Below are positions 1 to 64,000 of a stretch of 64,000 nucleotides of DNA, piece after piece. Every line of letters starts with the position of its first letter. The stretch's first letter is position 1. The position numbers and the translations under genes were made by a program. The stretch is from Bacteriovoracales bacterium (lineage in GTDB: Bacteria > Bdellovibrionota > Bacteriovoracia > Bacteriovoracales > Bacteriovoracaceae): positions 5,332 through 69,331 of the forward strand of contig JASBRV010000119.1 of the NCBI GenBank assembly GCA_030149295.1, read 5' to 3'. The notes under the pieces are model-generated. The model was not told the DNA's origin. It made no database searches and saw nothing but the letters and a program-made list of their open reading frames with translations.

Positions 1-125
1 ACAAACAAGAAAAAGATTCCGTACCAAAGGAACTGCTTCCCAATGACCTTATGGTCATACGAAAAGATGTACTTTGATAGAAATGTTGTTGGTTTGGGGT
101 GGATGTGCTGTTCGTAAAAAGCCAT
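1..125 (-). CDS. ctaD: cytochrome c oxidase subunit I, N-terminal fragment (continues beyond window)
   Basis: Not in the ORF track. My own reverse-strand translation from ATG 125-123 gives MAFYEQHIHPKPTTFLSKYIFSYDHKVIGKQFLWYGIFFLF. It carries the DHK-IG motif typical of COX1 N-termini. A GGAG RBS lies about 9 nt upstream, and the start is 24 nt after the coxII stop. Confidence 0.75.
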   Translation of the reverse strand, partial: MAFYEQHIHPKPTTFLSKYIFSYDHKVIGKQFLWYGIFFLF

Positions 126-149
126 CTCTGTATCTCCTAATAATTAATT

Positions 150-989
150 CTAGTTTTTTGTCATTCCAATTTTTTTGGTGCTTGAAGTAGGATTCCACTT
201 CCAACCCCAGTAAATGTCAGCGTCTTCTGGATCATTGACGGCTCTATGAATTTTCCCGGCCTCAGCTAACCAGTGAGAGTAGTCATCTTCATTATAAAGT
301 GTGAGCTTCGCAGCCATTCTGTAGTGATAAGTTCCACACATTTCGGCACAAGCGATGTCGTAGGTTCCTGGCTTAGTAAATTCAATCCACATTCTCGTGA
401 TACGTCCTGGAATAGCATCTGTCTTTCTACGGGCATTAGGAAAGTAAAGTGAGTGGATCACATCTTTGGAAAGAATTTGAAAAACAATTTTCTTATTGGT
501 TGGTAAGCGAAGATCGTTAAGGGTCACGATATCATCTTGGGTGTTGAAAACTCCGTCTTGTCCGGGCAAACGAAAGTTCCATGCCCATTGCTGACCAAGA
601 ACTTGAACTCTAACGACATCCTCTTTGGATTCGTCAGGCCAGTTGATAAAGATACCGGTGTAGTCATTATTCGACATTCTCGTAATATTGAGGTCAATAC
701 CAATAAAAACAGCGATACCAATAATGGTCGCAACAAGAATGTGAGTCTTCTTATTTCCATAAGTGTAATATGGCTTTGGGTGTCTCTTTTGATGGTAAAG
801 GTATGAGAAACCAAAAAGACCGATACAAACTAAAATAAAGAAGAAAAGATTCAACGTGGTCGTGTAATTAAAAAGATAATCAATAAGGTGACCATGAGTT
901 GAAATGTCTTCAGGTGGAGCAATCTGTTCAAAGAAACCAAGCTTTTCAGTGTTCTTTAAGATCGGTTCCGTAAAAACTTTGTTTTTCAT
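150..989 (-). CDS. ctaC: cytochrome c oxidase subunit II (CuA subunit, no fused cytochrome c domain)
   Basis: 279 aa with two N-terminal TM helices. CuA ligand motif H...CAEMCGTYHYRM near the C-terminus. No CxxCH motif. Confidence 0.9.
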   Translation of the reverse strand: MKNKVFTEPILKNTEKLGFFEQIAPPEDISTHGHLIDYLFNYTTTLNLFFFILVCIGLFGFSYLYHQKRHPKPYYTYGNKKTHILVATIIGIAVFIGIDLNITRMSNNDYTGIFINWPDESKEDVVRVQVLGQQWAWNFRLPGQDGVFNTQDDIVTLNDLRLPTNKKIVFQILSKDVIHSLYFPNARRKTDAIPGRITRMWIEFTKPGTYDIACAEMCGTYHYRMAAKLTLYNEDDYSHWLAEAGKIHRAVNDPEDADIYWGWKWNPTSSTKKIGMTKN

Positions 990-1103
990 CGTTATATTCC
1001 CTTAAGCTAAAAGCCCAATGTTTAAGAGTATCTTTAAATGTCTGAGTTACTCGGCATTGTACTAATAATTTTCACAATTTACTATAATCTATTTGCTTCC
1101 ACG

Positions 1104-2900
1104 CTAGCTTAGATAAATCATAGAACCCAGCAGCAAAGGAAGGTAAAAAATTGACCCAAAAAAATAAATTCGCGCCCACTTTCTCAACAACTCTTCTTGC
1201 TGGTTGGGAACCAATAAAACTTTTATAGAAACCAATAAAAAAATGAAATTGAGGAAAACAGAAAAATAACCGTAAAGATCCGTGACTCCAATATCGTAAA
1301 TCCACGGATAAAGAGCGACATAAGCCAATAACGCGGTCAGGCTAAATATTCCCCATTTGGTTAAAGTAAGCCCAAAAGAGTTTGGATAAACTTTAATATC
1401 TGCTTTTCCATAATCCTTAGCATGATAAATGGAGATGGCAAGAAAATGAGGAAGCTGCCAAACGAAGAGAATCCAAAAAAGGGCCCATCCCATTTCTGTC
1501 ATTTTACCCATGACAATAGTCCAGCCCATTAACGGAGGCAGAGCTCCAGGGACGGCGCCAACATAAAGGGCAAGAACACTTTTTTGCTTTAAGGGCGTGT
1601 AAGCGAAAACATAAAGCGAAGCAGCAATAAAGCCCAACCAAGCAGTTAAACCGTTAACAGTCCAATAAAGACCGGCCAATGCCACGATCATAAGAAAACT
1701 ACTAGCGAAAAGGGCAGTCTTCGGATTCATTCTCCCCGCAGGAAGTGGACGCTCTTTTGTGCGGTCCATCAACTTATCAATATCTCTTTCCATCCAGCAA
1801 TTAAAAGCTGCAGCTCCCATGACCAGAATAAAAGTAAAGAAAAAGCCCTTTAGTCCCAAGAAGAAATCCAAAGGTCTCGGAGCTAACATCATGCCGACAA
1901 AGACCGTCGACATCACAAGCATTCCAAGACGAGGCTTTGTGATCTCTAACATGTCGCTCCAAAAGGAAAACCTTTTCTCTGCCAATTTTTCCTTTTCTAC
2001 CGCCCGTACCTGAAGATTAAGCTTCCAAAGAAGTGCGAGGGAAAGCACGCCACTGGTAAAATGAAAAATCGTCCACGGCTGAGAGAGCTTCCAAGCCACG
2101 GCCAAAAGGCCAAGAATCTGCTGAAGAGAAAGAGCTATAAAAGCTAAAGCTGCTACCTTTTTTAAGGAAATGCTCATTTGCTGTTTATTTAAGTGAAAAA
2201 TCCAAATAGCGGCAAAGGCCCAAGTAAAAAAGGAAACAATGCGATAAAACATATGAATCTGCCCAGGAGCACCTTTTGGCCACAAGCTGCTACCAGTACT
2301 GGCGTTGCAAGAGAGAACAGATTCCCATCCAAGACCACACGCATTAAGAACCCCTGCATGGCGAACAAAAGCTCCAAGAACAATAGTTGAAGCTGAAAGA
2401 AAAACCAGCAGACCAAGGCCATCAGATAGTTGAAGCCCACCCCAAAGCCTAGGTGTCAGACTCCATTCTTTGAGAGAGGATTTTAAAGAAATTCGATGAT
2501 CAATAAGAATAAGGGTCGTAACAAAAAATAAGGAAAGAGCAAAATGACTCGTGTTTACAATGGTAGGCAGTCGATAAAAGCTCGTGATTCCTCCAAGTAA
2601 ACCCTGGATACCCACTAGGAAAAGGGCAAAGAAACCTAATAGACTTAAGTTTTGGGTTTCATGATCCTTTTCATTTTTTTTGAGAACAAAGGCTAAAACA
2701 AGGGTGAGCATTCCTACGATAAGACCCAAAAAGCGATGACCTTTATTGAGACTAAAGTCCATAGGCTCACTGGCTCCATAACAAAGGGGCCAGCTGGTAC
2801 AAACCAGCGAATTGCTCGAATAATGGACCATCACTCCAAGGAGCAATAGCCCAAACGAGAACACAATGGTAATAAGACTATAAGTTCTTGCGCGTGTCAT
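1104..2900 (-). CDS. ctaB: fused heme A synthase (CtaA/COX15-like, N-terminal half) and protoheme IX farnesyltransferase (CtaB/CyoE, C-terminal half)
   Basis: 598 aa polytopic membrane protein. The N-terminus has the C-x2-WPLC-x-G motif of CtaA. The C-terminal half starts with the LEITKPRLG...UbiA-type prenyltransferase pattern typical of heme O synthase. Confidence 0.8.
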   Translation of the reverse strand: MTRARTYSLITIVFSFGLLLLGVMVHYSSNSLVCTSWPLCYGASEPMDFSLNKGHRFLGLIVGMLTLVLAFVLKKNEKDHETQNLSLLGFFALFLVGIQGLLGGITSFYRLPTIVNTSHFALSLFFVTTLILIDHRISLKSSLKEWSLTPRLWGGLQLSDGLGLLVFLSASTIVLGAFVRHAGVLNACGLGWESVLSCNASTGSSLWPKGAPGQIHMFYRIVSFFTWAFAAIWIFHLNKQQMSISLKKVAALAFIALSLQQILGLLAVAWKLSQPWTIFHFTSGVLSLALLWKLNLQVRAVEKEKLAEKRFSFWSDMLEITKPRLGMLVMSTVFVGMMLAPRPLDFFLGLKGFFFTFILVMGAAAFNCWMERDIDKLMDRTKERPLPAGRMNPKTALFASSFLMIVALAGLYWTVNGLTAWLGFIAASLYVFAYTPLKQKSVLALYVGAVPGALPPLMGWTIVMGKMTEMGWALFWILFVWQLPHFLAISIYHAKDYGKADIKVYPNSFGLTLTKWGIFSLTALLAYVALYPWIYDIGVTDLYGYFSVFLNFIFLLVSIKVLLVPNQQEELLRKWARIYFFGSIFYLPLLLGSMIYLS

Positions 2901-2986
2901 AAGAAAATCTATTTCTGAGGTTTATACACATCTCAATTGGCTATCGCAATAAAATCCGGTCAAACGGTAAAGTTTCAGGGGGGAAA

Positions 2987-4081
2987 ATGAGTACAAAAAG
3001 CGAAGGCACATATTATGGTGATTACCTCGAGTTAAAGAGCCTTTTATCGACTCAAAAGCCAAAAAGTGCCGAAGTTGGCGATGAAGCCCACGACGAAACT
3101 CTCTTTATTATTGTGCATCAAGTTTATGAACTATGGTTTAAACAAATCATTCATGAATTCAGCTCTGTCTTGGACATCTTTAGACAAAACCAGATTCCAG
3201 AAAATTCTATTGCAACTGCTGTCACGAGATTGGAAAGAATCATAAAAATTCAAAATCTTTTATTGGACCAACTTCCCGTCATGGAAACAATGAGTCCCAT
3301 GGATTTTCTTGAATTTAGAGATCTTCTTGTTCCCGCCTCTGGTTTTCAATCTGTTCAATTTAGAGAGATAGAAGTGCGTATGGGTTTAAGAACTCATAAC
3401 CGTAAAGCTGTGGATCGCAATTACTTTCTCGGGCGCCTAAGTGAAGAAGACAAAAACCATATCTTAGCCGTTGAGGAAGATAAGTCCTTATTAGAACTTA
3501 TTGGAGAATGGCTAGAGCGCATGCCCTTCACCCAACAAAAGAATTTTAACTTTTGGGATGAATACGAAAAAATCGTCACACGAATGCTTGAGCGTGATTT
3601 AGAAACCATTGAGAAAAATCTAGCGACCCTCCCTCCCAAAGCGAAAGAAGCAAACCTTGCCAATATTGAAGCCACAAAGAAAACTTTTGCCACTCTTTTT
3701 AAAGCAGAAGATCACAAAAAGCTCGTGGAGGACGGTAAAAGAAAACTCTCCCAAAAGGCCACTCTAAATGCCCTTTTCATTCTTCTTTATAGAGAAGAGC
3801 CTCTTCTTCATATTCCCTATCGCCTTCTTACTTGCCTTATGGATATCGACGAAAATTTTACAACGTGGCGCTATCGTCACGCTCTAATGGCCCATAGAAT
3901 GCTCGGTACGAAGATTGGCACAGGGGGATCTTCTGGTCACCACTACTTGAAAATGGCAGCGGAGAACAATCGTGTCTATGAAGACCTCTTCAATCTTTCG
4001 ACATTTCTCATTTCGAGAAAGGAACTTCCCCAGCTACCTGAAGAAATTAAAAAGAGTTTGAATTTTAATTTTGAGAGTTGA
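2987..4081 (+). CDS. kynA: tryptophan 2,3-dioxygenase
   Basis: 364 aa. The N-terminal YGDYL.L..LL..Q and HDE.LFI..HQ.YELWFKQ motifs are characteristic of TDO. Lies in the kynurenine-pathway cluster. Confidence 0.9.
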   Translation: MSTKSEGTYYGDYLELKSLLSTQKPKSAEVGDEAHDETLFIIVHQVYELWFKQIIHEFSSVLDIFRQNQIPENSIATAVTRLERIIKIQNLLLDQLPVMETMSPMDFLEFRDLLVPASGFQSVQFREIEVRMGLRTHNRKAVDRNYFLGRLSEEDKNHILAVEEDKSLLELIGEWLERMPFTQQKNFNFWDEYEKIVTRMLERDLETIEKNLATLPPKAKEANLANIEATKKTFATLFKAEDHKKLVEDGKRKLSQKATLNALFILLYREEPLLHIPYRLLTCLMDIDENFTTWRYRHALMAHRMLGTKIGTGGSSGHHYLKMAAENNRVYEDLFNLSTFLISRKELPQLPEEIKKSLNFNFES

Positions 4082-4421
4082 TTTCGCTTTGTCGCATTGG
4101 CATGGAATCAATTAACTTAAAAAGAAATTTTTCTGTAAATGGCTTATTCGATTGAGCTTTAATCGTTCCATCAAGTCCTAAAAGAGCAAAATCTTTTTTA
4201 CGTGCTAAAAGAACTTTAGGATAATGAAGGACGATAAGCTTCCTCTCATTAAAACCTTTTATTGAGTCTTTAAAAACTTTCATTTGCCTTTCAATATCCT
4301 TAGACTCCTCAACTACGATGAGACGATTTTTCCAAAGAAAGTCTTGGGGTGTTGAAGCAACTATTTTTTGAACCGTCACAAAGAATAGAATCCCCAAAAA
4401 AATGAAAAGATTCTTTTTCAT
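4065..4421 (-). CDS. small secreted protein, possibly DUF4174-like; last gene of the kynU-kmo operon
   Basis: 118 aa with an N-terminal signal peptide. Its start overlaps the kmo stop by 4 nt (ATGA coupling). Its 3' end overlaps the convergent kynA by 17 nt. The family call is by eye only. Confidence 0.5.
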   Translation of the reverse strand: MKKNLFIFLGILFFVTVQKIVASTPQDFLWKNRLIVVEESKDIERQMKVFKDSIKGFNERKLIVLHYPKVLLARKKDFALLGLDGTIKAQSNKPFTEKFLFKLIDSMPMRQSEINSQN

Positions 4422-5815
4422 CCAAGGAAATCAAGTTTTGCCGCTCCCTCTTGGTAACGGTTTAGGTCGATATTATGTTTTTTAACAAAAGGAGTGAATT
4501 TCTCGTTGATAAGAAGCGCGGCCTTCTCCATATCCACTTCATCCACGGAGTTAATTCCTTTCGCTAATTCTTCGAGTATTTCCTGTTGAATAAGACCAGC
4601 CTTTTGAGCAAGGTGATATGGAATTAAAGTATAAGTCACCATTCCATAACGAGCTCTATATTTTTCAGGAAAGGCATTTTCAATTTTATGCTCAATAGCT
4701 TTTTTAAGAAGAAATCTTTCATCACCTACTTTATCTTTCATCTCGACAAAGTTTTCTAGGGCCATATCGGCAATTGCATTACCATTGGGTCTTTGAAGCT
4801 TGTCATAATGGCTAAAGATTTTCCTCCAATCATCTGAATACTTATCCATCAGCGAAAGAAGAACAGAACAATCCTCCATTCCACAATTCATCCCTTGACC
4901 AAAAAAGGGAACGATCGCATGGGCTGCATCACCTAAGAGGGCGATTTGATCTTGATAAACCCAATGGCTCATTCTCACAGTGCCAAGAACTCCCTGAGGG
5001 TTTTCAAAGAACTCCTCTGCAAAGTTAGGCATATGAGGGATTGAGCTCGCATAATATTTTTTAAAGAAGTTTTTTACATCCTCTTTTGTTTTTAGTTGCT
5101 CAAAGCTCCTCTCTCCAGACTTGGGAAGATAAACTGTCATAGTGAAACTTCCTTTCAAGTTAGGAAGTGCCATGAGCATATGATCTCCTCGAGGCCAAAT
5201 ATGAAGAGCTTTCTTTTCAATAGGATAATCACCTGATTCAGATGCAGGCATAAGGAGTTCTTTATAATCTGAATCAATGAGATTCATACTCTCCGTAGCC
5301 TCAGGTATTAGCTTCAATAAAGCTTTTCTAGTTGGAGAGGCCGCGCCATCGGTACCAAAGAGAAGATCATAAGAAGCCTGAGTTCCTCCAGAGAAGGTCG
5401 CTACTTTTTCTTTCGCATCGACAGATTCGAGCTCTTTTTCAAAATGAATTTTTACTCCTGCTTTTTCCGCCTCATTCATCATTGTGACATTAAGAAGAGC
5501 ACGAGAAACAGAATAATTGCACTCACTTTCATCACGACCATAAGGCTGATAAGTAAGATCCCCTTGCATGGAATGCATCATACGTCCCGTCACAGGGACA
5601 ACAATTTTTTTCACTTCATCCAATACGCCAACAAGAGAAAAAGCATTGAGAGCGCGAGAAGTGGCAATCAAGTTAATTGATCGACCTCCCTCGTAGTCAT
5701 CGAGTCGCATGTCTGAGCGCTTTTCATAAAGGTCAACATCATATCCTTTCTTTTTAAGGGCTAATGCCCAGAAAGAACCAACTAAACCTGCACCCGAGAC
5801 AACGACTTTTTTCAT
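4418..5815 (-). CDS. kmo: kynurenine 3-monooxygenase (FAD-dependent)
   Basis: 465 aa. N-terminal GAGLVGS dinucleotide fold; later DAAH..PF.GQG motif typical of KMO and aromatic hydroxylases. 4-nt overlap with kynU. Confidence 0.88.
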   Translation of the reverse strand: MKKVVVSGAGLVGSFWALALKKKGYDVDLYEKRSDMRLDDYEGGRSINLIATSRALNAFSLVGVLDEVKKIVVPVTGRMMHSMQGDLTYQPYGRDESECNYSVSRALLNVTMMNEAEKAGVKIHFEKELESVDAKEKVATFSGGTQASYDLLFGTDGAASPTRKALLKLIPEATESMNLIDSDYKELLMPASESGDYPIEKKALHIWPRGDHMLMALPNLKGSFTMTVYLPKSGERSFEQLKTKEDVKNFFKKYYASSIPHMPNFAEEFFENPQGVLGTVRMSHWVYQDQIALLGDAAHAIVPFFGQGMNCGMEDCSVLLSLMDKYSDDWRKIFSHYDKLQRPNGNAIADMALENFVEMKDKVGDERFLLKKAIEHKIENAFPEKYRARYGMVTYTLIPYHLAQKAGLIQQEILEELAKGINSVDEVDMEKAALLINEKFTPFVKKHNIDLNRYQEGAAKLDFLG

Positions 5816-7095
5816 ACAGCAGAACCTATAACTTTTACGAGTTCAAAACAGTCTTCAAAGGAATTATAAAGAGGTATGGGAGCCATCCTTAAAATATCAG
5901 GCTCACGAAAGTCTACGATAGCTCCTGCTTCTTTTAATTTTTCTTCAACATTCTTTGCGTCACCCTTAACGCGAACACAAAGCATAGATCCTCTCGTTTG
6001 TTTTCCTTCAACATAAGGAGGTGTCACGATTTCAATTTTATTGCCGCAATTTTCTTTTAAAAGCCATTCTAGATAACCTGTTAAGTTATCTCCCTTGGCA
6101 CGTAAATTATCCATGCCAACAGAATCATAATGATCGAGACTGGCGCGAATAGCTGCAAGTTGAAAAATGGGGGGGTTAGAAAGTTGCCACGACTCCACTG
6201 AATCCATTGATTCGAATTCAGGTTTCATCTTAAATCTTGTTTCTTTTTTGGTTCCCCACCATCCCTCAAAGCGAGGCATCTTGGGGTCTTTATGATGTTT
6301 TTCATGAACAAAAGCCCCCGCAAGACCACCAGGGCCAGAATTTAAATACTTGTAAGTACACCAAACAGCAAAGTCCGCTTCATGCTTATGAAGATCAAGT
6401 TTCAGATTTCCTGCACCATGAGCAAGATTAAAACCAACCATAGCCCCTACAGACTTAGCCGCTGCAACAACTTTTTCAAAATCAAAGCATTGACCTGATA
6501 GATAGTTACAATTACCAAGCATCACAAGAGCAAGGGAGTCCCCATGACTTTTAATTTGACTAACAAGCTCATCATCAGTCAAAGTCATTTTCCCATCACT
6601 AGGTTGAAGTTGAACAATGGCTTCTTTAGGATCAAAGCCATGAAAACGCGCTTGAGAATCCACTGCATACTTATCAGAAGGGAAAGTCGTATTTTCAATA
6701 AGAATTTTATAACGAGATTGAGTCGGTCTATAAAAACTCACCATCATAAGATGCAGATTTACAGTAAGTGAATTCATCACGACAACTTCACTTGGTTTTC
6801 CACCGACAACCTTTGCCATTTTTTCCGTTAAAAACTCATGGTACGGCATCCAAGGATGTTTACCCTTAAAATGTCCTTCTACACCAAAAGCTTTCCAAGC
6901 ATTGAGCTCTTCTTGAATATAAGCTTCTGCATTTTTAGGCATTAGGCCCAAAGAGTGACCTGTGAAGTATAGACACTTTTCTCCATTCTCTGTGAGGGGA
7001 AAATGAAACTCATTTCGAGTGTTGTAAAACTCGTCCTGATTATCGAGCTCCTTAGCCCCTTGAATTGAATTGTGCTTTTCATTAAATGTCATCAT
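5812..7095 (-). CDS. kynU: kynureninase (PLP-dependent)
   Basis: 427 aa. FTGHSLGLMPK, class V aminotransferase-like, with a TYKYLNSGPG lysine region. Confidence 0.9.
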   Translation of the reverse strand: MMTFNEKHNSIQGAKELDNQDEFYNTRNEFHFPLTENGEKCLYFTGHSLGLMPKNAEAYIQEELNAWKAFGVEGHFKGKHPWMPYHEFLTEKMAKVVGGKPSEVVVMNSLTVNLHLMMVSFYRPTQSRYKILIENTTFPSDKYAVDSQARFHGFDPKEAIVQLQPSDGKMTLTDDELVSQIKSHGDSLALVMLGNCNYLSGQCFDFEKVVAAAKSVGAMVGFNLAHGAGNLKLDLHKHEADFAVWCTYKYLNSGPGGLAGAFVHEKHHKDPKMPRFEGWWGTKKETRFKMKPEFESMDSVESWQLSNPPIFQLAAIRASLDHYDSVGMDNLRAKGDNLTGYLEWLLKENCGNKIEIVTPPYVEGKQTRGSMLCVRVKGDAKNVEEKLKEAGAIVDFREPDILRMAPIPLYNSFEDCFELVKVIGSAV

Positions 7096-7137
7096 AGTTA
7101 ACTCTTTTTCGTTAGATATTTCTCTTAATTATTTTCT

Positions 7138-7923
7138 TTAGTTTTCCACATTTACTGTGACGTTACCTAGCTTTTCCATTTCTAGCTCAACCCTCATCCC
7201 AGGTTCTAACTGAGCCGCAACTGTTGCCGCTCCGGCTAAGACTACGGTATTGGCAGGTAATGACTTCCCTCTTTTTTCTAAAAGTTCACACAGCTGAATG
7301 ACTGAAACCACAGGGTCTCCTGAGATCGCCTTGGTATTGCCTTCTTGTACGACAGTTCCGTTGACCTTCATTTTCAAATCGAGATTAGCTAAATCGATAT
7401 CTTTGAAACCTTTAATCGGCGTTCCAAGAATGTAATGACTAGAAGAAGAGTTATCAGAAATCACATCTTCCATGGAGAAGTATTTAAACTGTTTGTAACG
7501 ACTATCTAAAATTTCCATACAAGGATAAACTTCGCTTGTCGCCGCCAAAACATCTTCTCTCGTTACAGTCCCCTTAAGTTCTTTTGAAATAAGAAAGGCC
7601 ACTTCTGGTTCGATTTTAGGGTGAATCTGAGGAGCCATTTTATAAGACCCACCATTAGCGACAAGCATCTTATCGGTAAGGACTCCATAAAGAGGAGAAT
7701 CAAGATCCATTTGTTTCCTTTTCGCTTCCGAAGTTAAGCCCATCTTAAGGGCAATAACCTTTTCACCACTCTCTTCTCTTAACTCAATTCCCCTTTCTTG
7801 AATCGAGTAAGCATCATCTCTAGAGAAGTCTTTAATTTTATCTGAAATTTGCTCAATAGGACTTCTTTCAAGTCGAGCCCTGTGTAGAGTTTCGGCCCAA
7901 TCGTTTATATCATTAGGTGTCAT
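7138..7923 (-). CDS. 2-oxopent-4-enoate hydratase / 4-oxalocrotonate decarboxylase family protein (MhpD/AmnE/AmnF-like)
   Basis: 261 aa. Size and overall pattern fit the FAH-superfamily hydratase/decarboxylase group found in meta-cleavage and 2-aminomuconate pathways. First gene of the minus-strand kyn operon. Confidence 0.7.
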   Translation of the reverse strand: MTPNDINDWAETLHRARLERSPIEQISDKIKDFSRDDAYSIQERGIELREESGEKVIALKMGLTSEAKRKQMDLDSPLYGVLTDKMLVANGGSYKMAPQIHPKIEPEVAFLISKELKGTVTREDVLAATSEVYPCMEILDSRYKQFKYFSMEDVISDNSSSSHYILGTPIKGFKDIDLANLDLKMKVNGTVVQEGNTKAISGDPVVSVIQLCELLEKRGKSLPANTVVLAGAATVAAQLEPGMRVELEMEKLGNVTVNVEN

Positions 7924-7994
7924 ATCTATCCCTCTGCTTTGCCTTTTTTAATCTATGAATGGTAGAAAGTATCCTACTTCAAAAGGGATAAAAC

Positions 7995-8642
7995 ATGAAC
8001 TTTGGCGACCTTAGCCATAAGAAAATTATCGATATTTCACCCGTTATTAACGGAAATATTGCAGTTTTTCCTGGAGACACTCCCTTTCAAAGAGAAGAAC
8101 TTTTAAGTTTTCAAAAGAACAATCACTTAGACCTCTCAACAATTCGCACAACCGTTCACCTAGGAGCTCACACGGACGCACCTAGTCACTATCATAAGGA
8201 TGGTGTCGGTATGGAAAAAAGAGAACTTCATTACTATCTTGGTAACTGCCAAGTCGTTGAAGTTAAGGGCAAACCTAAACGAATTGGGCGAGAGCATTTA
8301 ACCACTGATATAAGTAGTGAGCGTGTTCTCTTTAAGACGGGAAGTTTTCCCGATCCTTACCATTGGAATGATGATTTTAGTGCAATCGAGCCTGAACTTG
8401 TCGAAGAATTGGCGAAAAAAGGTGTGAAGCTCATTGGCATTGATACCCCAAGTGTTGATCCTAGCGACAGCAAAAATTTGTCATGTCACAAAACAATTTA
8501 TCAATATGACTTAGCCATCCTTGAAGGAATCATTCTCGAACATGTTTCCCCAGGACATTATCAACTTATTGCTCTTCCTTTACCTATTGAAGGATCAGAT
8601 GCAAGTCCAGTTAGAGCTATCCTAATCGCAGGAGAAAATTAA
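7995..8642 (+). CDS. kynB: kynurenine formamidase (cyclase family)
   Basis: 215 aa. HLGAHTDAPSHY metal-binding motif of cyclase/arylformamidase family proteins. Confidence 0.85.
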   Translation: MNFGDLSHKKIIDISPVINGNIAVFPGDTPFQREELLSFQKNNHLDLSTIRTTVHLGAHTDAPSHYHKDGVGMEKRELHYYLGNCQVVEVKGKPKRIGREHLTTDISSERVLFKTGSFPDPYHWNDDFSAIEPELVEELAKKGVKLIGIDTPSVDPSDSKNLSCHKTIYQYDLAILEGIILEHVSPGHYQLIALPLPIEGSDASPVRAILIAGEN

Positions 8643-10066
8643 TGAGAGAGGTCTTAAACTTTATTGGTGGAGAATATTGCAAAGGTCATAAAGGCGAATG
8701 GATGAACTCCGTCAATCCTGCAACCGAAGAAGTCATTGCAAAAGTAGTTAACTCAACCGAAAAGGATGCTATTACCGCTATTAAAGCTGCTGCCGATGCT
8801 TTTCCCTCTTGGTCACAAACCTCCATTGAAAAAAGGTCTAAAATTCTTGAACGAATGGCATACCTAATTGAAGAAAGGCTTGATGAGCTTGCTCTCATTG
8901 AATGCCAAGACAATGGAAAACCTCTCGCCGTTGCCAAAACTGTTGATATCCCTCGAGCAGCCTTAAACCTTCGTTTTTTTTCCCAAGCGATAACTCAATA
9001 CTCCCAAGAAGCTCAAAGCATGAAAGGTGCGATCAACTACACTCTTCAACAGCCACTGGGCGTAGTAACTTGCATCAGCCCCTGGAATCTTCCTCTCTAT
9101 CTCTTTACTTGGAAGATTGCCCCCGCTTTAGCCGCAGGAAATTGCGTTGTTGGAAAACCGAGCGAGGTCACTCCTATCACCGCAAGCATACTTGGAGAAA
9201 TTGCCAATGAAGCAGGTCTTCCTAAAGGTGTTCTTAATATTCTCCACGGTGAGGGACATCGTATGGGAGAAGCACTTGTCGTCTCTCATGAAATAAAAGC
9301 CGTTAGCTTTACCGGTTCCACTCAAACAGGAAAAACCATTAATCAATTGGCGGCTCCTCACTTTAAAAAAGTTTCCCTTGAGATGGGTGGAAAAAATGCC
9401 ACTATTATTTTTGATGACTGTGATGAAAATAAAGCTATTTCAACAGCGGCAAGAGCAGCTTTTTCCAACCAGGGACAAATCTGCCTGTGCGGCTCCCGCA
9501 TTCTTGTTCATGAAAGCCTTTATGAGAAAGTTAAATCTGAATTAATTGAAAAAGCGAATAAATTAAGAGTGGGAGATCCTACTCAAGAAGGCACCCAACA
9601 AGGTGCTGTTGTTAGTGAAGCCCACTTCAATAAAATTTTATCCTGTATTGAAAAAGCCAAAACTGAAGGCGGAAAGGTTCTATGTGGAGGTGAGCGCTTT
9701 GGAGACAAAGGTTTTTTCGTCAAGCCAACCCTCATTGAGGGACTTCCCCAAAAATGTGAAACCAATCAACAAGAAATTTTTGGGCCAGTGGCGACTCTGA
9801 TTCCTTTTAAAAATGAAGAGGAAGCCATTGCCATGGCCAATGATACTAACTACGGACTTTCGGCTTCAATTTGGACAGAAAACACATCGCGCGCCCATAG
9901 GGTTGCAGAAAAGCTCAATACAGGAATTGTGTGGGTCAACACCTGGATGCTAAGAGACTTACGCACGCCATTTGGTGGAGCGAAGGAAAGTGGCGTTGGA
10001 AGAGAGGGCGGATTTCATGCTCTTAAATTTTTCACTGAACCAAAAAATGTATGTATACAGTACTAA
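8642..10066 (+). CDS. aldehyde dehydrogenase, likely 2-aminomuconate-6-semialdehyde dehydrogenase
   Basis: 474 aa ALDH. LEMGGKN glutamate motif and GQICLCGSR catalytic Cys. Sits between kynB and the RidA-type deaminase, as in amn/nba clusters. Confidence 0.8.
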   Translation: MREVLNFIGGEYCKGHKGEWMNSVNPATEEVIAKVVNSTEKDAITAIKAAADAFPSWSQTSIEKRSKILERMAYLIEERLDELALIECQDNGKPLAVAKTVDIPRAALNLRFFSQAITQYSQEAQSMKGAINYTLQQPLGVVTCISPWNLPLYLFTWKIAPALAAGNCVVGKPSEVTPITASILGEIANEAGLPKGVLNILHGEGHRMGEALVVSHEIKAVSFTGSTQTGKTINQLAAPHFKKVSLEMGGKNATIIFDDCDENKAISTAARAAFSNQGQICLCGSRILVHESLYEKVKSELIEKANKLRVGDPTQEGTQQGAVVSEAHFNKILSCIEKAKTEGGKVLCGGERFGDKGFFVKPTLIEGLPQKCETNQQEIFGPVATLIPFKNEEEAIAMANDTNYGLSASIWTENTSRAHRVAEKLNTGIVWVNTWMLRDLRTPFGGAKESGVGREGGFHALKFFTEPKNVCIQY

Positions 10067-10084
10067 AAAACGAGGACTTTCAAA

Positions 10085-10504
10085 ATGAGTACAGAACTAA
10101 ATTCTGAAAAAGCCCCCGAACCAGTTGGACTCTACCCTCATGCTAGAAAAGTAGGAAATCTTCTTTTCCTTTCTGGTGTTGGACCAAGGGAAAGAGGCAA
10201 AAAGGAAATTCCCGGAGTGACCCTCAATCATGAAGGGAAAATCGAATCCTATGATATTGAAGCTCAGTGCCACAGTGTATTTAAAAATGTGCGCCTCATC
10301 CTAGAAGCATCCGGCTCAAAATGGGAAAATCTAGTCGATGTCACTGTCTTCCTTACAAATATGGATGATGACTTTAAAACCTATAACAAAATTTACGCTG
10401 AGTACTTTGCAGATAATCGTCCCTGTAGAACAACAGTTGAGATTAACAAGTTACCAACTCCTATAGCCATCGAACTAAAGTGTATTGCTACGATAGAGGA
10501 TTAA
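10085..10504 (+). CDS. RidA/YjgF family protein, likely 2-aminomuconate deaminase
   Basis: 139 aa. Typical RidA length with the C-terminal R..VEI.....IE pattern. Cluster context supports the call. Confidence 0.7.
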   Translation: MSTELNSEKAPEPVGLYPHARKVGNLLFLSGVGPRERGKKEIPGVTLNHEGKIESYDIEAQCHSVFKNVRLILEASGSKWENLVDVTVFLTNMDDDFKTYNKIYAEYFADNRPCRTTVEINKLPTPIAIELKCIATIED

Positions 10505-10505
10505 T

Positions 10506-11012
10506 ATGAAAGCTTTTAATTTTCAAAAATGGATCGATGATCATCGCGAACTTTTAAAACCACCTGTTGGGAATAAAGTTGTCTTTAAAGATTCGACTTT
10601 TATCGTGATGGTTGTAGGTGGCCCTAACGAAAGAACAGACTTTCATGTTAATGAGTCGGATGAGTTCTTTTACCAACTTGAAGGTGAAATGAACTTAAGA
10701 ACGATCAACGAAGAAGGAAAGTTTGAAGATATCCCTATCAAAGCCGGTGAGATTTATATGCTCAGAAGAGGCACTCCTCACTCCCCCCAAAGAATGAAAG
10801 ACTCTATTGGTCTAGTTGTAGAAAAGACACGAGAAGAGGGGGACATGGATAAGTTACAGTGGTACTGCAAAAAATGCTGCCACAAACTCTACGAAGAAAC
10901 CTTTCATCTCTCTAATATTGAAACTCAGTTTGGTGCTGTCTTTGACCGTTACTACAATAGCGATCATAAAAAGTGCCCTAAGTGTGACACCATAACAGAT
11001 AAGGTTTGGTAA
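10506..11012 (+). CDS. nbaC: 3-hydroxyanthranilate 3,4-dioxygenase
   Basis: 168 aa cupin with FH.N...EFFYQ.EG and P.G.PHSPQR motifs, plus C-terminal CxxC...CxxC (CKKCC..., CPKC) for the rubredoxin-like site. Confidence 0.88.
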   Translation: MKAFNFQKWIDDHRELLKPPVGNKVVFKDSTFIVMVVGGPNERTDFHVNESDEFFYQLEGEMNLRTINEEGKFEDIPIKAGEIYMLRRGTPHSPQRMKDSIGLVVEKTREEGDMDKLQWYCKKCCHKLYEETFHLSNIETQFGAVFDRYYNSDHKKCPKCDTITDKVW

Positions 11013-11749
11013 TGGATTTACAACTCAATGAAAAGAAATGTCTTATTTTTGGTTCAACTGGCGGTATAGGCCGCTCAATAGCGGAGGCCCTTATTCGTGA
11101 AGGAGCTGATGTTTTTATCAATGGTCGAACTGAAGAAAAGTGCCAACAAATATGTCGTGAAATCGGTGCCAAAGGTTTTTATGCCGGAGATCTCAGTCTA
11201 GAAAATGTCGCCAAAGACATCACTGAGCGCTTCATTAAAGAGCAAGGCAAGATTGATATTCTCGTTACGAATACTGGTGGACCTAAGAAAGGCAGTTTTT
11301 TAGAAGTGACGAAAGATCAATGGCAAACAGACTTTCAAAGCCTCTGGCTTTCCGTTGTTGAAAGTCTTCATGTCGCCCTACCAAAAATGGCCGACAATCA
11401 CTACGGCCGAGTCCTTCTCGTGACCAGCCTTGCGGCCAAAGAGCCGCTGCCAGGACTTACAACTTCAAATGGTTTAAGAGCAGGGCTTGCGGGTCTGGTG
11501 CGTAGTATTTCCAATGAATATTCATCTAAGGGAATTACTTTAAATTTAATCCTTCCAGGCTATACAAATACAGAAAGGCTACAGGCTTTAAATCTTAGTG
11601 AAGAGAAAGTAAAAGAAATGATCCCTGCGGGTCGCTTGGGTGAGCCTGAAGAGCTCGCAGATTTAGCGGCTTTCTTGGCCTCTCCAAGGGCTGGCTACAT
11701 CACTGCCCAAAGTATTGCCATAGACGGTGGTGTTTTAAAGGGACATTAG
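11006..11749 (+). CDS. short-chain dehydrogenase/reductase with non-canonical active-site residues
   Basis: 247 aa. TGGIGRS Rossmann motif and an NTGG motif. At the YxxxK position the sequence reads S154-N-G-L-R158 (see findings). Confidence 0.8.
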   Translation: MVMDLQLNEKKCLIFGSTGGIGRSIAEALIREGADVFINGRTEEKCQQICREIGAKGFYAGDLSLENVAKDITERFIKEQGKIDILVTNTGGPKKGSFLEVTKDQWQTDFQSLWLSVVESLHVALPKMADNHYGRVLLVTSLAAKEPLPGLTTSNGLRAGLAGLVRSISNEYSSKGITLNLILPGYTNTERLQALNLSEEKVKEMIPAGRLGEPEELADLAAFLASPRAGYITAQSIAIDGGVLKGH

Positions 11750-12567
11750 TTTTTTACACAGCGAAAGGTTAATCCATAAAAGGCAATTTCTTTATCAAAA
11801 GAAAAATCTACTGTGAGAATACCTGCTGATCTTAACCTGTGAAATCTCCCCCCACGAATCATCGCTAGGTTTTTTTCTTTTTTCCACTCCGCCCAAAGAG
11901 CACCAACCATATTAAGCGTGTTCAGTTTTGGGTTCTTGGCAGATACAAGCCACTTTTTTTCCAGACCTTTTCCAAGGCCCTCATCTGGAATACGATCTAA
12001 CTCTCTCCATCTATTCTGCTCGAGAAAAGGATGTTTTTTCATTTCGTAATCCCACTTAACCCACTCCCAAAGATTACCGGAGAAGTCCCAAATTTCTTCA
12101 TTAGATTTCAGATAATGAGTTCTTTTTTGATCAAACTTCATACCCGATTTATTACAATCACCTTGAACATTATCCAGCTTCGTATCACAAGCTTTAGCCG
12201 GGTTATTATCTGAGTGGCCTTTATTAATATAACCAACACCGACCTCATTACTTGACCAGTTTTTAACATTTCCAATGATCTCATCTGCAATCGTAAGCCA
12301 TTGGGCATTATCAATAAGATCGTAACCCTTTCCTAGCTTTTGACAAGCGGACTTCGCCTCGGAATACTTTACATCCACCCAGGGAAATCCTTCTTGCCTT
12401 GAAACAGGAATCCCCTTTTCTAACCTCTTAGCAGGAAACTTCATTACACAAAAGCTTTTGTCGATTCCGTAAGCCTTATTCTCACTGACTTTCAAAAAAC
12501 CTTCAGGGCATTCATTAGCAATTGCTGCCAATGAAAAGAAAAAAGTAAAAATTACAATTAACCTCAT
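11746..12567 (-). CDS. secreted formylglycine-generating-enzyme (FGE/SUMF1) domain protein
   Basis: 273 aa with a signal peptide. GNLWEWV and RGG.F motifs typical of the FGE-sulfatase domain. Confidence 0.75.
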   Translation of the reverse strand: MRLIVIFTFFFSLAAIANECPEGFLKVSENKAYGIDKSFCVMKFPAKRLEKGIPVSRQEGFPWVDVKYSEAKSACQKLGKGYDLIDNAQWLTIADEIIGNVKNWSSNEVGVGYINKGHSDNNPAKACDTKLDNVQGDCNKSGMKFDQKRTHYLKSNEEIWDFSGNLWEWVKWDYEMKKHPFLEQNRWRELDRIPDEGLGKGLEKKWLVSAKNPKLNTLNMVGALWAEWKKEKNLAMIRGGRFHRLRSAGILTVDFSFDKEIAFYGLTFRCVKN

Positions 12568-12706
12568 AAAGCCCTCTTTTTGATCTTAGTGCTATCTTAT
12601 TAACATTACTAAAAAAAATCTACTAAACAAAGTCTATCGGGTCGCCAAATTTTAAGTGATCATTAAGAACACTCTCCTTATTTCCTTTGAAAAATTCCTG
12701 GTTGAA

Positions 12707-13264
12707 TTAATTAAAAGACTTGAGAAATAAAAAGATAACTACGCCCGTTATTGAAACATATAGCCAGATTGGGAATGTTACCTTGGCGAACTTTTTATGA
12801 TGGCTCCATTTACCAAGTCCAGCGAATGTAAATGTTGCCAAGATAAGAGGAACTTGCACCATTGATAAGATGACATGACTTATTAAAATAAAGAAATAAA
12901 TTGGTCTAACTAACCCTTGGCCCATAAACTTTGTATCACCCTGAAAATGATGATACGTCAGGTAGCTTACTAAAAACAGTGCACTCACTGTAGCCGCGGC
13001 AATCATTGTATTACGATGAAGAAGCCTTTCCGATTTTTTAATAAAGTAAATGCCCAAACACAAAAGCATTGAAGTTATCGCATTCAAGCCACAGTTCAAA
13101 TAAGGGAGATAAGAAACCCAAGTGAGACCCTCAGCATCTCCCTTTTCTTTGGCATATATCCACCACAGAAGGAAAATAAAAATCAAAGAACTCAGACTAA
13201 TAAGGCCAAGCCAAAGCTTTTTATAAGAATTAGTTTCTTTCGTTTCCATCATCAACAACTTCAT
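12707..13264 (-). CDS. DUF420 family membrane protein (commonly linked to heme-copper oxidase operons)
   Basis: 185 aa with about 4-5 TM helices. The YLTYHH motif is typical of DUF420. Last gene of the bc/coxIII operon. Confidence 0.65.
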   Translation of the reverse strand: MKLLMMETKETNSYKKLWLGLISLSSLIFIFLLWWIYAKEKGDAEGLTWVSYLPYLNCGLNAITSMLLCLGIYFIKKSERLLHRNTMIAAATVSALFLVSYLTYHHFQGDTKFMGQGLVRPIYFFILISHVILSMVQVPLILATFTFAGLGKWSHHKKFAKVTFPIWLYVSITGVVIFLFLKSFN

Positions 13265-13451
13265 TAAAATTTCTATTCTTAATGATGGTTTTATAGATTA
13301 AATAGAAAGGTATGTAAGTAAGGAGAATGAAACCACTTAAGATGTAGACTAAATTTCCACTTTTAGGATCGTCCATAGATCCCATGCAACTCGGGCAGGC
13401 CATGGCCAGTTCAGTAATTAGCAAAAAAAGTACAAAAATTATTGTTTTCAT
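13230..13451 (-). CDS. small membrane protein with an N-terminal CPSC motif
   Basis: Start moved to the internal ATG at 13451 (MKTIIFVLF...), which has an AGAGGTAAGG RBS. Signal/TM segment, then CPSC, then a second TM helix. Lies between coxIII and DUF420. Confidence 0.5.
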   Translation of the reverse strand: MKTIIFVLFLLITELAMACPSCMGSMDDPKSGNLVYILSGFILLTYIPFYLIYKTIIKNRNFNEVVDDGNERN

Positions 13452-13522
13452 CGGCCTTACCTCTTTTCTCATCCATCCATAGAAATAAGGACATTATAAA
13501 GGAGAGGGACTAAAAGCCCCTC

Positions 13523-14161
13523 TTAAAGCAAGTAAACAAAAGTGAAAACGAGAATCCAAACAAGATCGACAAAGTGCCAGAAAAGTCCCGCGATCTCAAG
13601 AAGGTTGTAGTCACCATTATCAAAGCGCCCATCTAATGCGAGCTTAAACATATAAAGAAGGTAAAGAGTACCTGAGAGAACATGGAGTCCATGAAAGCCT
13701 GTAATACTAAAAAAGGTCGCGGAAAAAAGTCCCGTTCCCTTCTCATAAGTATTGAAGCTCATCCCCATATCATTAAAGAGGTGCAAATATTCATAAACCT
13801 GCATCCCAAGAAAGCCCAAACCACCTAGACAAGTAAGACCGAGCCAAAGACGAATACCCTTTGGATCACGAAGCTTACAAGCATCAATGGCTAAGACCAT
13901 GGTCACCGATGAGCAAATTAGCCAAAACGTCATGAAGCCAGAAAGACCTACTCCACCAAGAGCTTCAACCGGATTAGGCCATTGGTCAAACATTTGGGCA
14001 CGAAGAATTCCATAAGCAAGCAGCAAGCCCGAAAAAGACATGGCGTCCGTACCAAGAAAAAGCCACATTCCGATTTTTCCAGGGCTAGCCTTTCCAAATT
14101 GTGGATCATCTTCATAGGTCAATGGTCCATCATGACCAGCTTTATTAACGGCAGTGCTCAT
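13523..14161 (-). CDS. ctaE: cytochrome c oxidase subunit III
   Basis: 212 aa with 5 TM helices. C-terminal HF.HGLHV and FWHFVD.VW motifs. The start codon shares one base with the stop of the upstream octaheme gene (TAATG). Confidence 0.88.
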   Translation of the reverse strand: MSTAVNKAGHDGPLTYEDDPQFGKASPGKIGMWLFLGTDAMSFSGLLLAYGILRAQMFDQWPNPVEALGGVGLSGFMTFWLICSSVTMVLAIDACKLRDPKGIRLWLGLTCLGGLGFLGMQVYEYLHLFNDMGMSFNTYEKGTGLFSATFFSITGFHGLHVLSGTLYLLYMFKLALDGRFDNGDYNLLEIAGLFWHFVDLVWILVFTFVYLL

Positions 14162-16995
14162 TACTGTTTACTCCAATAATTAGTATTTTTGGTTGGTAAC
14201 TTCTCTGTACCAAAATCATACATGAATTTAGTAAGGGCATCAATTTGACGCTGAGTATCCCCACCGAGGATATCAGGGGCCATAGACTCTCCATCAGGCC
14301 AGAAGTTAGGCATGAGCGTTCCTTCAAGAATTGCTTGAGGGTTTTTTAGCCACTTTTTCACCCAACTTGGACGCAACCTTCTTCTAACAAAGTAAAGATT
14401 CGGTGCAGATGGATCGTCATTGTTAAAGCCAGCAGTGTGACAAGAAGCACAAGCAAACTCATCCCAAAGCTGACGGGCTGCCTGTTTTTCGCCTGGTTCC
14501 CAATCTACGATTTGAGAACGGTCAACAAGTGCTTTTTGATCAGCCTTATACTGGAACATTGTAACAATAGTGTTCCTTTCCTCGTCCGTTAGATTGTAGG
14601 AAGGCATTCTCACATTCAACCAAGGTCTAATGGGGTAAACATTATCAAGGAAGTAGTGGAACCAATCCAACTGGACTCTGTGACCTTGACCATTAAGACG
14701 TGGTGGGCCTTCGTTAATGTCATCTTGGTACTTAGCAAGAATATCACCTCGGTAACCATCAACCTGGTGGCAACCAATACAGTTAAACTTATTAACGACC
14801 TTCATTCCGTCAGCGACAATCTTCTCACTTGAATTGAGACGCTTCACTCCCTTAAGAGGAATTTTCTCATTAACGTGGCCAATAATAGCAATCGTCATGG
14901 TTTCAGCTTCTCTTTCCGTTAAGTAAAAGTTCGGCATTCGAGTGAGATCTTGAAATGGCTTATCAATACCGATATCCCAACGTCTTGGATCTAGTAAGTG
15001 AGCCTTAATCCATCCATCTCTCGTATGCTCAACCTGTTTTTGGAGACCAAAGCCAAATTGCGTTAGCGGTTTGGAGCCTTCATGAGTTAATTCGGGCCCA
15101 ATAGGTGCACGCCCCGCAAAGCCATCTATATTGTGACAAGAATAACAGCCGTACTTACCAATTGATCTATGTCCGAGCTCTAGAGTCTTTTCTCTATCAC
15201 TCATTTTAGAAAGCTTTTCTAAGGCAACCTCTTCTGTATCAAAAGCAGAGAAGTAACGAAGAAGAATGTCATCACGTGCCTCTTCATCCATGCTCTCAAA
15301 TTTATAACCTTCAAACTTCTTGTTTCTTAAACTTAGAAGATACGCAGTGATATCGTTAGCTTCTTTATCGCTTAAGCGAAAAGATGGCATAATCGTGTCT
15401 TCTTGGTAATGACTTGGTTTTTTAAGCCAGGAAACAAGCCAATCCGGATCAACTTTAGAACCAGTTCCGTAGAGATAAGGACCGGCATAGGCATTGATTT
15501 TGTTGGATACTTCTTCCATTCCCTGAATGCCGTGACAGCCCATACAGCCAACTTGAGCCGTTAACTCTTTTCCAGTTTCAACATCACCACCGGTGTACTT
15601 CATAAAAGGTTTATAAGGCTTAGACTTTTCCCAAATAAACTCTGCCATAGCGTTTACTTCAGCAATATTCTTCACCATGTGCTTAGGCTGGGAATTATTC
15701 GACTGACCAAAAAAACGCGGCATCATTGCATGAGGATTAAATGATTTTGGATCCCAAACCCAATTCTTAAAGAATTCCTTATCAACCTTTGCTGCAATCT
15801 TTTCAAGGCTAGGCCCGGGCATTCTCTTATGTTCCCAACCTTCAATTTTGTGACATCCATAACAGCCGTATTTTTCAATATTTTGAAGACCCTCATTAAC
15901 AACAGTTCCACCAGGAATAAACTCGACACCTTTGTGACATTTAATACAGCTAGACTCTGTTTGAGAAAGTTTAAGCATTGGCGAAGGAATACGGTGAGGC
16001 TCATGCCAATTGTATTTTTCAACCCATTCTTTCTTTTGCTCTTCATTTTCCGGCCAGTGAGCAACACTGGTAAAGTCATTAACCCTATGACCTTCTCCAC
16101 CGTGACAGATGGTACACCCTGTTTCTTTCATAGGGTGAGGAGAATCTCTTCCCACCATGAGATCCAAGTTAGGGTGAGATCTATGTGGATTAGGTTGGTC
16201 TTCGTATCCAGGCTTATCAATGAAAGTGTGGCAGGTAATACAACGATCAACCCTTGGAACCTGTTGGAAATAACGATCGTCAGTAATATTCTCAAGAACG
16301 ATTTGCTCAATTTTAAGAGTTGGATCTAGGTAGTCGAGAAATGGAGCGTTTCGAATGGCAAAGATTGGCCCCATTTTTGTCTTATCCAAAGCCTTTTGAA
16401 TAAGCTCTGAAGTACCAGTCATTTTATCAATTGATTTTTCAGTCTCTAGAACTTCTTTTTGAAGATCATCCTTCTTGCGAATGAGCTCTTTTTTCACAGA
16501 CTGATAACCCTTCATACGGTCTTTTGACTCTGCAAAGAGCCTCTTATTTTCTTTAAGCTTAGCGAAGATAACAGCTTTATTGTCTTTATTCTTAAGCTGA
16601 GCTTGCTCATATTTAAAAGTATAAGCAGCAACTTGAGAGTTAAGAGTACCGTTCTTAATGGTTTCCGCTTTGAGCAACTTTTGAACCCTGGTGATCTCTT
16701 TATTAACTTTGATCACTTCTTGCTTGCGTTGAGCAACAACTTCACCAGCATTTTTTAGCTGTTTCTTAAGTTCATTAAGTTTTTCTTGATTAATATCTTC
16801 CTTAGCAAGGGCAAGTTTTTCTTGAAGCTTTTGTTGTTTAATCTTCATAGCTTCAACTTGAACAGCTTTCCAAGGACGAATGTAGTCATCAAGGAAAACC
16901 CAAATTGTTACCATAAGGAAAAGTATGGATAGGAATGCGAACAACTTGTTCAGCTTATTCGTATCGTATGCCATGCCTGGTTCTAGTTTTTTCAT
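14161..16995 (-). CDS. membrane-anchored octaheme c-type cytochrome with a long coiled-coil stalk
   Basis: 944 aa. N-terminal TM helix, then about 200 aa of K/E/Q-rich heptad-like sequence. I counted 8 CxxCH motifs: CITCH, CTICH, CIKCH, CYGCH, CMGCH, CYSCH, CIGCH, CASCH. Confidence 0.85.
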   Translation of the reverse strand: MKKLEPGMAYDTNKLNKLFAFLSILFLMVTIWVFLDDYIRPWKAVQVEAMKIKQQKLQEKLALAKEDINQEKLNELKKQLKNAGEVVAQRKQEVIKVNKEITRVQKLLKAETIKNGTLNSQVAAYTFKYEQAQLKNKDNKAVIFAKLKENKRLFAESKDRMKGYQSVKKELIRKKDDLQKEVLETEKSIDKMTGTSELIQKALDKTKMGPIFAIRNAPFLDYLDPTLKIEQIVLENITDDRYFQQVPRVDRCITCHTFIDKPGYEDQPNPHRSHPNLDLMVGRDSPHPMKETGCTICHGGEGHRVNDFTSVAHWPENEEQKKEWVEKYNWHEPHRIPSPMLKLSQTESSCIKCHKGVEFIPGGTVVNEGLQNIEKYGCYGCHKIEGWEHKRMPGPSLEKIAAKVDKEFFKNWVWDPKSFNPHAMMPRFFGQSNNSQPKHMVKNIAEVNAMAEFIWEKSKPYKPFMKYTGGDVETGKELTAQVGCMGCHGIQGMEEVSNKINAYAGPYLYGTGSKVDPDWLVSWLKKPSHYQEDTIMPSFRLSDKEANDITAYLLSLRNKKFEGYKFESMDEEARDDILLRYFSAFDTEEVALEKLSKMSDREKTLELGHRSIGKYGCYSCHNIDGFAGRAPIGPELTHEGSKPLTQFGFGLQKQVEHTRDGWIKAHLLDPRRWDIGIDKPFQDLTRMPNFYLTEREAETMTIAIIGHVNEKIPLKGVKRLNSSEKIVADGMKVVNKFNCIGCHQVDGYRGDILAKYQDDINEGPPRLNGQGHRVQLDWFHYFLDNVYPIRPWLNVRMPSYNLTDEERNTIVTMFQYKADQKALVDRSQIVDWEPGEKQAARQLWDEFACASCHTAGFNNDDPSAPNLYFVRRRLRPSWVKKWLKNPQAILEGTLMPNFWPDGESMAPDILGGDTQRQIDALTKFMYDFGTEKLPTKNTNYWSKQ

Positions 16996-17025
16996 CTCTT
17001 TGTAACCTTCCTTTAGTCCTAAGGC

Positions 17026-18102
17026 TTACAGGTTCAACTCAAGTTCTGGTAGAGCAACAATATATTTGAGGGAGAATAACCATCTCAAAACCATTTTTAT
17101 TGGTAAGCTCATCATTAAGAGAAGAAGCACAATAAAAATGTAGTAACGAATATTTCCAACCTTCTCAATCATCATCTTTCCGTACTTTGTAGCAGCACTT
17201 AAAGGAGGAAGTACGAAAATATAGCCAAGAGAAAGAATGATCCCCAGAATCTCTCTTACAAACATATTTTCTGGCATGGCCGTATTAAGCCACTTAATCC
17301 ACAAGAACTCTGAGAGGTTTACGTTATACTCAGCGACAACTTTATGATAATCCCAGTATTCAAAGGGCCCGTAGAAAGTCCAGTTAGGTCCCCTCAAAAA
17401 AGTACCAACAATAATCAGGTACACCCAAAGAACTAACCAGCCAAAGAGAAATCCCCACATTGCCAAAGGTCTCTCAGCGATAGTGTAGTAACCATTTCCC
17501 TTTGGGTTGGTATCAATATAAGGAATTGCGATAAGCCCAACAACAACTACTCCAGGAAGAACAACACCCGCCATCCAAGGGTCAAAGTAAACGAGCATTT
17601 CTTGAAGACCAAGGAAATACCATGGTGCTTTTGCTGGGTTAGGTGCCCAAGTAGGGTTAGCCGGCTCTTCAAGAGGTGCTTTAAAAAGAATTGCCCAAAC
17701 CACTAGAAAACAAGTAGCGGCGATAATCATGAAAAGTTCTGTGTAGACAAGGTTAGGCCATGACCATACCTTTTCTCTATTTTCAGGAGTTCCCTCAATC
17801 GGCCCTAGACCTTGCTCAATACGAGTATCATTTTGAGCAGCTTTATAGAAAGTAAACCATTGAAGAAAGCCAACTAGAACAAGAAGAATGGCAATAGGAA
17901 TATTGTCGGGGAAAATTAGGATTTTGAAGAAGTAAGGATCAGAGGCAAACCAAATTGAAGTTGGGATAATGAACGCCAAACTCCAGTAAAGAAACTTCTT
18001 CGTCCCTACAACACGATAATACTTCATCATGAGGAAGAATAAGAGGCAAGCAACCGGAAAAGATCGAATCGGGTCTGCCATGTAGTTAATTAATTCTTTC
18101 AT
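17026..18102 (-). CDS. cytochrome b C-terminal / b6f subunit IV-like membrane protein (extended)
   Basis: 358 aa polytopic protein. EEPANP...APWYFLGLQE aligns by eye to the EPANP...PEWYF Qo-site segment of subunit IV. Confidence 0.75.
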   Translation of the reverse strand: MKELINYMADPIRSFPVACLLFFLMMKYYRVVGTKKFLYWSLAFIIPTSIWFASDPYFFKILIFPDNIPIAILLVLVGFLQWFTFYKAAQNDTRIEQGLGPIEGTPENREKVWSWPNLVYTELFMIIAATCFLVVWAILFKAPLEEPANPTWAPNPAKAPWYFLGLQEMLVYFDPWMAGVVLPGVVVVGLIAIPYIDTNPKGNGYYTIAERPLAMWGFLFGWLVLWVYLIIVGTFLRGPNWTFYGPFEYWDYHKVVAEYNVNLSEFLWIKWLNTAMPENMFVREILGIILSLGYIFVLPPLSAATKYGKMMIEKVGNIRYYIFIVLLLLMMSLPIKMVLRWLFSLKYIVALPELELNL

Positions 18103-18147
18103 CTCTATTTAGTCCTGATTAATTACCTTTTTAAGTTCCGTCTTAAA

Positions 18148-18930
18148 TTATAGGGGAGCTGAAATACCACCGTCTTTTCTTACTCTCCAAAAATGAACCG
18201 CAATAAGAGTTCCAACAACAAGAGGGATGAAAACACAGTGAAGAATGTAAAATCTTAACAATGCTGGTTCACCAACAAAACGCCCTGCCAATAACTGGAA
18301 GCGAACATCGTTTTTGTCTGAAACAAGAACGAAGTCACCAATTTGAGCAAGGGCAGCACCAGGACCACCGTGACCAAGAAAAGGAGTTGCCTTAGCCATG
18401 TTAGCACCAACGGTAATCGCCCAAATAGCAAGCTGATCCCAAGGAAGAAGATAGCCTGTAAATGAAAGCAGGAGGGTTAAAACGAGAAGGATAACACCTA
18501 CACCCCAGTTAAATTCTCTAGGTGGTTTATAGGACCCAGTCATAAAGACTCGGAACATATGAAGCCAAGTAGTAATAACCATGGAGTGAGCACCCCAACG
18601 ATGAATTTCACGCATAATCCCCAAAGGCACGTGCTCACGAAGGGCAATAATATCATTGAAAGCATATTCCGCTGTTGGGCGGTAATAAAACATGAGAAGA
18701 ACGCCTGACACAGTCAACGCAAGAAAGATAAAAAACGTTAGCCCTCCCATACACCATGTGTAACCAAGCTGAACGCCAGACTTTTTAAGTTTAATGGGAT
18801 GAAGGTGAAGAAAAACGTTCCCAGCAACAACTGCTGCTCGGTTACGTGCATTGTCTGGAGGACCGTGACGAAAAATCGACTTCCATACTTGGGTTCCTCT
18901 TACATAATCGGCGATACCTTTTTGTGCCAT
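18148..18930 (-). CDS. cytochrome b (b6-like N-terminal half, di-heme)
   Basis: 260 aa with 4 TM helices. REIHRWGAHSMV...WLHMFRVF pattern of the cytochrome b heme-ligand helices. Confidence 0.85.
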   Translation of the reverse strand: MAQKGIADYVRGTQVWKSIFRHGPPDNARNRAAVVAGNVFLHLHPIKLKKSGVQLGYTWCMGGLTFFIFLALTVSGVLLMFYYRPTAEYAFNDIIALREHVPLGIMREIHRWGAHSMVITTWLHMFRVFMTGSYKPPREFNWGVGVILLVLTLLLSFTGYLLPWDQLAIWAITVGANMAKATPFLGHGGPGAALAQIGDFVLVSDKNDVRFQLLAGRFVGEPALLRFYILHCVFIPLVVGTLIAVHFWRVRKDGGISAPL

Positions 18931-18962
18931 TTCGTGCTTCCTTATTAACTACAAGAAACTAA

Positions 18963-19463
18963 TTAAACTGTTAGATATGAGTTGGGGTGATCCCACTGAC
19001 CTTTTTCCCAACGATATACTTTTGTTTTATCAACTTTAATTTTCCCTTCAGCATTGAGAGTAATTGCATACCTCTCAAGCGGTCTTGGAGCTGGACCTTC
19101 AAAGTTAATTCCGCTCATATAATAACCTGATCCATGACAAGGGCATTTGAACTTTAATTCGGCAGGAAGCCAGTTTGGAATACATCCAAGGTGTGTACAG
19201 ATATTAGAAAGAGCAAAAAGTTTTCCTTCAAGCTTCACCATCCATACACCGTATCCATTTTTGTACCTCTCATCGACACCCTCCTCGTAAAGGTCAGGTG
19301 TGCCTGCAAGGAATTCCATTTCAGGCTCAAAGTTAACGTTGGGATAAGAAAAGCGAAATGCTAAAGAAGCCAAGCCAGCACATGCGGCACTAAAAGCAAT
19401 CCAAGCAACCGAGAGGTAGCTAAAGAATTCTCTTCTATTAAGACTTTGTCTTGTATCACTCAT
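18963..19463 (-). CDS. Rieske [2Fe-2S] subunit of a bc-type complex
   Basis: 166 aa. N-terminal Tat-like/TM segment. CTHLGC and CPCHGS cluster-binding boxes. Confidence 0.9.
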   Translation of the reverse strand: MSDTRQSLNRREFFSYLSVAWIAFSAACAGLASLAFRFSYPNVNFEPEMEFLAGTPDLYEEGVDERYKNGYGVWMVKLEGKLFALSNICTHLGCIPNWLPAELKFKCPCHGSGYYMSGINFEGPAPRPLERYAITLNAEGKIKVDKTKVYRWEKGQWDHPNSYLTV

Positions 19464-19584
19464 AAGACTAAACCTCGAACACTCAAAAAATAGTGTTAGT
19501 CAAAAATTTTGGCACAATAAAACGTGCACCGTAGTTATCATAATTTTCTTGGAAAATCAGCAGTTTAATTATCGTCACCATAGC

Positions 19585-20454
19585 CTACTTTTTCAATAAA
19601 TTTAAGACTTCCTGTGCACGAGAAGAAACTTTCAAGCTTTTGTCATGCTTAGCAACATATAATAATTGTTCATTCAATACCGGCCATTGATTTCTTTCGA
19701 GCGAATTTAATAAACTTAGTTTAAGGGCATCTACCTGATCTTCATTAAGTGAGGAAACCTTATTACCTTGGGGCTCTAGTAATAAAATCTCTTTAAGAGT
19801 CGGCACTGCAATTTCACTTTTGTAATTCACTAAGGCAGAGGCTACTGTGTAGCGAAGGACTTTGTTCGGATGCTGAAGAAGTGCTTCCAGACGGTCTTTC
19901 GCCTCTCTATTGCGATGAGTAGCAAGGGTCAGTGCCGCTGCCTGAATCATCCCAACATCTTTGTTTTCTAGATAGGAAATCACCTTGGGCCATGCATTAA
20001 ACTCAATCTCAGTAGGCATATTTCCCAGAGCAACGAGGGCATGAAAACGCACCTTGTCATCAACATCATCGATGGCGGCTTCAAGTAATTTTGCAGAAGA
20101 TTTGCTACGCAAAGCACCAGCTGCCACAACAGTGAACTGCCTCGTTCTCGCATCTTTTGCGTCTCGATAAATCTCAGACAAGTTCTCCACTAACCAAGGA
20201 ATATCCTCAGGAGGAATTCTTTCGCTAGAGATGAGTTTACTAAGTTCAAATGCTGCAACCCAGCGATTACCAAAGGTCTTCGTGTGCATCTCACGAACAA
20301 GGTCTTTGTATGATCTTTCTGAAGACAATAATTTTGTCACTCCAAAAACAACCAGGGCTCCCACAAGAACAACAGCAATGGGTACGACGATTCCACTCGC
20401 TAATGGATTTTCTAAAATCTTTTTCTTTTTCACTTCACCTGAGCTCATAGACAT
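19585..20454 (-). CDS. membrane-anchored HEAT/PBS-lyase-repeat protein
   Basis: 289 aa. One N-terminal TM helix followed by repeated alpha-helical ..D..VR..A..ALG.. units. Immediately upstream of the Rieske gene on the same strand. Confidence 0.6.
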   Translation of the reverse strand: MSMSSGEVKKKKILENPLASGIVVPIAVVLVGALVVFGVTKLLSSERSYKDLVREMHTKTFGNRWVAAFELSKLISSERIPPEDIPWLVENLSEIYRDAKDARTRQFTVVAAGALRSKSSAKLLEAAIDDVDDKVRFHALVALGNMPTEIEFNAWPKVISYLENKDVGMIQAAALTLATHRNREAKDRLEALLQHPNKVLRYTVASALVNYKSEIAVPTLKEILLLEPQGNKVSSLNEDQVDALKLSLLNSLERNQWPVLNEQLLYVAKHDKSLKVSSRAQEVLNLLKK

Positions 20455-20583
20455 GTCACCGAAAGATTCTCTTCAAAAAGAGACTACCATAAAGTATTGT
20501 GCATTTGATTTGGCAAAGGTTTAGCAAACACGCGAAATGTTGACAATCAAATATGGTTCGCCATTTATCTAGGATTTCTCTCT

Positions 20584-21129
20584 ATGGCATATTTACTCAG
20601 AGTACTCGTCTTGCTCATGGTCTTAGGCATTAGTCTGACAACATCCGTCGCACTTGGTTGGGTCGACATTAACTTTGGGCATATTCAACTTGCTATCGTT
20701 AGTTTTATTTACACGATCTTTGCTCAAGCCTTTGTGATGTTTTATTTCATCGGCGTTTCGCGCTTAATGAACAATATTTACTCAGTTCTTCAAAATGAAG
20801 AAAATCTTGGTGAACTCTTTGACAAGCCTCCGAAAGATTTAGAACCTTACAAAAAGAAGACCTTCAAATTTGTTCAAGATGCTGATCGCTGTAAAAGACA
20901 AACCATCCCTTGGACTATGCTTATGCTTGTCTTAGGCTCAATTGCCTTCCTACTTGGAGGCGCACATGATACCAACCTGGTTTCCAAAGTTGTTCACTCT
21001 GGAGTGGTCTACGGTTTTATGGTGGCCATGTTCATTGGTTTTTTTCGTCAATGGCACTATCTAAAGGTTAGCCATATCGCTCTTCGCAAAGTCAAAACTC
21101 TCTTTGAAATTCCTGACGGACAAATGTGA
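20584..21129 (+). CDS. hypothetical integral membrane protein
   Basis: 181 aa with about 4 predicted TM helices. I recognise no family. Confidence 0.5.
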   Translation: MAYLLRVLVLLMVLGISLTTSVALGWVDINFGHIQLAIVSFIYTIFAQAFVMFYFIGVSRLMNNIYSVLQNEENLGELFDKPPKDLEPYKKKTFKFVQDADRCKRQTIPWTMLMLVLGSIAFLLGGAHDTNLVSKVVHSGVVYGFMVAMFIGFFRQWHYLKVSHIALRKVKTLFEIPDGQM

Positions 21130-21197
21130 ATAATCAAAACCAAAGGGGTTGAGGGGCATGGGATTGTGTTCATTATTCTTCCCTATGCATAATGGTC

Positions 21198-21248
21198 GTA
21201 ACCATGAGCAGACAAGCTGCCAATGGTTACATCTTTATTATATTTTTG
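21198..21248 (+). terminator. hairpin plus T-rich tail between convergent genes
   Basis: GTAACCAT (21198-21205) pairs with ATGGTTAC (21223-21230). There is an inner GCAG/CTGC stem, followed by ATCTTTATTATATTTTT. Confidence 0.45.
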
Positions 21249-21282
21249 CATGCATTGGGATACGAATATTTAAAGCGTTGCT

Positions 21283-22596
21283 TTAAATATTCTTCACCCA
21301 TATAAAAACTTTGTTCTTACCGGGAGGGTTACGGCCAGTTCTGGTTCGAGATTCGTAAAGGACAGCATCATCAAATTCCATCACTTGAGCCATAAACTCT
21401 TTGAGGTACTGACGGGGAACATAAAGATTGTAATAAGTTCCGCCAGGAACCTTTTTACCAGGCTTCACATTATCAACTCGAGTTACTTCATATTTTTTCA
21501 ATAGGATATTAAGGCGATCTTTGGAAGCATTGGAATCCACTGAACGCATAAGAACACGATAAACCTTAGTGTTCCCATAACGGCTATCACGATAGCCTCG
21601 TTTTTTTAATTCCTCATAATCAGATTGCTCCAAGTTAACTGTATCAAAATCCTTAGGAAGGGAATCCCAACTAGTAAGCACAACGTCAGACTCTTCTTCG
21701 TATCTGATATCGGCATCAAAGGAAAGAGCATCAAAGCGACTCTCTTTTGTTTCGACCTCTTCGATCTCTCTCGCGCCTAATTCAAAATCCTTTTTTGTTT
21801 CTTCCTCATTTTCCTGAAAGGAGAGAGTGGTATCAAGCCATTTCAATTGTGGCTCATAAATACTAATTTGTTCCAAGATTGATTTTTCCCATTTTTTATT
21901 AACTTTTTGCACGAGAAAAACAAGTCCAATCCCTATAAGAAGAAAAATAAGGACCTCTCGAAAAACACGTAACTGCCTAGAGAAAGAAAGGTTACTTTTG
22001 ATCTTAGAAAAATCAAAACTGGAGTTGAATAAGTCCTTCTCCATTCTCTTACTAAGGAGTTTCCATTCAGGATAGAGTGTTACCTCCATACTATTAAGAA
22101 CAGACTCATTATTCTTTTGTTCAACTTCGTTACCAAGACTCAACTCCTCTTTTATTTGGCGATAAGAGATGTTTAGGTTTGGGCTCACTCTATTAGAAAC
22201 TAAAAAGCATTTTGAAAAATACTCTTCATATTCAGGTAGATGAGAAAGAAAGTATTCCCTAAGTAAAAGGGCCAAGGAATCATAAGGAACTTTTGATCTA
22301 TTACTCAACTCTAAAAGGGTTATTGGTCTAGTAATAAAGGTATAACAAAGAAAACTGTTTCTAAGCCACGTAAACCAAGAGTTAAGAGGTCCAATTTCCG
22401 CATGCAGGAGAGCGTAATTAAAACGTTCAATCATTTGTTCTAAACTTTGATCAGGAACAAAAAATGACTCCCAAAAAGTGCTAAATTCCGCTTCAAAGCG
22501 ACCCTGCCAAGTTAGTGCATCGTAATTGAGCCCAAGCCAAGCTTCAAAGCTTTTTTGATGAGCATCCGAAAAAACGATCGATTCGCCATGGACCAT
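21283..22596 (-). CDS. hypothetical single-pass membrane protein
   Basis: 437 aa with a central TM helix (VLIFLLIGIGLVFLV). The start codon overlaps the thiolase stop by 1 nt. No family recognised. Confidence 0.55.
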   Translation of the reverse strand: MVHGESIVFSDAHQKSFEAWLGLNYDALTWQGRFEAEFSTFWESFFVPDQSLEQMIERFNYALLHAEIGPLNSWFTWLRNSFLCYTFITRPITLLELSNRSKVPYDSLALLLREYFLSHLPEYEEYFSKCFLVSNRVSPNLNISYRQIKEELSLGNEVEQKNNESVLNSMEVTLYPEWKLLSKRMEKDLFNSSFDFSKIKSNLSFSRQLRVFREVLIFLLIGIGLVFLVQKVNKKWEKSILEQISIYEPQLKWLDTTLSFQENEEETKKDFELGAREIEEVETKESRFDALSFDADIRYEEESDVVLTSWDSLPKDFDTVNLEQSDYEELKKRGYRDSRYGNTKVYRVLMRSVDSNASKDRLNILLKKYEVTRVDNVKPGKKVPGGTYYNLYVPRQYLKEFMAQVMEFDDAVLYESRTRTGRNPPGKNKVFIWVKNI

Positions 22597-23786
22597 TAAA
22601 CTCTCTCAATGAGAACGGCAATACCTTGCCCTCCTCCAATACATGCTGCAGCGATGCCTCTCTTGAGTCCTTTCTCTTTTAACTGCCTTGCGAGAGTTAA
22701 AGTAATCCTATTACCAGAAGCACCAAGAGGGTGACCAAGGGCAACCGCACCACCCCAAATATTAAGTTTTTCTTGATCTAGCTTCAACTCTTTTACACAT
22801 GATAAAACTTGCCCTGCAAAAGCCTCATTAATTTCAATCAAATCAATGTCATTCAAACTCAACTTATTTCGTCCAAGTAAAGCCTGAATTGCAGGCACAG
22901 GTCCAATTCCCATAATTGTCGGATCTACACCCACAACAATCCCATCAACAATTTGGGCAAGTGGAGTCAGTCCATTTTGAGAACAAAAATCTTCTCCCGC
23001 AATCAAAGTTGAAGAAGCGCCATCGACAATACCAGATGCTGTTGCAGGCGTTACAACCCCACCTTCTTTAAAGGATGTACGAAGCTTGGCCATGCCTTCA
23101 ATCGTTGCATCAGCTCTAACGTGCTCATCAAAATCAAGGGACCCTCTTTTTAACTCTATAGGTGCAATTTCACCTTTAAAGAATCCTGCCTCACGAGCGG
23201 CAACGGCTTTCTTGTGAGAATTCACAGAAAATTCCTCAGCTTGGTCCCTTGTAATAGAAAACTTTTCGGATAAGTTTTCCGCCGTAATTCCCATGGCACA
23301 ACCAGCGTATTTGTCCGTTAGAGAGTCAAGTAACATATCCACTGACTTTAATGGACCGTATTTAGTACCGAATCTGCCACCATAAGTGAGGTGGGGCACA
23401 TTGGACATATTCTCTGTACCAGCAGCAATAACTGATTGGGCCTCACCACACAAGATAAGGTGAGCTGCATCCATAATCGCCTGAGCCCCTGAGCCACAAA
23501 GTCTATTAAGGCAATATCCAGGAGTCTCCTGCTTAGCTCCACTCTTAAGTGCCAAATGCCTCCCACCATAAAGTGCATCTGTTGTGGTCGGTACAACATT
23601 TCCTAAAACAAAATGATCAACCTTATCGGCACCCAAATTTACCGCTTCCAGGGTCGCTTTTGTGGCGTGAACGGCAAGATCTACCGGGCTGATATCTTTA
23701 AGAGAGCCTCCAAATTTACCAAATGGAGTTCTTTTTCCCTCCACGAGAAAGACTTTACAGTTACTTAGCATAGTATTTAGCGTCAT
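22596..23786 (-). CDS. acetyl-CoA C-acyltransferase (thiolase)
   Basis: 396 aa. LNRLCGSG active-site Cys region and the C-terminal GGGQG thiolase signature. Confidence 0.9.
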   Translation of the reverse strand: MTLNTMLSNCKVFLVEGKRTPFGKFGGSLKDISPVDLAVHATKATLEAVNLGADKVDHFVLGNVVPTTTDALYGGRHLALKSGAKQETPGYCLNRLCGSGAQAIMDAAHLILCGEAQSVIAAGTENMSNVPHLTYGGRFGTKYGPLKSVDMLLDSLTDKYAGCAMGITAENLSEKFSITRDQAEEFSVNSHKKAVAAREAGFFKGEIAPIELKRGSLDFDEHVRADATIEGMAKLRTSFKEGGVVTPATASGIVDGASSTLIAGEDFCSQNGLTPLAQIVDGIVVGVDPTIMGIGPVPAIQALLGRNKLSLNDIDLIEINEAFAGQVLSCVKELKLDQEKLNIWGGAVALGHPLGASGNRITLTLARQLKEKGLKRGIAAACIGGGQGIAVLIERV

Positions 23787-23876
23787 TTTTTGCCTCCTTG
23801 AAGAGAGCTAAAGCAATTAGATACTCTAATAATAAGATGCCGTGATGGCATTTACAAAGTTTTTAAGGAACTTCCA

Positions 23877-24299
23877 ATGACGGATATTAGCCATGTAAGG
23901 GCACAAAGATTTAAGGCAAGCGAAGAAAAGCGCCATAACTTTGAGCTCAAGAAGCTTCGCTCGGAGAATGAAAAACAATACCGAGACGAAGTAAAGAAGT
24001 TCGAAAATACGCTAGGCCGCATGAGAGAAGAATACCAAACCAAAATCAATGGACTCGAAAACGAATTAGAACAAAAACTTACAATTATGCGTAGTCGCCA
24101 TGAAATGCGCCTTCAAGACGAGAACAAAAGACTGGCTGAGGAATTAAAGAACCTTAAAACCTCGCACAACGATCAACTTGCTGAAGTTTCTGAATCGCAA
24201 ACAAACGAAATTGAAAATATGAAAGAGAGCCATAGAAGAACTCTTCAAAATGCTCGTGAGAAGTTTATTAAAGAACAAGCTAAACTTGAAACTGCCTAG
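23877..24299 (+). CDS. coiled-coil protein, unknown function
   Basis: 140 aa. Highly charged K/E/R/Q heptad-like sequence throughout. Confidence 0.5.
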   Translation: MTDISHVRAQRFKASEEKRHNFELKKLRSENEKQYRDEVKKFENTLGRMREEYQTKINGLENELEQKLTIMRSRHEMRLQDENKRLAEELKNLKTSHNDQLAEVSESQTNEIENMKESHRRTLQNAREKFIKEQAKLETA

Positions 24300-24324
24300 A
24301 AGGAATCTGGGTAAAGGTTACTAA

Positions 24325-24750
24325 ATGGATTTTGATAACACTGGAAATATTTTTATCAATGGTAGAGCTCAAATACTTGAGATGTTTCAGTATCTAACTC
24401 CACAAGAACAAACTCGTCTTCTTAAAAATATCAAACTTAGAAATCCTCAATTGGCTCAAGAGCTACAAGAAACTTCAATCAACTTTGAATCTCTTGCAGA
24501 TCTTCCTGAACCAAGTATCGAAAAAGTACTAACTTATATTAAAGCCCCTATCTTAGGTGTTGCTCTTAAAAGCTTAGGAGTTTCAAAACAAAGAAAGATA
24601 CTTTCTGTTTGTGAAAGAAACTATGCAGAAGAAGCTTTTAAAGTGATGAATACGAGATTAACTAACGAAGCACGAGACGTTGAGCGTGCCTGTGATCGTA
24701 TAAAGTCAACGATGCTCGCTCTAGCCAAGAAAAACTTAATTAGCTTTTAA
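24325..24750 (+). CDS. small helical protein, FliG-C / MgtE-N-like by eye
   Basis: 141 aa. Helical-repeat pattern with LADLPE.....L and ILGVALK..G....ILS, reminiscent of FliG C-terminal / MgtE N-terminal domains. Weak call. Confidence 0.4.
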   Translation: MDFDNTGNIFINGRAQILEMFQYLTPQEQTRLLKNIKLRNPQLAQELQETSINFESLADLPEPSIEKVLTYIKAPILGVALKSLGVSKQRKILSVCERNYAEEAFKVMNTRLTNEARDVERACDRIKSTMLALAKKNLISF

Positions 24751-25218
24751 GCCTCTTCTTTTGCGATAATCTTCCACATTTTTAGAGAATTCAAAGAGTT
24801 CGTCCTCTGTGATGGACCCTTTAGAAGAGTGAAGTTCATCGACAATACGATGCTCTCTCAAAACATCAACCGTATTTCTTAGTCGATCACTTATGGTCAC
24901 CATAATATTGGTGACCCAGTCAGGACAACTTCGTAAAACTTTTCTGACTTCAGACTTTTTTACAACAACAAGCTCACAGTCCTGCAAAGCAATTGCCGTA
25001 GCATTTCTTGGCTCATCGTTAAACATAGAAAGCTCTCCGATAAAGTCTTTTTCCCCTACTGTCGAAATGGGGGAGAGCCTACCTTTAACTTCCTTAACAA
25101 TAGCAACATCACCTTTTGCGACAATGTAGAGATAAGTTGAGGGTTCTCCTTCAGCGAAAATGACTTGGCCTCTTTTAAAAGATAATGGTTTTTCAAAATT
25201 ATCGACAGAAGCGCTCAT
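24736..25218 (-). CDS. stand-alone cyclic-nucleotide-binding domain protein
   Basis: 160 aa. F.EGE....LYIV..G and GE..F....PR.ATA motifs of cNMP-binding domains. No DNA-binding domain. Confidence 0.75.
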   Translation of the reverse strand: MSASVDNFEKPLSFKRGQVIFAEGEPSTYLYIVAKGDVAIVKEVKGRLSPISTVGEKDFIGELSMFNDEPRNATAIALQDCELVVVKKSEVRKVLRSCPDWVTNIMVTISDRLRNTVDVLREHRIVDELHSSKGSITEDELFEFSKNVEDYRKRRGLKAN

Positions 25219-26113
25219 CGACTCCTCCAGAAATTAAAGTTCCATAACGTAGGCCCAGAGTACTTATCTCAAAGGTCCTTACATTCAGGGCACTACCTAG
25301 GACTTCTCCCAACATTGCCCCACCAATAATAGAATGAACTCTCTTACCTAAAAAAGGAAATTTTTCGGCAATTTTATCAACCGGAGTCATCTTTATCTTT
25401 TTTGAAAACTTCAAAAAGTCATCAAAACTAATTTTAACCCCATTCACCCCCGCGGGATCAAATTCCTTTAGTCCCTTAATCATAGCTCCAAGTGAGGTCA
25501 TCGAGCCCGCAACACATAAAAGATGCTCTGTTTGATATTGCTCCAGAGAATAATTGTTGAGAATTTCTTTAGCTTTTTTTTCAAAGATTCCATCACCTAG
25601 CCAGTCTGTACAGCGCACACTTCCCATAGGTAAACTCACTGTGGATAAAATTCTAAAAGGTGATAGTTGAATATTAATGAGCTCTGTTGAAGCCCCTCCA
25701 ATATCCATAATCGTTACTTGACTAGTGTTAAGCTCACTTCCCTTAACAACACCCAAGGAAGTGTAATAAGCCTCTGCCTCCCCTGAAATAATTTTAAAAT
25801 GAAAACCAGTTACTCGAGTCAATTCATCAAAAAATTCATTCGAGTTTTTAGCTACCCTTGCGGCTTCAGTAGCAGTAATGATGACATCTTTTGCCAAAAT
25901 GTCATGCCGATCAATAATGGCCTTGTATTCAAGGATAGCCTCTTTGGTATCTTGCATAGATCGAGTGGCAAAAACTCCATTTTTATCAAGACCTTTACCT
26001 AAACTGGTCACTCGAGACTCATTCTCTAATTCTTTGATAAGCTTATCTCCATCACAATCCGCAATAAGTAATAAAACCGTGTTAGAGCCAATATCGATCG
26101 AAGCTCGTTTCAT
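25199..26113 (-). CDS. Ppx/GppA family phosphatase
   Basis: 304 aa. The N-terminal IDIGSNT.LLLI motif and a later DIGGAST motif are typical of the Ppx/GppA ASKHA fold. Confidence 0.8.
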   Translation of the reverse strand: MKRASIDIGSNTVLLLIADCDGDKLIKELENESRVTSLGKGLDKNGVFATRSMQDTKEAILEYKAIIDRHDILAKDVIITATEAARVAKNSNEFFDELTRVTGFHFKIISGEAEAYYTSLGVVKGSELNTSQVTIMDIGGASTELINIQLSPFRILSTVSLPMGSVRCTDWLGDGIFEKKAKEILNNYSLEQYQTEHLLCVAGSMTSLGAMIKGLKEFDPAGVNGVKISFDDFLKFSKKIKMTPVDKIAEKFPFLGKRVHSIIGGAMLGEVLGSALNVRTFEISTLGLRYGTLISGGVDERFCR

Positions 26114-27168
26114 TACTCACCTTCTACTGTTTTCACTACATTCTCTGGTGTGATGTTTTTGATGAGACCATTTTCACAAATAATCCCACTTAAATGCTCA
26201 TGATCTGTAACATCAAAACTAGGATTGAGAGCTCTAGATTCTCTAGGACAAATTCTTTGCCCCATAGCTCCCAAAACCTCTTCTTCAGGTCTCAATTCAA
26301 TTTCAATTTCTGCCCCTGTCTCTAAACTCAAATCAAAAGTACTTGTTGGAGCCACCGTATAAAAGGGAACACCATAATGCTTTGCCACAATGGCAAGAGT
26401 TGAACTTCCCACTTTATTAGCCGTATCACCATTTTTCACAATCCTATCAGCACCTATAAAAATGGCATCCACTAACTGATTTTTCATAAGATAGGAAAAG
26501 GCCCCCTCCACAGTAACGCTATGGGGGATACCATTTACCGTCAGTTCATAGGCGGTAAGACGTCCTCCCTGTAAATATGGTCTGGTCTCAGAAGCATAAA
26601 CGTGATTCACGAAACCTTGCTCATGGGCGTATTCAATCACTCCTAACGCTGTTCCCATGGGTCCACAAGCAAGAAAACCTGTATTACAAAGAGTCATTAA
26701 GTTGAGTTTTTTATCGCCATAGATAGACTTCAATTCATCAAAGGCATACTTGGCCATCGATAAATTATTTTGTTTTAAAAGTTCCATTTGGTCATTGGAG
26801 AAACTAATAAGTCTTTTTAAAAGGTCCTCATGGGATTCTTTTTCAAAGTAATCCTTCATCAAGTCCAAAGCCCTATCAACTTCATAGGCTAGATTGACCG
26901 CCGTAGGCCGAGCCGTTTTTAAGAACTCTCCAGCCTTTACCATTTCCTTAAGGCTAGGACTTTTCAAATTCTTAAGTGCTAACACCATTCCATAAAGAGC
27001 AGTAAATCCGATTAAAGGTGCACCTCTAACGACCATATCTTTAATAGACGAATGTACTCCCTCAACATCAGTGTAGGAGAGAAAAACCTCTTCATGAGGA
27101 AGTTTTCGTTGATCAATAAGAGTTAGCTTCTCGCCATCCCACTCAAGGGGCCTCACTTTTCTTGTCAT
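26113..27168 (-). CDS. mtnA: S-methyl-5-thioribose-1-phosphate isomerase
   Basis: 351 aa. VRGAP.IG, ARPTAVNL, CNTG.LA and GADRI..NGD.ANK motifs of the eIF-2B/MtnA family. Confidence 0.88.
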   Translation of the reverse strand: MTRKVRPLEWDGEKLTLIDQRKLPHEEVFLSYTDVEGVHSSIKDMVVRGAPLIGFTALYGMVLALKNLKSPSLKEMVKAGEFLKTARPTAVNLAYEVDRALDLMKDYFEKESHEDLLKRLISFSNDQMELLKQNNLSMAKYAFDELKSIYGDKKLNLMTLCNTGFLACGPMGTALGVIEYAHEQGFVNHVYASETRPYLQGGRLTAYELTVNGIPHSVTVEGAFSYLMKNQLVDAIFIGADRIVKNGDTANKVGSSTLAIVAKHYGVPFYTVAPTSTFDLSLETGAEIEIELRPEEEVLGAMGQRICPRESRALNPSFDVTDHEHLSGIICENGLIKNITPENVVKTVEGE

Positions 27169-27180
27169 ATAATGAATCCT

Positions 27181-29127
27181 TTAAAACTGTTTTAAGATTT
27201 TTTTACGGTCCAGACGAAAGCCTTTTAAATCTTTAATAAGAAAAACACTAATGGGCTTTCTCTTGCCTTTTAAAATTTTCAAATCGAGGTTGCCTAGATA
27301 AGTGTCTCGAACTTCTTTAAAAATACCTTTTCCTTTAATCTTTTTATTTCCACGAGTTAAATTCAACTCATTAATAAGATAAACATCACCAGCTCTTCTT
27401 GCCTCTAAAAGGAAAGTATCAAAAAAGCTCTTTTGATTGATATCTTCCTTAACAGAGTCCCATAAGTCCCATTTTTCAAGCTCTTTCTTCACTGACTCCA
27501 TTTTTCCTACGAGAAAGTCACCGTTCAACCCAAGCCCTTTTCCTTTGTGTTTAATGTACACTTTTTTATTATCCTCTTTTCCGGCCTTAGCAAAAAGAGT
27601 TTGCTCATATTCCAAAGTCGTAGTGAAAGATTTTGTTTTCTTTACAAGTGGATTATCTATCTTGAGAAACCTTGCCACCTCTGAAATATCAGTCCCAGAG
27701 ACAATCAGGCTTCCCTTGCGCTTAAGTTCGTCTTCATAGACTTTTATTCTCTCATCAATTTTTACGACCAGCTCTTGATCTGACTTCAGCTCACCCTTTA
27801 GAGCCAAGTCAACATTAGAAACGTTTAATGACAATTTCCCGCTAACCGGATGACGACGAAAAAGCGCATCCTCTGAAACTAAATTTACTTTTCCCTTGGG
27901 CAGCCTAATAAAGTGACCCTCTTCATCTTTTAAAGAAAGAAGAAGTTTCTTGAGTTGAAAATTTTCTATTTCACCCTCAACCAATTTTAAATCACAATTA
28001 AAATCACTTATGGCCTTGTGAAGTGCTTCTTCATCAAAATCCAGCCTTGATTGGCAAATGATCTCTTGTTTGCCCCCACCAGAGCCCGTCTTTAAATCTG
28101 TCTTAAAACCTTTATTCTCAAAAGCCACCTCTCCACTTACACCTACAGTTTCATCAAAAAGCTTAATATTCCAAGTGCTAAGAAGACCCTTAACTACAGG
28201 CTTAAAATTATTTTCACTCCAAAAAAGTGAACCACTTAAATTTAACTTAGAAAGTTTCGGCTGACGTGGAAGATTTCCCTTAATAAAAAGAGGGTTAAAA
28301 TCCTCTCCCATAATCTCGGCTTCAAATTTACTAATATTGAGTTTTCCCTCTTTAAAATCTCCCTGAAGTTTCGCTGTACTTCCCTGGTGTTTCAATTGGA
28401 TATTTCCCTTTAAATATCCAGATTCGTTCAATTGAATGTCAGTACTTGCAGTGACAGTAGAGAGAGCGTTCTTATTCCCTCGCCAATTAATACTATTAAC
28501 CTTAACCTCTGCTTTGATGGGTAAGATCTTTTTCTCTAGATAGTGATTCAGATCAATTGTTCCAAAAACATAATTATCAGAAGAAAGACCTTTTATAAGA
28601 GAGGCTTTGGTTTTGATTTCAAAAGCAGCAACAGAGCGTAAGCCCAAGTTTTTAACAATTAGCCTATCGACCTCGTAGGCTGGCTTATGATGAGAATAGA
28701 CAACTTTCAGCCCCTCAAAGCGTGCACTTCCCGAAGAATTGACGACATAACTGGGAATCTGGATTTCCCTCTTACTTACACTTTTAAAGCGTCCTGAAAT
28801 GTCGAGTACAGAATCTTGCAGAAGTACTTCTATATAACCAGCACCAGTAATAAAAGAGAGGAGAGATGCCCTTGCTTTAAAGCGAGCAGCCTCAAACCCC
28901 TTCATCTTTAGATTGCTTCCCGATAGCTTAATAGAGGTTCCATAATTTACATCAAGTTTTTCAATTTCTATTTGTGAATTAGGGAAAGTACTCTTTAAGG
29001 TTTCCAAAAAAGTCTGTTTTATTCTGTCCTGGTTATAATATTGGCTAAAACCAATCAAAAGACTTGCGATTGCCAATACAGCGACAATACTTATAAGAAC
29101 AATTTCCTTTCTTTTGCTATTCAACAC
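27181..29127 (-). CDS. large N-terminally anchored envelope protein (AsmA-like by architecture)
   Basis: 648 aa. A single N-terminal TM helix followed by beta-rich repetitive sequence. Family assignment is tentative. Confidence 0.45.
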   Translation of the reverse strand: MLNSKRKEIVLISIVAVLAIASLLIGFSQYYNQDRIKQTFLETLKSTFPNSQIEIEKLDVNYGTSIKLSGSNLKMKGFEAARFKARASLLSFITGAGYIEVLLQDSVLDISGRFKSVSKREIQIPSYVVNSSGSARFEGLKVVYSHHKPAYEVDRLIVKNLGLRSVAAFEIKTKASLIKGLSSDNYVFGTIDLNHYLEKKILPIKAEVKVNSINWRGNKNALSTVTASTDIQLNESGYLKGNIQLKHQGSTAKLQGDFKEGKLNISKFEAEIMGEDFNPLFIKGNLPRQPKLSKLNLSGSLFWSENNFKPVVKGLLSTWNIKLFDETVGVSGEVAFENKGFKTDLKTGSGGGKQEIICQSRLDFDEEALHKAISDFNCDLKLVEGEIENFQLKKLLLSLKDEEGHFIRLPKGKVNLVSEDALFRRHPVSGKLSLNVSNVDLALKGELKSDQELVVKIDERIKVYEDELKRKGSLIVSGTDISEVARFLKIDNPLVKKTKSFTTTLEYEQTLFAKAGKEDNKKVYIKHKGKGLGLNGDFLVGKMESVKKELEKWDLWDSVKEDINQKSFFDTFLLEARRAGDVYLINELNLTRGNKKIKGKGIFKEVRDTYLGNLDLKILKGKRKPISVFLIKDLKGFRLDRKKILKQF

Positions 29128-29139
29128 TTCTTCCTTGAA

Positions 29140-31392
29140 CTATTGACTCATGACAAGTGGAGCAAATCTCACCATAAACTTCTTTCTAGCTCCATCCTTA
29201 AACTTGATGACAACTTTCTCCTCAGGACCTGCTCCCTGACATTCTAAGACACTTCCCTCCCCATAAAGAGAATGAATTACTCGTGAGCCCTTTGGAAACT
29301 TCTGAGGTATTTCTGGTTTTAGAGAACTCACCTGGTAGACAACTTCCCCATCCTCGTAATCTGAACTTTGATTGAAGTCCCAATCATCTTCATCCTGATC
29401 TTTAGAGTCCCAAGAATAACCCGCTTGGGAAATCTTTCCGTCCTTAACCCATTCATAGTATTTAGAGGGAATTTCATGAATAAAGCGACTTGGACCATTA
29501 AACTTCAATTGCCCAAAAAGCATTCTTCCCTGTGCAAAGCAAATATACAATTGTTTCATGGCCCGAGTCATCGCAACGTAAAACAACCTTCTTTCTTCTT
29601 CCTCAGCATGGCTTCCCATCTCTAAGCTTCTATAACTAGGAAAAACATTTTCCTCAGCACCCGCCAAAAAGACATGGGTAAATTCAAGTCCCTTAGCACC
29701 ATGGACAGTCATCAAAGAAACTTCTCCCTGAGGAAGAGTTCGGTCTTCCTCACTTGATTGATCTAAGGTGATGGTTTCAAGAAAGCCCAGTAACTCCGGC
29801 TTTGTTTCACTTTGCTCGTATTGCTTTATCGCAGAACCAAGCTCTTCTAAGTTCTCAAGTCTTGCCATAGACTCGTAATCTTTAGAAGCTTTCAAATTGT
29901 CCCAGTATCCAGACTCATGAAGCATCTTCTCATAAAGCACACTTGGCATTACCTCTGATTGATTAAGAACTTTTACATCTTGAATAAGCGTAACAAGTGA
30001 GGTTAAAGCACTCTTTACCTTCGCTGAGAGCCTTAGGTGCTTATACTCAGCATAATTATCCATTATATTTTCAGTGGCTTCTAAGAGAGAGACCCCTTGT
30101 TTAACGGCTTCACTCTCCAGTTTTTTTAAGGTGGTAGCCCCTATTCCTCTCGTGGGAACATTAATAATACGACTTAAAGCAAGTGAGTCCTTTCCGTTCA
30201 CCACAACTCTTAAATAGGCCAAGAGATCCTTGATCTCTTTTCTTTCATAAAACTTAACTCCACCGACAACACGATAGGGAATATTTGATCGGCGTAGGTA
30301 ATCTTCAAGAAGCCGCGATTGAGAATTTGTACGATAAAAGACTGCCATCTCCTTGTACTCAACTTTTTCTTTACGGTTAAGTTCAATGATTTTCGAAGCA
30401 ATAAATTCGCCTTCTTTTTTATCATTATGGCACTCAATTATCTGGATACTTTCTCCCTCAGGATTTGAGGTCCACATATCCTTGCCCTTTCTCATAGAGT
30501 TTCTTGCGATAACGTGAGAAGCAGCTTCGATAATTTTTTTACTAGATCGATAATTTTGCTCTAGCTTTACAATTTTTGCAGCAGGATATGTTTTTTCAAA
30601 ATCTAATATATTGTTTATATCTGCGCCTCGCCAAGAATAGATAGACTGATCCTCGTCCCCGACGACACAGATATTTTCGTTGTAGGTACTTAAAAGCTTC
30701 AAAAGATCAAATTGGGCACGATTTGTGTCCTGATATTCGTCAACAAGAATATACTGAAACCTCTCCTGATATCTTTTAAGTACTTCAGGGTATTTTTCGA
30801 AAAGCTTAAGAGTCCCTGTAATGAGACCACCAAAATCAACAGCATTGGCGCGGTGAAGTTCACTTTCGTATTCTTCATAATACTCAAAAAAAGGATCATC
30901 TTTATCTGGCACAAAGTCGTCATTTTCTCGTCCGGAGTAATACCCATAGTTTTTCAAATGATCCATAAAGTAGAGCACTTCAAAAGGTGACAATTCTTTT
31001 GTGTTGATTCCTCTTCTGGCCAATACCGCCTTAACAACGGACTTACTTTCACTTGTGTCGTAGATAGTAAAGTTTTTCGAGAGGCCTAAAAACTGAGACT
31101 CCTGCCTTAAGACTCGAGAGCAAAAGGCATGGAAGGTGGTGATTTGGAGAGCTCCAAGGTCCTCTTTTACCTCCGTTGCAACCCTTTCTCTCATTTCTCT
31201 TGCTGCTTTATTTGAAAAGGTAAGAGCTAAAATTCTATAAGGGCTAATATTCTTTTCTGCTAAAAGATATGAAATTCTCGTGACAAGTGTTCTTGTTTTA
31301 CCTGAGCCTGCCCCAGCAAGAACCATGATAGGCCCCTCTGTTTCTTCAACAGCTTGTCTCTGTGCTTTATTTAGTTTTTTTAAATCTATCAT
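29140..31392 (-). CDS. pcrA: ATP-dependent DNA helicase PcrA/UvrD
   Basis: 750 aa. AGAGSGKT Walker A, DEYQDT, the TVHGAKGLEF motif, and a C-terminal Tudor-like tail. Confidence 0.9.
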   Translation of the reverse strand: MIDLKKLNKAQRQAVEETEGPIMVLAGAGSGKTRTLVTRISYLLAEKNISPYRILALTFSNKAAREMRERVATEVKEDLGALQITTFHAFCSRVLRQESQFLGLSKNFTIYDTSESKSVVKAVLARRGINTKELSPFEVLYFMDHLKNYGYYSGRENDDFVPDKDDPFFEYYEEYESELHRANAVDFGGLITGTLKLFEKYPEVLKRYQERFQYILVDEYQDTNRAQFDLLKLLSTYNENICVVGDEDQSIYSWRGADINNILDFEKTYPAAKIVKLEQNYRSSKKIIEAASHVIARNSMRKGKDMWTSNPEGESIQIIECHNDKKEGEFIASKIIELNRKEKVEYKEMAVFYRTNSQSRLLEDYLRRSNIPYRVVGGVKFYERKEIKDLLAYLRVVVNGKDSLALSRIINVPTRGIGATTLKKLESEAVKQGVSLLEATENIMDNYAEYKHLRLSAKVKSALTSLVTLIQDVKVLNQSEVMPSVLYEKMLHESGYWDNLKASKDYESMARLENLEELGSAIKQYEQSETKPELLGFLETITLDQSSEEDRTLPQGEVSLMTVHGAKGLEFTHVFLAGAEENVFPSYRSLEMGSHAEEEERRLFYVAMTRAMKQLYICFAQGRMLFGQLKFNGPSRFIHEIPSKYYEWVKDGKISQAGYSWDSKDQDEDDWDFNQSSDYEDGEVVYQVSSLKPEIPQKFPKGSRVIHSLYGEGSVLECQGAGPEEKVVIKFKDGARKKFMVRFAPLVMSQ

Positions 31393-33206
31393 TCTACCGT
31401 TACAGACTTTGCAAGATTTCTTGGCTTATCAATATCTGTGCCTTTGAACTTTGCCATGTAATAAGATAGCAGCTGGTTTACCACGTTCACATAGAGAGGC
31501 GAAAGTTCATCAAGTCCCTCAAAATTGAGTTCAAGAAAATAGTCAGATATTTTTTTAAGAGAATTATCGTTAGGACCTATACCTACGATGATCCCTTTTC
31601 TTGCTTTAATTTCTTGAATATTGCTTATTGTTTTATCTTTAAGCTCCGGACCTACAATGGCGATATTAACCATTTCTTCGTCAATAAGGGCTATGGGACC
31701 GTGCTTTAATTCTCCAGCAGCATATCCTTCAGCATGTACATAAGCGATTTCTTTTAATTTTAGTGCGCCTTCAAGGGCTATTGGATAATAGATCCCTCTT
31801 CCGGTAAAAAAGTATCCTTTTTTGTTATAGATTTCCTCGGCAATCTTTTTAATGTCCTCAACATTCGCTAAAACTTCATCAATCCTCTCTGCCAGTAGAG
31901 AAAACTTATCAATTAACTTTTTTTCATGGTGAGCATCACCGTAATGTTCACCAAGAGCATGAGCAAGGAGTCTCCCTGTCAAACCCATTTGAGTAAAAGC
32001 TTTCGTTGAAGCCACACCAATTTCAACACCTGCCCTAATGAGAAGATTGTAGTCACATTCTCGATATAAAGAACTACCCTCTACATTCACCAGGGAAACA
32101 GTTTGAATAGAGCTACTTTTACACTCACCTTGACTGGCTAGAGTATCCGCCGTTTCACCTGACTGGCTTATAAAAAGTCCGACATCACCTTCTTTTAAAA
32201 TGGGGTTGCGATAACGAAACTCACTTCCAAGTTCGTAAACACAAGGAATTCGATTAATCCCCTCGATAAAGTCCCTCACAAGTAGACCGGCATAAAAAGC
32301 GGTTCCGCAAGCCGAAATATGAAACCTATTCGGCCTTAAAGAACTAACCTTTTCTAAGAACTTTTTTCCATCACCATCGAAATAGAACTGACATAAAGAG
32401 CGAACAAGGCCTGGTTGTTCATAAATCTCTTTTAGCATGTAGTGTTCAAAATCACCTTTATCAGAAGGATCATATTCCATCTCTTGTTTTTGAGATTTAT
32501 AATTCTCAGACGGATTTCCTTCAGAATCATAAAATGAGATTAAATCTTTGTTAGCAGGACTCAAGTGACAAAGTACTTCGTCTCCAGGAAAATAAATCCG
32601 ATCAGCTGCGCCAATAAGGGCATACGGGTCTGAGCTAACGACTGCCTGAGATTTGGTATGATGTGTCCCACAGACAAGGGGTGCAGCTCTTTTAATGGCA
32701 AAAATTTCTCTCGTTTTTTCGTTGATAAAAACAAAAGCAGAGTTTCCTTCAACCTGAGAAAAACCCTTAAGGATAGCCTCCTTTAAAGGCATCTTCTCCA
32801 ACAAGGAAAAAACCAACATCAAAAATACTTCCGAGTCAGTTTCAGACTTAAAAGAAAAACCTTTCCCCTGAAGGGTGTCTCTTAAAGAGTCTGCATTTTC
32901 AATAATCCCATTATGAACCATTGAAAGGTGTTCATGACTATGAGGATGGGAATTAAAATCTGTAACTCCCCCATGAGTGGCCCAACGAGTATGACCGATG
33001 GAGACCATAGAATCAGTGTTTACTGAAGATAGGGCCTTCTCTAGGTTTACGATTTTACCGGTTTTCTTATGAGTTTCTAATTTTCCTGATTGATTAAGAA
33101 AAGTGACCCCAGCGGAGTCATACCCACGGTATTCCAGTCTTCGCAGACCTTCTAGAACAATTTCAACTGACTGACTTGGGCCCAAATGGCCAACGATACC
33201 ACACAT
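31389..33206 (-). CDS. glmS: glutamine--fructose-6-phosphate aminotransferase
   Basis: 605 aa. MCGIVG Ntn nucleophile and two SIS domains. Ends in ...KSVTVE. Confidence 0.95.
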   Translation of the reverse strand: MCGIVGHLGPSQSVEIVLEGLRRLEYRGYDSAGVTFLNQSGKLETHKKTGKIVNLEKALSSVNTDSMVSIGHTRWATHGGVTDFNSHPHSHEHLSMVHNGIIENADSLRDTLQGKGFSFKSETDSEVFLMLVFSLLEKMPLKEAILKGFSQVEGNSAFVFINEKTREIFAIKRAAPLVCGTHHTKSQAVVSSDPYALIGAADRIYFPGDEVLCHLSPANKDLISFYDSEGNPSENYKSQKQEMEYDPSDKGDFEHYMLKEIYEQPGLVRSLCQFYFDGDGKKFLEKVSSLRPNRFHISACGTAFYAGLLVRDFIEGINRIPCVYELGSEFRYRNPILKEGDVGLFISQSGETADTLASQGECKSSSIQTVSLVNVEGSSLYRECDYNLLIRAGVEIGVASTKAFTQMGLTGRLLAHALGEHYGDAHHEKKLIDKFSLLAERIDEVLANVEDIKKIAEEIYNKKGYFFTGRGIYYPIALEGALKLKEIAYVHAEGYAAGELKHGPIALIDEEMVNIAIVGPELKDKTISNIQEIKARKGIIVGIGPNDNSLKKISDYFLELNFEGLDELSPLYVNVVNQLLSYYMAKFKGTDIDKPRNLAKSVTVE

Positions 33207-33292
33207 AGACTTCTTAACCTCGATAACAAAAGTAGATTCAAAAGGTTAAGGTATCATCGACAAGCACTTTCAGACAAAACTTATGCGGCGCA

Positions 33293-34711
33293 CTAGCTTT
33301 TTTTCTCAATGGCCCATTTTCCCTTTAGGAAACGGGAAGCCATCTTTTCTTTGGTCACCTGGCGGGCCCTAGAAAGAGCAAAGCCCTGTGAAGGAACATC
33401 TTGATTTATTGTCGAGCCGCTAGCAACAAAAGCTGATTCTCCAACCTCAACTGGAGCTATCATTTGGGTATCAGACCCAATGAAGGAGTTTTTTCCAATC
33501 TTGGTAAGGTGCTTTGATTCACCATCATAATTACAAGTGATGAATCCACAACCGATATTCACATTTTCTCCAATTTCAGCATCACCAACATAGCTTAAAT
33601 GGGAAACACTGACCTTTTTATCTAGGTCAGCTTTCTTAATTTCAACAAAGTTACCAACTTTGCACTGCTCACCAAGTTTAGTTCCTGGACGCAATCTAGC
33701 ATATGGCCCAACTGCGCACTGTGATTGAACCTCAGCATTTTCAAGATAACTATAAGCCTTAATTGTGACCTGAGAAGAGATCTTACTGTCTTTTAAAATA
33801 CAGCCTGGCTCAATTAAAGAGCCCGCCTTTATCTCAGTGTTTCCATGAAGAAATGTATTGGGATAGATGGTAACTCCAGCATCAAGAGATACTGAGGGCT
33901 CAATGTAAGTATGAGCTCGGTCTAAAATAAGAACCCCTCTCGCTTGATGCTCTTCATTGGTTCTCAGTTTTAACTGGTGTAGGGCGGTAGAAAGTTGAAC
34001 GGGACTATTGACTCCCAGAAACGGTATTTCACTTGAAAAACAAACAGGTGAAACATTTCCACTAGGTTCAAAAGCATCGGTTAAATAAAACTCTCCCGAA
34101 TTATTATTAGAATCAATATTCTTTAATCTATTTAGAATGAGTTCTGTCTCAAAGATATAGAGACCCGAGTTAACTTCTGTGATTTTCCTTTGAGCATCTG
34201 TAGCATCCTTTTCCTCTATAATGGCAAAGCCTTTCTCAGCCCTTACAATTCTTCCATAGCCATAAGGATTTTTTGTTTCAAAAGAAGCCGCTACTGCACT
34301 GAGGTTCTTATTCTTTAATTCACTCCATAATTCCTCTAATTCTTTTGATGTGATTAAAGGAGTGTCTGCACAAAGCACCATCGTGTACTTTGTTTCTTTT
34401 GCCCAATCACATCCGTCAAAGTAAGAACGCAAAGCATCCGCAGTTCCTTTCTGCTCTTTTTGCACAGGAAAGGACGTTTTATGAGCGGTATGCTTCGCTT
34501 TTACATGTGTTTCGACGGCTTCTTTTTGGTGACCCACAACAATGCCAAATTGAACCTCAAGATTGGCGCTTGAAGCAAATGAGCTTGCAGCATCTATTGA
34601 GTAATCAACTAATTTTGCACCCATCAAAGGAATAAGAGGTTTTGCAATCTCAACCCCCATTCTTTTTCCAAGACCTGCAGCTAAAATTGCCACACCAATT
34701 TTGTCAGTCAT
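33293..34711 (-). CDS. glmU: bifunctional UDP-N-acetylglucosamine pyrophosphorylase / GlcN-1-P acetyltransferase
   Basis: 472 aa. N-terminal LAAGLGKRM nucleotidyltransferase motif and C-terminal left-handed beta-helix hexapeptide repeats. Confidence 0.9.
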   Translation of the reverse strand: MTDKIGVAILAAGLGKRMGVEIAKPLIPLMGAKLVDYSIDAASSFASSANLEVQFGIVVGHQKEAVETHVKAKHTAHKTSFPVQKEQKGTADALRSYFDGCDWAKETKYTMVLCADTPLITSKELEELWSELKNKNLSAVAASFETKNPYGYGRIVRAEKGFAIIEEKDATDAQRKITEVNSGLYIFETELILNRLKNIDSNNNSGEFYLTDAFEPSGNVSPVCFSSEIPFLGVNSPVQLSTALHQLKLRTNEEHQARGVLILDRAHTYIEPSVSLDAGVTIYPNTFLHGNTEIKAGSLIEPGCILKDSKISSQVTIKAYSYLENAEVQSQCAVGPYARLRPGTKLGEQCKVGNFVEIKKADLDKKVSVSHLSYVGDAEIGENVNIGCGFITCNYDGESKHLTKIGKNSFIGSDTQMIAPVEVGESAFVASGSTINQDVPSQGFALSRARQVTKEKMASRFLKGKWAIEKKS

Positions 34712-34962
34712 ATTTTTTCCTTAATTTATTTTCTTATCTCTTTAAAAATAGACCAAAAAAGTCCAGTTTTCTAATTCCCTATAACTAGGAGCATTAAGAG
34801 ATTTTAAACAAAACATTCAAGCTTTCCAATCGTTTTACTCTACCAATTGTTCAGATTTTTTCATCACTTATTGCATAAAAAGCTTAAAGAATGAGGGAGT
34901 TATGGCCGAAAAAGTTTTGTGTACAAGACTTAGCACGGAATTGCTGTTGTTGGAGGACAGAT

Positions 34963-37398
34963 ATGGTAACGAACTACGAGGGTGATAATATCGAATTTAA
35001 GGACAACCTCCCTCTTCTTCCCATCCGGGACATTGTTGTTTATCCCTTTATGATACTCCCCCTCTTTGTTGGTAGAGAGTCATCCATCCAGGCGGTAGAG
35101 CATGCCCTTAATAAAAGTGATCGTTTAATTCTTTTAGCAAGCCAAAAAGACATAAGCGCCGAACACCCTGATCCAAGTGAAATTTATGATCTTGGAACTG
35201 TCGCGATGATCATGCGTATGAGGAAACTTCCTGATGGAAGAATCAAAATTTTGGTACAAGGTTTAAGCAAAGCTAGAATTATCGATTTTGATCAAACTCA
35301 GCCTTATTTTACAACGAAACTTGAAAAAGTTGAGGACGCTGAAACAGACGGTGACAACGTTGCCATCAATGCCCTCATGAGAAATATTCGTGAACAACTG
35401 GAAAGAGTCATCACTCTTGGAAAAGTTTTATCACCGGATATTCTTACCGTTCTAGAAGATATTCAAGAGCCTGGTCGCCTTGCTGATCTTGTTGCATCAA
35501 ACTTAAATCTTCATGTTGCTGAAGCGCAAATGATCTTGGAAACTTTTGACCCAATTGAAAGGCTTCATAAGATTAATGACATTCTTTCGCGTGAACTTGA
35601 GATTCTTGCCATGCAGGCAAAGATCAAAAATAACGCCAAAGACGAGATTAATAAAAATCAAAAAGAATATTTTTTAAGAGAACAAATTAAGGCCATTAAA
35701 TCAGAGCTTGGTGATGAAGGTGAGCAACCTGTAGAAGATGAGTTTGAGGAAATTAAAAATAAACTTAAAGCAGCAGGAATGCCTGAAGAAGTTGAAAAGG
35801 AAGCCCTCAAACAACTTTTTCGCCTAGAGAAAATGCATCCCGATAGCTCTGAAGCGAGTATCGTTCGCAATTATCTTGAGTGGATGGGGGACCTCCCTTG
35901 GAGTGCTGCGAGCAAAGAAAAAATTGATATTGATAACGCACTCGAAATTCTAGATGAAGATCATTTTGACCTCTCAAAAGTTAAAGAGAGAATTTTAGAA
36001 TATCTTGCTGTTCGCCAACTCAAAGGAAAAGAAATGAAAGGTCCTATCCTTTGTTTTTCTGGACCTCCCGGTGTTGGTAAAACATCACTTGGAAAAAGTA
36101 TCGCAAGAGCAACAGGCAGAGAGTTTGTTCGTATTTCTCTCGGTGGTGTTAAAGATGAAGCAGAAATTCGTGGCCACAGAAGAACCTATGTAGGAGCCAT
36201 GCCCGGTCGCTTCATTCAAGCTCTTAAGCAAGTAAAAACAAACAATCCGGTCATTCTCCTCGATGAAGTCGATAAGCTTGGCGGCGATTATAAAGGTGAT
36301 CCTTCAAGTGCACTTCTTGAAGTTCTTGATCCCGAGCAAAACAAAGAATTTAGAGATCACTATCTCAATGTTCCTTTTGATCTCTCAAATGTCATGTTTA
36401 TCGCGACCTCTAACGTTCTCGAAAACATTCCTGGACCTCTTAGAGACAGAATGGAAGTGATTAATCTTTCGGGTTACACCCAAGAAGAAAAAGTCGCTAT
36501 TTCCAAAAAATATATTATACCTAAGCAACTTGAAGAAAATGGCATCACTGACGAGCACGTTGAGTTTACCGACGAAGGTCTTCAGTCTGTCATCGAGCAC
36601 TTTACTGCAGAAGCCGGTCTTCGAAATTTAGAAAGAAGAATTGGCGCCCTTTGTAGAAAAGTTGCCATGAAGATTGCCAAGGGTGATCAAAACACGACTC
36701 ACATTATCCCAGACACCGTTCTTGACTTACTTGGCCCAGCCCAATACACGAAAGAAGATTATCGTGACGAAGATGAAGTTGGTGTAGCGACAGGGCTTGC
36801 TTGGACTGCTCACGGTGGGCAAGTGCTCTATATCGAATCAACGAAAATGAAAGGAAAGGGACTCACTCTTACTGGTCAACTCGGAGATGTGATGAAAGAG
36901 TCAGCTCAAACTGCGATTGGCTACATCAGAAGCCGAGCTGAGTATCTTGGTATCTCAGAAGATATTTTTGACGAAAATGAAATTCATATTCATTTACCAG
37001 CCGGTGCCATTCCAAAAGATGGACCAAGCGCAGGTATTACATTGGCCACAACCATCATTTCTCTTCTTACTGACTGTCCTATTGACAAGTCTGTTGCGAT
37101 GACGGGTGAAATCACACTGACTGGCAAAGTTCTACCAGTAGGTGGAGTAAAAGAGAAATGTCTTGCTGCCATGAGAATGGATATTAAAACTGTAATCATT
37201 CCTTGGAAATGCCAAAAAGATCTTGTTGATATTCCAGAAGAATATCGAGAAAGACTTGAGCTGATTCCGGTTAAAACAATCGATGATGTTCTCGACATTG
37301 CCTTGATTGGCTGGGACGAGAGAAAGAAGGAGCTTCGCAAAAAGTCGAAAAAGACGACAAAAAGCAAGCCCAGCAATCTTCCTCCCGTCGCTGCATAA
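34963..37398 (+). CDS. lon: ATP-dependent Lon protease
   Basis: Start moved from 34891 to ATG 34963, which has a GGAGG RBS 6 nt upstream; the discarded extension is Cys/Trp-rich junk. LPLLP.RD.V.YP N-terminal domain, GPPGVGKTS Walker A, and KDGPSAG catalytic Ser. Confidence 0.93.
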   Translation: MVTNYEGDNIEFKDNLPLLPIRDIVVYPFMILPLFVGRESSIQAVEHALNKSDRLILLASQKDISAEHPDPSEIYDLGTVAMIMRMRKLPDGRIKILVQGLSKARIIDFDQTQPYFTTKLEKVEDAETDGDNVAINALMRNIREQLERVITLGKVLSPDILTVLEDIQEPGRLADLVASNLNLHVAEAQMILETFDPIERLHKINDILSRELEILAMQAKIKNNAKDEINKNQKEYFLREQIKAIKSELGDEGEQPVEDEFEEIKNKLKAAGMPEEVEKEALKQLFRLEKMHPDSSEASIVRNYLEWMGDLPWSAASKEKIDIDNALEILDEDHFDLSKVKERILEYLAVRQLKGKEMKGPILCFSGPPGVGKTSLGKSIARATGREFVRISLGGVKDEAEIRGHRRTYVGAMPGRFIQALKQVKTNNPVILLDEVDKLGGDYKGDPSSALLEVLDPEQNKEFRDHYLNVPFDLSNVMFIATSNVLENIPGPLRDRMEVINLSGYTQEEKVAISKKYIIPKQLEENGITDEHVEFTDEGLQSVIEHFTAEAGLRNLERRIGALCRKVAMKIAKGDQNTTHIIPDTVLDLLGPAQYTKEDYRDEDEVGVATGLAWTAHGGQVLYIESTKMKGKGLTLTGQLGDVMKESAQTAIGYIRSRAEYLGISEDIFDENEIHIHLPAGAIPKDGPSAGITLATTIISLLTDCPIDKSVAMTGEITLTGKVLPVGGVKEKCLAAMRMDIKTVIIPWKCQKDLVDIPEEYRERLELIPVKTIDDVLDIALIGWDERKKELRKKSKKTTKSKPSNLPPVAA

Positions 37399-37452
37399 TT
37401 TAACTGGAAAAGCTCACGATTTCTTTTAAAATAGAAAAAAGGATTAGTGAGC

Positions 37453-37848
37453 ATGTCAGACAGGAATGATCAAGAATTAAGAATTGCCGTAGTCGATGAT
37501 TCAGACTTTTCTCGAAAGTCGATCGTCGAAATTCTCGAAGCCGAAGGCTTTAATGTTGTTGGTCAAGCTGCCTCAGCGGAAGAAGGTCTTTCACTAGGAA
37601 CCTCGGCAGGGGCAAACCTATTTCTTATTGACGTCATCATGCCCGAAAGGTCGGGGCTTGAAATGGCGAAACTTATGATGGAAAAAGGACTGAGCGTCTC
37701 CATCATTATGATGTCATCCATTAATATGGAATCTATTATTATTGAATCTATCTCAAGCGGGGCAATTGACTTTCTTGCTAAGCCCTTCATGCCTGAGGAT
37801 CTTATTAATGCTGTAAAGAAAATACAGCTCGAACGGGCGAAGATGTAA
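37453..37848 (+). CDS. single-domain response regulator (CheY-like receiver)
   Basis: About 131 aa. VVDDS acidic pocket, phospho-acceptor D in LFLIDVIMP, and KPF near the C-terminus. The GTG at 37447 is an alternative start. Confidence 0.8.
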   Translation: MSDRNDQELRIAVVDDSDFSRKSIVEILEAEGFNVVGQAASAEEGLSLGTSAGANLFLIDVIMPERSGLEMAKLMMEKGLSVSIIMMSSINMESIIIESISSGAIDFLAKPFMPEDLINAVKKIQLERAKM

Positions 37849-37850
37849 CT

Positions 37851-38192
37851 ATGTTCTCACTATTAAAGTTTGCCATTGCATTTTGTTTTAGCTTTCTGAT
37901 CTTAAGCATACCGGTTCAGAAACAACCACTATTTTATTACCTCAATGATTGGGCCCAACCCATAACTAAAGAGGTCTTTACGGGAACAAAGGATAAACTT
38001 CTGGATGGTGTGAAAGAGAGTAAAAAGATAGGAAGTAAACTTTTTAACAACACAATACCTAAGAAGGACGAGATCTCTCTCCAATCATCCTCAATAGACA
38101 AAGAAGAGCTCAAAGCGCATTTAGACCATGCTGAAGACTATACCGCAGAAGAGCGAAATATGCTTCAAAATATTATTCTGGATAATAAATAA
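37851..38192 (+). CDS. small secreted/anchored hypothetical protein
   Basis: 113 aa with an N-terminal hydrophobic segment. Starts 2 nt after the receiver gene's stop. Confidence 0.5.
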   Translation: MFSLLKFAIAFCFSFLILSIPVQKQPLFYYLNDWAQPITKEVFTGTKDKLLDGVKESKKIGSKLFNNTIPKKDEISLQSSSIDKEELKAHLDHAEDYTAEERNMLQNIILDNK

Positions 38193-38221
38193 GTCCTTTA
38201 TTAAATCAAGATACTACTCAT

Positions 38222-38251
38222 AAAAAAAGCCACCGTGTAGGTGGCTTTTTT
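38222..38251. terminator. bidirectional intrinsic terminator
   Basis: GCCACC (38229-38234) pairs with GGTGGC (38240-38245). It is flanked by an A7 run on one side and a T6 run on the other, and sits between convergent genes. Confidence 0.8.
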
Positions 38252-38272
38252 AACTTTAATTTTAGCGGTGTC

Positions 38273-38455
38273 TTACTGTACTGTACCCTCAGTCTTAACT
38301 TCTTTAACAACTTCACCTTCAGTAGCAGTTTCAACATTAGCATTACGACTTGATTGAATCATTTCAGCACAACCAGTCTCGTTTTCACCAACATCACCAG
38401 CAAATCCAGAAGTAACAGTTAGAACCATACATGCAATAAAAAGTAGTTTTTTCAT
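38273..38455 (-). CDS. secreted acidic mini-protein P1 (60 aa), paralog of P2
   Basis: Sec signal ending GFA|G. The mature part is GDVGENETGCAEMIQSSR followed by an E/K/T-rich tail. AGGAGAGAG RBS, its own sigma-54 promoter and its own terminator. Confidence 0.75.
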   Translation of the reverse strand: MKKLLFIACMVLTVTSGFAGDVGENETGCAEMIQSSRNANVETATEGEVVKEVKTEGTVQ

Positions 38456-38489
38456 AATCTCTCTCCTATTTTGTTATGCTTATATAGAA

Positions 38490-38504
38490 GCAAGGATAGT
38501 GCCA
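38490..38504 (-). promoter_or_regulatory. sigma-54 (-24/-12) promoter of P1
   Basis: The reverse strand reads TGGCAC-TATCC-TTGC, an exact match to the TGGCAC-N5-TTGC consensus, 35 nt upstream of the P1 ATG. Confidence 0.8.
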
Positions 38505-38609
38505 ATTTTTAGCTCCTATAAACAGGCACTTAGAAGTGTAAATCTGTGTAATTCCTATACTATGACCAAACTTTTTACGATTTAGAGAAAAAATATCACC
38601 TTTGAGAAC

Positions 38610-40022
38610 TTAGCCAAACCAAGAAAGAAGTCGGCGAATAAGGCTAATTTTCCCTTTATAAGGCGGGTAACGCACAGGAAGGTCTAAAAAGGTACCGCGA
38701 CCCATGATAGATTTCATATGGCTAAAGGTCTGGAAGCTCTTATATCCATGATAGGAGCCCATGCCACTAGCCCCCCTTCCTCCAAAGGGTAAATTAGGAT
38801 TAGTAAGATGAACAAGGGAATCATTGATACACATCCCTCCAGAGGGAACTTCCTCGATAAAACGTTCAATATAATGATTATCTTGGCTAAAAATATAGGC
38901 CGCTAGCGGGTTAGGATGCCTACGAACTGCTCCTAAAGCCTCATCAAAATTAGCTACCGAAATAATAGGTAAAATAGGGCCAAAAATTTCCTCCTTCATC
39001 GAAGGGGAATCAACGTTTGCCCTCAAGATTGTAGGGCTTAAATAATCCTTTTCCTCATCGACTTCGCCCCCGAAAATAAGATCATCACCCTTTTTATCAA
39101 AATAGCTTTCAAGCCGCTTGAGATGGCGTTTATTGATTATCTTTCCATAATCCGAAGAGTCTTTTGGGTTTTTACCAAAAAATTCCTCTATGTATTTTTT
39201 AAGGTTTTCCACAAACCTTGGATAAAGTTCTTCTTGAATTAACACATAGTCAGGGGCAACACAGGTTTGTCCGGCATTAAAAAACTTGCCCCAAGCAAGC
39301 CTCTTGGCCACAAGATCGAGGTCATTATTGCCCATAATAACACAAGGAGATTTCCCCCCTAATTCTAAAGTAACAGGGCAAAGGTTTTGAGCGGCTTTTT
39401 CCATGACGATTTTACCGACAACACCATTACCTGTATAAAAAATATGATCAAAAGGTAAAGAAAGCAAGGCCTGAGTCTCCTCTACAGCCCCTTCGACAAC
39501 TCCTACTACGCTTTCAGGAAAGTACTTAGGCACTAGCTCTGAAATGACCTTAGAAGTGGCCTCAGACACCTCTGAAGGCTTTAAAATAACGACATTCCCT
39601 GCAGCTAAAGCGCCAATGAGAGGGGACATTAAAAGCTGAAAAGGGTAATTCCAAGGACTAATGATAAGAATTTTCCCAAGGGGCTCAGGTCTTATTCTTG
39701 ACCATACCGGAAATTGCAAAAGGGGTGAGAACACCCAGCGCTTCTTCATGTATTTCTTTAGCTTCTTTAGTGTGTGGTCTATTTCTTTGATGGTAAAGAG
39801 AGTTTCACTGATGATTCCCTCAAATTGGCACTTACCCAAGTCCTTCTTAAGGGCCTCCAAGATCTGGTCCTCATTTTCTAAAATCAGCTTTCTGAGACTT
39901 AAGAGGTGGCCCCTTCTCTCCTGGTAGGTTCTATTTTCCCCTTCCAGAAAGGCTTTCTCCTGATGATTGAATAAAGATTGAATACGATTATCATTAGGGA
40001 CTGAATTCAAAGAAACCTCCAA
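38610..40022 (-). CDS. class-3-type aldehyde dehydrogenase (fatty/aromatic aldehyde)
   Basis: 470 aa. LELGGKSP glutamate motif and the NAGQTCVAPDY catalytic Cys region. No ATG start. The TTG at 40022 is one option; more likely is the TTG at 40010, which has GGAGG 5 nt upstream. Confidence 0.88.
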   Translation of the reverse strand: MEVSLNSVPNDNRIQSLFNHQEKAFLEGENRTYQERRGHLLSLRKLILENEDQILEALKKDLGKCQFEGIISETLFTIKEIDHTLKKLKKYMKKRWVFSPLLQFPVWSRIRPEPLGKILIISPWNYPFQLLMSPLIGALAAGNVVILKPSEVSEATSKVISELVPKYFPESVVGVVEGAVEETQALLSLPFDHIFYTGNGVVGKIVMEKAAQNLCPVTLELGGKSPCVIMGNNDLDLVAKRLAWGKFFNAGQTCVAPDYVLIQEELYPRFVENLKKYIEEFFGKNPKDSSDYGKIINKRHLKRLESYFDKKGDDLIFGGEVDEEKDYLSPTILRANVDSPSMKEEIFGPILPIISVANFDEALGAVRRHPNPLAAYIFSQDNHYIERFIEEVPSGGMCINDSLVHLTNPNLPFGGRGASGMGSYHGYKSFQTFSHMKSIMGRGTFLDLPVRYPPYKGKISLIRRLLSWFG

Positions 40023-40070
40023 TATTTCACTGGTTATTCTCTCTCAGCTTAATAAAATGGAAAAGGAAAA

Positions 40071-40097
40071 ATAAAAAGTCCCGCGTTTGCGGGACTT
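40071..40097 (-). terminator. intrinsic terminator of P2
   Basis: A 9-bp stem, AAGTCCCGC/GCGGGACTT, with a 4-nt loop. A U-rich tail follows on the minus-strand RNA. Confidence 0.75.
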
Positions 40098-40129
40098 ATT
40101 TATAACAAACAAAATAGGTCTTTTGATTT

Positions 40130-40318
40130 TTATTTAGCAGTAGCTGCTTCTTTCACTTCTTCTTTAGAATTTGAAGCATCAGTTGTGCCCAGATCCTCTT
40201 GAAAACGTGAGCTTTGTACACCACTTACACAGTCACCTTTCATGTCCTCGCCAACTTCTCCAGCGTAAGACATGTTAATCAATAAAACGGCCATAATAGC
40301 AAAAAATAAATTCTTCAT
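40130..40318 (-). CDS. secreted acidic mini-protein P2 (62 aa), paralog of P1
   Basis: Sec signal ending SYA|G. The mature part is GEVGEDMKGDCVSGVQSSR followed by an acidic tail. GGAGG RBS 8 nt upstream, with its own sigma-54 promoter and terminator. Confidence 0.75.
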   Translation of the reverse strand: MKNLFFAIMAVLLINMSYAGEVGEDMKGDCVSGVQSSRFQEDLGTTDASNSKEEVKEAATAK

Positions 40319-40369
40319 CTCTCATCCTCCGAAAACTTAGAGTTTCTTAATTAGTATGCTTTTATAGAA

Positions 40370-40384
40370 GCAAGAGATGTGCCA
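40370..40384 (-). promoter_or_regulatory. sigma-54 (-24/-12) promoter of P2
   Basis: The reverse strand reads TGGCAC-ATCTC-TTGC, an exact consensus match. The flanking TTGCTTCTATA(T/A)AAGCAT is also shared with the P1 promoter. Confidence 0.8.
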
Positions 40385-40458
40385 TAAATTTGATCTTTAA
40401 TTCAATAACTTAGAGATGTGAAAAATAAGAAAAAAATGATGGGTGTATAAAGTTTAAA

Positions 40459-40487
40459 CAAAAAAGCCGCACCCATTGGATGCGGCT
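40459..40487 (-). terminator. intrinsic terminator of P3
   Basis: A 7-bp stem, AGCCGCA/TGCGGCT, followed by a U6 run on the minus-strand RNA. Confidence 0.7.
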
Positions 40488-40518
40488 ATTTAATTCTAGG
40501 TTATATATTAATTAGAAA

Positions 40519-40743
40519 TTAGAGACCTATAACATTACCTTCATCGTCTACAGTCGCTCCTGGAGGTAGATTTAGAGTATCCTTGTCTCCAGTGCCCTGA
40601 ATGACACATTCTCCACAGGTAGAGTCACCACCACAGCCATTCTTTTCCCCGAGTGCCGCATCACCACCAGTGGTATCATCGGCCATAGAGGGCAAAGCTG
40701 TTGCAACCATCATCAACATAATCAAATATTTTAAACCTTTCAT
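40519..40743 (-). CDS. secreted Gly/Asp/Cys-rich mini-protein P3 (74 aa), positional analog of the Bdellovibrio hit-locus small protein
   Basis: Signal peptide ending SMA|DD. The mature part is TTGGDAALGEKNGCGGDSTCGECVIQG..., with 4 Cys. Lies directly downstream of the YD-repeat gene. Confidence 0.7.
   Translation of the reverse strand: MKGLKYLIMLMMVATALPSMADDTTGGDAALGEKNGCGGDSTCGECVIQGTGDKDTLNLPPGATVDDEGNVIGL
40625..40669 (-). repeat. 9-nt direct repeat pair, 36 nt apart, inside P3
   Basis: TGGTGGTGA on the coding strand occurs at 40661-40669 and 40625-40633. Each copy encodes GGD. The spacing is in frame (12 codons). Confidence 0.9.
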
Positions 40744-40870
40744 AAGCTACACCTGTTAGATTTGTTACCCTTATTATCCTACTAAAACTCTTAATTACCT
40801 AAAATCATGCTTCTTTTACGCTAAATACCTAATAAAAGGTTTTAAGCCGTGCCTTTAAAACTGGGCGCTT

Positions 40871-42496
40871 TTACATATTTAAATTAACACCTGCAGGCTT
40901 AACAATCGCTAGTAGGCTTTGGAAAGCTTGAGTCACTTGAAGGGCCATTTTATGACCTTGCTTTGACTCTACTTTCTTAATTTCGCCATAGTTATCGTAA
41001 GCTACATTAATCTTCCCTTCTCCTTCCATGTTGATCTCAACAGGCTTTCCAAGAGAGTTGTAAGTAAAGCTTAATTTTCTTGTTTTGTTAGTCTTAAGAT
41101 CTTTGTCGTACATCTTTGTGATACGGCCTTTAGTATCGTAGAAGAGAATAACAGATTTACCTTTGTCATTTGTCGCTTGAACAAGATTAGCACGCTTGTC
41201 GTACTTAAACTTCGTTGTACCTTTATTGTTAACAACCTTGGTAATTTTGTTAAACTTAGGGTGATACTCTAGTTCGACTGACTCTCCACGAGAAGAAGCT
41301 TTCTTTGTGAGAAGCCCTTTCTCGTTGTACTCAAAGGTTGTCGTGTTGTTTCCTCTAGCGATCTTAAGAGGAAGTGAGCAACATTCTGAGTAAACAGTCT
41401 CTGTTTTAATACCATTAATTTCCGTAGCAATCCTATAAGTATACTGTGATCCATCAGGACGAGTCTTAATTTCATACTCATACTTAGAAACAGATTTTTT
41501 CCCACTAGGAGATGTTTTTGTCACAGTTGTCCAGTAGTGAAACTCTGGATTCTTAGGATTAGACTCGTACTTATACTTTGTTGACTCACCATTTCTAGCA
41601 ACTACTTCTTCAACAAATTGAGTCTTTGGTGTGTATTTGATTTTGAGTTTTGATCCATCTGAGTAAACAACAGCTGTCATATTGTGATTACCGTCATACT
41701 CATACTTAAAGACATTTCCTGCAACGTCCTTAGACTCAATGAGGTTGTCGCCACGGTACTTATAAGCGGTTTTTTTATCACCTGAAGAGTAAATATGTTT
41801 AACTTTTCCGTCTGTGTACCACTCGAAGAAAAGTTGCTTCGCCTGGCTATCTTTAATAGATGCAAGCTGACCTTTCTTATAATTGAGGTTTACAACGTAG
41901 CCGTTCTTGGTTTTCATTTTAACGAGCTTACCGTCAGCATTAAAATACTCTTTTTTGCCGTCATTAAAGGCTCTCATAAAACCATCTTTCGTCTTTACGA
42001 TTTTTTGTAGTCCACGAACGTTTGAGAATAACTCTGTTCCAGCAGCGATTTTTGCTTGAACCTTAAACTTACGAGCATATGCTTGCCTGTATTCTGCGTC
42101 GTTTTTAAGTTTATCTAATAGAGTCTTTGCTGCTTTATCACTTAATGTCGATTTCTTACGAATTGCAGAGAGAATATCTTGTGCTGCCTTTTCTGCGTTT
42201 ACTGCTGTCTTAGGAGTAAATCTCGTTAAAGCACCTGATCCGTTTTCATGAACGACAACAGATCCGTCAGCAGAAACTGTGACGTAGGTTTCATAGTCAC
42301 TACCCCAACCAAAACCAAACCAACCCTTTTCCGTTGATTTTGAATTGTTGGTTCTCGTAATCTCAAGATCCATGCCTCCACCAGGAACAATGATATCTGT
42401 ATAGGAAATATAAAAATTCCCGTTTTTCAGATTCACCCCGGCCATCGCCATCGATGGGATCAAAAGTAAAAGTAACAACAGTTTCATAGCTCTCAT
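40871..42496 (-). CDS. secreted YD/RHS-repeat protein (short, no recognisable C-terminal toxin domain)
   Basis: 541 aa with a signal peptide. The N-terminal VNLKNGNFYISYTDI.VPGGG..L...R..NS....G.FG.GW pattern is typical of Rhs-family N-terminal domains. Multiple YxYD / Y.YD..G repeats follow (FKYEYDGNHNM, YKYRGDNL, FEYNEKGL, ...). Confidence 0.8.
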   Translation of the reverse strand: MRAMKLLLLLLLIPSMAMAGVNLKNGNFYISYTDIIVPGGGMDLEITRTNNSKSTEKGWFGFGWGSDYETYVTVSADGSVVVHENGSGALTRFTPKTAVNAEKAAQDILSAIRKKSTLSDKAAKTLLDKLKNDAEYRQAYARKFKVQAKIAAGTELFSNVRGLQKIVKTKDGFMRAFNDGKKEYFNADGKLVKMKTKNGYVVNLNYKKGQLASIKDSQAKQLFFEWYTDGKVKHIYSSGDKKTAYKYRGDNLIESKDVAGNVFKYEYDGNHNMTAVVYSDGSKLKIKYTPKTQFVEEVVARNGESTKYKYESNPKNPEFHYWTTVTKTSPSGKKSVSKYEYEIKTRPDGSQYTYRIATEINGIKTETVYSECCSLPLKIARGNNTTTFEYNEKGLLTKKASSRGESVELEYHPKFNKITKVVNNKGTTKFKYDKRANLVQATNDKGKSVILFYDTKGRITKMYDKDLKTNKTRKLSFTYNSLGKPVEINMEGEGKINVAYDNYGEIKKVESKQGHKMALQVTQAFQSLLAIVKPAGVNLNM

Positions 42497-42586
42497 GCAA
42501 TAGTCCTTTTTTTCATACAGACTTAATTATTTCTCTCTGTTTCTTTTCGACTTAAATTCCCAAAAGCTTTAGGAATTTCTAAAGCC

Positions 42587-43480
42587 CTAAGTCTTTATTT
42601 TTACTATCTTTAAGATGACCCAAAATCCTACGGCATCCAAAGTTATCGCCGCAATAGTCAACAAAATACCGATGGGATTCGTCACCATGAGTTTAATGGA
42701 GTTGGGATCACTGGCAGCGTAGATTCCAGCAATGGCAAAAGGCATACACGCAATAGTTACTCCTTGGAACATCCCTTGAGCTGTGTAGGTGTCAATTTTC
42801 TGTTGGAGGCGAACTCTTTCTCTGATAACTCCAACAATGGTATCAAATACCTCCGCAAGGTTACCGCCAGTTTCCCTTAGGATATTGATGGAAGAAACGA
42901 ACATTTCGTTATCTTCTGTTGGAACTCGTTTTACTAAATTTTCAAAACACTCTTCTAAAGTGACACCGATTCTATTTTGTTGAAGAATTAAACCAAATTC
43001 TTGAGATAGTGGTGGGTTCATCTCGTTAACCACCATCCCCAATGATTGAGGTACCGAAAGGCCAGCCCGAATGCCATTAGCAAGCAAGGTTAGACCGTCA
43101 ACCATTTGGCCTTGAAATTGCTTTATCCGCCTTTCAACTAAAAAGTCCACAATCTTTCGGGGAATGCGAAAGGAAAGCACTCCAACGATAATTCCAACAA
43201 TAAAGCCTAAAATCCAGTTTATCCACAAACCAAATAAAAGCATCGAGAAAGTAAATAATGAAAGAGAAAAAACGAGAAGGATCATTGTTAGCTTCTCTGG
43301 ATCAACTTCAATAAAAAGAAGCTCTAGCTTTTCAAGGATATAAGTTCTTGTACCAAGGGTCTGTGACTCAATCCAATCGAAAATATTCGTCGAATACCTA
43401 AGACAAAAGATAAAAACAAGCATCGCAATGACTGCGATAATTCCCTTTTGCCCTAGTATGGTGGTAATGACATAATCCAT
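42587..43480 (-). CDS. tadB: Tad pilus inner-membrane platform protein (TadB/TadC, T2SS-F family); only one copy present
   Basis: 297 aa. TM-cytoplasmic helical domain-TM architecture of the GspF/TadB family. Lies in the Tad operon. Confidence 0.8.
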   Translation of the reverse strand: MDYVITTILGQKGIIAVIAMLVFIFCLRYSTNIFDWIESQTLGTRTYILEKLELLFIEVDPEKLTMILLVFSLSLFTFSMLLFGLWINWILGFIVGIIVGVLSFRIPRKIVDFLVERRIKQFQGQMVDGLTLLANGIRAGLSVPQSLGMVVNEMNPPLSQEFGLILQQNRIGVTLEECFENLVKRVPTEDNEMFVSSINILRETGGNLAEVFDTIVGVIRERVRLQQKIDTYTAQGMFQGVTIACMPFAIAGIYAASDPNSIKLMVTNPIGILLTIAAITLDAVGFWVILKIVKIKT

Positions 43481-43489
43481 TTATATCAC

Positions 43490-45727
43490 CTAAGCCTTTT
43501 TCTTTTTGGGAGGCATACCGGCTGGGCGTTGCCCTTGCTGCGGCCTTTTTCCTTGTTGCGGAGGACCCTTTTGTCCCCCCTGTTCTTTTCCTTCCCCACC
43601 AGGAGCTGATGCTTTAGCTGGAGGTGTATTTTGAGAATTATTAAAAAGTCCTCTTGGAACGTTGTATCCCTTCTTTTCGAGTATCTCGATAAACTTTGGT
43701 ATAAACCCTGTTGCCTGAAATTCACCTTGAATCTTTCCAGTTTTATCAAAGCCTCTTTGTTGATAAACAAAGATATCTTGTAAGATTACAACATCCCCTT
43801 GCATGCCACCGAGCTCTGTGATGTAAGTCACTCGTCGTGAACCATCATCGAGACGCGACTGCTGAATAATCAAATGAACAGCATTGGATATCATTTCTCT
43901 AATGGCCTTAGGCTCAAGCCCAGCTCCTGCATACTGAACGAGAGTTTCGATACGTCCGATACATTCTCTGGGGTTGTTAGAGTGAACAGTAGTCATTGAA
44001 CCTTCGTGTCCAGTCCCCATGGCTTGAAGCATATCCAACGTTTCTCCACCACGGCACTCCCCCACCACAATACGGTCAGGACGCATTCTTAGAGTCTGTT
44101 TTACAAGACAGCGAATATCAATCTCACCATCACCCTCAAGTGATGGTGGCCTTGTTTCAAGACGAACAACATGATCTTGAGGAAGATCCAATTCGGCGGA
44201 GTCCTCACAAGTAATCACCCTTTCATTGGCCGGAATAAAACTTGCTAACACATTAATCAATGTTGTCTTACCAGAGCCTGTACCACCTGAAACAATGATA
44301 TTTTTATGGGCTTCAACAGCAATCCTTAAAAAGTCGGCCATATTCTCCGTCATTGAATCAAACTTAACGAGATCTTTGTATGTGAGTCTATTTTCTGGAA
44401 ACTTTCGAATCGTGATAGTACAGCCATCAAGAGCACATGGAGGAATAATGGCGTGAACCCTTGAGCCATCATGGAGACGAGCATCGACATAAGGAGTTTT
44501 TTCATCAATTCTTCGACCAATAGGTGCTACAATCCTCTCAATCACATTGAGAACTTGCCTATCATTCGTAAAGGAAATGGTAGAGCGCTTTATCTTCCCA
44601 CCATGTTCATAGTAAATTTTATCTGGCCCTATCACCATAATCTCAGAACATTCTTTATCAGCAAGTAAATCCTCTAAGGGACCAAGACCTAGGGCTTCAT
44701 CAAGGATTTCCTTAACGATTTGATTCATGTCTTCACGGCTATTAAGAATTCCCTTTGTATCCTCTTTGTTAAGAATATCAACAACAACCTTTTTTGTTTG
44801 CTCTCTAAGAATGACCTGCGCCTTTGGATCATCTTTATCATTTTTCTTAAGGTCCATTTCTTCATAGAGCTTTCGATGAATTCTTGACTTTAAGGTGGTC
44901 CACCCATCATTCTTTGACGCCTCTGATCCCGAATCCGATGATTTCTTTTGAACATCTTTTGGCTTATTAAGTCGAGCGAGTGTCTTGAGAACATTTTTTT
45001 GAATAAGCTTTCTAACTGTCTCAGTCACCCCTCTTGCAAAAGCAGAATTTTTATTAATAACCATGATAGGCTTTTTCTGATTAAGGGCACTGACACAAGT
45101 TTGATCATCTTTTGGAATCGTAGAAAAAACAGGCTTACCGATTGTTTTTCCCATTACCTCTGGTGTTACAGGGTGGCCTTTTTGTATCTGATTACCAATA
45201 ATCAAAATCATATCTTTAGGAAAAAGCATGGTGACGAGTTCAGTATAAAGACGCCTGGTTTGATTGAGCGCAAGAATATCAGGCGTCACCACCAGAAAAA
45301 TAGCCGTGCTATATTCTAATGCCTTAAGCGCCAAGGGGTTTAACTCAGAGCCAGCATCAATGATTGTAGTTGAACAGAGATTGGGAGCTGCCTTTAAAAA
45401 AGCCCCTAACCCTTCACTATTTACAGAAGCTGATGCAGTAGGGTCATCTGGCATACCAATATACTGAACACCTGAAGGATGAGCAGAGACAAAGGGTAAT
45501 ATCGATCGGGGATCAAAAGAGCCATTAAATTCAGCCAGCTCTCTCACTGTTTTTTTTGGTTTTATACCAGTAATAAAGTTTTGATCGCCAGAGGCTTGCT
45601 GATCAAAATCAAGAAGCATTACCTTTTGTCGCGTCTCTGCAGCAAAAGCAAAAGCGAGATTAGCCGCGACCTGAGATTTACCAACCCCTCCTTTTCCGCC
45701 AATAATTGTTATTATGCTTCCTGCCAT
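43490..45727 (-). CDS. cpaF: fused CpaE/TadZ-like ParA-type ATPase domain and CpaF/TadA secretion ATPase, with a low-complexity P/Q/G/K tail
   Basis: 745 aa. The N-terminus has the deviant Walker A GGKGGVGKS (MinD/ParA/CpaE type). The C-terminal part has GGTGSGKTT Walker A and a VirB11/CpaF hexameric ATPase pattern. The last ~50 aa are PPAKASAPGGEGKEQGGQKGPPQQGKRPQQGQRPAGMPPKKKKA. Confidence 0.85.
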   Translation of the reverse strand: MAGSIITIIGGKGGVGKSQVAANLAFAFAAETRQKVMLLDFDQQASGDQNFITGIKPKKTVRELAEFNGSFDPRSILPFVSAHPSGVQYIGMPDDPTASASVNSEGLGAFLKAAPNLCSTTIIDAGSELNPLALKALEYSTAIFLVVTPDILALNQTRRLYTELVTMLFPKDMILIIGNQIQKGHPVTPEVMGKTIGKPVFSTIPKDDQTCVSALNQKKPIMVINKNSAFARGVTETVRKLIQKNVLKTLARLNKPKDVQKKSSDSGSEASKNDGWTTLKSRIHRKLYEEMDLKKNDKDDPKAQVILREQTKKVVVDILNKEDTKGILNSREDMNQIVKEILDEALGLGPLEDLLADKECSEIMVIGPDKIYYEHGGKIKRSTISFTNDRQVLNVIERIVAPIGRRIDEKTPYVDARLHDGSRVHAIIPPCALDGCTITIRKFPENRLTYKDLVKFDSMTENMADFLRIAVEAHKNIIVSGGTGSGKTTLINVLASFIPANERVITCEDSAELDLPQDHVVRLETRPPSLEGDGEIDIRCLVKQTLRMRPDRIVVGECRGGETLDMLQAMGTGHEGSMTTVHSNNPRECIGRIETLVQYAGAGLEPKAIREMISNAVHLIIQQSRLDDGSRRVTYITELGGMQGDVVILQDIFVYQQRGFDKTGKIQGEFQATGFIPKFIEILEKKGYNVPRGLFNNSQNTPPAKASAPGGEGKEQGGQKGPPQQGKRPQQGQRPAGMPPKKKKA

Positions 45728-47203
45728 TTAACGGCGCCTCCGCCTAAATTTCTTTTTGATATCTTCAGTTCCTGCACTTGCTGACTCAACAATCTCGGGT
45801 GTCACAAAAACAACAAACTGGCTTTTTGAATTTGAAAAAGCTTTCGATCGAATAAAGTTAAAAAGAGGACTAGAGCCTTCAATTTCATCTGGTGGAATTT
45901 TATCGTAGTCCGTACTCGACTTATTGACGACAATACCACCAATCACCGCGGATTCTTTAGACTTTACAATGACTTCTGTGGTGACATTATTTGACTGAGT
46001 TGAAGGAGGACTGGTCCCAATATTGGTTGAAATAGTAACATTAAGTTCCATATTGATACGCTCTTCTTGAAGAACTTCAGGCTTTACTTTAACGTTAAAA
46101 GTCGCCGTTGCTTCTTGAGCTTGAGCGAACTCACCAGAGCCAAGGGAAAACCTTCGCGTGTCGGTTTTATTGATCGAGCCATTCTTTTTATCTTTAACAA
46201 GGACAACTCCCGATTGAACGACTCGTGCATACCCAGCTTGCCTGGCGGCATTAAGCTTAGGAAAAAGATTTGAAATGGTGCCACTCAAAGTTCCATCCGA
46301 TCTTGTGGTCACCCCACCATCTTGTGTTCGACCAACACTAATGGTTCCCGAGCCGTTAGAAACGAGAGGTGTCCACTTAAAACCAAAGGTTTTTGAATAA
46401 TCTTTTGTTAACTCAACAAATTGCGCCGTTATTTTTATGAGTTTTTCTAATGGAGGTGGCTCACTTTTCGCATTTACTTGAATAAAGTTTTGAATCGCCG
46501 GTTTTTGAGCCTGGACGATTTGCTGCGTTCTTTCCGCCAAAGAAGCAATTCTGTCTGGATAAAAAGCTTTTGCGATATCTTCAGCCCTTCTCTTTTTTCC
46601 TTCAGAATTAACAATACCTTCCAACCAATAAGTATGATTCACAACCCTAACCGTAACATTGGGAAGTTGATTTTTCTGAATCTCCTCCTGCATCTTTCTC
46701 GCAACAAGCCTTTCCGTCTGAGGAGAAAGTTCAACGAGAAAGAGAACTTCTCCAAACTTTTCTTGATTTAAAACCTTAACAACACGGCCAATTTCTTGGG
46801 GCACAATAATTTCACCACCAACATATATCGTCTCGCCTTTGATACCTATTTCTAGGCCTTCAACATCGCCAATAAAGTCTTTTAATTCTTTAACGAGTCG
46901 AGACTGATCATTTGCCGTAATAGTAATCAAATACTTTGCCTTCACATCTCCAACATTATTACGAAGAGTCACAGATGTTTTTCCTGGCTTAAGCCCTGTA
47001 AATGTAATTTCTCTTTTTTGAGGAATCATCGTAATTCTTAAAAGGGACTCATCACCAATTTGAACTTGAGGATTGGGTGCGAAGTTAAGTTTTTCAATTT
47101 TATCTATACCAAGAATAACCTCGACAGGCTTTTCTTGTACCCCTTGTGAAAAGACCGAAAGCGAAATGATGAAAAAGAGAAAGGGGGTCAGTTTACTTAT
47201 CAA
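45728..47203 (-). CDS. cpaC: Tad pilus outer-membrane secretin CpaC/RcpA
   Basis: 491 aa with a signal peptide. N-terminal pilus-formation domain and a C-terminal secretin domain (…VVFVTPEIV…). Confidence 0.85.
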   Translation of the reverse strand: MISKLTPFLFFIISLSVFSQGVQEKPVEVILGIDKIEKLNFAPNPQVQIGDESLLRITMIPQKREITFTGLKPGKTSVTLRNNVGDVKAKYLITITANDQSRLVKELKDFIGDVEGLEIGIKGETIYVGGEIIVPQEIGRVVKVLNQEKFGEVLFLVELSPQTERLVARKMQEEIQKNQLPNVTVRVVNHTYWLEGIVNSEGKKRRAEDIAKAFYPDRIASLAERTQQIVQAQKPAIQNFIQVNAKSEPPPLEKLIKITAQFVELTKDYSKTFGFKWTPLVSNGSGTISVGRTQDGGVTTRSDGTLSGTISNLFPKLNAARQAGYARVVQSGVVLVKDKKNGSINKTDTRRFSLGSGEFAQAQEATATFNVKVKPEVLQEERINMELNVTISTNIGTSPPSTQSNNVTTEVIVKSKESAVIGGIVVNKSSTDYDKIPPDEIEGSSPLFNFIRSKAFSNSKSQFVVFVTPEIVESASAGTEDIKKKFRRRRR

Positions 47204-47205
47204 GA

Positions 47206-48024
47206 CTAGCGTCCTCCCCTAATTTTCTTTTGCTCTTCAAAGAATTGTTTTGCTTCAGCACGTCCATCTTCTCCGATAACATCAAAAATATCCGTCGACT
47301 TTATCCGAACAATTTTCTTGTCATTGTTATTTCTCAGAGAAAGCCAAGGCTTTGCACCTGTCCAATAAGTAAGAAAAACCAGCTTTTGAGCCTCGTAAGG
47401 AGTAAGCTCTAAAGTAACCGTGTCATAACGATCATAAACCTGTGCTTTCATCGTTCGAATTTCTTTAGGAGTTTTCACCCCGTAAATAGGAATCGCGTTG
47501 GTCATACTCTTTCCCGTCGAAAGGACAAGAACGTCTTGCAAGATGGTACTGGTCTTTTGCATATCTTTTTGACCATTAGAAATGTCTAAGGGCGCCAAAA
47601 TATCAACACGGTCACCTGGTTTAATAAGCTTCGATACCGCCTGCCTTTCGGAGATCTGAATGGCAATGGCCCTTTTACCTATACTCACCTGTCTCGATAA
47701 GCCAGTCTCAGCACCAGGATAGGTTACCCTTGGTTTTGTTATTTGTTCACCGGCCATAATAGGAACAGTTGCCATGGTATTTTCTAGAGCTTTAATTTTA
47801 TTGAAACTTCCAGGTGAGGCGAATGCTTTCGGAACGTTCTTAGCAATCAACATCGTATCATCTAAGAGCTCTAATTCTTTAATATCTCTTTTCGCAACAA
47901 CAACGGAAACTTCGTCACCGTATTTTCGAATGTAATTCGCTTCTTGATCTTCCAGATAGGTGTAGACCATAAAAACGGCAATACCAGCTATAACCAACGC
48001 CAGGGTAAAGGCCCGAGTGTTCAC
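47206..48024 (-). CDS. cpaB: Flp pilus assembly protein CpaB/RcpC (SAF domain)
   Basis: 272 aa with an N-terminal TM helix. SAF-like VVVAKRDI..... segment. Positioned between the pseudopilins and the secretin. Confidence 0.8.
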   Translation of the reverse strand: MNTRAFTLALVIAGIAVFMVYTYLEDQEANYIRKYGDEVSVVVAKRDIKELELLDDTMLIAKNVPKAFASPGSFNKIKALENTMATVPIMAGEQITKPRVTYPGAETGLSRQVSIGKRAIAIQISERQAVSKLIKPGDRVDILAPLDISNGQKDMQKTSTILQDVLVLSTGKSMTNAIPIYGVKTPKEIRTMKAQVYDRYDTVTLELTPYEAQKLVFLTYWTGAKPWLSLRNNNDKKIVRIKSTDIFDVIGEDGRAEAKQFFEEQKKIRGGR

Positions 48025-48109
48025 GCAGTGACTCCTGTTCAGATTCTCGTCAAAGCTAATTTTAACAAAGGGTTATGCTGTGAATCGAAGAAGGGAAAGA
48101 AAATCCCCT

Positions 48110-48640
48110 CTATTCACCGTCAGATATAGCACAAACGTTATTCTGATTATTTGGGTCAGGTTGTCCCTCCCCACCAGCATTGGGAATTATCCATCTTTGG
48201 CCCGCTCTTGTATAAAAAGCTCCGCAAATACCATAGGCCGTATAAACTCTGACATAAGAGGTCTGTCTTTCACCGCTATTAGGCTCTTCACAGTCCTCCT
48301 GATCTGAATCAGAAAAGAGTGAGTTAAAGCGAAAACAAGGAGCAACAGGGGACGTTCCCCCCTCCAATTTATCTGCGTAACCAATCATACTTGCCCCCAC
48401 TCGCATTACACCCGAGGTATAAGTATCAAGTTCAAATTGAGATGGAATATAACTGTTTCCTTTCGTCAGAAAGTAATAATAACGTCTAGTTACCTTTTGT
48501 TGATTAATAGAAACATTAATTGAATTTCCAACATTGAATATTAAAGTATAGAGAAAGATCAAAATAGGCATGAACACAAGGAGCTCAAATATCGCTTGAC
48601 CCTCTTCCCGTTTTTTTCTTTTTTTAACATCCATTATCAA
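48110..48640 (-). CDS. TadE/TadG-like pseudopilin
   Basis: 176 aa. N-terminal EEG|QAIFELLVFMPIL prepilin-like segment (G-x4-E-F/Y). Confidence 0.7.
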   Translation of the reverse strand: MIMDVKKRKKREEGQAIFELLVFMPILIFLYTLIFNVGNSINVSINQQKVTRRYYYFLTKGNSYIPSQFELDTYTSGVMRVGASMIGYADKLEGGTSPVAPCFRFNSLFSDSDQEDCEEPNSGERQTSYVRVYTAYGICGAFYTRAGQRWIIPNAGGEGQPDPNNQNNVCAISDGE

Positions 48641-49148
48641 ATACCGTCGAATGCCTTACACAACCAGCTCCACCAACATCTTCTAAAGAAGCACAAATTT
48701 GATAAAAGCATTCTGCCCTCGTCGGCTCCATTCCCAAGTAAGATTCGGAAACCATCGGAATCTCAATTTTTGCATTAGATCCAGGTATCGCTATATTTTC
48801 GGTGAACTCAACCCTTGGACCGATATAAAGATTTCTCGCCCGTGTTTGTCTACTCGCAGGCTCTTCAAACTCAATCGTATTAGGAAAGTTTGGCATGAGT
48901 ACATCGAGTTTATAACTATTAAAAACATCCGTAGCCTGCTTTCTCGCTTCAGAGTCTGATCCATCAGGAGTATTAGAGTTTCTTTCACCTACCATGTAAG
49001 CCCTTGATGCTTGAAAAGTAGCATAATGAATTAAGTAGCCATTGGTGTAAACGACGGCAAGCCTCAAAAAGGCAAAAATAAACCCCAAAGCAATAGCAAA
49101 GCTAAAGAGAAATTCTATCGTTGATTGTCCATCTTCGTTTTTTATCAA
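48624..49148 (-). CDS. TadE-like pseudopilin
   Basis: 174 aa. N-terminal NEDG|QSTIEFLFSFAIAL segment. Confidence 0.75.
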   Translation of the reverse strand: MIKNEDGQSTIEFLFSFAIALGFIFAFLRLAVVYTNGYLIHYATFQASRAYMVGERNSNTPDGSDSEARKQATDVFNSYKLDVLMPNFPNTIEFEEPASRQTRARNLYIGPRVEFTENIAIPGSNAKIEIPMVSESYLGMEPTRAECFYQICASLEDVGGAGCVRHSTVFDNGC

Positions 49149-49160
49149 TTCTATGCCTTA

Positions 49161-49487
49161 TTAATTGTCTGGATAGTTCGACTGATCTGTGAAACCAAAA
49201 AACCGTGAAGTTGATCCATCTGGTTGTGCAAAAGAAGGATGATCATCTGGTGGAACAGAAGGAACATTATTACCAATATCTACTTTAGTGGCATATCGAT
49301 AACTCATAGAGACTCTCTCTGCCACAGTTTGAAAAAATGCAGAATCTTCACCAAAAAATTGTTGAAAGGTATCCGAGCGAAATACGGAAAAGAAAAGAGA
49401 TGTTACTACGGCTAGTAAAAGAATATATTCGACAGTCGACTGCCCGACCTCATTTTTTATTTTACTAAATCTCTTATCATATCCCAT
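49161..49487 (-). CDS. TadE-like pseudopilin (small)
   Basis: About 108 aa, starting from the internal ATG at 49487. N-terminal NEVG|QSTVEYILLLAVV segment. Confidence 0.7.
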   Translation of the reverse strand: MGYDKRFSKIKNEVGQSTVEYILLLAVVTSLFFSVFRSDTFQQFFGEDSAFFQTVAERVSMSYRYATKVDIGNNVPSVPPDDHPSFAQPDGSTSRFFGFTDQSNYPDN

Positions 49488-49969
49488 GAAAAAGCCACCC
49501 AAGAAATTGCGATCACCGGAGCATAAGCAAATTTAGTACCGTAAACACTCTTTATACCCGGAACATTCATAACCCTAACCGCAGCTAACAGTTTATCAAA
49601 GTTTTTAGCCGTGTTGTAGATTAAGAGGTACAAACCTATAGCAATAGTTGAGTAAATCAGTTTAAGAAAAAAGAGTTCATGAAAACTTTCTGGTACTAAC
49701 AAAAAGAAAGAAAAAAGAAACTTTGAATCCCCCCCCCCCATTATTTTAAGAGTGAAAAGGATGAAACCAACTCCAAGAAAGACCAAAGGATAAAAGAAAG
49801 TTGAAAAGGTAAAAGAATAGAGAGTAGGGAAAACAAAGAGACAGGCTAAAAATAAAACTATATTGAGAAGTGACCAATAGTTAGAAATCTTTCGATACTT
49901 AATGTCTATATAGGAAGCAATGGCTAGCTCTGCTCCTAAAAAAAGCAATAAAACGAGCGGGAACTTCAA
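49457..49969 (-). CDS. tadV: prepilin peptidase TadV/CpaA (A24 aspartyl peptidase)
   Basis: 170 aa polytopic protein. First Asp in SYIDIKYRKI and second Asp in the MGGGDSKF motif. Confidence 0.85.
   Translation of the reverse strand: MKFPLVLLLFLGAELAIASYIDIKYRKISNYWSLLNIVLFLACLFVFPTLYSFTFSTFFYPLVFLGVGFILFTLKIMGGGDSKFLFSFFLLVPESFHELFFLKLIYSTIAIGLYLLIYNTAKNFDKLLAAVRVMNVPGIKSVYGTKFAYAPVIAISWVAFSWDMIRDLVK
49729..49739 (-). repeat. G11 homopolymer (C11 on the + strand) inside tadV
   Basis: The coding strand reads ATG GGG GGG GGG GAT, encoding M-G-G-G-D of the catalytic motif. This is the longest G/C run I found in the window. Confidence 0.9.
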
Positions 49970-50184
49970 TTAAATATCCCATTTTGATAACTTCTAAAAA
50001 AACATTCTGATTCACAAACACCAGTCGTTAGCTCTTGAGTGAGGACAAAACCCAAACTTTTGACAGAGTCTTTTATACCCCCTCCGATAGTTTGCGCTAG
50101 GCCAACACCAATAAGAGACATAAAAGCAAATATCAAAATATACTCAATGGTCGCTTGACCTCGTGAGTTTGTAAGATTTTTCAT
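49966..50184 (-). CDS. flp: Flp-family type IVb pilin (second copy, two C-terminal Cys)
   Basis: 72 aa. Processing motif SRG|QATIEYILIFAF. Confidence 0.8.
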   Translation of the reverse strand: MKNLTNSRGQATIEYILIFAFMSLIGVGLAQTIGGGIKDSVKSLGFVLTQELTTGVCESECFFRSYQNGIFN

Positions 50185-50310
50185 GAATGTAGGATATCAA
50201 AAAATGAGACGCGTTTAAACGCAGGAAGATAAATCTCCGATAAATTTGAAGAAATCTGAGTTGAAAGGAATTAAAAAGAAGAGAACCCAAAAATAGAGAG
50301 AACTCTTCCT

Positions 50311-50502
50311 TTAATTTCCGTTAAGCTCGTTAGTCCAGGAATCGGCACCATCAAAGACTTTGTCCGTTAAATCACCAAGTCTCTGCGTTGCCTTCTCCTT
50401 AAACTTGAAAACGATCAATGCCACAACCGCAACCAATAGAATATATTCGGTTGAAGTTTGCCCGTCCTCATCCTTTAAGAAAGCAATAATTTGGTTTTTC
50501 AT
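50311..50502 (-). CDS. flp: Flp-family type IVb pilin
   Basis: 63 aa. Processing motif DEDG|QTSTEYILLVAVVAL. Confidence 0.85.
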   Translation of the reverse strand: MKNQIIAFLKDEDGQTSTEYILLVAVVALIVFKFKEKATQRLGDLTDKVFDGADSWTNELNGN

Positions 50503-50595
50503 ACTCTGCTCCTAAAATTCCTCTGTAACAAGTTATCGGATTAACTAGCCTATAACTTGAGCTTTTTTCCCTCCTAGAAAGTGCTTTACTCTACT

Positions 50596-50623
50596 ATTAT
50601 AGGCCATAACTGCTGCATCGCAA
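50596..50623 (-). promoter_or_regulatory. candidate sigma-70 promoter of the flp/tad operon
   Basis: Reverse strand: TTGCGA, 16-nt spacer, TATAAT. Lies about 95 nt upstream of the flp ATG. Confidence 0.4.
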
Positions 50624-50952
50624 AATAAATAGCTTTTTATATTAATTTCGATGAGTTATCTAGGTTATGGTAGTTTATTTCTATTGAATAACGCGTTATT
50701 TTCAGGCATATTAGTAAGTGGGCTTTGTGGTTGGCATACAGTATTTCGCCCTACAAAAACTACCAAGGAAGCGGTCCCTGGCCATGGTGAGCAAGCTCAC
50801 AAAGCTTTTGAGCTGAAAGTGAGAAGCCTAAAATGGTTACTAACTGCGTCCACCTGTCAAATGATGGGCGGAAACTTGAAGCCAGCAAAGCCCACCCTTT
50901 TTCTTTTCCCCGTAAAATTGACATCTTGCCCCCTTAAAATCATCATTAACAT

Positions 50953-51495
50953 ATGGAGAATCTTACAAATAGCCCTAGCCTTGGGTCTGAGAATTGGGCA
51001 ACCTGGATTGAAAACTTAGCTATTGAAGAAGTTAATATGGCAGAATCAGGGGTCATAGATATTCATGAGCATCTCAATCCTATCCATTTTTTAGAGGAAT
51101 CATCCATTGAGTTTATGAATGATATGAGAGATCTCGTTGAAAGATTCATTGCACGCTTTAATGAATATCGCGGTCACCAATCAAGCCAACATATTAAGAT
51201 TTTCAAAATTTCTAATACTGTTAACGATTTCATGTTATTTCGTAATTCTTTGAGACTCATTTTTGCTCGTAAAGCTAATGACCTTATAAGTATTGCCTTT
51301 ATTACTAATGGTAAGGACCTCCTAGCTCCAAGACTTCAAGCTCATGACTCTTTCGGAATGGAAGGTGTTCATGAAATAAGAGCCCACCTTGGCCCATTTA
51401 ATAAAATTACTTGGCGCTTTCAAGGGGAGATTATCGATAAAGAAGCGATGGTGAAACACTACCTTACAGAATTTATTAAGCAATCAGCTCAGTAA
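50953..51495 (+). CDS. hypothetical cytoplasmic protein
   Basis: 180 aa ORF. ATG 51037 is an alternative start. No family recognised and the RBS is poor for both starts. Confidence 0.5.
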   Translation: MENLTNSPSLGSENWATWIENLAIEEVNMAESGVIDIHEHLNPIHFLEESSIEFMNDMRDLVERFIARFNEYRGHQSSQHIKIFKISNTVNDFMLFRNSLRLIFARKANDLISIAFITNGKDLLAPRLQAHDSFGMEGVHEIRAHLGPFNKITWRFQGEIIDKEAMVKHYLTEFIKQSAQ

Positions 51496-51504
51496 TGAGA
51501 AGGC

Positions 51505-52539
51505 TTAAATAAACTTCACACCTTCGCTACCTTTTCCTACACCTTTTTTAGTCAAAATTCCGCCTAAGCGTTGGTAGGTAAACTGAAGAGACTCTTTGAT
51601 TGAAGGCAAATTTACATTGAGAAAGCCTTCGATATTGGAAGTATCCAGCTTAAAATACATCTGTTCTCCAACCTGTGAAGTCGTAGCAGACTTGCTATAG
51701 GGGAAAGACCACCTTCCCTTTGAGAAGCGGTCTTTGGCAACATCAAAAACCTCTGAATAATGAAGGCAAAAGTCATAAAGACTTCCAATATCACTACTTG
51801 AAACCTGAAAAAGCCTATTCGTAACACCAGAATCAAAACTCATCTTAATGAGCATCCCAAGATAGAAAATATCCAAAAACCCCGTGTGAATAAAAGCGTC
51901 CATCTGGGCGGCCTTATTATTAGCGAGGGCTCTTTGCAGGTTCTCAAACCAAGTGGGCCGAGTCGGATTAATGGCTCGACCATAAAGTCGGCAACATCTG
52001 AAGATTAAATAATTAAGAGATGTCTTTTGAAGATAAAACTCTGCTGCTGCTTGAGTTTTTCCATAGGTGGTTATCCCGTCAGGAATATCCATTTCAAAGT
52101 AATTCTTCTTCTCACCTGAAAAAATAAAACCTGAACTTATATAGACGATCTGGGACTTATACCTCTGGCAATATTCTGCGACGTTAAAAAGTCCAGAAGA
52201 GTTAAGAGCATCAGCCCTCTCCTCGTTCTCATGACAATCGACAATGGAGGATACACCTGCGCAATAAATGACAAAGTCGGGCTTAAAGGCGAAAAGAATC
52301 AACTGCACCTCTTCTTTTGCCAGTACATCACAAGGGATCGTCAAAACGCCATTAATGCGAACTGAGTTTTTATGATAAGTGCCAATAACTTTATAATCTT
52401 TTTTGAAAAACTCCGCGAGGTTTGATCCAATAAAAGAAGAAATCCCAAAAATGACAATTGTCTTTTTGGTATTCTCCCTTAACTCCTCAAGAAGTTTTTC
52501 TTTTGCGAGTTCTTTATCTTTTTTCGACCTTTTCGTCAT
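51505..52539 (-). CDS. NAD-dependent epimerase/dehydratase-family (RmlD-like) protein with a K/E-rich N-terminal extension
   Basis: 344 aa. IFGISSFIGSNL Rossmann motif, YGKTQ resembling YxxxK, and an extended-SDR pattern. Lies next to the flagellin genes, so it may be a flagellin glycosylation enzyme. Confidence 0.7.
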   Translation of the reverse strand: MTKRSKKDKELAKEKLLEELRENTKKTIVIFGISSFIGSNLAEFFKKDYKVIGTYHKNSVRINGVLTIPCDVLAKEEVQLILFAFKPDFVIYCAGVSSIVDCHENEERADALNSSGLFNVAEYCQRYKSQIVYISSGFIFSGEKKNYFEMDIPDGITTYGKTQAAAEFYLQKTSLNYLIFRCCRLYGRAINPTRPTWFENLQRALANNKAAQMDAFIHTGFLDIFYLGMLIKMSFDSGVTNRLFQVSSSDIGSLYDFCLHYSEVFDVAKDRFSKGRWSFPYSKSATTSQVGEQMYFKLDTSNIEGFLNVNLPSIKESLQFTYQRLGGILTKKGVGKGSEGVKFI

Positions 52540-52792
52540 ACCTCATTTTAACAGGTGCGTGATACTTTTTAAGACGGGGTGCAAAAAAGTCTCTTCCAAA
52601 AGGTGCCAAGTTGTTTTTGGGGGGTGGTGGTTATTTGCTTGAAATTCTTCCTTCGAGCGCTTCACTCAAACCGCCGGAATACCCTACGGGCATTTGTCGG
52701 TTTATCGTTTCGCTTTTGGGGTTTGCTGTGATTCATAGTTGGGTATCCAGCTTCGGCTCCTGCCTTCGCCTGGATACATTCATCCTGAATGC

Positions 52793-52829
52793 AAAAAAAC
52801 GCCCATGCTTCATCCGAAGCGGTGGGCGT
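52793..52829 (-). terminator. intrinsic terminator of flagellin gene 1
   Basis: On the minus RNA: ACGCCCA-CC-GCUUC-GGAU-GAAGC-A-UGGGCGU followed by U7. Confidence 0.8.
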
Positions 52830-52847
52830 ATAAAAAGAAAGTAAATT

Positions 52848-53681
52848 TTAACCAATCAATTTGAGGGCTGCTGTACCAGACTGATTTGCTTGCGCTAACA
52901 CAGAAGTACCCGCTTGGACGAGAATGTTATTCTTCGCCAGGTCCGCAGTTTCTGCGGCCACGTCCACGTCTCGAATTCGAGACTTAGCAGCACTTAGGTT
53001 CTCATCACTAATCGCTAAATTGTTAACGGTCGATGATAACCTGTTCTGAGTCGCACCAAGTTCAGCTCGTACACCGTTAATTTGAACCAAGGCATCGTCC
53101 AGCTTTTTAAGACTGACCTGTGCCCCCTCTTTGGTCGTAACGGTTTCGCCAGCAAGTCCAAGTGATGCAAGTGTTGCATTAGCTTTTGTCCCATCATAGC
53201 GCAAACGATCCAGTACTGGGTCATTGTGAACTCCAACTTGGAATTCCAACATTCCCCCTGTTCCATCGAGTAACGGAATTCCGTTAAACTCTGCGGACTT
53301 TGAGATCCTGTCGATTTCCTCTTTGAGCTGTTGAAACTCAATGTCGGAGAATCCTCTCTCAGTTGCCCCAACTGTATCCGAAGCTGCTTGTACAGAGAGT
53401 TCTCTAAGACGAATGATAATGTTAGAAATCTCACTTAAGCCCCCTTCGGCCGTTTGTATCATAGAAATAGCGTCGTTGGCGTTTCTTTTCGCCTGTCTAT
53501 TTCCTCTAATTATTGCTTTTAAGTTTTCACTAATTGCTAAACCTGCAGCGTCGTCACTTGCTCGCGTAATTCTCTCTCCCGAAGATAACTTCCTCAGGTT
53601 GTCATTCAGCTTTCTATTCGTGTTACCTAAAGATCGCTGTGCCGAGATTGACGGCGTGTTGGTGTTAATTCGTAGTCCCAT
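52848..53681 (-). CDS. fliC: flagellin
   Basis: 277 aa. MGLRINTN... N-terminus, conserved D0/D1 segments, and C-terminal ...LAQANQ....L.LIG. AAGGAG RBS. Confidence 0.93.
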   Translation of the reverse strand: MGLRINTNTPSISAQRSLGNTNRKLNDNLRKLSSGERITRASDDAAGLAISENLKAIIRGNRQAKRNANDAISMIQTAEGGLSEISNIIIRLRELSVQAASDTVGATERGFSDIEFQQLKEEIDRISKSAEFNGIPLLDGTGGMLEFQVGVHNDPVLDRLRYDGTKANATLASLGLAGETVTTKEGAQVSLKKLDDALVQINGVRAELGATQNRLSSTVNNLAISDENLSAAKSRIRDVDVAAETADLAKNNILVQAGTSVLAQANQSGTAALKLIG

Positions 53682-53903
53682 GACTAATCTCCTTCAAACA
53701 TCTCTTACCTCCTGTAAATTGTCGCGGTCATCATGTCCGCCAAATTGTTAATAATAGTTTTCATGCAGTTTCGATTAAACCAACTTTCTTTTTTTATGCG
53801 TCATGTGTTTCGGCAACTCTCTATTGCAGGCTAGATTGTTGCTTTACTGTAATCATCCATTTGGTCCTAACATTACGTTCTCCATTTCGTTAATTATTCA
53901 GGC

Positions 53904-54752
53904 TTACCCTTGGGCAGCTGACTGAATAAGGCCGAGGGCTGTTTTAGTTGAGGCGTTAGCCTGACTTAATACTGAAGTACCTGCACTCATGAGAATGTTA
54001 TTTCTAGTGAGTTCAGCAGTTTCAGCAGCGACATCAGTGTCACGTACCCTGGAGTTCGCAGCAGAAAGGTTTTCAATACTTACTGCAATGTTATTTACTG
54101 TCGATTGGAGACGGTTTTGAAGCGCACCAAAGTCAGCACGAATACCGGAGACAGAAATAATCGCCTGATCAATTGCAGAAAGTGAGTTCTGCGCAGAGAT
54201 TTTGTCTGCAACCGATGCGAGATTAAGTCCTAGAGCCGCAACGTTAACGTCAGCACTAGAAGCGTCGAACGTTAAACGGTCAGATATAGGGTCATTTCGC
54301 GTACCAATTTGGATGTCGAAAACCGCACCTGTACCATTCAAGAGAGGAACTCTGTTGAATTCCGTCGAGTTGGCGATACGATCGATCTCAGAAGTAAGCT
54401 GCTCGAATTCAACGTTCAAGAACTTTCTCTCAGTAGCACCGATGGTGTCTGAAGCGGCTTGAACTGAGAGCTCTCTAAGACGAATAAGAATGTTTGAAAC
54501 CTCACTCAAAGCACCTTCAGCAATTTGTACGAGTGAAATACCGTCTTCAGCATTTCGCTCGGCCTGCTTTAGACCTCTAACTTGAGCTTTAAGGTTTTCA
54601 GAGATGGCCAAACCAGCAGCGTCGTCACCGGCCCGGTTAATTCGTTGCCCTGAACTTAGTTTTTCTAACGATTTATTCATCGATAGACGTGTTCCTCTCA
54701 AATTCCTCTGGGCATTGAGGGAGGCCACGTTCGTGTTAATTCGAAGTCCCAT
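53904..54752 (-). CDS. fliC: flagellin (second, tandem copy)
   Basis: Start moved from 54965 to ATG 54752 (MGLRINTNVASL...), which has an AAGGAGG RBS. The discarded 71-aa extension is K/R-rich junk that covers the promoter. Confidence 0.92.
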   Translation of the reverse strand: MGLRINTNVASLNAQRNLRGTRLSMNKSLEKLSSGQRINRAGDDAAGLAISENLKAQVRGLKQAERNAEDGISLVQIAEGALSEVSNILIRLRELSVQAASDTIGATERKFLNVEFEQLTSEIDRIANSTEFNRVPLLNGTGAVFDIQIGTRNDPISDRLTFDASSADVNVAALGLNLASVADKISAQNSLSAIDQAIISVSGIRADFGALQNRLQSTVNNIAVSIENLSAANSRVRDTDVAAETAELTRNNILMSAGTSVLSQANASTKTALGLIQSAAQG

Positions 54753-54850
54753 TTTATCCTCCTTGATAACGGGTTCCGAAAGAGACAATCTCTGTCGGCG
54801 TGCTTCCCCTTTAGTCGATCCATGACACAGGTCGAGCACCTTCAGCTTTC

Positions 54851-54877
54851 TTATCGCCCTGCGAAAATAATTCTTTA
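54851..54877 (-). promoter_or_regulatory. sigma-28 (FliA) promoter of flagellin gene 2
   Basis: The reverse strand reads TAAA-N15-GGCGATAA against the consensus TAAA-N15-GCCGATAA. Lies about 100 nt upstream of the corrected ATG. Confidence 0.75.
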
Positions 54878-55031
54878 GAAAAAAATGTCTTTTTTTTCGA
54901 CATTTTTTTGCACTTAAATAGCTGTTTTTACTTGTTTTAATGCATTTTTTATCCGACCTTTTCACTTTTTAAGTGAATAAAGTTTCATCACAAAGGTGTT
55001 CATTGCCACCTTTTTCGACACAATAGAGAAC

Positions 55032-55991
55032 ATGAATGTCAAAACTTTAAAAGAAATGCCCAATAAGCTTAATGAATGCGTCTCCTTGATAGAAAGTGCA
55101 TTCAACTACAATGACACCTATTCATATAAAGAGGACTTCTCACTTCTTTTACAAGAAGAGAACTATGAAAACTGCTTCTTTATCATGGAAGAAGGTGAAG
55201 TCCGCGCAACTCTTTTCACCCTCCCTAGAGTATTAGAATATAAAGACATCGATATCCCCGTTTTATTTCTTGGGGGCATAAGTGTCAGAGACGATAGGAG
55301 AGGAGCAGGTGTTTTTAAAAGTCTTTTGGAGACCATCATTCTCCTCAATGGAGATTACGCTTTTTATCTTTTATGGTCTGATCTTTCTCAACTTTATGAA
55401 AAGTTCTCTTTTTATGAATTCGGTCTAATAGAGGAAATTGATCTCTCTGATAAAGAAAATCACTTAAAGGAGTTTGAGCCTACTGACACTGGACTCTTTG
55501 TCGAAAGCTACCTTCATTTAAAAGATAAATACCTTGTTCCCAAACGAACAGATAAAGACTGGTATAATCTTCTTTTTGATTGCAAGTCCATTCAGATTCT
55601 AGAGGATCGTCAAAAACACTTTTATTTCGTAAACAAGGGAATGGACCTTCAGGGTATCTGTCATGAGCACCATCCGATTGACTCTCCCCCTCTTAACGGT
55701 TTTATCAACTGGCGTCTCACCGACAAGCCAAAACAAGGCAACCCACTGAGATACATGGGCTTTATGCGTATGGGTAATATTCAACATATTGATCGACTTT
55801 TACGATTCACTTCAAATGAACGTCTAAAAGTTGATCATTATAATGATGGCCTTGTCACTGTTATGTTTGATGGTGAAAAGTATGAATTACAAGAAAAAGA
55901 CTTCATCCAGGGACTATGGGGTCCTGGGCGAATTGAAGAGTGGACTGAGCTTATGCCTCATATTCTTATTCACGGATATGACTCCATTTAA
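55032..55991 (+). CDS. GNAT-family acetyltransferase with a C-terminal extension (Eis-like architecture)
   Basis: About 319 aa from ATG 55032. ISVRDDRRGAGVFKSLL matches the GNAT acetyl-CoA motif A (R-x-x-G-x-G/A). Confidence 0.6.
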   Translation: MNVKTLKEMPNKLNECVSLIESAFNYNDTYSYKEDFSLLLQEENYENCFFIMEEGEVRATLFTLPRVLEYKDIDIPVLFLGGISVRDDRRGAGVFKSLLETIILLNGDYAFYLLWSDLSQLYEKFSFYEFGLIEEIDLSDKENHLKEFEPTDTGLFVESYLHLKDKYLVPKRTDKDWYNLLFDCKSIQILEDRQKHFYFVNKGMDLQGICHEHHPIDSPPLNGFINWRLTDKPKQGNPLRYMGFMRMGNIQHIDRLLRFTSNERLKVDHYNDGLVTVMFDGEKYELQEKDFIQGLWGPGRIEEWTELMPHILIHGYDSI

Positions 55992-56033
55992 AAGGCGATA
56001 AAGAAAGAGCACAAAATAGCCGATAAAAATCTT

Positions 56034-57560
56034 ATGATATCGCCCAAATTTGGCGTCCTCATTCTTGTGCCTCTCCTTGCCTTCGTTATTTCAAATAATA
56101 CGAAAGCAGGCAGTTGTATGATTGATAAACTCAAAAAGATTGTTACGGAGAAGTTTTCACCACCAACACCGCCCCCACCAAAAGTCGTTAATGAAGAGTC
56201 TAATGAGAGTGTGCTTGAAAGTCTCCTTGGTCCCCCTCCAGAAAGACTCAGAGAAAATGCAGGACCTCTTAATCAACAGTGGCTTGATATTCTCAAAGAG
56301 GAAAATTCGAAGACCGTTTTTTCTGTCATGAAAAAGCGATTTAAAATTATGGGTACTGTTTTGGCTCCCTTAGGTGATGAAATTACAAAGAACATTAATC
56401 GTACATCAAAGGCAGACTTTCAAAACTTAGCAAAAAGATTAGATTCAGAACTAGAAGGTAAAAGATACGAGCTTCCGGCCATCTATGACATCGGACGGAT
56501 CATCGACGATGAGAGCTTCGCCGGAGAAATAGGAGGCAGAGGTGTTTACGAATTTATCCCTTCAGCCTTGAGATACCTGACAGGGGAAACGGAGGAAATC
56601 CCCGCCTTCCTTGCCAATGCACCAAGATCAGTAGAAAAACTTAAAGAAGCAAGAGCTCGTTTTCTCCCTTTAAAGGATTTACCTTCTGAGCAAAGGAAGC
56701 TTATCAAAGAGAAGTATCTTCACATTCTTTACAATGGACTTAAAACTGATAAAGAATTTGATGCTATTGGTATTTTTGATCCCGATGCGCGTCTTATTTT
56801 TACCCCAAATCTTTCTGTTGATAATGACGTCATTGATTACGTCATTCCCACGGGAGCCTACGGCAAAGAGTTTACGGAGGAGTTGATTCTAGCCGGACAA
56901 ACCCTTGGTCGATTCATTGACGAGAGCGGAAGTGATGTCATTAGAAAGATGGCCAATGAAAACCCTGACGTTTTAAGGGCAGAAATGGCACGAGTTGAAA
57001 ACTCTGCCAACACAACAGAGGAAATAGAAAAAGGCATACGTGAAGCAACTCATGAGGGTGTTCTCTCCCTAGTACAAGCCGCAGCCCTTTTGACCAAACA
57101 TAAGATACCCGGAATTGAAGACCCCAAGGAAGCTTTGAAAATCATCTTAAAACCCAGAGAAGATGGAACAAGTTTACTAACAGAGTTTACTGCTAAACAC
57201 ACCATGGGAATTGTAGGCCCTTTTAACTTATCAGGACGTCATTTGGGGCCAGCAATTGTTAAGGGTCCTAATGGTGACTATGTCTTCAGCAATGAGTTTA
57301 AAACCAATCTCTCAAAGACAAATAAAAATATTTTTGAAAAAATTCAGCAAAAGATAAAGAAAGAAGAGGAAATGGAGGCTCAAATCCGTAATCATCTTAA
57401 ACCAGAAGAGATCATTCCTGATCAAGCTCCCTCCAGACCAAAAGCTGAAAGCCATTTAGGAAGATGTCCTATGACCAAAAAATGTGACACCACCGGAAGG
57501 CAACCTCTGCAAGACATTGTTGATGCTTACTGGAAAGTTTTTGACTCTATTTCCGAATAA
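56034..57560 (+). CDS. secreted hypothetical protein
   Basis: 508 aa with a signal peptide and a PPTPPPPK linker. No family recognised. Confidence 0.55.
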   Translation: MISPKFGVLILVPLLAFVISNNTKAGSCMIDKLKKIVTEKFSPPTPPPPKVVNEESNESVLESLLGPPPERLRENAGPLNQQWLDILKEENSKTVFSVMKKRFKIMGTVLAPLGDEITKNINRTSKADFQNLAKRLDSELEGKRYELPAIYDIGRIIDDESFAGEIGGRGVYEFIPSALRYLTGETEEIPAFLANAPRSVEKLKEARARFLPLKDLPSEQRKLIKEKYLHILYNGLKTDKEFDAIGIFDPDARLIFTPNLSVDNDVIDYVIPTGAYGKEFTEELILAGQTLGRFIDESGSDVIRKMANENPDVLRAEMARVENSANTTEEIEKGIREATHEGVLSLVQAAALLTKHKIPGIEDPKEALKIILKPREDGTSLLTEFTAKHTMGIVGPFNLSGRHLGPAIVKGPNGDYVFSNEFKTNLSKTNKNIFEKIQQKIKKEEEMEAQIRNHLKPEEIIPDQAPSRPKAESHLGRCPMTKKCDTTGRQPLQDIVDAYWKVFDSISE

Positions 57561-57566
57561 AATATT

Positions 57567-59294
57567 TTATAAGGAGCCTTTTCTCAAGGTGAGGTAACCA
57601 CGAGTAAAGCTTATCACCCCGAACGCCCAAAAAATATAAGTGATGGTAGGTATTTCACTCCAGTGAGTGAACGTCGCCCCGCTTCCCAAAAAATAAACTC
57701 CGCTACCTATAAAGAGACAAGTTAAAAAAGTAAAAGCGAGAAAAATGATCGAGGCATTAATCATTCTGGCAGAATCTTCATAACCAGAAAGAATGAGCTC
57801 GAGACCATATTTTTTGTTCGAAAAGTCCCTTAAAAACCACTTTACGTGACGTGGAACAATTCTTGCCATACTAATCAGGTCTTTGGCCGCCCAAACACCT
57901 TCTTCGAACAACTCTTCTTTTGTAAAGCTCGATTGAATAAGCTCATGAATATCCTCTTCCATCATGGCATAAAGGTCGTAGTCTTGACCGAGACTTCTCC
58001 CAACACCATCTAATGTCATCAGGGAGCGAAAAACAATGAACCATTCCCTTGGAAGAAAAATTTCATGTCGCTTTAAGGTTCCAATGACTGATTTTAAAAC
58101 TTCGCTAAAATCCGTTTGCTGAACCGTCAATCCAATATAAGGTGAGAGAGAGTCTCTTACATCGGAGACAAGTCTATCAATATCTGGAATCTTTTCGTAT
58201 TCAGCAACCTCTAGAAACTCATAAACCACATTCTCATAATTAAAATTAATTAAAGAATATATGATCGCGACAAAATTCTTTCGCCCTCTCTTTGAGAGAG
58301 TCCCCATAAGACCAAAATCAATAAGCCCAATTTTTCCATTTTCGAGCAAAAAGAAATTCCCACCGTGTAAATCCGCGTGGAAAAAGCCCTCTGCTAAAAA
58401 TGTTTTAATAAAGACTTTTAATCCATCATTAAGTTTTGTTTCTAGATCTTCTAAATGAGGTTTAATCGCTTCATAATTGCTAAATGGGATTCCTTTCAAT
58501 CTCTCCATGACCAAAAGGTCACGAGAACTATATTCTGTATACATTTGTGGTAGATAAAGAAGACTTCCTCTATCGTGACGTTCTAGAACTTTTGCAAAAC
58601 GCGTACAATTGAGAGCTTCAGTATGAAAGTTTAACTCATTGACCAGAGAAAGACTGAAGTCATTCACAATGCGAGAAACACCTAAGAATTTAACTTCTTC
58701 ACCAACCTTTTCTGCCTGAGAAGCTAGAAAGCGAAGAATGGAGAAATCTGTCTCCATCATTTTTTCAATTTCCGGCCGCTTTACCTTAAGAACGACCTCT
58801 GTTCCATCAAGAAGTTTTCCCTTGTAAACAACTCCAATACTTGCTGTCCCAATAGGAGTTGGGTCAATTTCTGAAAAAACCTCATTTATTGGTCGTTCTA
58901 AAGATTCCTCAATTTTTCCTTTTACTTCATCAAAAGGAACTGGCTTTACTTTATCCCTCAGGATTTTCATCTCTTCAATAAAGGATGGATCGAAAATATC
59001 TTCTCTACTCGATAGTAGCTGACCAAATTTTATAAAAGCAGGACCAAGCTCCTCAAAACAAAGACGAAGACGATAGCCCAAGACTTTTGGCCAGTCTTTT
59101 TCTGTTTCACTCGTCAATTCATCTTTAATACTTCTCTTTGACTTAGGCAGAACAAAGTTGGGAATAGCTGCTGTCACGTTAAATGAAATGAACTCATCAA
59201 ATCCATTCTTTCCAAAAACCAAGACAATCTCACGTAGACGACTTACATTTCGAATAGTTTTGGTAATTCCGATACCTGTTTTAATCAAATCCAT
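57567..59294 (-). CDS. ubiB: ABC1/UbiB-family atypical kinase
   Basis: 575 aa. LGPAFIKFGQLLS, ASIGVV.KG and HADLHGGN motifs, plus two C-terminal TM helices. Confidence 0.88.
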   Translation of the reverse strand: MDLIKTGIGITKTIRNVSRLREIVLVFGKNGFDEFISFNVTAAIPNFVLPKSKRSIKDELTSETEKDWPKVLGYRLRLCFEELGPAFIKFGQLLSSREDIFDPSFIEEMKILRDKVKPVPFDEVKGKIEESLERPINEVFSEIDPTPIGTASIGVVYKGKLLDGTEVVLKVKRPEIEKMMETDFSILRFLASQAEKVGEEVKFLGVSRIVNDFSLSLVNELNFHTEALNCTRFAKVLERHDRGSLLYLPQMYTEYSSRDLLVMERLKGIPFSNYEAIKPHLEDLETKLNDGLKVFIKTFLAEGFFHADLHGGNFFLLENGKIGLIDFGLMGTLSKRGRKNFVAIIYSLINFNYENVVYEFLEVAEYEKIPDIDRLVSDVRDSLSPYIGLTVQQTDFSEVLKSVIGTLKRHEIFLPREWFIVFRSLMTLDGVGRSLGQDYDLYAMMEEDIHELIQSSFTKEELFEEGVWAAKDLISMARIVPRHVKWFLRDFSNKKYGLELILSGYEDSARMINASIIFLAFTFLTCLFIGSGVYFLGSGATFTHWSEIPTITYIFWAFGVISFTRGYLTLRKGSL

Positions 59295-59350
59295 TAAATT
59301 TTCCCGATTATTGTCTTTTCTGCTAGAGTATACCGCTAGGTCACCCGTTT

Positions 59351-59872
59351 ATGAATTATTGGAATATTTTAAAAAAGCTTTTCCTATTTACTTTTATCCT
59401 ACTAAGCTCAGGTCTTTATGCCTCTGACACATGTAGTCGTGTTGCTATTATCAACAATCAAGAGATTCTGATCGACTCTAACTCAAATGAGAAGGGCGAA
59501 GGATTACGTTTTCACTTAGAGAAAGATCCAATTGCAAAAGAATACCTGGAGAAATATCAGGATGGCACAAAACTAAGAATTGAGAATACCATTATGGGCA
59601 GCCTGGGGACAGGAATGCTTATTAGCAGTATTATGGTCGACAGTGAGTCCAAAAGTCGCCAAACTCTCCTGATAGGCGGTGCAACAATGATGATTTTAAA
59701 TTTTTTGATCGCAAGAACAACGAGTAGCACCAATGAAGGTAATCTTCGACGCGCCATAGAAGAGTATAACAAAAGAAATCTTCCAAAAATTTACTTCGAT
59801 CCCGATCAAAGCACTCAAAATAATGTTTCTCCTGAGTTAGGCTTAAGTCTTTCCAAGACTTGGACGTTTTAA
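59351..59872 (+). CDS. secreted/anchored hypothetical protein
   Basis: 173 aa with a signal peptide and a central hydrophobic stretch. Confidence 0.5.
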   Translation: MNYWNILKKLFLFTFILLSSGLYASDTCSRVAIINNQEILIDSNSNEKGEGLRFHLEKDPIAKEYLEKYQDGTKLRIENTIMGSLGTGMLISSIMVDSESKSRQTLLIGGATMMILNFLIARTTSSTNEGNLRRAIEEYNKRNLPKIYFDPDQSTQNNVSPELGLSLSKTWTF

Positions 59873-59882
59873 GGGAGCCTAA

Positions 59883-60185
59883 ATGTCATTAGTTGAAAGC
59901 CAAATAAAATGCTATAAATGCTCACAAGCTTTGGGCTTTTTCGCTGGAGACAAACTTGGTCGTCAAGAAGAGTGCCCAAGTTGTTACGCCAGTCTTCATT
60001 GCTGCAAGATGTGCCACTTTTACGACAAGACGGCCTACAATGAATGCAAAGAACCCATGGCAAACAGAGTTCTCGATAAAGAAAAAGCAAACTTTTGCGA
60101 CTTCTTTAAGATTGGATCATCTAGTGATGGTGGCTCAGATAAAAACAGCCTTCTTGATGCTGCCAATTCACTATTTAAAGATTAG
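59883..60185 (+). CDS. Cys-rich (9 Cys) putative zinc-ribbon protein
   Basis: 100 aa. Pattern CxxC-x17-CxxC-x5-CCxxC-x10-C-x16-C, followed by an acidic/Ser tail. Lies immediately upstream of greA. Confidence 0.6.
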   Translation: MSLVESQIKCYKCSQALGFFAGDKLGRQEECPSCYASLHCCKMCHFYDKTAYNECKEPMANRVLDKEKANFCDFFKIGSSSDGGSDKNSLLDAANSLFKD

Positions 60186-60208
60186 AAAGATTGAAAAATG
60201 AGGTAATT

Positions 60209-60682
60209 ATGCAAGAAACACCTATTACTAAAAATGGATATGAGGCCGTTGAAGCCGAACTCAATCAGCTTATTAAGGTTGATCGCGAAGAAATTAAAGT
60301 AGCTATCTCAGAAGCCCGCGAACTTGGGGACCTCAAAGAAAATGCAGAGTACCACTCAGCAAAAGAAAAACAAGCACTGATTGAAGGGAGAATCTCCCAA
60401 CTTCAGGGTGTTATTGCCAGTGCAAAAGTTGTCGACCCCTCAACAATGAATAGTGAAAAAATTGTCTTTGGAGCGACGGTGACTCTTCTAGATGTGGAAA
60501 AAGACGAAAACATTACCATTCAACTAGTAGGAGATATCGAATCAAACTCCTCTAAAGGTAAAGTTTCTTTTCAAAGTCCTTTAGGTAGAGCCCTGATTGG
60601 AAAAGAAGAAGGTGATACCGTTATCGTAAAAGCCCCAAAGGGTGATGTGGAGTATGAGGTAGAGGAAATTGAGTTCAAATGA
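60209..60682 (+). CDS. greA: transcription elongation factor GreA
   Basis: About 157 aa from ATG 60209 (GAGG RBS). Shows the coiled-coil and DLKENAEYH..K motif of GreA. Confidence 0.9.
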   Translation: MQETPITKNGYEAVEAELNQLIKVDREEIKVAISEARELGDLKENAEYHSAKEKQALIEGRISQLQGVIASAKVVDPSTMNSEKIVFGATVTLLDVEKDENITIQLVGDIESNSSKGKVSFQSPLGRALIGKEEGDTVIVKAPKGDVEYEVEEIEFK

Positions 60683-62789
60683 TATCCATTGGAACTCCCC
60701 CCTCAAAGTTTTAACTGGTGGTAGAAAAAGTAAAACCATCGATAAACTTGATAACAGAGGTATCAAAACCCTCTTTGACTTGTTATGGCTTCTTCCCTTA
60801 AGAACAACACCTTTACCAAAGGTTCAAAGTTTTAATGGACTCTGTGAAGATTCTCTTTTCAAAGGTGTGGCGAAAGTTCTCTCCTCACGTGACCAGGCGA
60901 ACTTCAAAGCGAAGGGCAAAGGTCGCACTCCACTTTCAAATGTTACTCTAACCATCCAAGATCGTTTTTCAGATCAAATGATGAATTTGAAGTGGTTTAA
61001 TTGCTACCCTTCCCAAGTAAAGTCGCTAAAAGAATACTCTTATATTTACTTCATGGGTTCTGTCTCGTCATTTATGAATGAGTTTCAAATGATCAGCCCC
61101 GAGGTCGAAGAAATTACCTCCATCGATTTTCAAAAAACCATAAATGATTGGCGAGAAAATGATGTGGATCAACTAAAAGTCACTTATCCTACCATCGAAG
61201 GTATAAGTCCTCACCACCTGTCAGGACTCTTTGATAAGATTCCAAATGAACTTTGGGACGCAATTCCTGAAAACCTTCCTGAAAGCATAAGGGAAGAAAG
61301 AAAGCTCATGGGCTTAAAAGAGGCTTTTAAAGTTCTCCATGGGAAAGTTGAGCCCACTATTTTTACCAATGAAAAAGTTGATCAAGCTAAAGATCGCCTT
61401 ATTTACCAAGAATTCTTTCAAGAACAAATTAAGATAAAATTGAGGAAAAAGTTTCTTAAAGGAGAGCCCGGAATTATTCTTAAAGACTCTTGCTGGAAAG
61501 ACCTTCTCGATATATTCCCTTACAATTTAACAGAGGATCAAGATTCTGCCCTTAAAGACATCAAAGAAGATCTTCACTGTGGCCATCCTATGATGAGGCT
61601 TATTCAGGGGGATGTCGGCAGCGGAAAGACATCTGTAGCCCTTGTGACAGCCTTGGCCATGGCTAATGATCATTATCAAACGGCTATCATGTGCCCAACA
61701 GAATCTCTCGCCCTGCAACACTACCTAACCTTTAAGGAACTTGTGAAAGACAAGTACTCTATTGATATTCTTCTTGGTTCTCAAACAAAAAAAGAAAAAG
61801 AGGCCGTGCTTGAAAAACTAAAGTCTCATAAGACTGATATTATTATTGGCACACATTCTCTTATTCAAAACAGCGTTTTTTTCGCTAAACTCGGCTTAAG
61901 TATCATTGATGAACAACACAAGTTTGGTGTTGAACAGAGACTCAGCCTCGTTAAAAAAGGTGAAAACTCCCACTGCTTACTTATGACAGCCACACCCATT
62001 CCCAGAAGTTTAAGCCTCACCCAATATGGAGACCTCGATATCTCAATCATTCGTCAGATGCCCTCAAATAGGAAAGGCACCCAGACAAGAATTGTCGGTC
62101 CTGACACATACTCTAAATATCTTTCTTTTTTAAAAACCCGAATCAGCATGGGAGAACAAGCTTATATTGTCGTGCCTGCTATCGAAGAGAACCCTGAACA
62201 AGATATGCTTAATCTCGAAGTCGTTCTCAAAAAATATCACAAATACTTTCCAGAATTTACCATTAAAGGTCTGCATGGAAGAATGAAAGCCGAAGAAAAA
62301 AACGGAACCTTTGTTGAATTCAGAGAAAAGCAGATCGATATTCTCATTAGTACAAGTGTCATCGAAGTCGGTATCAATAATCCTAATGCAACAGTCATGA
62401 CAATTCTTAATCCTGAGCGCTTTGGCCTTAGTTCTCTTCATCAAATGAGGGGGCGCGTGGGAAGAGGAGACAAACCTGGTTTCTGTTTTCTCGTAAACGA
62501 TAGAGATGTCTCGCAAGCGAGCTTAGAAAGGCTTGGTGTTATAGAAAAAAGTAGTGATGGATTTAAAATTGCTGAAGAAGATCTTCGTATTCGAGGAGAG
62601 GGTGATATATTTGGACGAGAGCAGTCAGGTGTAAAGTCAACAAGGGTAGTCTCCTCTCTTATTCATCATCAAGAGACACTAGAGAATGCGAAAAAGGACC
62701 TTGAAATCATTGAAAGTGAATTTCCTGATACCTTTAGTCACCTTATGGAAAAATATAGTCGTGATGACCTGATCAACAAGACCGTATAA
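60669..62789 (+). CDS. recG: ATP-dependent DNA helicase RecG
   Basis: 706 aa with a TTG start. Wedge domain, GDVGSGKT Walker A, DEQH box, and the TATPIPR motif. Confidence 0.9.
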   Translation: MSSNDIHWNSPLKVLTGGRKSKTIDKLDNRGIKTLFDLLWLLPLRTTPLPKVQSFNGLCEDSLFKGVAKVLSSRDQANFKAKGKGRTPLSNVTLTIQDRFSDQMMNLKWFNCYPSQVKSLKEYSYIYFMGSVSSFMNEFQMISPEVEEITSIDFQKTINDWRENDVDQLKVTYPTIEGISPHHLSGLFDKIPNELWDAIPENLPESIREERKLMGLKEAFKVLHGKVEPTIFTNEKVDQAKDRLIYQEFFQEQIKIKLRKKFLKGEPGIILKDSCWKDLLDIFPYNLTEDQDSALKDIKEDLHCGHPMMRLIQGDVGSGKTSVALVTALAMANDHYQTAIMCPTESLALQHYLTFKELVKDKYSIDILLGSQTKKEKEAVLEKLKSHKTDIIIGTHSLIQNSVFFAKLGLSIIDEQHKFGVEQRLSLVKKGENSHCLLMTATPIPRSLSLTQYGDLDISIIRQMPSNRKGTQTRIVGPDTYSKYLSFLKTRISMGEQAYIVVPAIEENPEQDMLNLEVVLKKYHKYFPEFTIKGLHGRMKAEEKNGTFVEFREKQIDILISTSVIEVGINNPNATVMTILNPERFGLSSLHQMRGRVGRGDKPGFCFLVNDRDVSQASLERLGVIEKSSDGFKIAEEDLRIRGEGDIFGREQSGVKSTRVVSSLIHHQETLENAKKDLEIIESEFPDTFSHLMEKYSRDDLINKTV

Positions 62790-62810
62790 AATAAGATAAA
62801 AAAGGTATTT

Positions 62811-63227
62811 ATGCTTGTTTTCCACATTGAATCCACTGATGAAAATGTTGATGGTGAAAAAGTCATTTTTTATTTTCAACAAATAAAGATAGGTAATTCA
62901 CCAAATTGCCATATTAAGATTCCCTCACTCAAAAGGGATCAAGTTGCCTTACAAATTGACCATTTCAAGGAGGGCGCTTTGGTTCAAAGCATTGAGGAGT
63001 TTCCTTTTTTATTCAATGGAAAAAAAATTATAGGTTCAAAGGTTTGGAAAATTAACTCAGTCATTCAGGTTGGGAATACAAGTATCTCGCTCAAAGAAGC
63101 TGATTTTTCACAGTGTAATCTCCCTATGAACCTTGAAGAAAGATATGATTTTTTTCAAGAAAATCACCAAGAATATGAAAGCATCCTAACAGCTCTTGAA
63201 AGAGAGCTGGTTCTCTCCGACCAGTAG
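62811..63227 (+). CDS. small FHA-domain-like protein
   Basis: 138 aa. The IGNSPNC.I.I......V.LQI.......V......F.FNGKKI pattern resembles an FHA domain. Weak call. Confidence 0.45.
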   Translation: MLVFHIESTDENVDGEKVIFYFQQIKIGNSPNCHIKIPSLKRDQVALQIDHFKEGALVQSIEEFPFLFNGKKIIGSKVWKINSVIQVGNTSISLKEADFSQCNLPMNLEERYDFFQENHQEYESILTALERELVLSDQ

Positions 63228-63233
63228 ATTTAT

Positions 63234-64000
63234 ATGTTTAAAGGCTTCGAAGAATTCAATATCACTACGCCTGATGGCATCAAAATCAACACCGGCACAA
63301 ACTTTGAAAGTGTTAAGGAAAGAACTCTCCCCACACTTGTCTTTAACTATGGCCTTGTTTGTAATATTGGTCACTGGAAACATCAAATTCCCTTCTTTCA
63401 TGATCTTGGTTACCCTATTGTCTTTCATGACTATCGTTTTCATTTTAAGTCTTCGAGCACAGAATCTATTGATGATTTAACTTTTGCCAATATATCTAGA
63501 GATATGGCCTATATTCTTGAATATCTTCAAGTCGACAAAGCCTTTCACTTTGGCCATTCCATGGGCGTTAATACGACACTAGAATTTGCCAAAGATTACG
63601 CCAATCAAGTACTTGGAATGATCCTGATCTCAGGTACAGTTCTTCCCCCGCAAGATGTTCTTTTTGACTCAAATTGGATGGAAATTATTCAGCCAATCCT
63701 TGAAAGTCTCTTAGGAAAATATCCAACCCTTTACAAAAGTATATGGAAAACAGGTCACCTCAATCCTCTTGCAACAAAACTCGTTCATCAAGGGGGCTTT
63801 AACACAAAAATGGTCCCTAAGGATTTTGTGGAACACTATTTAAAAAAGATCGGAGAATTGGAACCTGAGGTTTTCTTTCAGCTCCTTAAAGAAATGAAAA
63901 ATCATAAAATCATTTCAGAACTAGAGCACATAAATACCCCAGCACTCATTATGGGTGGTGACAAAGATCAAGTAATTCCTAATTTTCTTCAAAAAATTCT
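63234..64000 (+). CDS. alpha/beta hydrolase, N-terminal part (runs off window)
   Basis: Not in the ORF track. My translation from ATG 63234 is open to the window end and contains the GHSMG nucleophile elbow. Confidence 0.7.
   Translation, partial: MFKGFEEFNITTPDGIKINTGTNFESVKERTLPTLVFNYGLVCNIGHWKHQIPFFHDLGYPIVFHDYRFHFKSSSTESIDDLTFANISRDMAYILEYLQVDKAFHFGHSMGVNTTLEFAKDYANQVLGMILISGTVLPPQDVLFDSNWMEIIQPILESLLGKYPTLYKSIWKTGHLNPLATKLVHQGGFNTKMVPKDFVEHYLKKIGELEPEVFFQLLKEMKNHKIISELEHINTPALIMGGDKDQVIPNFLQKI

Follow-up and report, generated by a model that had tools for sequence, protein, structure and literature searches.

The minus strand of the window, by which we mean the whole 64,000-nucleotide stretch analysed, carries at 40519-50502 a run of Tad/Flp pilus genes together with genes for a secreted YD protein and a secreted Cys peptide, P3. 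The question this raises is whether the region corresponds to the hit locus of Bdellovibrio and, if so, what it would do in its own lineage. The source is an uncultured Bdellovibrionota/Bacteriovoracaceae MAG, so that it preys and can grow host-independently is an assumption based only on its taxonomy. We consider it likely that the region is the form which the hit/Tad locus of Bdellovibrio-like predators takes in Bacteriovoracia (Halobacteriovorax/Bacteriovorax-type), working as proposed below.

Gene content of the operon

An ORF check recovered every gene that the initial annotation had listed, from flp to P3, at its coordinates on the minus strand:

50596..50623, minus: putative operon promoter, sigma-70-like TTGCGA-16-TATAAT, the best match, ~94 nt upstream of flp1 (10/12, consensus match only)
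50311..50502, minus: Flp prepilin 1, 63 aa, DEDG/QTSTEY (Flp1_like and Flp_Fap matches below cut-off; processing motif from sequence)
49966..50184, minus: Flp prepilin 2, 72 aa, NSRG/QATIEY (Flp_Fap/Flp1_like match below curated cut-off; processing motif from sequence)
49457..49969, minus: TadV prepilin peptidase, Peptidase_A24 (Pfam, 34 bits against a cut-off of 26.5)
49161-49502, 48624-49148 and 48110-48640, minus: three prepilin-like (TadE/F-type minor pilin) genes (N-terminal motif only)
47206..48024, minus: CpaB/RcpC (TIGR03177, 151 bits)
45728..47203, minus: secretin, CpaC/RcpA (Pfam; B. bacteriovorus homologue)
43490..45727, minus: fused CpaE/TadZ (ParA-like)-CpaF/TadA ATPase, 745 aa (Pfam/NCBIfam domains)
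42587..43480, minus: single TadB/C platform protein, T2SSF (Pfam; Bdellovibrio homologue)
40871..42496, minus: secreted YD/RHS-repeat and DUF6531 protein, 541 aa, Bd0109 orthologue (Pfam/NCBIfam; alignment with Bd0109)
40519..40743, minus: P3, 74-aa secreted acidic peptide with three Cys, CGGDSTCGEC (ORF, orthologues, signal peptide)
40465..40487, minus: strong intrinsic terminator after P3 (10-bp stem, 7 GC pairs, T-run)

The G/QxxxEY processing motif is clear in both Flp pilins, though their Pfam/NCBIfam scores fall below the curated cut-offs. None of the three prepilin-like proteins matched a Pfam or NCBIfam family, and they owe their label to an N-terminal G-Q-[SA]-x-x-E-[YFL] followed by a hydrophobic stretch alone; read directly, their N-termini are G-Q-S-T-[VI]-E-[YF] or G-Q-A-I-F-E-L, then a hydrophobic helix. 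In the CpaE-CpaF fusion, Pfam/NCBIfam place ParA/CbiA at aa 4-217 and T2SSE at aa 346-623. The same architecture recurs in the loci L001-L005, where the places of the three prepilin-like genes are also kept, and in 80 metagenomic loci.

Collinear homologues in the hit locus

As B. bacteriovorus reference we used the locus of strain YOA24 (L034), which matches the published Bd0109 cloning primers exactly and whose Bd0108 clusters at 90% with HD100 CAE77782.1. The homology and synteny on which the initial annotation had let its reading depend were both found, and four large proteins of the window have full-length, collinear homologues in the hit locus: the secretin (34% identity), the CpaE-CpaF fusion (46% over both domains, to a 739-aa protein), TadB (38%) and the YD protein (33%, aligned end to end, E 1e-98).

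The same annotation implied that this synteny was new, which overstated the case. Hit synteny in Bacteriovorax/Halobacteriovorax was published by Crossman 2013 (PMC3526173), Prehna 2014 (PMC4267844) and Avidan 2017 (PMC5430801), the small downstream genes and TadV included. The kinship is thus already known for H. marinus SJ, and the window adds another member to a known type of locus.

Tad loci are widespread colonisation islands, and it could be argued that this one is an ordinary pilus locus for adhesion or biofilm, that its accessory genes are specific to the lineage, and that neither predation nor a growth-mode switch depends on it; any such role in this MAG is a prediction, and Prehna 2014 is sceptical of a switch of the Bd0108 type in H. 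marinus SJ, arguing that host-independent growth there probably arises by another route (PMC4267844). Yet Bdellovibrionota were essentially the only source of the combination of a CpaE-F fusion, a single TadB/C, a Bd0109-type YD protein and small secreted peptides; scanning with the N-terminal motif of Bd0109 returned 111 loci, nearly all of them from Bdellovibrionales; and the flp genes are required for predation in B. bacteriovorus, with TAD synteny extending across BALOs (PMC5430801). We regard an ordinary Tad locus as very unlikely here and a predator-type hit locus as the better reading.

A YD protein without tip or toxin

The closest named homologues of the YD protein come from Halobacteriovorax marinus (70%) and Bacteriovorax spp., and all named homologues belong to Bdellovibrionota. 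Its AlphaFold2 model is a confident YD-repeat fold (pLDDT 89.9); the YD-repeat beta-sheet region, residues ~155-511, gives sequence-profile matches to Rhs/teneurin/Tc shells with E down to 7.5e-48, and by fold Foldseek matches the model to Rhs cores, teneurins and Tc-BC shells with E down to 6e-22.

These resemblances invite the reading that the gene is the shell of a degenerate Rhs polymorphic-toxin cassette, immunity-like genes included, which lies at the end of a Tad operon by chance. Rhs/WapA toxins typically have RHS repeats and DUF6531, and small ORFs follow the YD gene where immunity genes usually sit, but the products of these ORFs have signal peptides, which sets them apart from cytoplasmic immunity proteins. 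The view in the initial annotation that the protein has neither core tip nor toxin domain was borne out: the core-tip motif DPxG[LWM] is absent, and Pfam/NCBIfam returned neither a Rhs-associated-core match nor a C-terminal toxin domain. Nor does a dN/dS of 0.02-0.04 suggest decay, and a length of ~540-570 aa is kept over hundreds of cluster representatives; there are 861 representatives with E<1e-30, and among the matches listed most are 520-590 aa and aligned end to end. In B. bacteriovorus, moreover, deletion of bd0109 was not achieved (PMC3818213). With no tip, no toxin and no sign of decay, the toxin-cassette reading is scarcely tenable and close to refuted.

Secreted peptides of two proposed regulatory classes

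P3 is a real gene, as orthologues at the equivalent place in relatives and a dN/dS of ~0.19 show; its ribosome-binding site is AGGTG, and its product has a net charge of -9 and a signal peptide of the Sec type (..PSMA/DD). The initial annotation equated it with Bd0108, of which it is the positional counterpart. The two share position after the YD gene, signal peptide, small size, disorder-prone composition and a CxEC motif, and the equation has to rest on these features since sequence comparison is not significant: pairwise, P3 and Bd0108 share only a 10-residue CxEC match (E 0.044), and profile-profile comparison of the Bacteriovoracia and Bdellovibrio-class peptide families gives P 0.06. Prehna 2014 reached the same no-homology conclusion for BMS_0183/4 of H. 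marinus (PMC4267844). The CxEC motif itself is kept only in close relatives of the window (the window, L001, L002, L117, L118) and a few others; of the first peptides, 70 are unique, with CxEC present in 6 of these and CxxC in 23.

The coordinates first given for the region left out two further peptide genes and their promoters, which lie just outside it:

40369..40384, minus: sigma-54-type promoter TGGCAC-N5-TTGCT upstream of P2 (motif; conserved in L001-L003, L005)
40130..40318, minus: P2, 62-aa secreted acidic peptide, one Cys (ORF, orthologues)
40076-40097, minus: terminator after P2 (sequence)
38489..38504, minus: sigma-54-type promoter TGGCAC-N5-TTGCT upstream of P1 (motif match)
38273..38455, minus: P1, 60-aa secreted acidic peptide, one Cys, P2 paralogue (ORF, orthologues)
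38223-38251, minus: hairpin terminator after P1 (sequence)

The strict sigma-54 motif occurs twice in the window, where 0.03 occurrences are expected, and both lie directly upstream of P2 and P1. Since each of these genes has its own promoter and terminator, they are separate transcription units. The motifs suggest that P2 and P1 depend on sigma-54 in vivo; no enhancer-binding protein gene is encoded within the window, so the circuit is incomplete here.

Peptide genes, promoter motifs and terminators are conserved across the phylum, and the peptides are under purifying selection, with dN/dS values of 0.1-0.8 that stand well above that of the YD protein. Over the 58 Bacteriovoracia loci with at least 900 nt downstream of the YD gene, a small ORF with a signal peptide follows the YD stop at a distance of less than 200 nt in 53, and in 49 at least one small signal-peptide ORF has a sigma-54 motif in front. 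Among the Bdellovibrionales, 39 loci have a second small ORF, and the motif lies 47-74 nt upstream of the ATG in 29 of these, where the background rate is 0.006 per 150 nt. The second small ORF of B. bacteriovorus coincides with the 'sRNA' of Capeness 2013, and the transcript that we match to it goes up when the first gene is mutated (PMC3818213). The searchable literature yielded no account of P2 and P1, their sigma-54-type promoters, the phylum-wide motif or the 'sRNA' overlap; what looks new, therefore, is the presence of genes for small secreted peptides that have sigma-54-type promoters, the Bdellovibrio equivalent having earlier been reported as a non-coding RNA.

The YD protein might instead be a Tad-associated adhesin or a secreted factor binding prey wall or carbohydrate, with the small peptides as independent, signalling or bacteriocin-like neighbours. 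The literature cited by Capeness 2013 ties YD/RHS repeats to carbohydrate binding, and the independence of P2 and P1 as transcription units, with an aldehyde dehydrogenase gene between them, would fit such a view. Against it, YD gene and peptide genes have stayed adjacent in two classes of the phylum although the peptides diverge very fast, the first peptide of B. bacteriovorus binds the YD protein in vitro (PMC3818213, PMC4267844), and the second-gene transcript there responds to mutation of the first gene. Unconnected neighbours thus seem rather unlikely, and we prefer peptides that act with the YD protein.

A model for the locus

If the window works as a hit locus, one operon would build a Tad (type IVb, 'Kil-like') pilus machine, in which TadV would process two Flp pilins and to which three minor-pilin-like proteins, CpaB, the secretin, the fused CpaE-CpaF motor and one platform protein would be added. 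The last large gene would send a Bd0109-type protein, a truncated sheet of Rhs-like YD repeats that lacks both protease tip and toxin, probably to the cell envelope. Fast-evolving, disordered secreted Cys peptides would be made beside the YD gene in two regulatory classes: P3, directly behind it like Bd0108, and P2 and P1, each under its own sigma-54-type promoter and closed by a terminator. By analogy with B. bacteriovorus, where Bd0108 tunes pilus extrusion and the attack-to-growth switch/HI phenotype (PMC3818213, PMC4267844), the peptides may weakly bind the YD protein and so set pilus extrusion or retraction at the prey-contact pole, and this setting could then feed into the decision to begin growth. 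The functional steps are all carried over from one species, B. bacteriovorus HD100, in which Bd0109's own role is hypothetical.

Comparison with known systems

The hit locus of B. bacteriovorus (bd0108-bd0119) has, in the same order as the window, secretin, CpaE-F fusion, TadB, YD protein and small secreted peptide, and likewise a second small secreted-peptide gene with a sigma-54-type promoter; Bd0109 resembles the window's protein in length class, DUF6531 and YD repeats and lack of a toxin. The window differs in having two full-length Flp genes and TadV, which is present in Halobacteriovorax/Bacteriovorax and reported missing in Bdellovibrio (Avidan 2017, PMC5430801), and in its duplicated sigma-54 peptide gene, with aldehyde dehydrogenase between the copies. 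P3 is 74 aa, strongly acidic and 127 nt from the YD gene, whereas Bd0108 has 101 aa and almost no net charge, and its gene lies 10-16 nt from bd0109.

H. marinus SJ BMS0170-0184 is the published example of this type of locus, with a Tad operon including TadV, BMS_0182 as the homologue of Bd0109 (35% identical to it) and a pair of small genes for signal-peptide proteins, BMS_0183/0184. In the published papers this pair counts either as hit duplicated in tandem or as unrelated. The H. marinus-like contig L005, whose YD protein is 70% identical, has the window's whole layout, aldehyde dehydrogenase and third peptide gene included. P3 contains CxEC and three Cys in all, but only a single Cys is present in its H. 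marinus-type orthologue (NCES..QGKG). Sigma-54 promoters, a third peptide copy and a Bdellovibrio counterpart of the second gene are absent from the published H. marinus SJ papers.

With Rhs/YD toxins and Tc-BC shells (PDB 8qjb, 7q97, 4igl) the window shares the YD-repeat beta-sheet, and its DUF6531 N-terminal domain is common to many Rhs proteins, but aspartyl-protease core tip, toxin and T6SS/PAAR/VgrG context are all lacking. The PDB matches are all far longer proteins, of at least 1000 residues against ~360 residues of repeats, and the TM-scores, 0.2-0.36, mean that the model fails to superpose as a closed cocoon.

Canonical Tad/Cpa systems (Aggregatibacter tad, Caulobacter cpa) share the Flp G/xxxxEY motif, A24 peptidase, CpaB/RcpC, secretin, ParA-like TadZ/CpaE, TadA/CpaF ATPase, T2SSF platform and pseudopilins; unlike them, the window has CpaE and CpaF fused and one T2SSF gene in place of TadB and TadC, and no TadD- or TadG-type genes were recognised at the locus. 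For the Kil system of Myxococcus xanthus, the parts of PMC12075869 consulted describe neither a YD protein nor small secreted peptides; they place the Bdellovibrionales Tad locus in the Kil predatory subclass and predict minor-pilin 'Tip' complexes there. The window has its three minor-pilin-like genes at the equivalent place, and Kil, a member of this predatory Tad subclass, is itself a Tad machine at the prey contact site.

Synteny with the Bdellovibrio hit locus

The minus-strand gene row at this locus is unbroken from 50502 to 40519 in the ORF list for 38000-53000, within a window of ~40% G+C. It had been described as a Tad/Flp pilus operon ending in a YD-repeat protein and a small secreted peptide, and this gene order is accurate, with the ORF list, the Pfam and NCBIfam matches and motif reading in agreement. 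The features named individually in this section are as follows.

Principal features of the pilus operon
50311-50502, minus strand: Flp prepilin, processing motif DEDG/QTSTEY followed by a hydrophobic helix
49966-50184, minus strand: Flp prepilin, processing motif NSRG/QATIEY followed by a hydrophobic helix
43490-45727, minus strand: CpaE/TadZ and CpaF/TadA fusion of 745 aa, ParA/CbiA-type at residues 4-217 and T2SSE at residues 346-623
40871-42496, minus strand: YD protein, 541 aa, secreted, with DUF6531 and YD/RHS repeats
40519-40743, minus strand: P3, small secreted Cys peptide

Both Flp prepilins have clear G/QxxxEY sites, and their Flp_Fap and Flp1_like matches lie under the curated cut-off. 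TadV (Peptidase_A24, PF01478) is present, scoring 34.2 bits where the cut-off is 26.5, CpaB/RcpC scores 151 bits with TIGR03177 (NCBIfam), and the secretin, TadZ/CpaE and TadA/CpaF ATPase were all identified with Pfam and NCBIfam. Between tadV and cpaB are three genes, candidates for TadE/TadF, that have no Pfam or NCBIfam family match; as read from the sequence, they encode prepilin-like N-termini in which G-Q-S-T-[VI]-E-[YF] precedes a hydrophobic helix. The platform proteins are represented in Pfam by a single T2SSF gene rather than the TadB plus TadC pair, and since the locus of B. bacteriovorus YOA24 (L034) likewise has one T2SSF gene, this is a lineage trait and not a defect.

The YOA24 locus was reached through the Bd0109 cloning primers printed in Capeness et al. 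2013 (PMC3818213). The primer translates to the mature N-terminus LVDMKNANYS, and a scan for the back-translated motif, with each species represented by one genome, recovered 111 loci, nearly all of them from Bdellovibrionales. Both primers match YOA24 exactly, and we used this strain as a proxy for HD100, which was absent from the retrieved loci. Its gene order is secretin, 739-aa CpaE-F fusion, TadB, 550-aa Bd0109 and a 101-aa protein that carries N32, D36, C56 and C59, as described for Bd0108, and shares a 90%-identity cluster with HD100 CAE77782.1 (NCBI name "hit locus").

In BLASTP the YD protein is a near full-length homologue of Bd0109, with 33% identity between residues 6-539 and 5-548 (E 1e-98), and the CpaE-F fusion (46% identity across both domains), TadB (38%) and the secretin (34%) match their YOA24 counterparts as well. 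Directly after TadB the window encodes a protein of Bd0109 type, ~550 aa long with a signal peptide, DUF6531 and YD repeats, and free of toxin domains. Because these four proteins match YOA24 in order, we regard the locus as a true hit-locus counterpart, and the synteny suggested in the initial annotation is borne out, with secretin, CpaE-F, TadB, YD gene and small gene collinear between the two.

This central idea, though correct, was already known for the family. Synteny of the hit locus between B. bacteriovorus and B. marinus SJ was shown by Crossman 2013 (PMC3526173), BMS_0182 was named as a Bd0109 homologue with 35% identity by Prehna 2014 (PMC4267844), and bd0109-bd0113 synteny holds in all BALOs examined by Avidan 2017 (PMC5430801), who also found TadV present in Halobacteriovorax/Bacteriovorax and absent in Bdellovibrio. 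The synteny claim thus adds one more genome to a published pattern and is of modest interest. What deserves following up is a conserved peptide gene behind a sigma-54-type promoter, and a new interpretation of a published sRNA.

The YD protein as a toxin-free Rhs-like sheet

Close full-length homologues of the YD protein number in the hundreds, at 60-100% identity and 540-545 aa, and the named ones come from Bdellovibrionota, Bacteriovoracaceae, Halobacteriovorax marinus (70%) and Bacteriovorax sp. BSW11_IV and BAL6_X. When all cluster representatives were searched exhaustively, 861 clusters matched at E<1e-30. The cluster members of the distant representatives have hardly any taxonomy attached. 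Among the best matches listed, most are 520-590 aa long and aligned end to end; with both length and alignment kept in this way, the YD protein belongs to a stable family and is not a decaying Rhs gene.

A YD-repeat protein might also be read as part of an Rhs toxin/immunity system, and the sequence-profile and Foldseek matches are indeed confined to Rhs cores, teneurins and Tc-toxin BC shells. These matches, however, are all of at least 1000 residues and reach TM-scores of only 0.2-0.36 against the YD model. The AlphaFold2 model is confident (pLDDT 89.9) and consists of an N-terminal beta domain at residues 18-94 (DUF6531), three helices at 101-143, ~28 strands of YD hairpins at 155-511 that form a partial RHS/YD shell of ~360 residues, and a C-terminal helix at 515-535, so that the chain stops ~30 residues past the last repeat in a single helix. 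We found no Rhs core tip of the PxxxxDPxGL aspartyl protease type in the YD protein, which has neither a DPxG[LWM] motif nor a match to the Rhs-associated-core family, in line with what had been annotated from sequence, and no variable C-terminal toxin domain. Lacking both core tip and toxin domain, the protein does not support the toxin/immunity reading, which we reject. As modelled, it is predicted to be a truncated sheet of Rhs type, not long enough to close into a cocoon, and such a sheet would fit a binding or scaffolding role rather than toxin delivery.

The motif ECCSLP, with its adjacent Cys (YD residues 371-376), is invariant in 10/10 aligned Bacteriovoracia YD proteins, whereas Bd0109 of B. 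bacteriovorus has EVFGKP at this position. It is a matter of speculation that this Cys pair could bond with the Cys of the peptides encoded nearby.

P3 occupies the position of Bd0108

The gene for P3 (74 aa) has a ribosome-binding site and, on its 3' side, a strong terminator; its product has three Cys and a Sec-type signal peptide, and a small signal-peptide ORF lies right after the YD gene in 53/58 related loci. In relatives with 94% and 90% identity to the window's YD protein, the P3 orthologue is just 58-59% identical. Since this low identity goes with a dN/dS of ~0.19 (0.02-0.04 for the YD protein), P3 is a real, fast-evolving gene. The mature peptide has 77% disorder-promoting residues and a net charge of -9, and AlphaFold2 run on the single sequence predicts no structure outside the signal peptide (pLDDT 53).

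The proposal that P3 is Bd0108 fares well on position, signal peptide and disorder; sequence homology did not follow. The sole match between the two is a CxEC 10-mer (CGECVIQGTG / CRECIAYRTG) at a pairwise E of 0.044, and a word-index homology search with P3 matched nothing but P3 itself. We compared first-peptide sets from 63 Bdellovibrionales loci, in which the ORF starts 0-80 nt past the YD stop, with 70 unique Bacteriovoracia sequences. Profile-profile alignment of the mature first peptides of both classes in hhalign, with signal peptides removed, gave P 0.06 over 6 columns, and no pair of peptide families showed significant similarity in mature-peptide alignments, for which reversed-sequence controls were only slightly worse. 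What the two sets have in common is position, a signal peptide, a low-complexity tail, a short G-E motif soon past the cleavage site and at least one Cys. The CxEC match might be taken as proof of homology to Bd0108, but CxxC occurs in 23/70 and CxEC in only 6/70 Bacteriovoracia first peptides and a single Cys is present in the H. marinus type, so we reject it. When Bdellovibrio peptide HMMs were run against all window ORFs, P1, P3 and P2 (P1 and P2 being further small Cys peptides of the window) came out on top at E 0.015-0.1; this ranking is not accepted as homology evidence because the scores are probably driven by signal peptides, and weak matches at 13230-13472 and 56858-57037 proved unrelated on inspection. 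Judged by its sequence, P3 is best described as a positional analogue of Bd0108, its homology unproven. This agrees with Prehna 2014 (PMC4267844), where BMS_0183/4 had no significant similarity to Bd0108.

The same difficulty extends to Bdellovibrionales, where 63 of the ~75 usable loci (L006-L116) have an 86-136-aa signal-peptide ORF right after the Bd0109 homologue. Recent comparative work based on homology searches called Bd0108 "absent" from many Pseudobdellovibrionaceae (PMC11870529); a gene of this type is probably present there yet too diverged to detect. The small central gene of the hit locus evolves so fast that homology searches call it absent in many relatives.

The spacer between YD gene and P3 (40744-40870, minus strand) is 100-140 nt long across the window's clade, including L001-L003, L005 and L118-L136, whereas Bdellovibrio and the more distant Bacteriovoracia have a spacer of just 9-30 nt. 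In this clade a short GCCA-N7-TGGC hairpin or palindrome is conserved directly past the YD stop codon. The spacer also has a conserved GAGATAATA box ~30 nt before the P3 start, which may be P3's own -10 element.

P2 and P1 have sigma-54-type promoters

Two paralogous peptide genes, P2 and P1, lie downstream of P3, beyond the interval 40519-50502 covered by the initial annotation.

Features on either side of the pilus operon
40130-40318, minus strand: P2, secreted one-Cys peptide of 62 aa, promoter motif at 40369-40384
38610-40022, minus strand: aldehyde dehydrogenase, between P2 and P1
38273-38455, minus strand: P1, secreted one-Cys peptide of 60 aa, promoter motif at 38489-38504
37851-38192, plus strand: 113-aa protein with N-terminal hydrophobic segment
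50717-50897, plus strand: 6S RNA (SsrS), Rfam RF00013 at 61.5 bits, divergent from and adjoining flp1

P2 and P1 share a build of signal peptide, GE motif, one Cys and acidic tail, and motifs of the C-x-E-x-I-Q-S-S-R type that are loosely found in P3 also. Scored against the sigma-54 promoter consensus (-24 GG / -12 GC, TGGCAC-N5-TTGCW), the 64 kb contain only two strict matches where 0.03 are expected, and these TGGCAC-N5-TTGCT motifs precede P2 and P1, beginning 48-66 nt upstream of their ATGs. Each gene has its own terminator behind it. The motif is kept before the equivalent peptide genes in L001-L003, L005 and L004, all from Bacteriovoracia relatives, and of the 58 metagenomic loci that extend at least 900 nt downstream, 49 contain one or more small signal-peptide ORFs preceded by it. 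Exactly one Cys in the mature part is found in 62/65 unique peptides preceded by the motif. No gene for a GAFTGA-type sigma-54 activator is encoded within the window, and rpoN is listed for B. marinus and Bdellovibrio alike (PMC3526173).

In both classes the sequence upstream of the sigma-54 promoters is enriched in a palindrome (half-site TGTCT(A/C)A), at 20/67 in Bacteriovoracia against 0.017 expected and at 9/29 against about 0.02 expected, ~17-fold over background. The Bacteriovoracia form, TGTCTAAA-N-TTTAGACA, lies ~57-88 nt upstream of the -24 element (L118, L120, L124, L126, L130 and others) and the Bdellovibrio form, GTCTCA-N4-TGAGAC, ~24 nt upstream (L007, L018, L020, L034, L063, L081). 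The window itself has only a degenerate copy upstream of P2, at ~40440-40460. From its sequence and placement, the palindrome may be an enhancer-binding-protein site common to the phylum.

The surroundings of the peptide genes recur on contigs with 94%, 90%, 84% and 70% YD homologues. Upstream these share an epimerase, a divergent 175-180-aa gene and then flp, tadV, prepilin-like genes and cpaB; in the middle, secretin, CpaE-F, TadB and YD protein; and downstream, two small genes, aldehyde dehydrogenase, another small gene and a divergent CheY-like regulator. Loci of the window's clade, among them L001-L003, L005 and many metagenomic ones, keep the aldehyde dehydrogenase insertion, and in more distant loci, which lack it, the peptide genes are adjacent. 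The 113-aa gene and, after it, a 131-aa CheY-like single-domain response regulator are divergent and just downstream of the peptide genes, a pair conserved in L001-L003, L005 and the more distant L004 that is possibly linked to the hit locus. At the other end, the arrangement of 6S RNA and flp1 is repeated in L001, L002, L003 and L005; two ORFs overlapping the 6S RNA, at 50651-51019 (plus strand) and 50760-50924 (minus strand), are probably spurious.

A second peptide gene in Bdellovibrio and the published sRNA

Just after bd0108, ~500 nt past the Bd0109 stop, 39 Bdellovibrionales loci carry another small ORF of 54-117 aa with a signal peptide, and in 29 of the 39 the motif GGCA[CT]-N7-GC[AT] is found 47-74 nt upstream of its ATG (background 0.006 per 150 nt). 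We argue that this is a coding gene because its dN/dS of 0.11-0.45 is like that of Bd0108 (0.08-0.27). The YOA24 copy is a 66-aa ORF (7312-7512 of the locus), behind the bd0108 terminator and a TGGCAC-ACGCG-ATGCA promoter.

An "sRNA" between bd0103 and bd0108, defined by RT-PCR primers, was reported to rise in host-independent bd0108 mutants (Capeness 2013, PMC3818213). Both primers fall inside the 66-aa ORF, one exactly and the other with 3 mismatches in YOA24. Annotations of the ORF in several B. bacteriovorus genomes read "hypothetical protein" or "lipoprotein", a search of Rfam with it gave no family matches, and no paper in the searchable literature was found to link sigma-54 or RpoN with bd0108. 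The primer positions, coding signal and promoter motif suggest that the reported sRNA is probably the mRNA of a conserved secreted peptide, made from a sigma-54-type promoter; a dual RNA and peptide function of the transcript is possible. If it is a peptide mRNA, BMS_0183 would correspond to Bd0108 and BMS_0184 to the second ORF, and these two genes, in which Crossman 2013 (PMC3526173) saw a tandem duplication of hit, would not be lineage-specific copies of it.

A possible three-part hit module

Since the discovery of the hit locus in 1992, the choice of Bdellovibrio-like predators between attack phase and growth has been an open question. As the main reading, which we consider likely, we propose a predatory pilus machine of Tad/Kil-like type whose activity would be tuned by the exported Bd0109-type YD protein and by disordered secreted peptides in two regulatory classes. 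This model starts from observed homology and synteny, from the lack of toxin features, from conservation and coding signal, and from the promoter motifs. Binding of the peptides to the YD protein, control of the pilus, the growth switch and in vivo dependence on sigma-54 would each hold here by analogy with work on B. bacteriovorus. A tentative wider reading, which we consider rather unlikely as a whole, is that the phylum shares a three-part hit module, that the "sRNA" is the mRNA of its second peptide class and that the peptide classes are alternative ligands of the YD protein. We propose as its parts a truncated Rhs-like YD protein of Bd0109 type, an operon-linked peptide of the Bd0108/P3 class and at least one secreted one-Cys peptide of the P2/P1 class under sigma-54 and enhancer control. 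Under this wider reading, alternative ligands on the YD protein would gate both Tad pilus activity and the switch from attack to growth, and a measured Bd0108:Bd0109 stoichiometry of 3:1 would allow one YD protein to carry several peptides.

An architecture conserved from Bdellovibrio to Bacteriovoracia, together with a second peptide gene behind a sigma-54-type promoter, allows the module to be defined by position, and testable candidates are at hand in BMS_0183/0184 of H. marinus and the 66-aa ORF of B. bacteriovorus. On the pilus side, flp genes are needed for predation (Avidan 2017, PMC5430801), and the authors of the Kil-system study assign the Tad locus of Bdellovibrionales to a predatory Tad subclass (PMC12075869). 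The ~740-aa CpaE-F fusion and single TadB/C gene are common to the window and B. bacteriovorus (L034 2020-4239), and this combination may be a signature of that subclass.

Follow-up and report, generated by a model that had tools for sequence, protein, structure and literature searches.

Prepilin peptidases of the TadV/CpaA/FppA class are short polytopic membrane proteins of Pfam family PF01478 that lack an N-terminal methyltransferase domain and are encoded between the flp pilin and pseudopilin genes of a Tad locus. The structural prototype is the FlaK protease (PDB 3s0x). In the predatory genera Bdellovibrio and Bacteriovorax, the Tad cluster forms the syntenic core of the 'hit locus' region (PMC3526173). 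TadV has been reported in the Tad loci of Halobacteriovorax and Bacteriovorax but is absent from Bdellovibrio (PMC5430801), in which predation needs Flp pilins (PMC5430801). The hit mutations of Bdellovibrio bacteriovorus affect a small ORF (bd0108 of the Tad/Flp cluster) by deletion or point mutation, and they change the lifestyle of the cell. They are rare, at about 1e-7 (PMC3539863).

A second group of described systems, the poly-G/C loci of Campylobacter jejuni, Neisseria and Haemophilus (capA, cj1139, pilC), have intragenic tracts in surface-organelle genes, where a slip is truncating and in principle reversible. Different strains have tracts at the same site but of varying length, both ON and OFF alleles are found, and there are tens of such tracts per genome. 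Contingency loci typically affect surface-organelle genes, and a tract of 11 G is generally expected to slip at a raised rate. In Campylobacter, the ON-to-OFF rate of a G11 tract is 1.6-4.1e-3 per division, and in meningococci proficient in mismatch repair G10-G12 tracts switch at 1-3e-5 (PMC3401435).

Here, a 64 kb stretch of DNA from a Bacteriovoracales bacterium (the window) was analysed, in which the tadV gene of a Tad/Flp locus contains an uninterrupted run of 11 G. A first-pass annotation of the window had proposed that this tract is a phase-variation switch for the Tad pilus. The predicted peptidase resembles the TadV/CpaA/FppA class in size, topology, domain content, its aspartate pair (D22 and D81) and the position of its gene, and only the synonymous GGG GGG GGG spelling of G78-G80 is peculiar to it. 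As in the Campylobacter, Neisseria and Haemophilus loci, the tract consists of 11 G within a surface-organelle gene and a slip would truncate the product. However, unlike those loci, it is unique to one lineage, is present only at the ON length (in two assemblies), is no more frequent than neutral expectation and is accompanied by no other such tract in the 64 kb. The neighbourhood is the same as that of the B. bacteriovorus hit locus, which is syntenic with that of Bacteriovorax (PMC3526173), and for both it has been claimed that mutation of the cluster alters lifestyle. However, the hit mutations do not involve homopolymer slippage in a peptidase gene, and Bdellovibrio lacks tadV altogether (PMC5430801). 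The G11 tract is unrelated in mechanism to the bd0108 deletions and point mutations.

The Tad/Flp locus

The features of the locus are listed in Table 1. The operon, on the minus strand, is compact and includes two flp genes, tadV, three pseudopilin genes, rcpC, a secretin gene, tadZ-tadA and a T2SSF gene. The translations of all five small proteins (two Flp pilins and three pseudopilins) share a leader of the form G/Q-x-x-(x)-E-[YFL]. Hence, the five proteins that the first-pass annotation had put forward as likely TadV substrates are indeed encoded beside tadV and have Flp-type leaders. The likely start of pseudopilin 1 is at position 49487, which matches the 108-aa gene call on a second assembled contig of this lineage (Logan contig L001, see below). 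The annotation had also described a 'hit-like locus' as adjoining the pilus genes, and this agrees with the literature, which equates the Tad locus of such predators with the 'hit locus' region (PMC3526173).

Table 1. Features of the Tad/Flp locus and of the G11 tract (positions are those of the window)
Feature	Position	Strand	Remarks
flp pilin 1, 63 aa, leader ...DEDG/QTSTEYILL	50311..50502	(-)	Flp1_like and Flp_Fap matches, both below the Pfam cut-off; leader read from translation
flp pilin 2, 72 aa, leader ...NSRG/QATIEYILI	49966..50184	(-)	Stop overlaps tadV start by 4 nt
tadV/cpaA, 170-aa predicted GxGD aspartyl prepilin peptidase	49457..49969	(-)	TTG start, intact frame; Pfam, homologues, AF2 fold
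D22, first catalytic Asp, codon GAC	49904..49906	(-)	Invariant column
G11 homopolymer	49729..49739	(-)	Last base of M77 codon, three GGG codons (G78-G80) and first base of D81 codon
D81, second catalytic Asp of GxGD, codon GAT	49727..49729	(-)	Invariant column
TadE/F-like pseudopilin 1, leader ...NEVG/QSTVEYILL	49161..49502	(-)	Overlaps tadV end
TadE/F-like pseudopilin 2, 174 aa, leader MIKNEDG/QSTIEFLF	48624..49148	(-)	
TadE/F-like pseudopilin 3, leader ...KREEG/QAIFELLVF	48110..48640	(-)	
rcpC/cpaB	47206..48024	(-)	SAF and RcpC domains
rcpA/cpaC secretin	45728..47203	(-)	
Fused TadZ-like (CbiA/ParA) and TadA (T2SSE) ATPase, 745 aa	43490..45727	(-)	
tadB/C-like T2SSF inner-membrane platform protein	42587..43480	(-)	

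Several further features of the region were recorded. TadZ and TadA are usually encoded by separate genes in Tad loci. In the window, a single 745-aa ORF includes both a CbiA/ParA domain (residues 4-217) and a T2SSE ATPase domain (residues 346-623). Only one T2SSF (TadB/C-like) gene follows that of the ATPase. The next ORF (40871-42496, minus strand) encodes 541 aa with DUF6531 and RHS repeats, which points to a protein of the polymorphic-toxin type right beside the pilus operon. On the other side, a 180-aa ORF (50953-51495, plus strand) that has no Pfam match is divergent from the flp genes. It is kept at the same position in relatives (1467-2009 in locus L162, 1290-1832 in L163 and 140-673 in L046), and may be the 'hit-like' neighbour to which the annotation referred.

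The tadV gene and its product

The product of tadV matches Pfam Peptidase_A24 (PF01478) over residues 10-115, with a score of 34.2 bits relative to a cut-off of 26.5. This is the sole domain, and there is no methyltransferase domain. A database search recovered 163 homologues from Bacteriovoracaceae, Halobacteriovoraceae and Bdellovibrionota MAGs, and the named ones are annotated as prepilin peptidase or CpaA. When 28 homologues are aligned, D22, D81, M77, G78 and G80 are invariant and G79 is nearly so, and the GxGD-type motif is conserved in about 150 loci. The AlphaFold2 model (pLDDT 89.1) is an all-helical membrane protein and its best fold match in the PDB is FlaK (3s0x; probability 0.99, TM 0.52, E = 0.06). 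The likeness to FlaK is one of fold only and was reached only by the fold search, as a sequence search of the PDB with the TadV family profile gave no match. From its sequence and modelled fold, the gene is an intact one for a TadV/CpaA-type GxGD aspartyl prepilin peptidase that is predicted to be catalytically active. Thus, the identification of the gene as tadV, with the tract at the GxGD motif and the second catalytic Asp, is confirmed by the Pfam match, the invariant D22 and D81 and the FlaK-like fold.

The G11 tract

Positions 49729-49739 of the plus strand are C11, flanked by T (49728) and A (49740). Read on the minus strand, the sequence is ATA ATG GGG GGG GGG GAT TCA AAG, which encodes I-M77-G78-G79-G80-D81-S-K. 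The G11 tract is the only run of G or C longer than 7 in the window, the next longest being one G7 (at 6169) and nine runs of 6, and about 0.003 runs of at least 11 would be expected from the base composition (39.7 % G+C, 64 kb). As raw DNA, the tract is therefore a strong outlier relative to base composition. The run scan and the minus-strand reading agree with the initial description of the tract as the longest G/C run in the 64 kb and as encoding MGGGD of tadV.

The Gly codons used in the 48 long ORFs of the window are GGT (37 %), GGA (32 %), GGC (16 %) and GGG (14.6 %), consistent with the earlier remark that GGT and GGA are mostly used elsewhere. The tadV gene contains nine Gly codons, and GGG is found only at the three consecutive codons of the tract, the other six being GGA or GGT. 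Given M-G-G-G-D, the probability that all three Gly codons are GGG is 0.003 with the codon usage of the window and 0.012 with the position-wise usage of orthologues. However, the M-G-G-G-D peptide itself forces 8 of the 11 G, namely one at the end of ATG, two at the start of each of the three Gly codons and one at the start of GAT. As these 8 are already fixed, only three synonymous positions are left to be G.

Codons at the motif in orthologues

The codons at the motif were read in 160 orthologous loci from one-genome-per-species and metagenome collections. M-G-[GAP]-G-D is conserved throughout and the wobble bases vary freely. In 13 loci, the sequence fell outside the strict motif regular expression. 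Eight of these are in-frame G.GD[TA]K variants, and in the other five no G.GD[SAT][KR] motif was found in any of the three plus-strand frames. The middle Gly is replaced by Pro (M-G-P-G-D) in L021, L039, L051/L128, L070 and L163, and by Ala (M-G-A-G-D) in L014, L020, L046, L091, L109 and L133. Hence, the central residue of GxGD is free to vary and function does not depend on G-G-G.

Among 114 unique M-G-G-G-D contexts, the G run is 3 long in 50, 4 in 16, 5 in 19, 6 in 21, 7 in 3 and 9 in 5, and runs of at least 10 G were found in none (0/114). The closest relative (L162, 88 % amino acid identity) has GGC GGT GGC, a run of 3. L002/L082 (82 % identity) has GGT GGA GGT, also a run of 3, and L003/L118 (75 % identity) has GGG GGA GGG. 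Four-fold degenerate sites differ between the window tadV and its nearest relatives at 46-66 %. Because synonymous sites are close to saturated, a difference at all three wobble positions carries no signal.

The share of GGG at the three Gly positions among the orthologues is 0.228, 0.237 and 0.228. Under independence of the three positions, 1.4 all-GGG genes would be expected per 114, and 1 in 115 was observed when the window is counted, a comparison (1 versus 1.4) of low power. The counts of the G9 class (5, against about 4.8 expected) and of the x-GGG-GGG class (3, again with about 4.8 expected) are likewise in line with independence. From these codon counts, long G runs at the motif appear to be neither enriched nor avoided among the orthologues.

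In 555 kb of related Tad loci there are 10 runs of at least 8 G or C, of which six are at this same motif and one is at V-G-G-G-K. As most sit at Gly tripeptide motifs, long G runs in these genomes stem mainly from coding constraint rather than from selection for mutability. In the window, there are four Gly-Gly-Gly tripeptides in 55 kb of ORFs. Extrapolation to about 3.4 Mb, as in the genome of B. marinus SJ (PMC3526173), would give of the order of 250 such tripeptides, about 0.8 of which would be all-GGG by chance.

Two other long tracts were recorded in the related loci. In a Halobacteriovoraceae MAG (L073, JABJPQ010000135.1), a G10 tract at 3107-3116 lies in a TadE-like pseudopilin ORF (2562..3272) and encodes V-G-G-G-K, making it a second Tad-locus case of a long G tract that arises from a Gly-Gly-Gly tripeptide. 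In a Bdellovibrionales MAG (L046, JABGUH010000042.1), a T9G9 compound homopolymer at 727-744 is intergenic. It is located between the flp genes and a divergent gene for 177 aa that is the homologue of the window ORF at 50953..51495. This promoter-region T9G9 could modulate flp expression in that species.

Search for length variants

Exact matches to the TadV, Flp2, pseudopilin and RcpC sequences were sought in other assemblies of this lineage and only one contig, from the Logan collection, was found (L001, SRR23576961_241486, run SRR23576961). Over 4289 bp it matches the window without a single difference, the G11 tract included. Hence, both assemblies of the lineage, the NCBI record and the Logan contig, which are possibly from the same sample, carry G11. 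The Logan contig ends near position 50745, in the 450 bp intergenic region upstream of flp1, whereas the window continues through. Low coverage, a repeat or population heterogeneity could account for this end.

The predicted products of G9, G10, G12 and G13 alleles were looked up as exact matches in a collection of 15 billion proteins and none was found, in a lineage that has been sampled at most twice. Near-identical fragments that include only the N-terminus were also absent from the 163 TadV homologues. Two entries among the homologues were considered as frameshifted alleles and rejected. P0050 ('MGPGD...') is a start miscall in an intact gene (L163), and P0062 ('MGGGD...') is cut by a contig end (L167). 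Contingency-type repeats of other kinds were sought throughout the 64 kb, and A/T runs do not exceed 8 and multi-copy short tandem arrays are absent.

Predicted consequences of slippage

Simulated changes in tract length give products of 96 aa (G9), 90 aa (G10), 97 aa (G12) and 91 aa (G13). All four slipped products lack D81 and end 10-17 codons past the tract. Thus, the prediction that a slip of one base in either direction would truncate TadV before its second catalytic Asp holds for the simulated G10 and G12 alleles.

By analogy with measured poly-G tracts, G11 is probably a slippage hot spot, with tadV-null cells arising in the lineage at an estimated rate between about 1e-5 and 1e-3 per division. 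Such cells would make a 90- or 97-aa product and the Flp pilins and pseudopilins would be left unprocessed. Expression of the overlapping downstream pseudopilin gene would possibly also be lower, because translation would stop about 200 nt early. A PilD peptidase, if one is encoded elsewhere in the genome, could partly rescue a tadV-OFF cell, as presumably occurs in Bdellovibrio, which has no tadV. In an obligate predator, tadV-null cells may simply be lost, in which case the tract would be a small mutational load and no device.

Origin of the tract

We consider that the G11 tract is incidental, having arisen in one lineage through synonymous drift at a motif rich in G, and is not an evolved switch, and we assign this reading a probability of about 70 % on the basis of the sequence comparisons. 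The tadV gene would then be ordinary and functional, with its active-site M-G-G-G-D spelled using three GGG codons in one lineage. The tract is read in this way because the protein dictates 8 of the 11 G and the other three, at third codon positions, drift freely in relatives, and we infer that no adaptive use is made of it. Some findings point the other way. The gene belongs to a surface-organelle locus, a common class of contingency target. The GGG codons of the tract are the only ones in the gene and are consecutive, for which the probability is about 0.003 when this is considered alone, and 11 G is within the length range of tracts proven to be phase variable (PMC3401435).

The alternative is that the tract is an evolved simple-sequence contingency locus, kept by selection, in which slipped-strand mispairing toggles tadV between ON (G11) and OFF (G10 or G12). 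It might serve, for example, in bet-hedging between attachment or predation and a non-piliated state, or in escape from pilus-dependent phage. Beyond the length of the tract, which lies within the proven range (PMC3401435), this proposal draws on its position in the middle of the ORF, where a slip of one base removes D81, and on the presence of all five putative substrates in the same operon. In addition, a search with HMMs of all six-frame ORFs found no second A24 peptidase in the window, the three GGG codons are atypical for both the gene and the window, and a phenotype would be expected, given the need for Flp pilins in Bdellovibrio predation (PMC5430801). However, a long tract was found in 0 of 114 unique orthologue contexts, including those of the relatives that are 88 % and 82 % identical, and the frequency of all-GGG genes equals the neutral expectation, so that the tract is neither retained nor over-represented in relatives. 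Neither a length variant nor a truncated product was found in the public assemblies and protein sets searched, the 64 kb include no other contingency-type repeat, and a search of the literature gave no report of phase variation of tadV or Tad loci by homopolymer slippage. A pilus-null state may also be lethal to an obligate predator. An evolved switch, although physically plausible, is therefore unlikely.

The proposal made in the first-pass annotation is thus left without comparative support, with all-GGG genes at 1 in 115 relative to 1.4 expected and no variants found. That annotation had itself named the use of mixed codons for the same G-G-G in orthologues as evidence against a switch, and mixed codons are what the orthologues have, with runs of 3 in the nearest relatives. 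A lack of conservation among relatives is compatible with a young, strain-specific switch. However, a young but genuine contingency locus that in some cells reversibly shuts down the dedicated Flp prepilin peptidase, and hence the whole pilus, is in our judgement quite improbable.

Sequencing or assembly error, with a true tract that is shorter or interrupted and has been altered by homopolymer miscalling or poly-G read artefacts, is very improbable. Several platforms are prone to errors in homopolymer length, and the two concordant assemblies may have been built from one set of reads. However, exactly 11 G keep the 170-aa frame open and the protein is ungapped relative to orthologues on both sides of the motif. 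The NCBI record and the Logan contig, which were separately produced, agree base for base over 4289 bp, and the run is interior to both contigs and does not resemble a read end. Substitution errors at all three wobble positions would be very unlikely in a consensus. A length artefact, which the first-pass annotation had asked to be excluded, is thus unlikely, because the frame is intact at G11 and the two assemblies are concordant.

Two further candidate roles were rejected. A single G run is unable to form an intramolecular G-quadruplex. Transcriptional slippage or programmed frameshifting on the run was rejected because the frame is open at G11 without any shift, and the other two frames run into a stop 10-17 codons later.

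Implications

If the tract were a true switch, homopolymer phase variation would reach beyond host-associated pathogens to a predatory bacterium of the environment, and random loss of its Tad/Flp pilus would be linked to the 'hit locus' region, which controls whether life is predatory or prey-independent. It could offer this uncultured marine or brackish member of the Bacteriovoracaceae an escape from pilus-targeting phage, or an alternation between attached or predatory cells and dispersing ones. Simple-sequence phase variation would thereby be described for the first time in Bdellovibrionota, as would its action via the active-site motif of a prepilin peptidase.

However, as the evidence stands, the tract is best regarded as a by-product of synonymous drift and its value is mainly cautionary. 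Conserved Gly-rich catalytic motifs such as M-G-G-G-D pre-load 8 of the 11 G, and synonymous drift will therefore produce long runs at them with predictable frequency. To call a contingency locus there, evidence of length polymorphism is needed in addition to a long G run.
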